Made by a program: the position numbers and the translations under genes. 64,000 nt of DNA, from NCBI GenBank assembly GCA_002269645.1, contig NIVC01000558.1, forward strand, positions 124,001-188,000. Reading direction: 5' to 3'. How positions within the stretch are numbered: position 1 is the stretch's first letter; each line of letters begins with the position of its first letter. Of this stretch, positions 1-64,000 are shown one piece after another. The notes beneath the pieces are model-generated. The model was not told where the DNA came from and did not search any database. It saw nothing but the letters and a program-made list of their open reading frames with translations. The DNA is from Macrostomum lignano. Taxonomy: Eukaryota.

Positions 1-1050
1 CAGCAATTCCACCAGTAAGCCTTGACAACTCAGCACTTCCCCCCAGTAAGCCTTGACATCTCAGCAATTCCCCAGTAAGCCTTGACATCTCAGTAATTCC
101 CCCAGTTAGCCTTGACATCTCAGCAATTCCCCCAGTTAGCCTTGACATCTCAGCAATTCCTCCTAGTAAGCCTTGACATATCAGCAATTCCCCCCAGCAA
201 GCCTTGAAATCTCAGCAATTCCCCGAGTAAGCCTTGAAATCTCAGCAATTCCCCGAGTAAGCCTTGACATCTCAGCAATTCCCCCCAGCAAGCCTTGAAA
301 TCTCAGCAATTCCCCCAAATAAGCCTTAACAACTCAGCAATTCTCCCCAAGCCTTGACATCCAGCAATTCCCCCAAATAAGCCTTGTCATCTCAGCAATT
401 CCCCCAGTTGCCATGAATCAAAACCTTCACCAGCCAAAGTTTCCTTCATCAGCCCAAAAGCCTTTCTCATTCAGCAAATAGTACTTATCCTTTCAAGCAC
501 AAGCTCTTAGTGCATGTCGTCATTGGCCTGGGCGTATTCTGGTCCGCAGCAGGAGCTCAATATGCCATAAGCCTTGATGACATCTCATCGATTTCCCCAG
601 TAAGGCATGACATCTCAGAAATTCCCTTAGTAAGCCTTGACATCTCAGTAATTCCCCCAGTAAGCCTTGACATCTCAGAATTCCCCCAGTAAGCCTTGAA
701 ATCTCGGAAATTCCCCCAATTAGCCTTGAAGTCGCAGCAATTCCCCCAGTAAGCCTTGACAACTCAGTAATTCCCCCAGTTAGCCTTGACAACTCAGCAA
801 TTCCCCCAGTTAGCCTTGACAACTCAGCAATTCCCCCAGTTAGCCTTGACATCTCAGAATTCCCCCAGTAAGCCTTGAAATCTCGGAAATTCCCCCAATT
901 AGCCTTGAAGTCGCAGCAATTCCCCCAGTAAGCCTTGACAACTCAGCAATTCTCCCCAGTAAGCCTTGACATCTCAGCAATTCCCCAAAGTAAGCCTTGA
1001 CATCTCAGCGATTCCCCAGTAAGCCTTGTCATCTCAGCAATTCCCCAGTT
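1..1050. repeat. ~31-bp tandem repeat array (consensus CCCCAGTAAGCCTTGACATCTCAGCAATTCC) interrupted by a ~170-bp non-repeat core at ~411-580
   Basis: Unit visible directly. The core is duplicated at ~1981-2150. The small ORFs here are repeat translations. Confidence 0.95.
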
Positions 1051-1843
1051 ACTATGAATCAAAACCTTCACTCAGCAGTCTGCAGTTATCCCCTCAACTT
1101 GCACTTAATCATTCACAGTTATTATCCACTTAAACTCTGTAGATAGTTATCCCATCGGAAGTTTGCAGCTATACACTCATAAGTCTGGAGGAACTACCTC
1201 AGCAGTTTTTCGTTTTTCAACTTTTCAGTTTAAATGAATGATCCCTTCGATATTTGATCATTCCATTTGCAGTCTACAACAATTCTCATTTATCCCCTCA
1301 GCAGTCTGCAGTTTTCCTCTTTGCTGGCTCCTCAGTATCCTCAGGAAGCTGCAATGATCCTTTCAATAATTGTACGGCTCATTATATAATCAATTTTCGA
1401 TAGATATTGGCAGTCTTTTGCACATCAATGCAACGAAGATTTTGCATCGTCTGCATTTTAGCGATTAGTCCAGGCAGGTACAAGCTACGCGTAATTTATT
1501 ATACGCGTATTTTATCTCCCACGTGCATACTCTGAAGCTTGCGAATATTTAATTATTTATAGCTCGTAGCATCAGCTCAAGAAGTTAAAGTTTAGTCTAT
1601 GGCCATAGACGTATTACTATTTTTTGAGCTCTCACTGCGAGAAAAATGCACTAATTAGATAGGGAAAATACAGTTTTTTTAATATTTAAGACCTTTAGAA
1701 GTGAAGCAGATAAAAGAAATTTTGAACCATACAATCCTTGGCTGAGTTGCAATTTTTTGGTGAAAACGCGATCAAAATTGGTCAAGAATTGCAGTCTGTA
1801 GAGCGTTTTACACGGACATAGATTAGAGATTTAGTATATAAGA
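1..1843 (-). mobile_element. Non-autonomous Helitron-like element, copy Y (5' end at 1843; probably runs off the window edge)
   Basis: The minus strand starts TCTTATATACTAAATCTCTAATC immediately after the CTAG end of copy X. 1462-1843 is a diverged direct repeat of 4238-4637. It carries the same 31-bp array and core. Confidence 0.6.
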
Positions 1844-4637
1844 CTAGCAATTTAAGCCCCCGTTGGGGGGCGCAAAAATGACGCAAGTGGTTTTTATTTT
1901 GGCCAATGAGTAATAACCTTACTTATTATTCAAAATCCAATCAAAACTTACTTTTTCAAATTTTTGGCAAAAATAAATTGCCATGAATCAAAACCTTCAC
2001 CAGCCAAAGTTTCCTTCATCAGCCCAAAACCCTTTCTCATTCAGCAAATAGTACTTATCCTTTCAAGCACAAACTCTTAGTGCATATCGTCATTGGCCTG
2101 GGCATATTCTGGTCCGCAGCAGGAGCTCAATATGCCATAAGCCTTGATAACATCTCAATAATTTCCCCAGTAAGCTTTGTCATCGCAGAAATCCCCCCAG
2201 TAAGCCTTGATATCGCAGCAATTCCCTCAATAAGCCTTGACATCGCAGCAACGCAAAGGCGAGCCTTGGCATCAACGCAATTCTCCCAGCCCAGTAAGCC
2301 TTGACATCTCAGAAATTTCCCCAGTAAGCCTCGACATCGCAGCAATTACCCCAGTAAGCCTTGACATCTCAGAAATTTCCCCAGTAAGCCTCGACATCGC
2401 AGCAATTACCCCATTAAGCCTTGAAATCTCAGAAATCCCCCCAGTAAGCCTTGACATCTCAGCAATTCCCCAGTAAGCCTTGACATATCAGTAATTCCCC
2501 CCAGTAAGCCTTGACATCTCAGCAATTCCCCCAGTAAGCCTTGAAATCTTATAAATTCCCCCAGTAAGCCTTGAAGTCTCAGTAATTCCCTCAGTAAGCC
2601 TTGACATCTCAGTAATTCCCCAGTAAGTCTCGAATCTCAGTAATTCCCCAGTAAGTCTCGAATCTCAGTAATTCCTCCAGTAAGTCTTGACATCTCACAA
2701 TTCCCCCAGTAGGCCCTGAAATCTCAGCAATTCCCCCCAAGTAAGCCTTGATATCTCAGTAATTCCCCCAGTAAGCCTTAACATCTCAGCAATTCCCCCA
2801 TTAAGCCTTGAAATCTCAGAAATTCACCCAGTAAGCCTTGGCATCTCAGTAATTCCCCAGTAAGCCTAGAAATCTCAGCAATTCCCCCAGTAAGCCTTGA
2901 CATTTCAGCAATTCCCCCAGTTAGCCTTGACCTCTCAGTAATTCCCCCAGTAAGCCTAGAAATCTTAGCAATTCCCCCAGTAAGCCTTGACATTTCAGCA
3001 ATTCCCCAAGTTAGCCTTGACCTCTCAGCAATTCCCCCAGTAAGCCTTGACATCTCAGCAATTCCCCCAGTAAGCCTTGAAATCTTATAAATTCCCCCAG
3101 TAAGCCTTGAAGTCTCAGTAATTCCCCCAGTAAGCCTTGACAACTCAGCAATTCCCTCAGTAAGCCTTGACATCTCAGTAATTCCCCAGTAAGTCTCGAA
3201 TCTCAGTAATTCCCCAGTAAGTCTCGAATCTCAGTAATTCCTCCAGTAAGTCTTGACATCTCACAATTCCCCCAGTAGGTCCTGAAGTCTCAGCAATTCC
3301 CCCCAAGTAAGCCTTGATATCTCAGTAATTCCCCCAGTAAGCCTTAACATCTCAGCAATTCCCCCATTAAGCCTTGAAATCTCAGAAATTCACCCAGTAA
3401 GCCTTGGCATCTCAGTAATTCCCCCAGTAAGCCTAGAAATCTCAGCAATTCCCCCAGTAAGCCTTGACATTTCAGCAATTCCCCAGTTAGCCTTGACCTC
3501 TCAGTAATTCCCCAGTAAGCCTAGAAATCTCAGCAATTCCCCCAGTAAGCCTTGACATTTCAGCAATTCCCCAAGTTAGCCTTGACCTCTCAGCAATTCC
3601 CCCAGTAAGCCTTGACATCTCAGCAATTCCCCCAGTAAGCCTTGACATCTCAGCAATTCCCCCAGTAAGCCTTGACCTCTCAGCAATTCCCCCAGTAAGC
3701 CTCGACATCGCAGCAATTACCCCATTAAGCCTTGAAATCTCAGAAATCCCCCCAGTAAGCCTTGACATTGCAGCAATTAAACTCGAGCCTCGGCATCTAC
3801 GCAATTCTCCCAGTCCAGTAAGCCTCGAGATCGCAGCAATTACCCCAGTAAGCCTTGACATCTCAGCAAATTCTCCAGTAAGCCTTGACATCTCAGCAAA
3901 TTTCCCCAGTAAGCCTTGACATCTCAGCAATTCCCCCAGTAAGCCTTGAAATCTCAGCAATTCCCCCCACCCCCAGTAAGCCTTGACATCTCAGTAATTC
4001 CTCCAGTAAGCCTTGACATCTCAGCAATTCCTCCCAGTTAGCCTTTGGCTGGTGAAGGTTTTGATTCATGGCAATTTATTTTTGCCAAAAATGAGAAAAA
4101 GTAAGTTTTGATTAATGAATTTTGAATAATAAGTAAGGTTATTACTCATTGGCCAAAATAAAAACCACTTGGCGTCATTCTTGCGTCCCCCAACGGGGGG
4201 CTTAAATTGCTAGTAGTTGCTTTTAATCAAAAAATGTTCGATTAGTCCAGGCACAAGCTAAAAATAAATGAAAATTAAAAATTTAATATATTTTTATCTC
4301 CCACGTGCATATTCTGAAGCTTGCGAATAATTTAATTATTTATAGCTCGTAGCATCAGCTCAAGAAGTTAAAGTTTAGTCTATGGCCATAGACGTATTAT
4401 TATTTTTCGAGCTCTCACTGCGACAAAAATACACTAATTAGATAGGGAAAATACAGTTTTTTGAATATTTAAGACCTTTAGAATTGAAGCAGATAAAAGA
4501 AATGTTAACCATACAATCCTTGGTTGAGTTGCAATGTTTTGGCGAAAACGCGATCGAAATTGGTCATGAATTGCAGTCTGTAGAGCGTTTTACACGGACA
4601 GACAGACAGACATAGATTAGAGATTTATAAGATAAGA
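1844..4637 (-). mobile_element. Non-autonomous Helitron-like element, copy X, with internal 31-bp satellite
   Basis: 5' TC start (4637, or 4632 in an A|TC context) followed by a (GTCT)n tract. The 3' end has a GC hairpin (GCCCCC-GTTG-GGGGGC, 1856-1871) 8 nt before CTAG|T. No Rep/helicase ORF. Confidence 0.7.
2150..4042. repeat. ~31-bp tandem repeat array (about 60 units) with higher-order duplication
   Basis: Same unit as 1-1050. The block ~2470-2810 recurs at ~3050-3400. Confidence 0.95.
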
Positions 4638-5178
4638 AAGAAAGAAGATTTTCTCAATATCTATTCATAGCGTCGATTGAGCCCATAGAGCTAAGCGTAT
4701 GCTATGTATTATGTATGTACTTGTGGATTCAAAGGAATAGTGAGGTCTTCTGGTTGTTTTCTTCTACATGCATATCGATAAGCCCAAGGTTATTTAATGT
4801 TTAATGTTTAAAATGGTTTATTTAAAATAAGAAATGTGTTTTACTCAGGATTCTGAAGTGCCTTTGCTTCCAACTTGGCAATGTTTCCTTACAAATTTTT
4901 GTGTGTTTTAGTAGCAATGTTTTAAAGCAGCAATTTAAAGCATATCAATGATTCCATTCAGATTCATCTTGAGCTGTTCAGAGCCAAGAACTAATACTTA
5001 CACACACTATAAGTTTTGTTGCATGCCTTCTGTTCTTTGTAACTATTACAGTTTTGAGACTCTTTATTTGGCAAATATTTATCAAAAGTAGGAGGCCGAT
5101 TTTTATAGACTTTCATATCCCCAGTGGCTCTCAGATATAGTTGTGAAGCCATTTAATGTTTCTTTAGCAACTGCAGAC

Positions 5179-6719
5179 TCAGCCGCGCAGAAAGTAGTCT
5201 CCATCGGTGCTGCTCAGACTGGCAGGCGGGTAGGCGAACCTCAGCAGGTGGCACAGGCGCTGCTGGCCAGAGAAAATCACAGCCTGGCAGTCAGCTGAGG
5301 CCTCGCACGGGATCAGGCAGTCCAGAGCTGTTTGGGCGGCGAGACTCCAGGAGGTCGGCAGGGTCGACGAGACGTTGAGGTTGGGCATCTGCGACTGCTT
5401 GAAGCAGCTCCGCTCTGAAGCAAACAAGCAGGGCTAATTTTAGTTAAAGCATCTGTAAGAATAGACGTCAAGACGTCAAGAAATGTATGAACTTTGGCTC
5501 AATGGACGCTATGAATAGATATGATATTAAGAGAATCTCGGTAGAAATTCTTGCTAGTCAAGAAAATCTTTTAAAAGACATGAGTAAACTTTTTTGACTT
5601 GCAGTAAGACTCATGTGAGATTTTTTAAAGCGAAGCACTGCCTTTGGTCAAACATCCTGACCGGTAATGGGTTACATGCATGGAATATACTTGTAGAGAA
5701 AGCAGAGTAGATTCTAAAGCAGACACATTTCTAAAGAGTGAGAGAAGCAGGAACAGAAGCGGGAACAGAAGCAGAAGCAGAGGCATAAAAAAATAGAAGT
5801 GCAAGTGCAGAATACTGTACTCCGATGCTCCGATGCTACATCCGACTGAATGATGGATTTCTGAGGCGTCAAAGTCTAATCTTCATCTTCTGTTTGGTTA
5901 ACAAAAGCACCTGCTTCATTGTCTCCGTTGATTGCTGGAGAAAATGCTCCGTTCGGGATGGCACGTGCATGTTCCTCAGAAACTGTGAATTCTGTCGCTG
6001 TGAATGTACGTCTTCTGCTTCTTAACTATTCGATCAATAGCCATAGTGCTACACTCGCAGCTAGTCTAATGAATAGCTAGACTAGTGAACTAAAGTTCAG
6101 TTCTGAACGCGATAAGTCGCCATCTATTGCAATATAATATTTAAATACGGCCTAAATGCAGTAATTGATCATTAATGTCTTGTTGCTATGAACTCGCGTT
6201 TCGTTTCAATTCATCACTTAGACTGCTTGAGGCTGCATGTATATGCTAAAAGAAATGGTACACCAATTCTGATTGGAGTGCAATCTGAGTGCAGACAAAC
6301 TCACTCGGATAGGTCAGAGCGAACACCGAATTTCGCCAAAAGCCTCCACAGATCTGACTGGAGTTTCCGTTGCAAGTTATATTGCAGTCGCTTTCCTTGG
6401 CAGGTCCGACCGAGCCGAAGTCCCAGCTGCAGTAACAGGCCCTTGCGTACTGCAACCCGAAGTACGGGAAGCCTCCAAGTGCACAGAAGCCGCTGCAGAA
6501 CTCCTGAGTCATGTTATCGCTCGACACCTTTGAATCCGAAACGGAGATTTCGCCGACACTCCTGATTCTTGACAAGCCTCTCATGTCCCTGGTGCTGTTG
6601 TCCATGAAGCAGCCAATGTAGGAGACTTGAATGACTCGAGCAGCGGTGACGCCAATGACCAGCAGGAGAGAGTAGCAGGCTGCTGCCAAGACTGCCGGGC
6701 GATAGACAAGAGGAGACAT
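5179..6719 (-). CDS. Secreted WSC-domain + C-terminal PAN/apple-like protein, 2 exons (6719-6305, 5414-5179), 216 aa
   Basis: Signal peptide. WSC motif YIGCFMD...MTQEFCSGFC...YFGLQYARACYC...CNITCNGNSSQICGG. Donor A|GTGAGT and acceptor TTCAG|AG join in phase 1. Exon 2 has the PAN-like pattern CLIPC...C.AVIF....CHLL. Confidence 0.85.
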
Positions 6720-6947
6720 CTTGGTCTCTTTTCTTGTGCTGAGAACTCTTGTCTCACTGCTTTATATACGAGTACTACAGCCTGTTAGGCAACTTTTAGG
6801 TTTGAATCAAACCTTCTTTTGTTGACTTTCCTCATCTATACTGCTGCTCTGAGTAGAGCTGATCGTGTATCCAAATTGAAATTATGACTTTCTGCGTTAG
6901 AAGTACTCGCACCTTACAGAAATGTTTTGTGAATAAGTGTTTTTATT

Positions 6948-8110
6948 TTGGCACTGCATGCTGACACCACTCGCTCGAACTTGAATCTTGCTGCTTCAGG
7001 GCTCTCAAACCGAGTCCCATGCACGCAGTTGGTTCTTCACCAAAAGGAAGAGAAAAAGTCGCAGGGTGCCAGGTCAGGGGAATATGCAGGATGCGTCACC
7101 AACTGGACTCCATTCTGGGCCAGAAATGCCAAAGTTGCAGCAGCCGTGTGCGCACTGGCGTTGTCGTGGTGCAGGAGCAGGCCACGAAGTCCGGTGCGCG
7201 GCCGGCGTCTGCGCCACGCATCGAGCACGAGCGGCAGGCACTGGTTGATATACCAGTCGGCATTGACTGTCCGTCTGTCTTGGAGCGCTACGGTCACCAG
7301 GTGGCCAGCCTGACTGAAGAAAGTCGCCACCATCTGCTTCCCGACGCTGCGGGCCCGCTTGACCTTCGTTGGGGTGGCATCGTCCGGAAGGAGCCAAACT
7401 GCCGACTGCTGCTTGGTTTCCGGGTCGTACTGGTAGACCCAGGTCTCATTAGCTGTGATGATCTCCCAGCATCGCTTTGAGGTCCCAGAATCGAATCATT
7501 CGAGCATAAACTCGCACCAACGCACCCTCTCCGCTTTCTGGTCCTCCGTCAGGTTGTGGGACACCCAGCGGGCACACCGCTTGGAGGTTCCCAGCTTGTC
7601 GTGCAGGATGGTCGTAACCGCTGCCGATCCAATGCCGAGAGCCTCTCAGATCTCTGCACAAGTCACTCGCCGGTCCTCGGCAATCATTCTCCAGACAGCA
7701 GTGATGTTTTCGGACGTGACTGCGGAAGCTGGACATCCCGTCCAAGGCTCGTCATCAAGGCTGCTTCGGCCCCGCTTACATTCGCTGTACCACCGAAAAA
7801 CTGTGGCACGTAAAGGGGCTTGGTCTCCAAAAGCAGCACGTAAACTTTCAACGCACTGCTCCTGCGTGAGACCTTTTCGCTGGTCGTAAACTATCATGGC
7901 ACGAAAGTCGCGGCTTGTCAACTCCATTGGAGCAAGTACAGTTTGGTAGGGGGTATTGACTTTGAAGAGTGATTATGAAAAATTGACAGGAGCGCAAAGG
8001 CTAAAAACTAATATTCAATCATCTTAAGGGTGGTAGAATGTGTACATAAAAAGTTGTGCAGTTGTGACTTATGAGTCAGCCGTATCTCAAAACTTTCAGT
8101 ACGCCCCTCG
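6948..8110 (-). mobile_element. Decayed mariner (DD34D) transposon; transposase pseudogene 7927-~6950, 3' end and one TIR missing
   Basis: HTH region (TVFRWYSECKRGRSSLDDEP), WVSHNL (WVPHEL-like), ANETW (first D lost), HHDNASAH, YSPDLAPCDF. Two in-frame TGA and a frameshift. TIR-like CTGAAAGTTTTGAG...CGAGGGGCGTA ending at TA 8111-8112. Confidence 0.9.
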
Positions 8111-8500
8111 TACCTTCAAAACCATAGACACAATCTACCATATGTCTGCCTTTGATCTCGTAACAATACACAATGCAAAAGACTTGACTAAGCCATTTTG
8201 GCATTATGAAAGACTGTGCCATAAAAATATGGCACATAAAAATTGAAACAAAATATGGAGCATTTGTGTTGCGTCCTAGAACAACGAGTAATTCGAAACA
8301 CTGAAATTCATATATCCGGTATATTTCTTCAGAAGATACGGCACAAACTTTAAAGTTTAAACAAATCAAGACGATTCGCTGTTCAGCTAATATTCAAAAG
8401 CTGGTAAATTAAATTTTCAGATTTAATAATTTAAAAGTTATTCCACAGACCGATCTCTGAAGTTGGCATCAGCTTGTTGTCACAGCGCAGCATCCGGGCA

Positions 8501-9238
8501 TCAGGCGAAGGGCGAGACGCACTCGCACAGAACGGCAGACACAGTGCATGTCTCGGAACAGTCGGCCAGACCAGCCAAGCCATGGTATCTGATTATAACG
8601 TTTTCGTTACCCGAATTGCTAGGCTCACCGTCGGCCCACAGAGCAGCGTCCACGGTGCCATTGCAGCCGACCCAGTACCAGCCGCCAGCCGGCTCTGCAC
8701 TGCCTGTTGGCTGGAGGCCTCCGAGCCAGATCGACTGTCCAGAGCTGTAGTTCGAGCAGATCGAGTCCACGTGGCTCATCTCCTGCTTGCTGGTCACGTC
8801 GGCCATGATGACCAGACCGCTCTCTGACTCGCACTTCTGCCTGCTCGGCCACCACGTCCCGATGCCAGAGTACAGCCTGTACTTTACTCCGCACAGGTCC
8901 ATGCCGTAGCCAGACGGACACAGCGTGCCCGTCTTTAGACCCGGCCGCTGCTTGACAAACACCCGGCCTCTCCTGGAGCAGCCGCAGCTCCTCACCGACT
9001 TGCTGCACTTGTCGAACACGAACAGCTGGCACGGACCGTCAGCCAGGCTGAACGCCTGACAGCGCTGGTTTTGGGCGCACAGAGCGGCGCAGCCGACTTC
9101 GTTGAGTACGCTTGAGTAGGTCTCAACAAACTCGCCGTTGATGCAGAGATATCCGTTGATGAGGACATACAGCTGCTGGTTGTCACTGCCGAGCGTGAGG
9201 CCCAGAGCCAAGAACATCGTCAAGAGAATAATGCTCAT
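8501..9238 (-). CDS. Secreted PAN/apple + atypical C-type lectin domain protein, intronless, 245 aa (paralogue A)
   Basis: Signal peptide MSIILLTMFLALGLTLG. PAN pattern CAALCAQNQRCQAF...CQL. CTLD: CPSGY, W..SRQKC, MADV, IWLGG, W..GEPS. Near-identical to 40796-41533. Confidence 0.85.
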   Translation of the reverse strand: MSIILLTMFLALGLTLGSDNQQLYVLINGYLCINGEFVETYSSVLNEVGCAALCAQNQRCQAFSLADGPCQLFVFDKCSKSVRSCGCSRRGRVFVKQRPGLKTGTLCPSGYGMDLCGVKYRLYSGIGTWWPSRQKCESESGLVIMADVTSKQEMSHVDSICSNYSSGQSIWLGGLQPTGSAEPAGGWYWVGCNGTVDAALWADGEPSNSGNENVIIRYHGLAGLADCSETCTVSAVLCECVSPFA

Positions 9239-10659
9239 TGTCAACGCTTAAGAAACCACGGCGGTAAAATTAACAGACGCATCTGCAGCTGAGTTTTAGC
9301 TCAAGATTTATACTCGTGGCCTCCGATTTAGGTGGCTCTCAGCTGTATTAGAACAGAAAACATGCACCTGTCTGTAATTGTTCAAACAGGAGCGGCTACT
9401 TAATTTTTACGGCCTTTTTTGCGGCTCAAAACTATACGAGGGCTCAGTCGTTGTTCTAATTGGGAGAGGAAGCTGAGGGAAACCTCCTAGGATTTGAGAT
9501 GCTTCTTCTTCTAAGACTTTTAACTTGCTAATGAGAGAAAGTCTAGGGCTGATGCCAACGATGTTAAAAGCCTAAGTGCATATAACTCGTATAATCAACC
9601 ATGGGTCGTCGCCACCGGGGGGACATGGGAGGACATGAAAGCAATTAAAACCATTTTAGTGCATCTTATCTAACTTTCTCAGATTTGGTGGACACACGGC
9701 AGGGGTGAGATAAGTTTTTTGATACTGAAGTTAGTACGAGCCTACTTGGTTACTTTCGTGCGCATGTGTACTCTGTAAGCATATCCAGCAAATTTTCGGG
9801 GCTAAAATTCACTTCTGTAGCAAGAAAAAAGAAATGGACTCACACGAACTATGAGAGTCAATATCAAAGTGTACATCAGACTATCCAATTTGATCGGAAG
9901 TGAGTGTAGCAGCTTTTTGATTGAATATTGATTGATTGATTAGTCCAGTGCCTACAAACTGTAATTGCATGAAGACAGGCGCAGAAGAACACTTCGCTTC
10001 AATCGGAGTCTGCTCGTCTGGGACTTCGTAAAGCAAAAGTCCCAAGCGAAAAGTCGACCGGCTTGTGATCAAGGATGCCTCTTTTGCAGGCTTGTCGTTA
10101 CGTAAGACGATACCTGCTGAAACTAACATATAAAGACATTGCTTAGCACTTTCTTTTGTGCCGCCGCGTAACAGCGTGAGCCAATTATATTAAGATATTC
10201 CCATATTATTAGTATTCAAATATTTTAGGGCCTTTTGACAACAGAGGAGAGCTAAGGACTATTAATTAAAATGGATAGCAACACAATTTTTTTGCTAGGT
10301 GGATCAAAAAGAGAACCATGAATCAATAGAAAGTATAAACTGGTTAGTTTTTCGAATTTTTTAACGGAGTGGGTCGTTAGATTGAATTTGATTTTTAATC
10401 TGACAGGCAAACCAAAAAAACTTTCAGAAAAAAGTTGCTCAGATAAAGTAGATATTTTACTATGCACTGCCACTGTGCAAATTTTCTTATATCTTGTCAG
10501 TGTTTCTTGTAACTTCAAGGCTGACAAAAAACAATAAAAACGGTTTTGTTGTCAGTTCAATCCGTAACACTCGTGACAAACAACTCAGCAAACTGAACCC
10601 AAAGCTTGAAAGTCCTCAGTCGTCATGGACACGGGAGCAAGTGCAAAGCAGATTATTCT

Positions 10660-11889
10660 TCACTCAATAAAGGCGGCAGAATCGCTGGTCCCTTGCGATC
10701 CCAGCCAGATCTCAGTGTACTCGGCATCAATATTCAGCTCGCAGTTGGTCTGCGTTGAAACAGAACAGGCTGTGTCATTGTAGACAACAGTGTGAGCTCC
10801 AGAAGCACTGCTGTAGCTCAGGCCCATGTAGAACTTCTCCAAAAGCACCAGAGGTAATGGAGCATCCGTGAGGAACCCAGTCAGACGGGTAAACAAGTTG
10901 GCGAATTTCACTTTGCTGCCTGAGAAGTAGGCGAAGGCGCAGAACGGCGTGTTGCTTCCCCCAGACGTCACCACACGCTCGTCTATGCTATATATACTCA
11001 GCAACATCGAAAATTCGCCATCACAGAAGGTTCCGTCTGTGTTTGCCACTTTTGAGAGTGCAGGTAAAGTCTCTCAATCTTTACGAGTGACGCAACTTAG
11101 CTACTTGAGGAATGAAGTTGGGGGGGGGGGTGCCCAGCGAGGGTTGGACGGATTAAAGCTACCCCGATCAGTTTTCTCGCATCCTTTTTTTCAGAATAGT
11201 CCAAGAGAAATTGCTCAGAGATCAAAAGCTATAAAAAGTTAGTCAGTCAAAAGTTCCACCCTCCAAGCGAGATGCATTTTTCTCACTTATTGCGAGTGAT
11301 GCAACTGACGGCACGCGAGAAGCTTATTGCCACTTGAGGTTGTCCAGGATGACAACGCGCCGCCACACCAATCCGATGCTGTGTTAGTCAGCTGAAAGAA
11401 CAGCTACAGCCGCGCACTCTGCGCTGGCTTTCCCCGTCCCCAGACATGAATCCTATCGAGCATGTCTGGGACTTCCTAAAACACTGCATTCAAAAAGAGA
11501 ATTAACCACAGAATGTTGCGGAGCTGCGTCATGCCATTGAAAAGCTTGGCAGCAGCTTCCCAAGGACTTTCTGCGCCGCCTCATCCTGGGGATGCCCCGC
11601 AGGGTCGCTGCACTTCCGCGTGCGAGGGGATCCCACACGCGTTATTAAGCATCGCGATTTTAACTGATTGACTGCTTAAAAATACGAGCGTAAACTGTTA
11701 TGATTTTGTGTGACTGACGTTTATTATTGATTAAATTAACTTTCCCTTCCTCGCGACGGCTTTGCTGCGTAAATTGAGGGTTGAATTGTTAGTGAGAAGT
11801 TGTCGCAATAAGTGACAAAACTTGCTTGGAGGGTGGAAATTTTGACTGTTGCTGAGTATACTTCCCGCATAGTTGATCATCGCTAGCAC
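10660..11889 (-). pseudogene. Coding exon (possibly LamG/pentraxin-like beta-sandwich) interrupted by a Tc1 insertion; pieces 11889-11859 and 10996-10660
   Basis: Acceptor TTTTTTCTGAATTCCGTAG at ~11890. Removing 10997-11856 plus one TA restores the frame ASDDQLCGKYIYSIDERVV...EIWLGSQGTSDSAAFIE. The domain call is tentative. Confidence 0.55.
10997..11856 (+). mobile_element. Internally deleted Tc1-like (DD34E) element with TA target duplication
   Basis: TIR TA|CTCAGCAACA...TGTTGCTGAG|TA; the inner TIR part at 11244-11295 matches 11790-11848. Transposase remnant at ~11335-11648: QDDNAPPH, SPSPDMNPIEHVW, RGSHTRY*. Confidence 0.85.
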
Positions 11890-11997
11890 CTACGGAATTC
11901 AGAAAAAACAAAGCATCCCCTTTTTGTTTAGAACTTTAGAAGATACTCGTATAATGGCATCTTGAATAAAAGCTGATAGGTTTCGATTTTATTAAAG

Positions 11998-12163
11998 CCT
12001 CAATTACCCCAGCTAATGCTGGCACCAATTTTACAGCTGGGTGAACTGAAGCAATGCAGAGTTATGTGTCTCGCTCAAGTACACAAATTGTTCCGTGGAA
12101 GATCGGGAATCGAACCCCGACCTTAAAGTCGTGAGTCCGACGCTCTAACTACTATACTACAAC
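11998..12163 (-). mobile_element. tRNA-derived SINE, copy 1 (3'-truncated)
   Basis: A-box-like TAGTAGTTAGAGC, B box GGTTCGATTCC, then a CORE-like segment. Homologous to 45454-45685 and 60280-60510. Confidence 0.8.
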
Positions 12164-12859
12164 CCCTTTACGCTACACCTGTACGTTAGGCATGTACACT
12201 TCACATTAACTGCGCGAGCAGTGAAGAGCCGAGATTCCAATTTAGAACCAAATTCATGCGAGTGCACTTGGAATCGAGCCTGGACCGTTGGCACATCAGA
12301 GCACTGCGTCAGACCACTGAGCTACCTCTCCCTATGTGTCCAAGGAATAGAAATTCTATATTTACCTCTTATATTATTCTATATAAAAGTGAATCAAAGC
12401 CAACAGCTCCTCAAACTTGGCTTCAAAACCCCTCAGACGTGCTCGAGGGCGGCAAGACGGTGGGCCAAGCCGTCAACTTTGTCTACGAACCGGACGTCAT
12501 TCAACATGATCCTGTACGGCCTGCCGAACATTCTCGTCACCCTGATTGACAAGTGACCTTCAGTGGAGCGGAGCTGGGGCGTATATTGTATAATAAATAC
12601 GTTTTACAGAAGTCCATTTGCATTCAATAATTTGCAACAGAGACCATAGCTAGCTGTGGAAGATGCTCAATAACTGCAGTCAGAATATTTGCATTTGTAG
12701 GCCAACATGTTCCCTTTATGTGATATCATAGTTTGTACCCTCTAAAAATAAACCCTCCGATTTTATAATTAATATTTTCCCAATTATCCCAAGCCAGCTC
12801 AGTTGGCATGAGGATTTCGATGTCAAACATGAAAAGACTTTTTGGAATTTTCTGCATAT

Positions 12860-13085
12860 CCTACATTGAGACAGCTGGCAAATTGAAATATTTCATTAGA
12901 GGCAAAACCGACAGGATGGTCAGAGAAGGGCTGGTTAGAATACTGATCTACACAATTTTCAGTTCTTGATTCACTTTTAATTAACGAAACGCTTAGGTGA
13001 GGAATATATTTCGAGGGGAAAGGACGATCACTTGATGCAGACAGAATCACTGAAATGCTTGCTTTCTTGTTTTGCTTGAGACCCA
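12860..13085. repeat. Dispersed repeat, homologous to ~35700-36110 (old element, unclassified)
   Basis: Shared GGTTA.AATACTGATCTA...TTCAGTTC..GATT.ACTTTTAATTAACG. Confidence 0.6.
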
Positions 13086-14557
13086 ACTGACTGAAAATAA
13101 GGCTCTCTAGCGGGTTCCGATGAGGATCTTAGTGACAACCCCGCACTGGTGTGGCAGAGGATGCGGCAGCAGCATCGTATCGAAGCATGGAGAGCTGGTT
13201 ATTCAGGCGTCAAACCCTCCGTGCATAGAGAACTCAAGAAGAGACTCATCATACAATAATCTATTAAGCTATTTATCAATTCGTATTTTATCGCCTTTCC
13301 AGGTAGCGTTTTGCTTCTGCATCCTGCAGCTTGAGTAATGAACATCTTGGCAAGAAGTGCATCTGCAGCTTTCGCGGTGGCTTTTCAATGGTCTTCAACT
13401 ATGAGGCGTCCAACTTTTTATTTGATTTGAAATCTACAATATCCGAACTACAGGTTAATAGGGAACTACTTCGTAATCAAAACTACAGTGAAACTCAGTT
13501 TAAAACTTCAGCATTGTAAAATAACGGTCATGGAGCACTGTAATGGAACACGGGTGGAGCACGAGAGTCATTAAGAAAGTGTTATAAAAGAAGGAACGGT
13601 CTCTCGATCATTTATTTGACCAAAGCTGAATTTCGGTCTGAAAATCGAAACCTACAAGTGTTTCGTGATCACTGGTCAAATTCACCACCGGAGACCGGCG
13701 AGACTAATCACAATAAATAGAGAGAAGCAAGATCATCCGTACACTCTTTGTCAGCGAAACGGCCGTAGACTCGGCAAGAGAGCTGGGAGATTAGAAAAAA
13801 TACCGAGACAGATCGATGTTGTAAGAAACCGCTACTGACAGACACGCCTCAGCCATAATAGTCAAGGTAAGGACTTTATAATAAAGGCAATAGAGACAGG
13901 AGAGGAGAGGAGAGGAGAGGAGAGGAGAGGAGAGACAATGGAAGCTGTCAGTCTAAAAATCGAAACCTACAAGTGTTGAGAACTAAAGTTTTCAAACAGC
14001 CAAAGAAGATTACAAAATTATGAGTTCAGCTCAAGCTGCTGCATCAAGCAAGTATTCCCAACTTCTCGCTGACCCAGCCGACATTTGAATTTTACATTTG
14101 CCTGTACCTGTACATTTGGCTTGAATATTTTCATTGAACAGCATTAGCCATTGGGTATTAAAGTCCGCAGAACAAAATCTCAGAGAAAAGACAGCATCAA
14201 AGCAGACGCGCTGTTTAAACAGAAAAATCAATTCAGCATGCAGTGTAATGTGTCTCGATGTGCGCATTTTTTAGAAGCGCAACTGAGTCAGCAAAAGGAA
14301 AGATGTACAGATATCGTTAGGCATTAAAGCTAAATTGCAGACATTTGGCGAAAATTGTTAGATATAGAAAGTTTAAAACCTATAGAATCAACTGAATTCA
14401 TCAGAAGAAAATAAGGGACACTCACCTGTAAAGTGCACTGAACAGTTATTGGGTCTGATATTAAAGTCCAAAGGAAAGATGTACCTGGACATCTTTAGGC
14501 ATTAAAACTAATTTGCAGACATTTGGCGAAAATTGTTAGAAATAGAAAGTTTAAAAC

Positions 14558-16518
14558 TGCTGTGGCTATAAGCCAAGCCAAGTCGAACCATAGACAAAAT
14601 GGTTCCCAGCACACCATACGCTTCTACGCGTAATGAGAGCAAGTTAGGCTTGCAGAAATAATAATAATAAAATACAAAAAGCAAGAGCCGAAGATCGGCT
14701 AGTTAATTTAAGTTCAAGACTTGTTCATTTGATTTATCATTAAACAAACAAAAGACACAACAGTGGCGTCGCGAGCAGGATGGCACCACCAACACCGGCA
14801 GCTGAGAAAATGGCATCGCCAGTGAAGTCTGCAGCAAAGACGGTTACTAAGGATGGCAAAGTGCCACAGCCTGCGAGTCTGGAAGGAATCGGCCAAACTG
14901 CACAATTCCACCAGCCAATGATCGGAAACAACATGCTCAACATGATCGACATTGAGAAGCTCGAGGAAGGAAAGTCGTTTCCACGATGGATGGAACGCTT
15001 CACAGTTACGGCCAATCTCTGCAAATGGGGAGAGGAAGAAAAGGCGCAGATTTTGCTCATGCGTCTGTCTGCTGGTCTGTACGACACGCTGGCGGATCAT
15101 CTGGCTCCTACATTACCGAGCACAATGTCTTTCGAAGAGCTCAAAAAGGCGCTGAAGGAGATCCTGGTGCCTAAAACATATGTCCTGTCTGAACGGTACG
15201 CCTTTCAAAATGCCAAGAAGGACGCAAAAGAGGGCATTCGAGCATTCGCTGAGAGGCTGCTCAAAGCGTCGGATAAATGTGCATTTTGCAACAAGGAGGA
15301 ACGGCTCCGGGACCAATTCATCTGCGGACTGAATGACAAGGTCATCATAGCAAAGCTGCTAATCCAAGATTTTGAGGAGCTAACCTTCAAGGCTGCTGTG
15401 GCAAAAGCCGAGGCGTATGCGTCACTGAAGGACACACATATAATGCAGTCAGCGACGGCATCGAAAGCAGAAGGGATGGTCATGAAAATCGGCCGCTCAA
15501 AACCAACACTGTCAAAGCCGATCGCACCCAGAGGAGACAAGAAGTGCCCTCGTTGTGGTGGCAACCAGCATCCAAAGGCAGCATGTCCGGCTATGGGAAA
15601 AACCTGCAAGAGATGCGGTAAGCCAAACCACTTTCAAAAGGCATGTCGGTCAAGCTTATCCAGTCAACAGAACTTTGTGGCTGAGGATTCTGCACAAAGA
15701 GACATTTTGCACACTGACACTGGCAGAGAAGCGTCGTGCTCTACAGTGAAGCTGGCTTGTCAAGTAGAAGGCAAAATGCAATCCATAATCTGTCAGATTG
15801 ACACAGGAGCTTCGGTTTCAGTTTTGTCCAGCAAGCTGCGGTGGAAATTTGGAAAGCCAAAGTTGCGAGGCAGCACCTCGACTTTGGTGGGCTACACCGA
15901 CGGACACAAATTCGACCAATTGGGTTCATTGCCTGTCGTCACGGAATGGAAAGGAAGAAACATGAAGGTTACGTTTCAAGTAGTACGCTCAAACCGCAAC
16001 TTTGCATTGCTCGGACGAGATTTCATCAAATTCAATCCGGAATGCGTCTCTATTGGACATACAGAGATGAAGGATTCAGCTCCATTCAAGGCAAGCTTAC
16101 GATTAGTCGATGGCGCAGTGCCTAAGTACATCAAAGCGAGGCCTGTGCCATTCGCATTGCGCGAGCGTCTGAAATGCGAGATCGACAAGCTTGTGACTGA
16201 CGGAGTTATCGAGCAAGTTAGCTTTTCGCAGTGGGCGTCACCCATTGTGACTGTGCAAAAACCCAATGGCAGTCTCAGGATCTGTGTCGACTATAAGACG
16301 ACTATAAGTCAATCCAAAGCTACAGCAAGATAGCTACCCGTTGCCAACAGTTGAAAAAGCATTCGCAGCAGTGACAAATTGCAAATACTACCCGATTTTG
16401 GATCTCGAGAAGGCATATAACCAGGTGCACCTAGACGACTCTTCCAAGGATATCACCGTGATGTCTACACCATTCGGGAACTTCAGATACAACCGTCTTG
16501 TCTTCGGATTAAAGACTG
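14558..16518 (+). mobile_element. 3'-truncated Ty3/Gypsy LTR retrotransposon (Mag-like): putative 5' LTR ~14558-14762, PBS 14764-14779
   Basis: TG...AACA followed by PBS TGGCGTCGCGAGCAGG directly before the ATG. RT breaks off before the YxDD motif; no RNase H, integrase or 3' LTR. Confidence 0.85.
14780..16518 (+). pseudogene. Gag-protease-RT polyprotein (ORF 14780-16333; frameshift at ~16307, RT continues to ~16518)
   Basis: Gag LRDQFICGL. Tandem Zn knuckles CPRCGGNQHPKAAC / CKRCGKPNHFQKAC. Protease IDTGAS. RT WASPIVTVQKPNGSLRICVDYK, YPLP, LDLEKAYNQV, TPFGNFRYNRLVFGL. Confidence 0.9.
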
Positions 16519-16587
16519 ACAGAAACTGCTGCAGCACTCGATCGCATGGCACGTGTCCTGTGCAAGCCGCACACCGCACGCCGCGGA

Positions 16588-16928
16588 TGTCACTACCGGT
16601 TGGATGACTACAGAGGGGATTGAAATGATGCGTTTGTTGTGCATGCGCCCTCGTCGGTTTGCAGGGCGCCATGCACTTTTGGGCTGGCTAGGGCTGGCTA
16701 GGCGTGGCCGAGTCTGGCCGCGGCCGGGCTTTGCGCGTGCCCCTCCGTGCTCAGGGCTGGTTGGCTGCGGCCGGGCCGGCTTTGGCGCGGGTTCTCTCCC
16801 CCCCCAGGCGGGGTCTGTTTGTCTCAGGGTTTTGTTGGTATTATTGCGTGACTCTGGGTTTCGTCTTTTGTTCGCTCCGAGATTACAAACGATACTTGAC
16901 TCAAGTTAACAAGTAAGAAACAGTGACA
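16588..16928. mobile_element. Possible solo LTR (TGTCACT...AGTGACA)
   Basis: 7-bp inverted termini around a GC-rich 341-bp block. No target-site duplication found. Confidence 0.3.
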
Positions 16929-17142
16929 TTAGCAGCTTAAATCAAAGAAACTGCAAGCGATACGTGAACGGTTAACCTTAGTCACTTAGCCCAATTGAGA
17001 AATCAGTCAAGCACCGCTTGGAGACCTCCTTCTCGATGCAGCTCCTCGCTCAGGCGCCTGTCTTGCTGGGAGTCATCTGAGAGCCTGGAATGATCCAAGA
17101 AGCGTGTGGGTGATTTGCTCAGAGTTGGATGGGCAGAACAAG

Positions 17143-17530
17143 CAGGAGAGCTGAGAGTGCAGCTGCTGCAGCACTCAGACTGGCATCTCAAGCATGAGAG
17201 CTGAGAGTGCAGCTGCTGCAGCACTCAGACTGGCATCTCAAGCAGGAGAGCTGAGAGTGCAGCTGCTGCAGCACTCAGACTGGCATCTCAAGCATGAGAG
17301 CTGAGAGTGCAGCTGCTGCAGCACTCAGACTGGCATCTCAAGCATGAGAGCTGAGAGTGCAGCTGCTGCAGCACTCAGACTGGCATCTCAAGCATGAGAG
17401 CTGAGAGTGCAGCTGCTGCAGCACTCAGACTGGCATCTCAAGCATGAGAGCTGAGAGTGCAGCTGCTGCAGCACTCAGACTGGCATCTCAAGCATGAGAG
17501 CTGAGAGTGCAGCTGTTGCAGCACTCAGTC
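17143..17530. repeat. 50-bp minisatellite, ~7.7 copies
   Basis: GAGAGCTGAGAGTGCAGCTGCTGCAGCACTCAGACTGGCATCTCAAGCAT with period 50. Confidence 0.95.
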
Positions 17531-17967
17531 TAACCCAATCTCAACCCTCCTGAGTTTTGCTGCAATTTTTGCCCCAAGCTGCCAGCCTTAAGAGCAGCAG
17601 AGACGTGCCGACAGTACACGGTTTTACTCAAGTATCAAATTCAAGTAAAATAGTTTTTGTCCATATGAGCTCGCTTCATGACACTCCCCTATCTTTCGCT
17701 GTTGCACGATGTGGGACAAAAAACCATCCCTTGTTTGATCCGAAAATGAAATGCAAAAAAATCTTTCTGTATTTCCTGTCTTCTCTTTTTCTTTCCTTCT
17801 TTCTCGCTCACTTCTTTCCTCGTCACTGTGTTCGCCTCTTCTTCTAAAACCAAACAGGCCTACATTTTATAACAGAATCATTTCAACAAGATTTTTCTGA
17901 TAAAGTTACAGAAATGTTTCACAAGCACGATGCAGTACTGAAAAGATTCGCGCAATTATCGCCTCAC

Positions 17968-19725
17968 TCACCCCGCTACACTGACATCCAGCAGTCGCAG
18001 CATCTGCCGCTGCTCAAATCGCTGTGCCACCTGCGAACACGTCAGACCCCGACCGTCTCGATGACTCACATCAGCTCCTCTGTCCATCAAAGCCTTGGCT
18101 GCTCGCACGTGACCGGCTTCGCACGCTCGTGACATAGCAGTCCGACCCTGACTGTCTTCAGCACGTACTGACGCACCGAGATCGATGAGTTTCTCAATGA
18201 GCTCGTGATGACCTGCATCAGCTGCCAGCATGAGAGCAGTGGCTCCAGTGCTGTCTGGCAGATCGACATGCTCTTTGCTGACTCGCTCATCATTGATCAG
18301 TGTGACAGCAATTGTGTCAGCAAGAGCGACGTGTCTTTGAGAGACGGAGAGACGGAGCAGCTGTGTGATGTGAGCTGGCTGCATTCGAGAGAGGGTGTCA
18401 GTGAGAACAGAGTTCCTGCCCTCGATGGCCATTGCTGCAGTAAAGCTAAGGATGGTGCTGGATTGGAAGAGCCAGTCGGGCTCGAGGCCAAGGGAGGCAA
18501 CGACATCTTCGCGAATACGAGAGCAAGCGTTGACTGCGCATTGGAAACGGAGATTCATTTTCTGATCTGGACTTGAGAGACACGAGATGAGGAACTTGAC
18601 GACTTCCGACTGACCATCTTCTACAGCAGATTTGGCAGCGTCGATGCAGCAGCGATCTCTGATTGCTTGATCAGCGACTCGTGACACGAGAAACTTGACG
18701 TCTTCTATGTGACCATGTCTTGCAGCTGATTTGGCAGCGTCGATGCAGCAGCGATCTCTGTTTGCTTGGTCAGCGACTTGTGAGACGAGAAACTTGACGA
18801 CTTCCCACTGATCAGTATATGCAGCAGATTCGGCAGCGTCGATGCAGCTGCGATCTCTGTTTGCTTGGTCAGCGACTTGTGAGACGAGAAACTTGACGAC
18901 GTCCCACTGACCCTTTTCTACAGCAGATTCGGCAGCGTCGATGCAGCAGCGATCTTTGTTTGTTTGGTCATCGATTTGTGGAACGAGAAACTTGACGACT
19001 TCCCACTGACCATCTTCTACAGCAGATTTGACAGCGTCGATGCAGCAGCGATCTCTGATTGCTTGGTCAGCGACTTGTGACACGAGAAACTTGACGTCTT
19101 CTAAGTGACCATGTCTTGCAGCAGATTCGGCAGCTTTGATGCAGCAGCGATCTCTGTTTGGTTGGTCAGCGACTTGTGAGACGAGAAACTTGACGACTTC
19201 TAAGTGACCATGTCTTGCAGCTGATTTGGCAGCGTCGATGCAGCAGCGATCTCTGTTTGCTTGGTCAGCGACTTGTGGCACGAGAAACTTGACGACTTCC
19301 CACTGACCCTTTTCTGCAGCAGATTCGGCAGCGTCGATGCAGCAGCGATCTCTGTTTGTTTGGTCAGCGACTTGTGGCACGAGAAACTTGACGACTTCCC
19401 ACTGACCCTTTTCTACAGCAGATTCTGCAGCCTTGATGCAGCAGCGATCTCTGATTGCTTGGTCAGCGAATTGTGACACGAGAAACTTGACGACTTCTAA
19501 GTGACCATGTCTTGCAGCTGATTCTGCAGCGTAAATGCAGCACTCTCTGTTTTGTTGTTCGGAAACATTCGATACGAGAAACTTGACGACTTCTAAGTGA
19601 CCATTTATTGCAGCGCTAATTATAGCATATTCGATTTCGAAGTTAGCACGCTGTGCAGCCCTTCGAGCATCTTGTGGGTTGTTGCTGCTGGTGACGACAC
19701 GATGCCGGCTTTGGCTTTGGCCCAT
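17968..19725 (-). CDS. Ankyrin-repeat protein, 585 aa: MGxxxS N-terminus, 11 tandem 33-aa ankyrin-like repeats, helical linker, 3 canonical ankyrin repeats
   Basis: Uninterrupted ORF with 99-bp DNA periodicity at ~18590-19610. C-terminal TALMLAADAGH and TAMSRACEAGH. The stop overlaps a GTGAGT donor, so a further 3' exon is possible. Confidence 0.85.
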   Translation of the reverse strand: MGQSQSRHRVVTSSNNPQDARRAAQRANFEIEYAIISAAINGHLEVVKFLVSNVSEQQNRECCIYAAESAARHGHLEVVKFLVSQFADQAIRDRCCIKAAESAVEKGQWEVVKFLVPQVADQTNRDRCCIDAAESAAEKGQWEVVKFLVPQVADQANRDRCCIDAAKSAARHGHLEVVKFLVSQVADQPNRDRCCIKAAESAARHGHLEDVKFLVSQVADQAIRDRCCIDAVKSAVEDGQWEVVKFLVPQIDDQTNKDRCCIDAAESAVEKGQWDVVKFLVSQVADQANRDRSCIDAAESAAYTDQWEVVKFLVSQVADQANRDRCCIDAAKSAARHGHIEDVKFLVSRVADQAIRDRCCIDAAKSAVEDGQSEVVKFLISCLSSPDQKMNLRFQCAVNACSRIREDVVASLGLEPDWLFQSSTILSFTAAMAIEGRNSVLTDTLSRMQPAHITQLLRLSVSQRHVALADTIAVTLINDERVSKEHVDLPDSTGATALMLAADAGHHELIEKLIDLGASVRAEDSQGRTAMSRACEAGHVRAAKALMDRGADVSHRDGRGLTCSQVAQRFEQRQMLRLLDVSVAG

Positions 19726-19835
19726 TGTTTCAGACAGCCGTAATAAAGTGCGGTAAGTGGAATAAAGGTGGTGTAACGGTAGAGGGAACAGAACAGACCG
19801 AAGAGAAGAGAGAGGAAAGATAAAAAGAGAAACGG

Positions 19836-19980
19836 TTCTGTCAGAGTGGTAGATGTCAGTCAGGGCTGCTGTCAGAGTGGAAGATGTCAGTCACGGCTGC
19901 TGTCAGAGTGGCAGATGTCAGTCACGGCTGCTGTCAGAGTGGCAGATGTCAGTTACGGCTTCTGTCAGAGCGGCAGGTGT
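19836..19980. repeat. 31-bp tandem repeat, ~4.5 copies
   Basis: GTCAGAGTGGCAGATGTCAGTCACGGCTGCT. Confidence 0.9.
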
Positions 19981-20518
19981 TTCAATGGTTTGTGCAGCCG
20001 GTTGCCAGAAAGATTTCACCGCCTCATCTCTCAGCTGCCCCCCTTTTGCAGCCTCTGGCGAGGCCGACCACCCCCGGCCTGAGCAGCCGAAACTTCTCTC
20101 CCGAGCATGAGCGCTGAGTCCGCCGCCTTCGCCTCTGTGCACCCAGCATGGCAACGGGGAGGCTGCGGCTGCAGCGGCCACCCCAAGCTGTACTTGATGA
20201 GGCTGAGCTGACCCATTGTGCCTCAGTGCAGTGTGAGATCTTTAAATGCATTTAATGGCCCACTGAGCGGTGTAAAATGCTGCTCAGTCCCGCAGTGCAT
20301 CGGTTTGAGGAGGCGGTCAAATGTACAATAAAATGCATTGTTAAACTGGGCAGTTTTCTCTCTCACCCTGCACTCTGGCCAGTCTCGCCTCTCGCCTCTG
20401 CTCCTCTCGGGTGCACTTCAGGCAATTGAGAATCCGCTGGGTTGAATTTACAAGTTCAGGTGAATCTCTGCTGCTCCTTCTGTTCATAATTTAAACAGGT
20501 GGCAAACAGCCATTGTGG

Positions 20519-23500
20519 CCCCTACAGTCACCATCCCTTCACTCACCATCCCTACAGTCACCATCCCTACAGTCACCATCCCTTCACTCACCATCCCTAC
20601 AGTCACCATCCCTACAGTCACCATCCCTTCACTCACCATCCTCTACAGTCACCATCCCTACAGTCACCATCCCTACAGTCACCATCCCTACAGTCACCAT
20701 CCCTACAGTCAGCATCCCTTCATTCACCATCCCTACAGTCCCCGTCCCTTCACTCACCATCCCTACAGTCATCATCCCTACAGTCACCATCCCTACAGTC
20801 ACCATTACTACAGTCACCATCCCTTCACTCACCATCCCTACAGTCACCATCCCTACAGTCAGCATCCCTACAGTCACCATCCCTTCACCCACCATCCCTA
20901 CAGTCACCATCCCTTCACCCACCATCCCTACAGTCACCATCCCTACAGTCACCATCCCTACAGTCACCATCCCTACAGTCACCATCCCTTCACTCACCAT
21001 CCCTACAGTCACCATCCCTGCAGTCACCATCCCTACAGTCACCATCCCTGCAGTCACCATCCCTGCAGTCACCATCCCTGCAGTCACCATCCCTACAGTC
21101 ACCATCCCTACAGTCACCATCCCTACAGTCAGCATTCCTACAGTCACCATCCCTTCACTCACCATCCCTACAGTCCCCGTCCCTGCAGTCACCATCCCTG
21201 CAGTCACCATCCCTACAGTCAGCATCCCTACAGTCAGCATCCCTACAGTCACCATCCCTGCAGTCACCATCCCTACAGTCACCATCCCTGCAGTCACCAT
21301 CCCTGCAGTCACCATCCCTGCAGTCACCATCCCTACAGTCACCATCCCTACAGTCACCATCCCTACAGTCACCATCCCTACAGTCACCATCCCTACAGTC
21401 ACCATCCCTGCAGTCACCATCCCTGCAGTCACCATCCCTGCAGTCACCATCCCTGCAGTCACCATCCCTGCAGTCACCATCCCTGCAGTCACCATCCCTG
21501 CAGTCACCATCCCTGCAGTCACCATCCCTGCAGTCACCATCCCTGCAGTCACCATCCCTACAGTCACCATCCCTACAGTCACCATCCCTGCAGTCACCAT
21601 CCCTGCAGTCACCATCCCTGCAGTCACCATCCCTGCAGTCACCATCCCTGCAGTCACCATCCCTACAGTCACCATCCCTGCAGTCACCATCCCTGCAGTC
21701 ACCATCCCTACAGTCACCATCCCTACAGTCACCATCCCTACAGTCACCATCCCTGCAGTCACCATCCCTGCAGTCACCATCCCTACAGTCACCATCCCTA
21801 CAGTCACCATCCCTACAGTCACCATCCCTACAGTCACCATCCCTACAGTCACCATCCCTACAGTCACCATCCCTACAGTCACCATCCCTACAGTCACCAT
21901 CCCTACAGTCACCATCCCTGCAGTCACCATCCCTGCAGTCACCATCCCTACAGTCACCATCCCTACAGTCACCATCCCTACAGTCACCATCCCTACAGTC
22001 ACCATCCCTACAGTCACCATCCCTACAGTCACCATCCCTACAGTCACCATCCCTACAGTCACCATCCCTACAGTCACCATCCCTACAGTCACCATCCCTA
22101 CAGTCACCATCCCTACAGTCACCATCCCTACAGTCACCATCCCTACAGTCACCATCCCTACAGTCACCATCCCTGCACCATCCCTACAGTCACCATCCCT
22201 ACAGTCACCATCCCTACAGTCACCATCCCTACAGTCAGCATCCCTACAGTCAGCATCCCTACAGTCACCATCCCTACAGTCACCATCCCTACAGTCACCA
22301 TCCCTACAGTCACCATCCCTACAGTCACCATCCCTACAGTCACCATCCCTACAGTCACCATCCCTACAGTCACCATCCCTACAGTCACCATCCCTACAGT
22401 CAGCATCCCTACAGTCACCATCCCTACAGTCACATCCCTACAGTCAGCATCCCTACAGTCACCATCCCTACAGTCACATCCCTACAGTCACCATCCCTAC
22501 AGTCACCATCCCTACAGTCACCATCCCTACAGTCACCATCCCTACAGTCACCATCCCTACAGTCACATCCCTACAGTCACCATCCCTACAGTCACCATCC
22601 CTACAGTCACCATCCCTACAGTCACCATCCCTACAGTCACCATCCCTACAGTCACCATCCCTACAGTCACCATCCCTACAGTCACCATCCCTACAGTCAC
22701 CATCCCTACAGTCACCATCCCTACAGTCACCATCCCTACAGTCACCATCCCTACAGTCACCATCCCTACAGTCACCATCCCTACAGTCACCATCCCTACA
22801 GTCACCATCCCTACAGTCACCATCCCTACAGTCACCATCCCTACAGTCACCATCCCTACAGTCACCATCCCTACAGTCACCATCCCTACAGTCACCATCC
22901 CTACAGTCAGCATCCCTACAGTCACCATCCCTACAGTCACCATCCCTACAGTCACCATCCCTACAGTCAGCATCCCTACAGTCACCATCCCTACAGTCAC
23001 CATCCCTACAGTCACCATCCCTACAGTCACCATCCCTACAGTCACCATCCCTACAGTCACCATCCCTACAGTCACCATCCCTACAGTCACCATCCCTACA
23101 GTCACCATCCCTACAGTCACCATCCCTACAGTCACCATCCCTACAGTCACCATCCCTACAGTCACCATCCCTACAGTCACCATCCCTACAGTCAGCATCC
23201 CTACAGTCACCATCCCTACAGTCACCATCCCTACAGTCACCATCCCTACAGTCAGCATCCCTACAGTCACCATCCCTACAGTCACCATCCCTACAGTCAC
23301 CATCCCTACAGTCACCATCCCTACAGTCACATCCCTACAGTCACCATCCCTACAGTCACCATCCCTACAGTCACCATCCCTACAGTCACCATCCCTACAG
23401 TCACCATCCCTACAGTCACCATCCCTACAGTCACCATCCCTACAGTCACCATCCCTACAGTCACCATCCCTACAGTCACCATCCCTACAGTCACCATCCC

Positions 23501-26500
23501 TACAGTCACCATCCCTACAGTCACCATCCCTACAGTCACCATCCCTACAGTCACCATCCCTACAGTCACCATCCCTACAGTCACCATCCCTACAGTCACC
23601 ATCCCTACAGTCACCATCCCTACAGTCACCATCCCTACAGTCACCATCCCTACAGTCACCATCCCTACAGTCACCATCCCTACAGTCACCATCCCTACAG
23701 TCACCATCCCTACAGTCACCATCCCTACAGTCACCATCCCTACAGTCACCATCCCTACAGTCACCATCCCTACAGTCACCATCCCTACAGTCACCATCCC
23801 TACAGTCACCATCCCTACAGTCACCATCCCTACAGTCACCATCCCTACAGTCACCATCCCTACAGTCACCATCCCTACAGTCACCATCCCTACAGTCACC
23901 ATCCCTACAGTCACCATCCCTACAGTCACCATCCCTACAGTCACCATCCCTACAGTCACCATCCCTACAGTCACCATCCCTACAGTCACCATCCCTACAG
24001 TCACCATCCCTACAGTCACCATCCCTACAGTCACCATCCCTACAGTCACCATCCCTACAGTCACCATCCCTACAGTCACCATCCCTACAGTCACCATCCC
24101 TACAGTCACCATCCCTACAGTCACCATCCCTACAGTCACCATCCCTACAGTCACCATCCCTACAGTCACCATCCCTACAGTCACCATCCCTACAGTCACC
24201 ATCCCTACAGTCACCATCCCTACAGTCACCATCCCTACAGTCACCATCCCTACAGTCACCATCCCTACAGTCACCATCCCTACAGTCACCATCCCTACAG
24301 TCACCATCCCTACAGTCACCATCCCTACAGTCACCATCCCTACAGTCACCATCCCTACAGTCACCATCCCTACAGTCACCATCCCTACAGTCACCATCCC
24401 TACAGTCACCATCCCTACAGTCACCATCCCTACAGTCACCATCCCTACAGTCACCATCCCTACAGTCACCATCCCTACAGTCACCATCCCTACAGTCACC
24501 ATCCCTACAGTCACCATCCCTACAGTCACCATCCCTACAGTCACCATCCCTACAGTCACCATCCCTACAGTCACCATCCCTACAGTCACCATCCCTACAG
24601 TCACCATCCCTACAGTCACCATCCCTACAGTCACCATCCCTACAGTCACCATCCCTACAGTCACCATCCCTACAGTCACCATCCCTACAGTCACCATCCC
24701 TACAGTCACCATCCCTACAGTCACCATCCCTACAGTCACCATCCCTACAGTCACCATCCCTACAGTCACCATCCCTACAGTCACCATCCCTACAGTCACC
24801 ATCCCTACAGTCACCATCCCTACAGTCACCATCCCTACAGTCACCATCCCTACAGTCACCATCCCTACAGTCACCATCCCTACAGTCACCATCCCTACAG
24901 TCACCATCCCTACAGTCACCATCCCTACAGTCACCATCCCTACAGTCACCATCCCTACAGTCACCATCCCTACAGTCACCATCCCTACAGTCACCATCCC
25001 TACAGTCACCATCCCTACAGTCACCATCCCTACAGTCACATCCCTACAGTCACCATCCCTACAGTCACCATCCCTACAGTCACCATCCCTACAGTCACCA
25101 TCCCTACAGTCACCATCCCTACAGTCACCATCCCTACAGTCACCATCCCTACAGTCACCATCCCTACAGTCACCATCCCTACAGTCACCATCCCTACAGT
25201 CACCATCCCTACAGTCACCATCCCTACAGTCACCATCCCTACAGTCACCATCCCTACAGTCACCATCCCTACAGTCACCATCCCTACAGTCACCATCCCT
25301 ACAGTCACCATCCCTACAGTCACCATCCCTACAGTCACCATCCCTACAGTCACCATCCCTACAGTCACCATCCCTACAGTCACCATCCCTACAGTCACCA
25401 TCCCTACAGTCACCATCCCTACAGTCACCATCCCTACAGTCACCATCCCTACAGTCACCATCCCTACAGTCACCATCCCTACAGTCACCATCCCTACAGT
25501 CACCATCCCTACAGTCACCATCCCTACAGTCACCATCCCTACAGTCACCATCCCTACAGTCACCATCCCTACAGTCACCATCCCTACAGTCACCATCCCT
25601 ACAGTCACCATCCCTACAGTCACCATCCCTACAGTCACCATCCCTACAGTCACCATCCCTACAGTCACCATCCCTACAGTCACCATCCCTACAGTCACAT
25701 CCCTACAGTCACCATCCCTACAGTCACCATCCCTACAGTCACCATCCCTACAGTCACCATCCCTACAGTCACCATCCCTACAGTCACCATCCCTACAGTC
25801 ACCATCCCTACAGTCACCATCCCTACAGTCACCATCCCTACAGTCACCATCCCTACAGTCACCATCCCTACAGTCACCATCCCTACAGTCACCATCCCTA
25901 CAGTCACCATCCCTACAGTCACCATCCCTACAGTCACCATCCCTACAGTCACCATCCCTACAGTCACCATCCCTACAGTCAGCATCCCTACAGTCACCAT
26001 CCCTACAGTCACCATCCCTACAGTCACCATCCCTACAGTCACCATCCCTACAGTCACCATCCCTACAGTCACCATCCCTACAGTCACCATCCCTACAGTC
26101 ACCATCCCTACAGTCACCATCCCTACAGTCACCATCCCTACAGTCACCATCCCTACAGTCACCATCCCTACAGTCACCATCCCTACAGTCACCATCCCTA
26201 CAGTCACCATCCCTACAGTCACCATCCCTACAGTCACCATCCCTACAGTCACCATCCCTACAGTCACCATCCCTACAGTCACCATCCCTACAGTCACCAT
26301 CCCTACAGTCACCATCCCTACAGTCACCATCCCTACAGTCACCATCCCTACAGTCACCATCCCTACAGTCACCATCCCTACAGTCACCATCCCTACAGTC
26401 ACCATCCCTACAGTCACCATCCCTACAGTCACCATCCCTACAGTCACCATCCCTACAGTCACCATCCCTACAGTCACCATCCCTACAGTCACCATCCCTA

Positions 26501-29500
26501 CAGTCACCATCCCTACAGTCACCATCCCTACAGTCACCATCCCTACAGTCACCATCCCTACAGTCACCATCCCTACAGTCACCATCCCTACAGTCACCAT
26601 CCCTACAGTCACCATCCCTACAGTCACCATCCCTACAGTCACCATCCCTACAGTCACCATCCCTACAGTCACCATCCCTACAGTCACCATCCCTACAGTC
26701 ACCATCCCTACAGTCACCATCCCTACAGTCACCATCCCTACAGTCACCATCCCTACAGTCACCATCCCTACAGTCACCATCCCTACAGTCACCATCCCTA
26801 CAGTCACCATCCCTACAGTCACCATCCCTACAGTCACCATCCCTACAGTCACCATCCCTACAGTCACCATCCCTACAGTCACCATCCCTACAGTCACCAT
26901 CCCTACAGTCACCATCCCTACAGTCACCATCCCTACAGTCACCATCCCTACAGTCACCATCCCTACAGTCACCATCCCTACAGTCACCATCCCTACAGTC
27001 ACCATCCCTACAGTCACCATCCCTACAGTCACCATCCCTACAGTCACCATCCCTACAGTCACCATCCCTACAGTCACCATCCCTACAGTCACCATCCCTA
27101 CAGTCACCATCCCTACAGTCACCATCCCTACAGTCACCATCCCTACAGTCACCATCCCTACAGTCACCATCCCTACAGTCACCATCCCTACAGTCACCAT
27201 CCCTACAGTCACCATCCCTACAGTCACCATCCCTACAGTCACCATCCCTACAGTCACCATCCCTACAGTCACCATCCCTACAGTCACCATCCCTACAGTC
27301 ACCATCCCTACAGTCACCATCCCTACAGTCACCATCCCTACAGTCACCATCCCTACAGTCACCATCCCTACAGTCACCATCCCTACAGTCACCATCCCTA
27401 CAGTCACCATCCCTACAGTCACCATCCCTACAGTCACCATCCCTACAGTCACCATCCCTACAGTCACCATCCCTACAGTCACCATCCCTACAGTCACCAT
27501 CCCTACAGTCACCATCCCTACAGTCACCATCCCTACACCATCCCTACAGTCACCATCCCTACAGTCACCATCCCTACAGTCACCATCCCTACAGTCACCA
27601 TCCCTACAGTCACCATCCCTACAGTCACCATCCCTACAGTCACCATCCCTACAGTCACCATCCCTACAGTCAGCATCCCTACAGTCACCATCCCTACAGT
27701 CACCATCCCTACAGTCACCATCCCTACAGTCACCATCCCTACAGTCACCATCCCTACAGTCACCATCCCTACAGTCAGCATCCCTACAGTCACATCCCTA
27801 CAGTCACATCCCTACAGTCACCATCCCTACAGTCACCATCCCTACAGTCACCATCCCTACAGTCACCATCCCTACAGTCACCATCCCTACAGTCAGCCAT
27901 CCCTACAGTCACCATCCCTACAGTCACCATCCCTACAGTCACATCCCTACAGTCAGCATCCCTACAGTCACCATCCCTACAGTCACCATCCCTACAGTCA
28001 CCATCCCTACAGTCACCATCCCTACAGTCACCATCCCTACAGTCACCATCCCTACAGTCACCATCCCTACAGTCACCATCCCTACAGTCACCATCCCTAC
28101 AGTCACCATCCCTACAGTCACCATCCCTACAGTCACCATCCCTACAGTCACCATCCCTACAGTCACCATCCCTACAGTCACCATCCCTACAGTCACCATC
28201 CCTACAGTCACCATCCCTACAGTCACCATCCCTACAGTCACCATCCCTACAGTCACATCCCTACAGTCACCATCCCTACAGTCAGCATCCCTACAGTCAC
28301 CATCCCTACAGTCACCATCCCTACAGTCACCATCCCTACAGTCAGCATCCCTACAGTCACCATCCCTACAGTCACCATCCCTACAGTCACCATCCCTACA
28401 GTCACCATCCCTACAGTCACCATCCCTACAGTCACCATCCCTACAGTCACCATCCCTACAGTCACCATCCCTACAGTCAGCATCCCTACAGTCACCATCC
28501 CTACAGTCACCATCCCTACAGTCACCATCCCTACAGTCACCATCCCTACAGTCACCATCCCTACAGTCACCATCCCTACAGTCACCATCCCTACAGTCAC
28601 CATCCCTACAGTCACCATCCCTACAGTCACATCCCTACAGTCACCATCCCTACAGTCACCATCCCTACAGTCACCATCCCTACAGTCACCATCCCTACAG
28701 TCAGCATCCCTACAGTCACCATCCCTACAGTCACCATCCCTACAGTCACCATCCCTACAGTCAGCATCCCTACAGTCACCATCCCTACAGTCACCATCCC
28801 TACAGTCACCATCCCTACAGTCAGCATCCCTACAGTCACCATCCCTACAGTCACATCCCTACAGTCACCATCCCTACAGTCACCATCCCTACAGTCACCA
28901 TCCCTACAGTCACATCCCTACAGTCACCATCCCTACAGTCACCATCCCTACAGTCACCATCCCTACAGTCACCATCCCTACAGTCACCATCCCTACAGTC
29001 ACCATCCCTACAGTCACCATCCCTACAGTCACCATCCCTACAGTCACCATCCCTACAGTCACCATCCCTACAGTCACCATCCCTACAGTCACCATCCCTA
29101 CAGTCACCATCCCTACAGTCACCATCCCTGCAGTCACCATCCCTACAGTCACCATCCCTACAGTCACCATCCCTACAGTCACCATCCCTACAGTCACCAT
29201 CCCTACAGTCACCATCCCTACAGTCACCATCCCTGCAGTCACCATCCCTACAGTCACCATCCCTACAGTCACCATCCCTACAGTCACCATCCCTACAGTC
29301 ACCATCCCTACAGTCACCATCCCTACAGTCACCATCCCTACAGTCACCATCCCTGCAGTCACCATCCCTACAGTCACCATCCCTACAGTCACCATCCCTA
29401 CAGTCACCATCCCTACAGTCACCATCCCTACAGTCAGCATCCCTACAGTCACCATCCCTACAGTCACCATCCCTACAGTCACCATCCCTACAGTCACCAT

Positions 29501-31459
29501 CCCTACAGTCAGCATCCCTACAGTCACCATCCCTACAGTCACCATCCCTACAGTCACCATCCCTACAGTCAGCATCCCTACAGTCACCATCCCTACAGTC
29601 ACCATCCCTGCAGTCACCATCCCTACAGTCAGCATCCCTACAGTCACCATCCCTACAGTCAGCATCCCTACAGTCACCATCCCTACAGTCACCATCCCTA
29701 CAGTCACCATCCCTACAGTCAGCATCCCTACAGTCACCATCCCTACAGTCACCATCCCTGCAGTCACCATCCCTACAGTCACCATCCCTACAGTCACCAT
29801 CCCTACAGTCACCATCCCTACAGTCACCATCCCTACAGTCACCATCCCTGCAGTCACCATCCCTACAGTCACCATCCCTACAGTCACCATCCCTACAGTC
29901 ACCATCCCTACAGTCACCATCCCTACAGTCACCATCCCTACAGTCACCATCCCTACAGTCACCATCCCTACAGTCACCATCCCTACAGTCACCATCCCTA
30001 CAGTCACCATCCCTACAGTCACCATCCCTACAGTCACCATCCCTACAGTCACCATCCCTACAGTCACCATCCCTACAGTCACCATCCCTACAGTCACCAT
30101 CCCTACAGTCACCATCCCTACAGTCACCATCCCTACAGTCACCATCCCTGCAGTCACCATCCCTACAGTCACCATCCCTACAGTCACCATCCCTACAGTC
30201 ACCATCCCTACAGTCACCATCCCTGCAGTCACCATCCCTGCAGTCACCATCCCTACAGTCACCATCCCTACAGTCACCATCCCTACAGTCACCATCCCTA
30301 CAGTCACCATCCCTACAGTCACCATCCCTACAGTCACCATCCCTACAGTCACCATCCCTACAGTCACCATCCCTGCAGTCACCATCCCTACAGTCACCAT
30401 CCCTACAGTCACCATCCCTACAGTCACCATCCCTGCAGTCACCATCCCTGCAGTCACCATCCCTACAGTCACCATCCCTACAGTCACCATCCCTACAGTC
30501 ACCATCCCTACAGTCACCATCCCTACAGTCACCATCCCTACAGTCACCATCCCTACAGTCACCATCCCTACAGTCACCATCCCTACAGTCACCATCCCTG
30601 CAGTCACCATCCCTACAGTCACCATCCCTACAGTCAGCATCCCTACAGTCACCATCCCTGCAGTCACCATCCCTGCAGTCACCATCCCTACAGTCACCAT
30701 CCCTACAGTCACCATCCCTACAGTCAGCATCCCTACAGTCACCATCCCTACAGTCAGCATCCCTACAGTCACCATCCCTACAGTCACCATCCCTACAGTC
30801 ACCATCCCTGCAGTCACCATCCCTGCAGTCACCATCCCTACAGTCACCATCCCTACAGTCAGCATCCCTACAGTCACCATCCCTACAGTCACCATCCCTG
30901 CAGTCACCATCCCTACAGTCTCCGTCCCTACAGTCACCATCCTTACAGTCACCATCCCTGCAGTCACCATCCCTACAGTCACCATCCCTACAGTCAGCAT
31001 CCCTACAGTCACCATCCCTGCAGTCACCATCCCTGCAGTCACCATCCCTACAGTCACCATCCCTACAGTCACCATCCCTACAGTCAGCATCCCTACAGTC
31101 ACCATCCCTACAGTCAGCATCCCTACAGTCACCATCCCTACAGTCACCATCCCTACAGTCACCATCCCTGCAGTCACCATCCCTGCAGTCACCATCCCTA
31201 CAGTCACCATCCCTACAGTCACCATCCCTGCAGTCACCATCCCTACAGTCACCATCCCTACAGTCACCATCCCTGCAGTCACCATCCCTACAGTCACCAT
31301 CCCTACAGTCACCATCCCTACAGTCACCATCCCTACAGTCACCATCCCTGCAGTCACCATCCCTACAGTCACCATCCCTACAGTCACCATCCCTACAGTC
31401 ACCATCCCTGCAGTCACCATCCCTACAGTCACCATCCCTACAGTCACCATCCCTTCACT
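20519..31459. repeat. 10.9-kb satellite of a 15-bp unit CAGTCACCATCCCTA (~730 copies)
   Basis: Direct. The 3,600-aa ORFs in all three + frames arise because the unit has no + strand stop codon. Confidence 0.99.
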
Positions 31460-31580
31460 TAACTTCTCGGGCACAGCGTGGAAAATTCAGCTCAACGTTG
31501 TTCGCTCACAATTCCCAGAGTTCTGATTGGCTAGTTATTGCAATCGATTCCATTCTGGCAGCTGCTGGCTGCTCCCAGCC

Positions 31581-32732
31581 TCACGGCTTTATCCAGACGT
31601 ACTCGAACTCGCTGGCCAACTTTTCGGGCACAGCGTGGAACTTCAGCAGGTGGCACATCCGGCCTGATGGCGAGAAGGCGCTGCCCAGGCAGCTCGGGCT
31701 GCTGTGGCAGGCGGCGCTGCACTCGAATTCAACTCTGGCTGGGAAACTGCTGTGAGTCATGGAGCTCTGAGCGCTGCTCATGTTGGGATGTTTTGGCATG
31801 TTTTCATCTGGATAGAATCAATGGTGATTGGATATTTTGCTGACAATCCTTGCATAAAATATGGAAGCCTTCTTCTTTCATCCATTTTTGATGTCTCCAC
31901 GGTAAATTTTCATTTCCTATATCCTAAAAATGAGTTGTGTATGTATGTGTGATTCTGATGTATTATTCTAACTATACGATTATATTCTTGTCGCTATCTG
32001 AGCGTGCAAGAATGTAAGGAGATCTGAGTCCTAAGTTTATTTTGCATGCTGAATTAGCATACAAAGTGGTGACTTAGTGCTAAAGCGGGCACTAAAGCTG
32101 AAAGCCCCTAGTGATGAAGCCCTTGGTATAGGGCATGTGCTAAAGACCCTGATGCTGGCTTACATTAAAATCTTGAGCTTACGAGCTCATGCTTAATAAC
32201 ACACCCACTCGATTCAAACACATCATGTGCACGACGCCTAAGTTACCCATACTGACAATCATTTCATTCGCTTACACTTCTGGTAGATGATTTCATAGAT
32301 TAAATTTCTATAGCCACCACCGCACACCTGCGATGCATTCCCGCCGCATTGAGAATTGCACTGGGAGTCAGGAGCGGCTCCGAGAGAGCCGTAGGCCGAC
32401 CCGCAGCAGCAGTACTCGCCCGCCTGAGCGCCGAAGTAGCGGAATCAGCCGCACTTGCAGATGTCGGCGCACAGCTGCAGCGTCATCTCGCCCGGCCTCT
32501 GCACAAAGGCGGGCACAGTCGGTTTCATGGCGTACGGACCGAATTTGACAATACCTTGAAGTCCTCGCAAGTCTCGGTTGCTGTTATAGAGACCGTCCAC
32601 ATAGCAGCCGATGTACTGAAAACCCAGCGGACTCGGAGTTGCAGAGGCCATGCAGCTCCAGAGCCAAATGAGCAACAGAGAATAGACAGCGAAGACAGTT
32701 TCTAAAGGCATTTCTTTTCGGCTCACTTTCAT
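31581..32732 (-). pseudogene. WSC + PAN/apple-like secreted protein paralogue with an in-frame TGA (32447-32445); exons 32732-32276 and 31807-31581
   Basis: The frame continues past the stop: ICKCG*FRYFGAQAGEYCCCG...CGGNASQVCGGGYRNLIYEIIY. Phase-1 donor T|GTAAGC and acceptor CTATCCAG|AT. Exon 2 has CSAACHSSPSC...CHLLKF. Confidence 0.8.
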
Positions 32733-33583
32733 TAGCTCGGCTTCGGAACTGGCAAACTACAAGTTTTCACGCTTTTGAGACAGACTTTGCGTAAATATCG
32801 TTATCTTTATACGCTCCTATGAGCTTCTACCCTGTCATTGGATACAGCACACTGGATGCTTGTCATTGGATAGCGACAAATGAATAGATTTTCACAAGCA
32901 CTGAGAATCGGCTTTGAAGATGCCGCTTGAGATAGGAGTTCTGATCTAAGCAGATAACAGAAAATTTTCTTGAGCATCTCCTGCAAGTCAGCCTTTGCAG
33001 GAGTAAATACTCAATACAGTTGGTCGCGAGCTCTAAAAACACTTTTCAAGCTGTTTCATATCCTGCAGCTGAGCCTGGAAACTTGTGGGAAATATTACAA
33101 ACCATCTTCTGCGGCTCGTTCCAACTATCGATGAGTCACCGAATCGCCTGACTGATGTACAGATTTTCGATCAGATTACAGTATGATGCACCAGCAGACA
33201 CATCCAATTAATTTCAGAGTCCCATGAAGTCAGTTTCGAAAATACACGACATTCAAAATTACCCCTATGTTAGTGAGGCTATAGGTTGTAAAACCTTGTG
33301 GTTGAATCGAATGTGGTGGCAACTCTCTTCACCTAAGCTGTGGCTACTCAGTTTCATGCTTTTGTGATTGACTGCCCCAGTTGTAACAGGAAGCTTGTGA
33401 GCCGCACAAAAGCACGCAACGTGTTTTGCTGTAGTTGCTGTTCAAGACCACAAAAGTTGGTCATTAATTTCGCACCAGCTACGCAAAGGAAATCCAAGAT
33501 CAGCAAGGGGTCAAAAAGTGTGCTGATGGAACTGTATTAACATAGTTCTTCAAGTGCTGCTGTGCTTGCAACGGTAGCAAAAC

Positions 33584-33830
33584 CAATGCCTGCAGTGACC
33601 AATGCCTGCAGTGACCAATGCCTGCAATGACCAATGCCTGCAGTGACCGATGCCTGCAGTGACCAATGCGTGCAGTGACCAATGCCTGCAGTGACCAATG
33701 CCTGCAGTGACCAATGCCTGCAGTGACCAATGCCTGCAGTTACCAATGCCTGCAGTGACCAATGCCTGCAGTTACCAATGCCTGCAGTGACCAATGCCTG
33801 CAGTGACCAATGCCTGCAGTGACCAATGCA
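33584..33830. repeat. 16-bp minisatellite (GACCAATGCCTGCAGT), ~15 copies
   Basis: Direct. Confidence 0.95.
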
Positions 33831-36382
33831 TGACAATTGCCCAGTAACACTCAAGTAATCAGAAAGCCCACGCAGTTGCCTAAAGCCTGTAAAGCTACAA
33901 TCATAATAAAAACAATACAGTATGCGTCAAGTCTTTTAAAAACAGCGTCTTTAAGGTACGTTTCTGGGCCTGTACGCGAATCGAGGCCGCGTTCGCCTGC
34001 CAGCATCCGGTGATGGAGTTGCAGCCGCTAAAGATGCACCGAACAACAGTTAAGAACCAGAATTGGTTTTTCTTGAGTTGCAGCTTGCAGAGAGACGCAT
34101 TGCGTCTGCACTGCTGTTGAGCCCCTCGCAGCTAAGAGAAGGAGCTGCTCACACAATGGCTGATCCTTGAGGCTGAGGAAGTTGGGATTGAGTGACAGCC
34201 GCATGATTCCATTGTTTTTTGAGTTTTAGAAGCTAAGAAGGAGCCAAGTAGCTTATAGATTATTTGAGCTGTTGTTGTCTTGTCCGGGGCTTCTGCTGCT
34301 GCTTGAGATGCTTGAGTATTCCTGTCAGGGAGGAGACAACCGCAGGTTCGCATCAAGGACTACTCAGAGTAGAGTACTTGAGTAGTTCTTGGTTCGCATA
34401 AGCTACGAGCGTACTTCACAACAAAAGCAACAACAACCAAGACAACAAAAATATGTGGTCAGCCGGTCAAGCGAGTAATGAGAGGCAAAAGGTAACAAAA
34501 GACTTCACACAGACAAGCAGCTCTGAGCTAATAGAGAAAGGAATGAGTAGACAAGCCAACTGCTGCCATATTGCTGACTCAAAAACTTATTACCGTGGTT
34601 TCCTCAATGCCAGTTGTCAAGCAAATTGGCTTACAGCAGCCTCATGGACTCTAATACCGAATGTGTTACTATAAAATGTGATTCTATCCATGATTCTTTA
34701 ATCTCGAAGCCGACAACACAGGTATAATTTGTCTGTTATTCTGGCAATAGGTCCAACCAGTGCTGGGCTTACTGTTTCCCTCGCTGGGAAATCCAAAAGT
34801 CCTTGTTCTCCAATTCAGAGACGAGATCACGGACGAAAGGGATGCTCTGAGGCCAAGTGAGGCTTTGAATCCCCAACTCACCAGTGCAGCGGCAGATTCT
34901 TTCCACGGACAGCCGGGCCAAGCAAAAGTGTCCTGTAAAAAGTAAAAAGAGAATATGGGCGCTCCAAAAGAGGAGTTGAAGAAAGCAGAGGTTCATTGTT
35001 CTTGTAAGACTTCATTTTGGCTTCGCCTATTCTTGACTAAGTTTGGTCTCTGTTTCCGTTCTGATCAATATGTAGTTTCACTCGATCTGGAGCCTAAAAG
35101 ATCTTACAGCAGAGATCGCAAGTTGTTGGCCAAGACTCGTGCCTGTAGCACAAATAACGAACAGTAGTCTTGGGATTTCCGTGAGTTGCACTGGAACTCT
35201 TGCTGTCCCTTGGATTCTTCTCCCGTAGCTCATTTCGGGGCCGAGGCCGTGTCTATTTTATAGAATTTAGGTACACGTCATCCCCCGCCGCTGATTAGCA
35301 ACGGCGGGGTGCCAAAAGCAGACACAGCAACATTAGATTAGCGCGTTGCTACGGGGCGAGACAGATAATTTGAGAACTGTTCGTTGGTCGCATCAGGCGA
35401 TGGTTAAAGGTCAGTTCGGAGTTCGTTATTCGAGCCGATTCGCACGTCAGACCACTCGTGCGTCCCTCGGTGAGTCGTGTCATAAAACGCCTCGAACTCA
35501 CTCTTAGGCGACTCTTTGACAACTTTTGGCGACTTCTACGCTTGTACCGTGATATGTTGTTGCTTTTGAGTCGTCTAAAGTCACTTCTTTCCTTTTTTAC
35601 CTGTTTTACCTGCATCAACCCTAAAACGACTCTAAGGAGACGCAAGTGACTCTGGGACGCTTCGTGGCTTAAGTGCTGTTTTCATCGGGATAGAATTAAT
35701 TTTCAGCACATTCTGCAATGAGACTGCAGGCAAATTGAAATAAAATGCGTCTCTCAAAGCCCAACCTCTGCAGTCCATTAGAGGCAAAGCCGACAGGTGG
35801 GCCTCTTAGCAGGGTTGGTTAAAATACTGATCTATGAAATATTCAGTTCGGGATTGACTTTTAATTAACGCAACGATGCGTTCTAAGAAGCGATGCGCTT
35901 ACTTAAGTGGTTCATTGTGAGCTCACCATTTATGGCAACATGAAAGCATTTTTTGCGCCTTCAATTAACGCCGAATTGAAAAAAGGCAGCTAAAGGCTCT
36001 CAAGAGTCTAATTGATTTGCTCAAGTGAGGAGTATGTTTTAAATGGGGAAGGTGATTTGATACAGATAGGAATCACTTAGTTTCCGCTAAAATGTTTGGT
36101 TGATTTATTCAGTCTCCAAACCTTCCTTGATGCATAAGAGAACTGTGTCTGTAATGAAAGCTGTTTGCCAGGTGCTTCAACAGTCTTTAACTGTTAGCGT
36201 CGAACTTTTTATTTGATTTTAAATCCAGAATATCTGAACCGCAGATTTTTAGGGGACCTGATAGCCATCGTAAACAACAGGATGGTAGCACAATTACGAG
36301 TAGAGCGTAATTCAGTTTTAAACTTCCGCATATCAACAGACCAGTAACTGCGGTCGGCGTCCCTTCATTTTTACTACTCTCT

Positions 36383-37148
36383 TCACAGCTTCATCCAGAC
36401 GTGCTCAACTTCACTGGCCACCTCGGCGGGCACAGCGAAGAACTTCAGCAGGCGGCACACGCGGCTCGAGGCCACGAAGGCGCAGCCAAGGCAGTCCGGC
36501 CTGCGCTGGCAGGCGGCAGCGCACTGGATGGCGTTGCCCGTCACCGTGGAGCTGTGGCTGATGGAGCCGTACGAGGAGTCGGCGGAGATGCTGGGAACGG
36601 ACGCAATCGGCAGCTTCGTCAGCTTCGATCCAGCTGTGGGTGGGGTTGAAATCAAATTTTGTAAAACCGTTTATTGACTCAAACACTTGAAGCAGATTGA
36701 ATCTGCCGCTCATCTTACTCGGTGAGTAGGTGACTTCGTAAATCGAGTTTCTCATTGCGCCGCCGCACACCTGCAGCGAGTTTCCATGGCAACTGGAATC
36801 GCATTCCTCCTCCGCCGCTTTGCCGAAGGATCCGATGGTTGAGCTGCAGCTGCAGAAGAAAAAGTACTGAGTGCCGAAGTAGCGGAACCGACCGTAGGAG
36901 CAAATCTGGTTGCACATTTCCAGAGTCATTGTGAATCGGCCTTCAACGAAGCCCGGAGAAAATGTTGACATTTCGTAGGGGCCATAGTGAAAAATTCCTA
37001 AAAGTCCTTTGAGATCGCGACTGTCGCCGTCTTTATAGCAGCCAACGTAGCGAAACTCGAGTGGCTGGACGGGCTCGAAAGCCGCGCAGCCTTGAAGACT
37101 CGCCCACATCAGGGCGAGGCAAACAGCGAGACCGTTTGACAGCCGCAT
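36383..37148 (-). CDS. Secreted WSC + PAN/apple-like protein, 2 exons (37148-36719, 36633-36383; 85-nt intron), 226 aa
   Basis: Signal peptide. YVGCYKD...MTLEMCNQIC...YFGTQY..CSC...CDSSCHGNSLQVCGG. A|GTAAGA...CACAG|CT in phase 1. Exon 2 has CAAACQRRPDC..CAF..SRVCRLL. Confidence 0.88.
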
Positions 37149-37971
37149 GTCGTCAAGGTGCTTTGAGTCTTTTGAAACAGAAATTCACTGTCTTGATTAG
37201 TCAGGATCGGCTTTCGGGCGCTTGAAAGTAAATGCATTTATAATGTGCTTGTCGCATTTATTGTTCTCCGGTTGCCTTGGAAACGAGTCTTTTCTCTCCA
37301 TTTTGTTTTAATCTCTGCTGTCCTCAATTTGAGATTCACTGTGCGACCGCTTGAAATTCAGGGCAGAAAATTCAATTTAGAGACAGAAGATGGCGACGGA
37401 TAAATAGAGAGCCGAAAAGCTGAAAGCTCACGGGAAGCTGTTATTTTGTGTTTCCGGTGTCGCCCTGGTTTAAAAACAAGCATTGCTCTCAGGCACGTCT
37501 TCGTTGGCAGACCGAGCTCAGTATAGCTGATTAGTAAGCTGTTGGACGTATCTTCACTCGATGTCAGCTGGGAACATCAAGCTTGATCAACCATTAACCT
37601 GACTGCCGCTGTAATGTTTTACGACCTGCACCTGTATCTAACTCTATGGTTGGGCTGCATCCAATTCAACCTCAGCCTGTGCATAACAGTGCCTGCTCGT
37701 GGTGCCTTTGATCCCGTAACAGTACTCAGAGCGAAAGACTAAGCTATTACTAGAATTAAGAGAGATTAAGATTTAGCTCATGTCATAAATTTTTGTAAAA
37801 AAAATGAAACAAAATAGGGGAACGTTTTGTGGCGTCCTAACACAACGAGTAATTCGAAACATTGGAATTCATATATATCGATAGATCGAGATCGAGCTAA
37901 AATTCAAGAGGTAAATCACTTGTTCAGATCTAACAACTGGTTATTCCAAAGATCGATTTATGCAGTTGACA

Positions 37972-38166
37972 TCAGCTAGCTGTGACAGCGTGGCATCAGG
38001 CACAGAACGGTAGACGCGGTGCATGTCTCGGTACAGTCGGCCAGACCAGCAAAACCATGGTATCTGATTATAACGTTTTTGTTAACCGAATCGGTGGGCT
38101 CATTGTTCACCCACAGAGCAGCGTCCACGGTGCCGTAGCAGCCGACCCAGTACCAGCCACCAGCCT
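37972..38166 (-). pseudogene. 3' fragment of a third PAN-C-type lectin paralogue
   Basis: GGWYWVGCYGTVDAALWVNNEPTDSVNKNVIIRYHGFAGLADCTETC. A 20-nt deletion removes the terminal CECVSPFA*. The 3' flank ~37800-37990 matches ~8240-8490. Confidence 0.85.
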
Positions 38167-38409
38167 TTGTTTGAATTTACAAATTCGGCGACAAAAGTTA
38201 ACAACGCAAAAGCCAGTTGGTCAGCTAAAACGCTGTACATTGGTCGCTTGCTTCGTACACAGCACCCCAAGTTGCGCAACACACAAAAACTCAACTCAAG
38301 CCACTCTATTTCAACAACTCTCCGTCTTGTCTTACTGTCGCTTCAAAATTGATTGGTCATTACGCCAGTCAGGTTGTAAACTATTTTTTTTAATTTCCAT
38401 CAGATTTGC

Positions 38410-38783
38410 CAGGGGTCTGCAAACTCCAGTCCGCAGGCCACATGGGGCCTGCAAAGCTTCTCTATCCGGCCTTTGCGGTCCTTTGAAACTGCACAATAGC
38501 AATCCGGCCTGCTCAATTTTTGTCTCTTCTTAGCGCTCTTCTCTCTTCTCGCCTCTCGTCTCCTCTCCTCTCTCTCCTTCATCCTCTCCCTCTCCTTTTT
38601 TTCTACTCTCCTTACCTAATTCATCTCTACTCTCCTCTCGTTTCCTCTTTACTCCTTTATTCCATCGCCTCTCCTTTCTCCTATCTCCCTTCTTTCTTTT
38701 TTCACCTCTCTCATCTCTAGGACCGCAGTCATGCTCTAGGTTCTCTATCTGGCCCTTGAGGTAAAAATGCTTTCCGAACCCTG
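38410..38783. mobile_element. Non-autonomous hAT (Charlie-like) MITE with a CT-rich interior
   Basis: Ends CAGGGGTCTGCAAAC...GCTTTCCGAACCCTG with hAT-typical subterminal CGGCC/GGCCC. The 8-bp TSD is not conserved. Confidence 0.5.
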
Positions 38784-39411
38784 GCATAAGCGAAATGAGC
38801 TATACTGTTCGATACGTGTTATGTCCTCTTCTTCTGCTTCTATACCGACTATTGCCTCCAGGCTACCATCTGACATCAAAGTCAAGTCGAAGAAGCATTA
38901 TTTAAAATACGAGCTGTTCACAAGCTTTATTTGCCTCTAGCCGGCGCACGTTTTGTTTGCCCTTTGTAATACTGTTAGCCTTCGGCTCTTAAAGAAATAA
39001 AAGATTGTACCCTAGACTATAGACAAAAGAAGGGAAGCATTAGTGCATTTGCTAAACCAAAAGTCCATACACAACAATACGACCTTCTGCACCCTGACAA
39101 TCGAAATTCCAGGAGAAGGACAAACAGAAAAGTGTAATATCAAGGACCACTAGAAGATTACGTTACTTAAGTAGTCCTTGTCCGGAGAGCGTCCGCGGTT
39201 GTCACCGAAGAAGAAACAGCGGGCGACTGACAAGCCTTCGACCCTGAATGATTCCTCCTGTTGGCTGGCTTCTCTGCTGGTCTTTCCAGGTCACAATATG
39301 AATAATTATTTAATTATATAGTTATATTATATAACTAATTTAATTGATTAAATAACGGTAGAAGTGATATTTTTTGAATGGCTAGTCCTACTCTTTTCGT
39401 ACCTTGCAATG

Positions 39412-39432
39412 TCTCTCTCTACCTCTCCCTCT

Positions 39433-39498
<66 letters not shown>
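39412..39498. repeat. (CT)n microsatellite
   Basis: Direct. Confidence 0.95.
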
Positions 39499-39501
<3 letters not shown>

Positions 39502-39820
39502 GTCTGGCTGTCTGCTCCTTTTGCTCCGTGCGTTGGCCTTGTGCTTACTTATTTACTTACTTGTTTACTAACTTATTTACTTTTATTAGTTTGTGTTGAC
39601 TCACTTCATTTAGTTCTTTATTATTTGTTTTCATTTATTTAACCTTTAAGAGGCATTTGGGCCCACTGTATTGCGCAATCTCGCTTCAGCCAACCTGTTT
39701 TGACTTTATAGAGTTCTGACTCATAGTTGATGTACATACAGTATGCACATGAGCGATCTCTCCCCCACTTTTCGCTTATATTTATTTGTCGGCTTCTCAC
39801 CTTATTAGTGATATTCATTT

Positions 39821-39859
39821 TTGCCCTGATGAAGAAGTTCATATTCGAAATATCGGCGA
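39821..39859 (+). ncRNA. Minimal type-I hammerhead ribozyme (Penelope-like-element type)
   Basis: TTGCC-CTGATGA-A-GAA(GTTCATA)TTC-GAA-ATAT-C-GGCGA: stem I TTGCC/GGCGA, intact core, 3-bp stem II, palindromic stem III ATAT, AUC cleavage triplet. Confidence 0.7.
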
Positions 39860-39925
39860 CTAACACTCTTTAGCTTTTTTGTTTGGCTTGTTGCTTTGCT
39901 GTGTCAGCGCCTTCGGGATTGGAGG

Positions 39926-40081
39926 CTCTCCCTCTCTCCCTCTCTCCCTCTCTCCCTCTCTCCCTCTCTCCCTCTCTCCCTCTCTCCCTCTCTCCCTCTC
40001 TCCCTCTCTCCCTCTCTCCCTCTCTCCCTCTCTCCCTCTCTCCCTCTCTCCCTCTCTCCCTCTCTCCCTCTCTCCCTCTCT
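39926..40081. repeat. (CCCTCTCT)n 8-bp repeat
   Basis: Direct. Its 3' flank TGTCTGGCTGTCTG.TCCTT is shared with the 39412 microsatellite. Confidence 0.95.
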
Positions 40082-40795
40082 TTGTCTGGCTGTCTGTTCC
40101 TTGTGCTTCGTGCTTCGGCCTTGCTCGCTTTCCCTCCTCTCACTGGTAGGCCACTCAATGTTATCGATTCGCCAATTTTATCTCATTGATAATTACTCGT
40201 AGATATAAAATATCGGAACTGGCTCACTTGAGAGCTTTAAGATGGTTAGGATATCTTAATATCAAGTCTTGCCCTCAGCTCTTACACTTCATAATTTCAC
40301 ATCGACTAATTTTTCCTTGAGTAATGAGCTATCAAAGGTGTTAAACATCTCCAGTTTTATTTTCTCCTACAGGTTGGCTCAATTTTTCACCCTCTCAACA
40401 AAATTGAAGTGTTTATTAACTGACAGGATAATGTTTAAATATTTTCTTTTGGTAGCTTCATAAGTCCAAAACCGTTGTCTTAGAGAGAACGGACACCTGC
40501 TTCAGAGACTCAGGGGAGATTGGAAAAGAATGACAACTGCAGCACGTCAATCATTTCTAATTTGATGTCCTACAACTGAAAAAAATCTGCTGGCATCAGT
40601 AAAGTTGTGTGCAGCGGTTGCCAAAGCAGAGAGCCAATTGAGGCGAGGAGCTACGGATAGAAAAGAAACTCTTGAAAAGGCAACGCTTCTAAGAAGAAAC
40701 TCTCTCAAAGAAGCCATAAATTTTTGAGTTGCAACTCGCATGAAAGCAGCTCCGTCTGTCGAGTTTACCGCCGTAGTTTCTTCAGCGTTGACAAT

Positions 40796-41533
40796 ATGAG
40801 CATGAATCTCCTGACAATGTTCTTGGCTCTGGGCCTCACGCTCGGCAGTGACAACCAGCAGCTGTATGTTCTCATCAACGGATATCTCTGCATCAATGGC
40901 GAGTTTGTTGAGACCTACTCAAGCGAAATCAGCAAAGTCGAGTGCGCCGCTCTGTGCTCCCAAAACCAGCGCTGTCAGGCGTTCAGTCTGGCTGACGGTC
41001 CGTGCCAGCTGTTCGTGTTCGACAAGTGCAGCAAGTCGGTGAGGAGCTGCGGCTGCTCCAGGAGAGGCCGGGTGTTTGTCAAGCAGCGGCCGGGACTCGA
41101 GGCGGGCGCGCTGTGTCCGTCTGGCTACGGCATGGACCTGTGCGGAGTGAAGTACAGGCTGTACTCTGGCATCGGGACGTGGTGGCCGAGCAGGCAGAAG
41201 TGCGAGTCAGAGAGCGGTCTGGTCATCATGGCCGACGTGACCAGCGAGCAGGAGATGAGCCACGTGGACTCGATCTACTCGAACTACAGCTCTGGACAAT
41301 CGATTTGGCTCGGAGGCCTCCAGCCAGCAGGCAGTGCTGAGCCTCTGGGCGGCTGGTACTGGGTCGGCTGCAATGGCACCGTGGACGCTGCTCTGTGGGC
41401 CTACGGTGAGCCCAACAATGGGCTTGACGAAAACGTTATATTCAGCTACCATGGTTCCGCTGGTCTGTCCGACTGTCCCGAGACATGGACTGTGTCTGCC
41501 GTTCTGTGCGAGTGCGTCTCGCCCTTCGCCTGA
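40796..41533 (+). CDS. Secreted PAN/apple + atypical C-type lectin domain protein, intronless, 245 aa (paralogue B)
   Basis: About 89% identical to 8501-9238 by hand alignment. Carries a GEPN motif. Confidence 0.85.
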   Translation: MSMNLLTMFLALGLTLGSDNQQLYVLINGYLCINGEFVETYSSEISKVECAALCSQNQRCQAFSLADGPCQLFVFDKCSKSVRSCGCSRRGRVFVKQRPGLEAGALCPSGYGMDLCGVKYRLYSGIGTWWPSRQKCESESGLVIMADVTSEQEMSHVDSIYSNYSSGQSIWLGGLQPAGSAEPLGGWYWVGCNGTVDAALWAYGEPNNGLDENVIFSYHGSAGLSDCPETWTVSAVLCECVSPFA

Positions 41534-42304
41534 TGCCCGGATGCTGCGCTGTGACAACAAGCTGATGCCCATTTCAGAGATCGATCTTTGGAACTCGTAA
41601 CCCGTTGTTAAACCTATCGTGCCGAGCATTGGATTTACGAGTACTATGAGTAGCAATGAATTGGTTTATCGCAGCCATGCCTTTATGTAAATCTTTTTTA
41701 AAGTGGCTTTTTCGTGTGTCACAAAAATAAAGGACCTGCCCAAAGGCACTAGTACATGCGTTGAGCCTTAGAGATACGAACTTTTTTTTAAGAAAAGAAG
41801 TACTAGTAAACATTTTCAAAACGTTAAATGAATGATTCTACAGATTTCTTTTCATGATCTGCCCGAATCGAGAACAAAGTAATAAAAAATAAATGTAATT
41901 ATTTCCTAATTTTACATTTGAAGCACATTACCAAATACAAGGATGAAAAATATGACTTAGACCTTCAAAGCCGAAGTATAACGTCATAATTTGTCGGCGT
42001 AATAGAAAAATGCCCATTTGCTAGTGACGTGAATGGATGTCGGAAACGTTTTTGCTGTAGCCATGATCAGGTTGCCAGCCTGACCAGGGAGAGGTGCTGG
42101 GTGTTGTATCACTCCCTTCACGCTGTTGTGTGGTATTTAGCGATAACGTCTTTGGCGCCACCAGCCCGCCTCAACGACGAACCAGAGGTTTTACGGAGTG
42201 GGATTGGCTGACTTTGGCGGAATTACCATGGTGCATCGGTGGAAGTCGGTTTGTTGAACAATTATCAGACAATTTTTACGCTATTCCGTAAATATAGCTG
42301 TGTG

Positions 42305-42543
42305 GCCGCCCCCCCAAAATAGCTTGACCGAACATATTGCGCCCCCCAAAAACCTAAATTTGCGACCCCTAAACGTGATTTTTCGCCCCCTATACGCATT
42401 TTTTGCGCCCCTAAGCTTGATTTTTCGCCCCCTACGCACATTTTTGCGCCCCCTAGCTTAAAAATTGGCGCCCCTTCCACTCGTGTTGGCGCCCCAAACT
42501 TGGACCGCCCCTCCCCCAAAATGAAACTCTGGATCCGCCACTG
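42305..42543. mobile_element. One end of a non-autonomous DNA-transposon-like element with ~30-bp GCGCCCCC subrepeats, terminating GGATCCGCCACTG
   Basis: The terminal motif resembles common invertebrate MITE ends. The other end was not found. Confidence 0.4.
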
Positions 42544-44456
42544 ACTATCCGCATCAATACTAAAAAGCTTATTAACGCAACGTCGTTCCATAGAGAACCC
42601 CTTGTGTAGAGACACGGAAAACCAGGCAAATTCCGTAGCTGTCGAGAAGTCTCCTGAATTTAAGCTGGCTCCCTAGCTGTGCACCTTCACTGTCACCGCA
42701 ACCGACATCAAAGGCACCGCACTACACCCTGTTCTCTGATGCAGGCGCTCAATACAAAGTGGCAAAGTTGGGGAATGGTCGAGTCATTTTTATAACCTGG
42801 CCTATTGACGATGTAAACATTGATATTAATATGATAAAGACGAAAATAAGAAGATTGGATCTCCGGGTGGTAATGAATCCATTAGAACATCGGGACGAAG
42901 AGCGACGCCGCGCGGTCGACCGAGCCCTTTGGCTTCTACAGTGACAGGCCTCTTCGAGTGGCGGACGTTGAATAAGAATGAAGATACACTTGAAGACAAT
43001 TTTTCATGTATATTTTGACTTGTTGGGTTTGCAGTAGCCTTGTCACTCATATCAATTCCATGCAATGGAGGGCTCAGCACGTCTGTGTTGCATGAGACAG
43101 ACCAGGCTTGCGAGCTAATGTCTGCAAAGATCCTACACAACTGAACTTCCTCTACTGCGTTGCAGGAATGCTAGGAGAACTCTTTCTAAGCTCACTCACA
43201 AGCCGACCCATCCAATGGTCTTGGCTTCTGTCTTGGCCATTTTTGGGTACGGATGGGCCCGGATGTGAACATGTTCGTATCAGGTACTTCTGGCCACGGC
43301 TCTGAGGAACAGGTGGTATCACCCTCTGACCTTAACAGGGTACTTGTATGCGGCCAGTCCGCAGGTTCCGGAGACATCCTTCTTGTCTCCCTTAGGGGCC
43401 CAGTGTAGTACCACGCTGATGGACCTACGGTTCAGCTTCTGGCTCTTAGCCGGTGAGCTTCTCGGTTGCTAGCGGAGAGGGCGGAAAGGGCCTAAGCTAC
43501 CCCCGATCTCTATTCTTTTGACTGGCTGTTGGGTTTGGTGTTACGGCCCCAGAAGCTTCTCACCTCTAGTCCCCATTCGTCTTTTAGCGACTCATAGAGT
43601 ATTCATTTACTCCCGACGCGTCCCTTGAGGCTGCTGGAGCGCCAACCGAGGTTATTCGTAACACCGGAACTTCCGGTGACTCTCACTCAGACCTTGCCGC
43701 CACTCAGGACATTTGTACCGAAGTGACTGGAAAATAGTGCAGCAGGCCTCAGACCTAAGAGCAAGGCCCGTAGCTTCAAAGATATAAAAATTTTAATGTT
43801 GGCTATGATAATATTTAGAATAAACCAAAAATTATGCAAGAAAACTTATGTTGTGTATACAATATATACGCTTGTAAATTGTGACTGACACCATTGGATT
43901 AGAAAATCAATGATTTTGAATAAAGTCATGTTCATGATGCAGTTATAATTTATAGAAAAATCGCAATACATGAGTAAGTCAAATGACAGAGCAAACGTAT
44001 TAAGATTCTTTGTTGGTATCTGGTATCTACCGCACAAAACATAGTGCGGTAGATACCAGCAAAAATGTACAATAATGAATATGCTTTTTCAAAGAATATT
44101 TTATGATCGTTATAGCTTGTTTAATTAAAATTACAGTGGAAAGTATTTATCCAAACAACAATGAGATACTCGTAGTTCCACTTATTGTCTAGGCTTTTTG
44201 TTTTAGTTTAATTGTAACAATTTAAAAAATTTACAATTCTCTCAAAGTGACGTCCGAAGTTGCGTTTGCGTTAGCGGCTATTTATTCCGGATTTCAAAAA
44301 TAGCGTCGTAGTAATTAAAAGACGACACCGTGTATTCTACTACTCAAACCTTCAGTGTGAGCGTAGTTCTATAGTGAAGAAATTGTCAGGTAAATTCTCA
44401 GCCACTTCTGACTTTTAACCATTAAAAAGTGCAAATCAAGTTCTCGACAGTTATAC

Positions 44457-52271
<7,815 letters not shown>

Positions 52272-52386
52272 GCAGTCTCTCGACTTTGAGACACCGCCTG
52301 TCCGGCTTGCTGCTTTCAACCTGTGATGTGGTGAGTGGATAATCAAAGAAGCATTCAAAGATAGACAGAATTTCTGCTCTCCACTG

Positions 52387-53077
<691 letters not shown>

Positions 53078-53809
53078 CATCCGCCTACACTAGTTATCAC
53101 AAAAAACTGGACCCGTAGTACGCCAACGCGCCTCAATTTAGCCACACGAAATCCGATATCCAACTCAATTTCATGGACGGGTGGAACTACAACTCCACCA
53201 ACTCCCCCCGCCCGTCAATTCACTCTCTCTTTATCTGTCTCTCTGTTATCTCAGTCCTCACCTTATCTCATGCCCAGCCTCAGTCAGAATGGCATGAGCT
53301 TAGCATTAGCATACAGACTGCTCACCCTCCGGCTCACACCGCGCACTATTCTCAGCATCAAAATGCTCAGCTCTAAAATATTCCACATCCGCGTTCAAAG
53401 AAGCTGGCACGGATAATGGCGGCTATCAGATCGCCAGCGCGTCTAATGCCTGTCACTCTTCTAAGCGTGGCAGTTTGTGCGGGGCGGAGCTCAGCTGCAC
53501 TGATGAGGATAATTAAATGGGGACAGCTGGGGATCGTCGGGGGATCGGCATCGGCAAGAGACGATGGAAGCGGACAACAGATGGACGCGATCAAAGGCGT
53601 GAAGACTGAGTTGCATTTAGTGCCTACTAAAGGTTGAGGTTTAGCGCTTAAAGTGGAAAAAGTGGAAATAGTGAAAACCGTAACTATTGCTAATAACCAT
53701 TTTCTATAGTGAATGCACACAAACAATTTTACTTTTTATAATGGGAATTATATACTGTGAGTTATAGTACCTGTCAGTATGTCTGTTTCAGTGTCGATCT
53801 GTCTTTTTG

Positions 53810-56277
53810 TCTGTCTGTCTTAATGCCAATCTGTCTTAGTGTCAGTCTGTCTTAATGTAAATCTGTCTTAGTGTCAGTCTGTCTTAATGTCAGTCTGTTT
53901 TAGTGTCAGTCTGTTTTAGTGTCAGTCTGTCCTAATGTCAATCTTTCTTAGTGTCAGTCTGTCTTAATGTCAATCTGTCTTAGTGTCAGTCTTTCTTAGT
54001 GTCAGTCTGTTTTAGTGTCAGTCTGTCCTAATGTCAATCTGCCTTAGTGTCAGTCTGTCCTAATGTCAATCTGTCTTAGTGTCAGTCTGTCTTAGTGTCA
54101 GTCTGTCCTAATGTCAATCTGCCTTAGTGTCAGTCTGTCCTAATGTCAATCTGTCTTAGTGTCAGTCTGTCTTAGTGTCAGTCTGTCCTAATGTCAATCT
54201 TTCTTAGTGTCAGTCTGTCTTAATGTCAATCTGTCTTAGTGTCAGTCTGTCTTAGTGTCAGTCTGTTTTAGTGTCAGTCTGTCCTAATGTCAATCTGCCT
54301 TAGTGTCAGTCTGTCCTAATGTCAATCTGTCTTAGTGTCAGTCTGTCTTAGTGTCAGTCTGTTTTAGTGTCAGTCTGTCCTAATGTCAATCTGCCTTAGT
54401 GTCAGTCTGTCCTAATGTCAATCTGTCTTAGTGTCAGTCTGTCTTAGTGTCAGTCTGTCCTAATGTCAATCTTTCTTAGTGTCAGTCTGTCTTAATGTCA
54501 ATCTGTCTTAGTGTCAGTCTGTCTTAGTGTCAGTCTGTCTTAGTGTCAGTCTGTCTTAGTGTCAGTCAGTTTTAGTGTCAATCTGCCTTAGTGTCAGTCT
54601 GTCTTAATGTCAATCTGTCTTAGTGTCAATCTGTCTTAGTGTCAGTCTGTCTTAATGTCAATCTGTCTTAGTGTCTGTCTGTCTTAGTGTCAGTCTGTTT
54701 TAGTGTCAATCTGCCTTAGTGTCAGTCTGTCTTAGAGTCAGTTTGTCTTAATGTCAGTCTGTCTTAGTGCCAGTCTGTCTTAGTGTCAGTCTGTTTTAGC
54801 GTCAATCTGCCTTAGTGTCAATTTGCCTTAGTGTCAGTCTGTCTTAATGTCAATCCCTCTTAGTGTCAGTCTGTCTTAGTGTCAGTCTGTTTTAGCGTCA
54901 ATCTGCCTTAGTGTCAATTTGCCTTAGTGTCAGTCTGTCTTAATGTCAATCCCTCTTAGTGTCAGTCTGTCTTAATGTCAGTCTGTCTTAGTGCCAGTCT
55001 GTCTTAGTGTCAATTTGCCTTAGTGTCAGTCTGTCTTAATGTCAATCCCTCTTAGTGTCAGTCTGTCTTAATGTCAGTCTGTCTTAGTGCCAGTCTGTCT
55101 TAGTGTCAGTCTGTTTTAGCGTCAATCTGCCTTAGTGTCAATCTGTCTTAATGTCAATCTGTCTTAGTGTCAATCTGTCTTAGTGTCAGTCTGTCTTAGT
55201 GTCAGTCAGTTTTAGTGTCAATCTGCCTTAGTGTCAGTCTGTCTTAATGTCAATCTGTCTTAGTGTCAGTCTGTCTTAGTGTCAGTCAGTTTTAGTGTCA
55301 ATCTGCCTTAGTGTCAGTCTGTCTTAATGTCAATCCCTCTTAGTGTCAGTCTGTCTTAGTGTCAGTCTGTTTTAGCGTCAATCTGCCTTAGTGTCAATTT
55401 GCCTTAGTGTCAGTCTGTCTTAATGTCAATCCCTCTTAGTGTCAGTCTGTCTTAATGTCAGTCTGTCTTAGTGCCAGTCTGTCTTAGTGTCAATTTGCCT
55501 TAGTGTCAGTCTGTCTTAATGTCAATCCCTCTTAGTGTCAGTCTGTCTTAATGTCAGTCTGTCTTAGTGTCAGTCTGTCTTAGTGTCAGTCTGTTTTAGT
55601 GTCAATCTGCCTTAGTGTCAGTCTGTCTTAATGTCAATCTGTCTTAGTTTCAGTCTGTCTTAGTGTCAGTCTGTCTTAGAGTCAGTCTGTCTTAATGTCA
55701 ATCTGTCTTAGTGTCAATCTGTCTTAGTGTCAGTCTGTCTTAATGTCAATCTGTCTTAGTGTCAGTCTGTCTTAATGTCAATCTGTCTTAGTGTCAATCT
55801 GTCTTAGTGTCAGTCTGTCTTAATGTCAGTCTGTCTTAGTGTCAGTCTGTCTTAGTGTCAGTCTGTCTTAGTGTCAGTCTGTCTTAGTGTCAGTCTGTCT
55901 TAGTGTCAGTCTGTTTTAGTGTCAATCTGCCTTAGTGTCAGTCTGTCTTAATGTCAATCTGTCTTAGTGTCAGTCTGTCTTAATGTCAATCTGTCTTAGT
56001 GTCAATCTGTCTTAGTGTCAGTCTGTCTTAATGTCAGTCTGTCTTAGTGTCAGTCTGTCTTAGTGTCAGTCTGTCTTAGTGTCAGTCTGTCTTAGTGTCA
56101 GTCTGTCTTAGTGTCAGTCTGTTTTAGTGTCAATCTGCCTTAGTGTCAGTCTGTCTTAATGTCAATCTGTCTTAGTGTCAGTCTGTCTTAGTGTCAGTCA
56201 GTTTTAGTGTCAGTCTGTCTTAGTGTCAGTCAGTTTTAGTGTCAGTCTGTCTTAGTGTCAGTCTGTCTGACACTAAG
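53810..56277. repeat. 16-bp satellite (TGTCAGTCTGTCTTAG), ~150 copies, ending in an inverted unit
   Basis: Direct. Confidence 0.97.
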
Positions 56278-57149
56278 TGGTCAGCGAAACGGGCAATGAT
56301 TTGCTCACTTCTTTTTTGACGGCCTTGATTCACACGGCAATGGATTCACACACAGTAGACGATTAAATTCACGGATGCAAAGTATTAAGGCAATAAGTTC
56401 TACCGTTTCAAATAGGCTATTCTTAGCATAAAGTAAGAGAATATGAACTTTTCCCTTTATTAGATATATTCCGATATGTTGTCAATAGCGCATCTTTTGG
56501 AGCTGAAAGCCTCTTCAGCCTCTTTAGCGTCGCATTCCCTTCTTTAGTGAGAGAGTCAGATTTCCGTCATCTTCTTATCCGGGAAATCAGCTTCCCAGCC
56601 TCATCTTGATGCTAAGGGGGTGTGAGAAACACGGATCCCAGTTCGCACCAAGATTATGTTGTTGCCTGCCTGCCTGCCTGCCTGCCTGTCTGTCTTCCTA
56701 ATGACAACTGCTGCTTCGTCTAGAAGCAAGTTTATTTCTCTTTTCTTTGAAAAATTTCCCTTGGGCCAAGTCGGGACGAGTCTGTGGGAATCCGGTTTAA
56801 ACATTCCCAGCTATCTGGAGGGACTGCATAAGTGTCTGAAATCTGGAACTTCTGGGGAAAATTGGGAGAGAAAGAATCGCTCGCTTTGGCACAGTTTCTG
56901 GCCCCACTTACAAATAGAGAGAGAGGGAGGATGAAGTTCGATACCACGGAGCACTGCGCATAGCGAAGATCAAATTAGCGAGGCCCCGCCCACTTTCCTG
57001 ATGGCGGCCTCGACTGCCGCAAGCACCGGGTGGGGAAAAGTGTAACTTTTAACTAGGGAGTCTGTTATTACAGAAGTGGATGGATTGCCCTGTGTGTTAG
57101 CTTATAGGGCAGTATGACAGATATGGGCTATGGGGCCAAAGGATGCTTT

Positions 57150-57690
57150 TATGATCAAGGATGTGTGTACTAACTAATGATGCTTAATGATCGAGGATGC
57201 ATGTACTATCTGATGATGCCGAATGATCAAGGATGCACGTACTATCTGATGATGCCGAATGATCAAGGATGTATGTAATATCTAAGGATGCTTAATGATC
57301 AAGGATGTGTGTACTAACTAATGATGCTTAATGATCAAGGATGTGTGTAATAACCAAGGATGCTTAATGATCAAGGATGTGTGTACTAACTAATGATGCT
57401 TAATGATTAGGGATGTGTGTACTAACTAATGATGCTTAATGATCAAGGATGTGTGTACTAACTAATGATGCTTAATGATCAAGGATGTGTGTACTAACTA
57501 TTGATGCTTAATGATCGAGGATGTATGTAATTTCAAATGATGCCTACTGATCAAGGATGAATGTAATATCTAAGGACGCCTAATGATCAAGGATGTACAT
57601 GTATGTAATAGCTAGGGACGCTTAATGATCAAGGATGTATGCAATAAGTGTATCTAAGGACGCTTAGTGATCAAGGTTGTATCTAATAAC
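57150..57690. repeat. 36-bp minisatellite (ATGATCAAGGATGTGTGTACTAACTAATGATGCTTA), ~14 copies
   Basis: Direct. Confidence 0.92.
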
Positions 57691-58680
57691 TAAGAACGTC
57701 TAATAATAACCACAAAATACGTCTATTATGATCAGGGAATGTCTCTATTTACCTATGGTGAACAGGACCTACAGATGATATATTTCGAGCATCAATGACT
57801 TCTGCATGTCTACGCTTAACAATAGTCTACGACTTATACTTAATCCTGTATTCCCTAACAACGAGTTGCAGCTGTTTATATCTAAGAAAAGTCTGCATGC
57901 TAAAATCTCAAAAAAGAGTGAAATGTGGGCAGGCTTGCCAAGCATATTCATTTGCTGCGCACTTTGCCAAACAAATTGGACGAGAGCCACTTACACGATG
58001 CTACACTCGACAGCTTCTTGACAGAGGCTTATCGAGACAAGAAATCCTTGAAGACTTTCTCAAGTCTCAGCCTTGGAGACACGTATTGAGCTTTCTTCTA
58101 CTCCCTTCAGCCGGTCTCTCCTTGCTGCGCTGCACTTTCTACCCTCCTGAAACAGCAGGTAGAGGGGCGGGGAGAAAGGATCAGGTAGAAAGAAGCCGAG
58201 CCGCCACGGAAATTGTCACCGGCGGCAGGGTCGTGAGGCTGCGGCAGAAAAAGCAAATGCAAAGAAAGACAGATCCGCGATGCCGGGTTTCTGTCTTCGC
58301 CTCTTATTTTGCTTGGCTCCGCCGGAGCTGCCGCTCAGCGCCGCTTTCAAGGTGAGGTCAGACTGGGGCAGCTCCGGAATCGCATTCTCGGCATTGGGGA
58401 TCTCGGCTGGGAGTGGGATCTGTGACGCCAGCTCAGGCAGTTGGAAATAGGAGGCGTGGCGTCCGCGATGGGATCACTTTTATCCCGTCTGTCTGCTCCG
58501 CTTCTATGCCATGCCCGCGCCTTCCAATCCAGTTTCCTCCAGTCCAGGACTCGCGGTTCCTGTCCAATCACATAGCAGCTGCAGAGGCTTGCGGAATCCA
58601 AAGTAGCTGCACTTTTTAGTGTGGTTTCCACCTATGTATGCATTAAGTAGCTATTGACTATATGTAGATACGTGTACTAC

Positions 58681-58965
<285 letters not shown>

Positions 58966-60279
58966 GATCTATCGTTCTGCATACTTATCCACCTACAGCC
59001 ATATCCTAGAATTCTACTCCGACACAATCTGTGTAACAGGAGTTCTGACACGTGTTCAATAAGGCACGTTTTACTTTCTCTATCAGTTACTCCTTCAAGC
59101 GAGAAGTCGCTCTCTCAGAAGACGAGCCCACAGCGTAAGCCCTGCTGCTTCGTCGCCCCACCCCAGCAGCTGTGTGGCTGCAGCGGCACCTGAGCGCGTG
59201 AAAAGCGCAGCCCTGCAACAGCTTTGCCCCATTTGCTGCTCAGTCAGAGTTTGCAGCAGTCACACTTCTCGGGTCTTCAGTGTTTAAAGAGGGGGAGAAG
59301 GAGGGGAAGGAGAAGAATGATGAGGAGAGCGGACAAGAAGTGCCAAAGGAAATGAAGAAAAATTTCAGATAAATATTATACCATGAAACAGAAGAATTAT
59401 ATAACTTGCTGTGAGACAGGAATCTCACATCAAGAAAGCAAGTATCATTGATAATGTGTCCTATAAGAATAAAACACACAGAGTACAGGACCGCTAAGAC
59501 CTCAGCAGCATCATACTGATTCCCATCCCCAGATACAGAGCTCCACTCGCAGCTCAGCCAAACTAACACTGCACACTGGCGCTGATTTGTTTGAACCAAA
59601 ATGAAGCCAAATAGCGCACTTTCTTCCCTTTACTGGGGCTTTGGTGTTCGGCTGGGGGGATTAGCTGGGGTTGCTGTTGTCGCATTAACAAAATGATGAT
59701 GGATTATGATGCGGCAGCTGCACTTGCATCGGGCTGCTGGAGTTGGGACTAGGGCTTGACTGCACTGACCATCGCGTGTGCTCACACCGCATTCTCGGCT
59801 CAGCTCTCAACGCTCCTCACTTATGCTGCAGCAGTGGGTGAGGGTGCAGCGGGGGCAGCTGTTCTGCTTGATTGATTAAAACTGGTCCTGAAGGACAAGA
59901 AAATTGAGGACGAGGCTCTCTCTGATGGAAGTCCGATTTAGTTTCTCTCAAGAAGCCTCCGCCTGTCCCTCCACTGCTCTGCAACGCCACTGCAGGGAGT
60001 CTGAGAGACAGAATCAAATAAAATAAAAAAGAAAACTAGATAAAGGCAAGGGCTGCTTCTTTCTTGTTGGACTTTTTCTATCTAGAGAAGCGGCAGCAGG
60101 AGCAGCGCTGTTACGACTGCCATTTCTTAGAAAGCCCCTCCTTGTTCCAATTGGAGTGGTCTAGGGTCCCCCGACTGTTTGATTCAGTTGAAATAAATTT
60201 TCTTTTGTCTTATAGAGAAGCATGATGTAGTAGATGGTATTTGAATCTAAAAATATTCATGCGGCACGAGGAGGCGGGG

Positions 60280-60510
60280 GTTGTAGCCTTGTGGTTGGAG
60301 CATCGGACTCACGAATGAAAGGTCGGGGGTTCGATTTTTGACCCAGTCGTAGCAATTGGTGTTCCATTTGAGCAAGACACTTAACTCTGCATTGCTTCAG
60401 TTCCCCAGCTGTAAAATGGGTGCCAGCATAAGCTGGGGTAATTGAGGGTGTGTGTGGCCACCCCCCAGTCCTTGGACTGAACAGCTGTACGCAACCTTCA
60501 GATGCGCCGC
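60280..60510 (+). mobile_element. tRNA-derived SINE, copy 3
   Basis: GTTGTAGCCTTGTGGTTGGAGC...GGTTCGAT..., then TTGAGCAAGACACTTAACTCTG...CCCAGCTGTAAAATGGGT. Confidence 0.8.
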
Positions 60511-60698
60511 GAAATAGCTGCGGCTGAGCTGTCGGTTGCAAATCTGGCCACGAGGACAGGTGTAATCAGTTATTATTATTGCATTATTATGCGACACAAA
60601 TTTAACTTCGGGCATTACGTTTGTTACGAACTACTAACCGAAGTACAAAGCGTTGCGCAAGATGTTGTAGAAAGTAAAAAAGGCAAATTATCAAACTT

Positions 60699-63600
60699 CT
60701 AGAAGGCCTGTGGTAAATCAGCCAGAAGACGCTCCTGTTGAAATCTTATCAGTTCTTTAGACGTTAGCTCGTGGCTTTGAATGCTTGTTTGAAATTTTCT
60801 AATCACCGATAGAGCCAGACTGTGATCTGAGCAGTATCGCATGGCAGTGAGCAGTTCCTGAATGTCTGCTTCGTCGCGCAGAAGCAGACCCAGAAGCCAA
60901 GCGTTCCGAGCCTCGGCGCTTTTGACTCGCAGCTCGCAACTCAGACAAAGCAGCAGGCAATCAAAGTTTATATAGTAGTACGCGACGTAGTTCTCCATTC
61001 GCAGGGGAAACCAGGTGGCCAGATGATCCGGTAAGAGGCTGGATAGATCCGGCCGGTTTAGGAACATGAAGCTGAATCTCCAGGCTAGGTCGCTGTTGCA
61101 TAGCTGGTTGAATACTGCCGACTCCCCTGACCCTTCTGCGGGTCTAGAAGCGAATTCCTTAATGCCTCTGCTTACTATGTGACCGTTGCAGTCCAACAAA
61201 ACATCAGAGGCGGCAACTGTATCGTTAAATTTCAGGCAGACCAGGGCCCTGAGGCTCTCGCGAGCTGATCTAGCACAGTCTGGCAACCTGCCAATCTTCT
61301 TCACCAGGGAGGCTTCGAATTCACGGCTAAAGTCAGGCACGACCAGAGATTCAAACGAATCTCTTACGATGTCATAGATGCTGTAATAATCGCGGAAGTG
61401 CAGCCCTGTTGAAAACTTTGGATCGATCTCTGGGAGAATAAGAAATGGGTGAAAATGAAACAAATTGTTTGACCCAATTTGGTAAAGGCTGTTTTTGAAG
61501 CTCATCAGAAGCTGGGGCAAGTGGTCGATCACGTCTCGAAGAACTTGCACGATCTCTTCAAAACTGCTGCGATCGGCACCCTTCAGATACAAAGCTGCAT
61601 CGCTCAAGAAGAAATGCTCCATGATTCGACCATCTGTATTGTCAGCGGAACGACTCGTCTCGACACTGTCCAACAGCATCTGCACCGATCGATGGATGAG
61701 TGTCATAAGGTTCTCCGGCTTCCACTGCTCTTCTGGTGTCTCTTCAAGCATTCGGAACGTGACCGTCTTCGCGTGATACGCCTTCAGACCGTGAACTCTG
61801 CGACCGATCACCTTCTTGACCAGAAACTTGAGCGTGACGAACAGCTGGCCCTGCAGAGTCGTGAGACTCCGTAGCAGGCGTCTCTCTAAGAAGGTGGTGC
61901 TCACTCGGAGCTGCTTGCCGGCTTGTCCAGGAGGTGCCGCGTGAACCACGTGACAGGGCGAGGCTTCGAGCTCGCTTGTGAGAGACTGCAGCACCGTTTG
62001 TGGGATGCTGGATTTGGCCAGTCGATGAGGCTGCAGCGGCCCGATTGGAGGATAGCAGCAGAGGCGACAGGCGCTCACGCGGTCCACAGCGGGTCGGAGA
62101 GTCGAACCGTTCTCTGGCCGGGCTGGGCTGGAAGCTGATTGAGGTTGGTAAATTACTGAAGACTATTATAACTTCGAGCTTTAGAGTTTCGAGATTAGAG
62201 AAATAAAAATATGCTTACCATATCCTTCACAGATTATATGACCGTTGTCATATTCCACAACTAGTTCAGAGTCAGGATCAGTGCACCTGCAGACATCTTT
62301 CAGGTGATAAATCCTTCCTGGTATGAGCTGCATCACGTCTATGTCGGATTCTGGGTCCGTTCTGCCATCCAAATGGCTGAGGCTGTTTCCCCAGCCTTCC
62401 GAGTAGCTGCCAACAACAAAAACTTCTTCATTGCGTAGGCGTTGTCTTAGTATGCGCTGCAGGACGTCTGCACACGAGCTCTGAAGGGCAGCTCGGGTCT
62501 GCTCAAAGCCAGCCTGCTGGAGGGAACTGTGCAGTTGCTGACTGAATTCTTCTTCGCTGAAATACGTACGAGAAATTGAAAGTGAAACTTGATGTGAATT
62601 TTCAGAGTAAAGGATATTTACTGTGCGGCTTTATTGAAGTTATATTACCTCAAGCTGGAACTGCTTTTATCAATTTGTGAAGGCATCGGCTCGTCTTGCA
62701 CAGTCCCAACATCTTCTGAATTATCCCTGTCAGATAGGGCCTTCTCAAGAAGTTCAGCTACTATTTTGTGCTTAAATTTTCTAGCCAAGTCTAAAGGTGT
62801 CTGGCCATCCCTGTCTGTTGCAGTGACATCAGCAAAGCATCGGAGCAGCGATTTAGTCGCTTCTGGATGTCCATTCTCAGCTGCGGCGTGCAGAGGTGTC
62901 TGCCCTGTAGTCGCTCTTGTCGTGTTGACATCGGCACCAGCGTGAATAAGACGCTCAATGGCTTTCCAATAACCGAACTGCGCTGCCAGAAAAATCGGCG
63001 AGCAACCATCGTTCTGCTTCGAATTCACTGGACTGCCTTGAGCTGCTTGAAGAAGCTCGTATAGAGTCGCTTGGTCGCCTCGCTGAGCAGTAATGTGCAG
63101 TGGAGTCTCTCCTGTCCTTGTTTGTGCATCCACTTTTGCTGCTCCAGAGCGCACTAGCAGCCTGGCCACTTCGCTGTGACCCTCTTGAGCGGCAATGTAA
63201 ATCGTTGACACGCCGTCATTGCGCTGATGATCAATGTTAGCCTGCGCTTCAACCAGAGCTTTGATAACTCTTTGATGGCCATTCTGTGCGGCGATGTAAA
63301 CTGGAGACGCACCGTCCACCTCTACAGTGTTGACGTCCGCCTGGGCTGCGATCAGGGCTCGCACTATTGCCAGATTTCCGTTCTGAGCCGCGGTGTGAAT
63401 CGGTTCGCAGCCGTTGCTTGCTTTGACGTTGGCATTGGCGCGGCTCTTGAGAAGCAGCTGAGTAATCTTGAGTTGTCCATTTTGAGCAGCAAAGTGCAAC
63501 GCTGTTTCACCTTTTTTGTTAGTAAGATTCACGTTGGCTGCCGCTTGAATAAGGCTAGCAACAACGCGAGCGTGACCTTCCTGAGTGGCTGCGAGCAGAG

Positions 63601-64000
63601 CAGAATTCCCGTTGGTTAGACAACGCCAGTCAAGGTCGACTCCAGCTCTGAGCAGCCGAGCGACAATCTTGGAGTGGCCATTTTGCGCTGCCATGTAGAT
63701 GGGGGTGCAGCCTGCCTCCTGTACAGGATTGAGGTCGGCTCCAGCGGCAATGAGTCGATCTACTACCGCCGTGTGGCCCTTGTCGCATGCGATATGCAGC
63801 GGCGCGTCGCCTGAGTCCCAGCGCGGCAGGTCGGCATTTGCACCGTTTTGAAGCAGCAGCTTGGCGACGCCCGCGTGCCCAAACTCGGCGGCCAGGAACA
63901 GCGGCGTGGCGCCGGCTTCTTGACGTCTATTGACATCGGCTTGAGCTCTCAGCAGCCAGTCGACCACTGCAACTTGACCAGTTGACGAGGCCAAATGAAG
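60699..64000 (-). CDS. Ankyrin-repeat-cGAS-like receptor (Mab-21/cGLR nucleotidyltransferase) fusion, 5'-partial, >=1041 aa; exons >64000-62649, 62556-62219, 62134-60699
   Basis: >=13 ankyrin repeats. Donor AG|GTAATA to acceptor TATTTCAG|C (92-nt intron, phase 2) and G|GTAAGC to CAATCAG|CT (84-nt intron, phase 1) keep one frame. NTase motif VVGSYSEG...SDIDVM, third Asp in VDRVSAC. Mab-21 lobe: LRVSTTFLERRLL, LKAYHAKTVTF, QW, HFFL. Confidence 0.85.

Follow-up and report, generated by a model that had tools for sequence, protein, structure and literature searches.

Near the 3′ end of the 64,000-nt stretch of Macrostomum lignano DNA analysed here (hereafter, the window), the minus strand carries three open reading frames, at 62645–63994 (449 aa), 62181–62372 (63 aa), and 60699–62087 (462 aa). 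The question raised by this locus is whether the three frames are pieces of a single gene that fuses an ankyrin-repeat array to the nucleotidyltransferase (NTase) of a cGAS-like receptor (cGLR), and, if so, whether the enzyme is likely to be active and what may control it.

Gene structure and splicing

The region covers the 3′-terminal 3.3 kb of an M. lignano protein-coding gene. When joined through two GT..AG introns of 92 and 84 nt, the three open reading frames form a single open frame of 1041 codons (assembled by script), which contains one stop only, the terminal TAG at 60699–60701; the other two frames contain 44–45 stops each. The frame runs open to base 64000, which places the N-terminus beyond the window, and the gene extends upstream of this position. 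Exon 1 runs to 62649 at its 3′ end, where it is followed by GTAATA, and encodes the ankyrin-repeat array in its 5′ part (62756–64000) and, at its end (62649–62755), an acidic, Ser-rich linker (..EKALSDRDNSEDVGTVQDEPMPSQIDKSSSSL) recognised in the translation and having no Pfam match. Intron 1 (62557–62648, GTAATA...TTTCAG, phase 2) contains, in frame, the TAA that ends the 449-aa open reading frame. Exon 2 (62219–62556, followed by GTAAGC) encodes the N-terminal spine helix and the first part of the NTase N-lobe, and is separated by intron 2 (62135–62218, GTAAGC...AATCAG, phase 1) from exon 3 (62134–60699). The first part of exon 3 (61497–62134) encodes the remainder of the NTase core together with the Mab-21_C helical lobe, as assigned by Pfam, Foldseek, and profile comparison, and its second part (60702–61496) encodes a family-specific C-terminal helical domain of ~265 aa, modelled with AlphaFold2 (AF2).

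Both introns are supported by the sequence itself, by the peptides spanning the junctions, and by a paralogous locus. The junction peptide of intron 1 (SSSSL/SEEEF, the slash marking the junction) is found in the public M. lignano protein models P0011 and P0012, and that of intron 2 (ICEGY/ASSPARPENG) in P0011. Model P0011 is 99% identical to the window protein, with 14 differing positions over 686 residues before its tail diverges, and extends upstream by only 11 residues (MFYIGDNSGAA), inside an ankyrin repeat. In the paralogue P0013 (~60% identical), which is encoded at a separate genomic locus (L001), the two homologous positions are occupied by GT..AG introns of 84 and 81 nt. Thus, the preliminary description was correct in splicing the three frames in phase, and the intron lengths and phases are those it had given. 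The three-exon gene with its ankyrin–NTase fusion is real, far beyond chance. In UniRef, the gene is represented only by a truncated 704-aa model, and the protein model most similar to the window protein, P0012, has no genomic place on record from which the missing 5′ end could be read. Within the window, tblastn detected neither a further copy nor a tandem paralogue, the only weak match being an unrelated ankyrin open reading frame at 17968–19725. The window is also rich in satellites and contains one retrotransposon fragment.

Ankyrin-repeat array

In the Pfam search of residues 1–450, 13 Ank stretches were identified (Ank_2, E = 1e-100; Ank, E = 4e-83), in agreement with the earlier count of at least 13 repeats. 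Together with the continuous spliced frame and the junctions recurring in the protein models and the paralogue, this places the repeats and the cGLR NTase on a single polypeptide chain. The nearest paralogues share ~50% identity in the NTase part versus only ~36% in the ankyrin part, a divergence that is hard to measure because the repeats align ambiguously.

Fold and active site of the nucleotidyltransferase

The NTase part comprises ~330 aa. Pfam Mab-21_C matches the last exon (61539–61802) with 24.1 bits, exactly at the gathering cut-off; the Pfam model of the Mab-21 NTase lobe gave no score on the window protein, and NTP_transf_2 reached only E = 0.13. A single-sequence phmmer search of the NTase part against the PDB sequences found cGAS only at E = 0.13, and a family profile, and then a bridging alignment, were needed. 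The family profile matched cGAS chains in the PDB at E = 2.4e-4. By hhalign, the family aligned with 32 Pfam-positive Mab-21 proteins over 301 columns (probability, 99.9%; E = 1.7e-33), and this bridging set in turn matched Sp-cGLR1 (E = 2.4e-35) and cGAS (about 1e-24). In the Foldseek search, with a medium-confidence AF2 model as the query, the best 20 matches were all cGAS (E = 2.7e-5; probability, 1.0; TM, 0.47), followed by MAB21L1, Sp-cGLR1, MB21D2, and MiD51/49. Foldseek, Pfam Mab-21_C, and hhalign therefore agree on the bilobal Mab-21/cGAS nucleotidyltransferase fold that had been read from the sequence.

With residue 1 set at the start of the NTase part, the window NTase contains GSYSEG (G50–S51; codons 62406–62411, exon 2), SDIDV (D72 and D74; D72-I-D74 codons 62337–62345, exon 2), and AVDRV, the last providing the third catalytic aspartate, D131 (codon 62082–62084, exon 3), in the context SPA..x12..VDRVSA..YP. 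An LRVSTTFLE motif also lies within the NTase core, in the part encoded by the first part of exon 3. The loop between GS and DxD consists of 20 residues and is about 9 residues longer than in mollusc-type relatives. Across 11 paralogues, GS, D72, D74, and D131 show conservation of 90% or more, all conserved family residues being intact in the window copy, and the GS..DxD signature is kept even in members only ~30% identical. In the hhalign alignment, the catalytic residues fall in the GS, SDxD, and DxVxA columns of the Pfam-positive Mab-21 proteins, with D131 aligned to the invariant Asp of the DxVxA column; the same columns sit on GS, EFD, and SVDLTL in the match of the bridging set to Sp-cGLR1/cGAS. 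The active-site pattern of [G/S]S, [D/E]h[D/E], and a third Asp is thus recognised at the sequence and profile level only, the AF2 model having pLDDT < 50 around the active site (residues 51–61, 80–99, and 111–132). At that level, the conservation among paralogues and the alignment to genuine cGLR columns support the earlier proposal of an intact GS/DxD/D set. The NTase core has a pI of 6.2, and no match to the zinc thumb motif H(X5)CC(X6)C was found across the whole protein. There is, however, a cluster of conserved residues, C90/C92/H107/C139, that might bind zinc.

C-terminal domain

In the preliminary description, the sequence following the active site had been taken as a Mab-21 helical lobe. 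Such a lobe is indeed present, as detected by Pfam Mab-21_C, but the last ~260 residues lie outside it and form a separate domain that had gone unnoticed. The AF2 model of this domain (pLDDT, 85; pTM, 0.85) is helical with a small β-sheet insert, and the domain is conserved in paralogues. A Foldseek search against the PDB gave nothing below E = 0.3, with only insignificant TPR-like and TRIF-NTD matches, and there was no Pfam match. Its identification as a degenerate form of the TPR tail of mollusc-type cGLRs was rejected by hhalign (probability, 0.2%). From the model and the sequence comparisons, the last ~260 residues are predicted to be a separate, family-specific domain with no known structural or sequence relative. 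It is not discussed in the text of Li et al. (PMC9980059) consulted here.

Paralogue family and comparison with known cGLRs

All matches in a word-indexed search (35/35) were from M. lignano. The profile search yielded 817 matches at E ≤ 1e-3 and 84 at E ≤ 1e-30 (clusters at 50% identity), and the strong matches that were looked up (E ≤ 1e-15) were all named M. lignano except one (P0084, from a JGI metagenome). N-terminal ankyrin repeats are present in most members; in at least 33 representatives, the N-terminal extension measures at least 260 aa and is ankyrin in nearly all. Other N-terminal modules (WSC and RING in P0081, and a homeodomain in P0105) look like products of merged gene models. 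Judging from these matches, the window gene is one paralogue of a very large expansion of ankyrin-fused cGLRs (ANK-cGLRs) found almost only in M. lignano.

The novelty implied for this architecture was overstated, since ANK-cGLR fusions, including those of M. lignano, had already been catalogued by Li et al. in 2023 (PMC9980059; Fig. 1C, Fig. S2A, and Table S2). Their Table S2 lists M. lignano cGLRs with Ank_2 (the catalogued fusions include PAA86972.1, PAA45980.1, PAA68676.1, PAA67649.1, PAA58690.1, and PAA68216.1), and ANK-cGLRs were also found in the coral Stylophora pistillata. These M. lignano proteins have the same architecture as the window protein, i.e., a Mab-21 NTase whose active site is intact, preceded by an N-terminal ankyrin part. 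The window gene is a different paralogue, none of the entries in their tables being seen to match it. Five M. lignano NTase domains were cloned in that study (Table S3, #89–93); they are 30–40% identical to the window NTase (E = 1e-44 to 1e-76) and share with it the signature GS[FY][AS][ED]GW[GA]N..SD[IV]D. None of the five is labelled among the 15 active enzymes. Because their expression involved neither the ankyrin part nor a known ligand, the missing label is weak evidence; neither ligand nor product was reported for ANK-cGLRs. The architecture has therefore been known in M. lignano since 2023, and this locus adds one more paralogue.

The closest relatives outside flatworms are cGLRs of the mollusc and annelid type (E = 1e-10 to 1e-15 to the family profile), exemplified by the Mytilus ‘cyclic GMP-AMP synthase’ VDI49266.1, a Lamellibrachia protein, and the oyster cGLRs of Li et al. 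They share with the window family the motif order GS..SDxD..GPA..DxVxA..WP..WR[IV]SFS..SYH.KT. Unlike the window protein, they are detected by both Pfam Mab-21 models, and a large insert separates their DxD strand from the strand bearing the third Asp. As an additional module they often carry a C-terminal TPR in place of an N-terminal ankyrin array, and their tail shows no homology to the flatworm C-terminal domain. Vertebrate cGAS and Sp-cGLR1 (PDB IDs: 4K97 and 8GJY) agree with the window protein in the bilobal Mab-21 NTase fold and in the set of catalytic residues, but are only 13–16% identical to it. The window protein has neither zinc thumb nor basic N-terminal tail, has an acidic core, and contains the additional ankyrin and C-terminal domains. 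With the zinc thumb motif absent and a core pI of 6.2, the protein does not qualify as an orthologue of vertebrate-type cGAS. MAB21L1/2 and MiD49/MiD51, which lack cGAS-type catalysis, have the same fold at a lower Foldseek rank. Mab21L1/2/3 are predicted to lack a functional active site (Li et al., PMC9980059); the active-site residues of the window protein are present and conserved, and its assignment to the developmental MAB21L1/2 type was rejected.

Alternative explanations

Based on the above evidence, we consider it probable, at about 60%, that the gene is a member of the expanded ANK-cGLR family encoding a putatively competent NTase in an ankyrin-regulated innate receptor. It is very improbable that the gene model is an artefact, with the open reading frames left unspliced, or the gene a dead duplicate in a repeat-rich region. 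Satellites and the retrotransposon fragment fill the window, and M. lignano has many near-identical copies of the gene, such as that represented by P0011; nevertheless, 1041 codons free of internal stops, canonical splice sites, junctions shared with public models, intron positions kept in a paralogue, and the full set of intact family residues all speak against both possibilities. A non-enzymatic Mab-21 scaffold is an unlikely but more serious alternative, in which the NTase fold would serve nucleotide binding or protein assembly, as in MAB21L1 or MiD49/MiD51, and the ankyrin repeats would make the protein an adaptor. The highly divergent N-lobe, undetected by the Pfam Mab-21 model, the lengthened GS–DxD loop, the presence of MAB21L1 and MiD51/49 among the Foldseek matches, and the five paralogous NTase domains cloned without being labelled as active are consistent with such a scaffold. 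However, cGAS outranks MAB21L1 and the MiD proteins in the fold search, the cloned constructs had neither the ankyrin part nor an activating ligand, and nearly all paralogues, even at ~30% identity, retain GS, the two Asp residues of DxD, and the third Asp, which is difficult to account for unless catalysis is under selection.

Even if the NTase is catalytic, it might act as a conventional nucleic-acid sensor, with dsRNA or dsDNA bound to the NTase as in cGAS or Drosophila cGLR1 and the ankyrin repeats serving only for localisation or regulation. Every ligand named for cGLRs in the literature considered is a double-stranded nucleic acid, and the nearest relatives outside flatworms are the cGLR-type proteins of molluscs and annelids. 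Nucleic-acid-sensing cGLRs are more positively charged (Li et al., PMC9980059), and the acidic NTase core argues against this mode of sensing, weakly, as pI reflects a binding surface only roughly; the absence of a zinc thumb and the pairing, across the expansion, of the NTase with an ankyrin array that has diverged further are likewise weak arguments. The greater divergence of the ankyrin array suggests that specificity lies outside the NTase, and we regard direct nucleic-acid sensing as rather doubtful.

Proposed function

In the preferred reading, that of an ankyrin-regulated receptor enzyme, the NTase is predicted to be catalytically competent and, once switched on, would produce a nucleotide second messenger, with a cyclic dinucleotide as the likeliest product. 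Regulation or recognition would fall to the ankyrin solenoid, perhaps together with the C-terminal domain, keeping the enzyme off until a partner binds, and the diversification of the paralogues could provide a repertoire of specificities in innate immunity. The acidic NTase core without a zinc thumb would weakly disfavour triggering by a nucleic acid bound in the manner of cGAS. The preliminary description had gone on to propose a sensor of protein ligands that signals to STING, and the protein may be such a sensor. A literature search for a cGAS or STING of M. lignano found nothing specific; Table S5 of Li et al. 2023 (PMC9980059) does not include M. lignano, and Culbertson and Levin 2023 (PMC10732462) mention neither flatworms nor ankyrin. 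The planarian S. mediterranea has neither cGAS nor STING, and the loss of STING in other flatworms means that the M. lignano ANK-cGLRs could use a different receptor. That these proteins may together serve as an innate receptor repertoire, with hypervariable ankyrin solenoids recognising non-nucleic-acid (protein) ligands, a non-STING receptor relaying the signal, and the C-terminal domain providing oligomerisation or output, is, as a whole, a distinctly long shot.

Significance

M. lignano is a tractable laboratory flatworm, amenable to RNAi and transgenesis. In its phylum, cGLRs have been lost in most lineages (Li et al., PMC9980059). For ANK- or TPR-fused cGLRs, the literature considered here names no ligand, product, or receptor for any member. 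The present locus contributes one paralogue and a confidently folded C-terminal domain having no relative, and leaves the known biology of cGLRs unchanged. With its dozens of paralogues, M. lignano would be a reasonable system for studying the role of the repeat modules appended to these enzymes.

Gene structure and splicing

The gene under study, ANK-cGLR, which encodes ankyrin repeats fused to a cGAS-like nucleotidyltransferase (NTase), occupies positions 60699–64000 of the minus strand, where the three open reading frames (ORFs) listed in the preliminary description (449, 63, and 462 amino acids) are indeed present. By sequence reading and scripted joining, exon 1 (from the window edge at 64000 to 62649) is separated from exon 2 (62556–62219) by a 92-nt intron lying between 62649 and 62556 (GTAATA...TTTCAG, phase 2), and a second intron of 84 nt between 62219 and 62134 (GTAAGC...AATCAG, phase 1) leads to exon 3 (62134–60699), which terminates with TAG. 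The spliced exons comprise 1041 codons with a single stop at the end, the other two frames containing 44–45 stops each. The frame is still open at 64000, and the N-terminus therefore lies beyond the window. Two independent lines of evidence back the proposed in-frame joining through two introns. The junction peptides SSSSL/SEEEF and ICEGY/ASSPARPENG (slashes marking the junctions) are exactly present in the public Macrostomum lignano protein models P0011 (99% identity) and P0012, and the locus of the paralogue P0013 (GCA_002269645.1, NIVC01001272.1; ~60% identity to the window protein) has two GT..AG introns of 84 and 81 nt at homologous positions, similar in size to those of the window gene. 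ANK-cGLR is a real gene, and its earlier annotation was correct.

NTase fold and active site

The only Pfam match in the NTase part is Mab-21_C, at 24.1 bits, exactly the gathering score. The predicted secondary structure runs from a helix (residues 20–41, counted from the first residue of the NTase part) through a strand (46–49) to Gly50–Ser51, with Asp72-Ile-Asp74 at the beginning of strand 74–84 and Asp131 at the beginning of strand 132–138, an order of elements canonical for polymerase-β-type NTases. An AF2 model built with 11 paralogues in the alignment was of medium quality (pLDDT, 68.6; pTM, 0.69) and poor near the active site. In the comparison with cGAS suggested earlier, Foldseek placed cGAS chains at all of ranks 1–20 in the PDB for this medium-quality model (E = 2.7e-5; probability, 1.0; TM-score, ~0.47), followed by MAB21L1, Sp-cGLR1, MB21D2, and MiD51/49.

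Because single-sequence and family-profile searches reached cGAS through the helical lobe only, the catalytic residues were compared through a bridging alignment of 32 Pfam-positive Mab-21 proteins. The family alignment matched this set by hhalign over 301 columns (probability, 99.9%; E = 1.7e-33), placing Gly50–Ser51 on GS, Asp72/Asp74 on SDxD, and Asp131 on DxVxA. The bridging profile in turn matched Sp-cGLR1 (E = 2.4e-35) and cGAS (~1e-24), its catalytic columns aligning with GS, EFD, and SVDLTL of Sp-cGLR1. In comparison with the bridging set, the M. lignano family has a GS–DxD loop longer by ~9 residues and lacks the large insert preceding the third-Asp strand. Across 11 paralogues, GS, Asp72, Asp74, and Asp131 reach a conservation of 90% or more, and the signature GS[FY][SA][ED]GW[GA]N...SD[IV]D is found in dozens of family members; the same signature is kept in the five M. 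lignano proteins that Li et al. list, which are only 30–40% identical to the window NTase. Since the catalytic columns are shared with Sp-cGLR1 and cGAS through the bridging set and conserved among paralogues, the active site is intact at the sequence level, as the GS, DxD, and third-Asp core read from the DNA had indicated.

The cGAS-type zinc-thumb motif is absent from the window protein. A cluster of Cys90, Cys92, His107, Cys139, and Cys174 (NTase residues 90–174; ~61950–62290, minus strand), whose residues are either invariant across paralogues or kept in 90% or more of them, sits in the N-lobe in a low-confidence region of the model, and might be a family-specific metal site in place of the missing thumb.

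Appended domains

Thirteen Pfam Ank stretches cover residues 1–450 (Ank_2, E = 1e-100), consistent with the at least 13 repeats counted previously, and are followed by an acidic, serine-rich linker. At the other end, the Mab-21 lobe described before was recovered through Mab-21_C, but the last ~260–265 residues (60702–61496, minus strand) lie outside that lobe and form a separate domain that had been overlooked. Modeled alone with 18 paralogues, it is confidently predicted to be mainly helical with a small sheet (pLDDT, 85; pTM, 0.85), and it is conserved among M. lignano paralogues. Pfam returned no match, the PDB no significant one (best E = 0.3, TPR-like or TRIF-NTD), and comparison with the TPR tails of mollusc-type cGLRs detected no homology. 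This orphan domain is the sole new element of the locus.

Distribution of the family

All 35 matches in a word-indexed protein search came from M. lignano, a free-living flatworm. When 1.84 billion representatives were searched exhaustively with a profile, 817 proteins passed E ≤ 1e-3, 84 of them with E ≤ 1e-30; the strong matches looked up by name (E ≤ 1e-15) were from M. lignano except for one JGI metagenome protein (P0084). Mollusc and annelid proteins, e.g., a Mytilus 'cyclic GMP-AMP synthase' and a Lamellibrachia protein, occupy the tier of E ~1e-10 to 1e-15; both Pfam Mab-21 models score on these proteins, several of which carry C-terminal TPRs. In at least 33 cluster representatives, a complete NTase part is preceded by 260–950 additional N-terminal residues, which contain ankyrin repeats in nearly all cases. 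The 64-kb window holds one ANK-cGLR copy. The P0013 gene (L001 1–7685, NIVC01001272.1) has a myosin heavy-chain gene ~2.3 kb upstream, and no tandem array within 10 kb joins it to further members of the family.

Li et al. (2023; PMC9980059) defined cGLRs across animals, 87% of them stand-alone enzymes and some with ankyrin or TPR modules. Table S2 of that study assigns Ank_2 domains to the M. lignano cGLRs PAA67649, PAA58690, PAA68676, PAA86972, PAA45980, and PAA68216, and Table S3 lists five M. lignano NTase domains (#89–93) cloned for a biochemical screen, the column naming the 15 active enzymes being blank for all five. The architecture was thus already catalogued in M. lignano, and the window gene is a new paralogue of this kind.

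Other elements of the window

Tandem repeats make up a large share of the window, consistent with the repeat-rich genome of M. lignano. One is an ~11-kb satellite (20520–31454) of ~730 copies of the 15-nt unit CCCTACAGTCACCAT (97% matches), with extreme strand asymmetry (GC skew, ~−0.74) and spurious ORFs of ~3600–3750 amino acids in all three forward frames. Other arrays have units of 30 nt (1–1046 and 2150–4045), 23/46 nt (47560–48473), 32 nt (53781–56268), and 36 nt (57142–57596), and microsatellites of (ACT)n, (CTGT)n, and (CTAT)n lie at 46042–46705, 52384–53077, and 58677–58973, respectively. The ORF at 14780–16333 (plus strand; 517 amino acids) is probably an LTR retrotransposon fragment: it encodes a pair of CCHC zinc knuckles, an aspartyl protease of gag type (DUF7083 and gag-asp_proteas, both weak in Pfam), and an apparent reverse transcriptase start. 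On the minus strand, an ankyrin-repeat ORF of 585 amino acids (17968–19725) contains ten near-identical 33-residue units, encoded by a 99-nt tandem array (18589–19614; 86% matches), and then canonical ankyrin repeats at the C-terminus; it is without a Mab-21 part, and its identity to the ANK-cGLR ankyrin array is only ~24%.

Proposed mechanism

The best-supported reading is that of a predicted catalytically competent cGLR whose activity would be gated by the appended modules. A pseudogene is a very unlikely rival for a gene with one uninterrupted spliced frame. Less well supported than the main reading is a non-catalytic scaffold, against which the main argument is the strict conservation of the catalytic residues over a deep paralogue tree. 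A conventional nucleic-acid sensor is likewise a less well supported rival; nucleic-acid-sensing cGLRs are more positively charged (Li et al., PMC9980059), and the NTase core here is acidic (pI 6.2, a crude proxy for the binding surface). Between the nearest paralogues, the ankyrin parts are ~36% identical and the NTase parts ~50%, although the ankyrin repeats align ambiguously. The more divergent ankyrin part, the acidic core, and the absent zinc thumb, each a weak hint, faintly suggest ligand recognition outside the NTase domain.

As to downstream signaling, a 2026 study found the planarian Schmidtea mediterranea to be without cGAS and STING; the cGLR/STING census of Li et al. (PMC9980059) did not include M. 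lignano, and literature searches on STING in this species returned nothing. ANK-cGLR may sense a protein ligand, produce a cyclic dinucleotide, and signal through STING.
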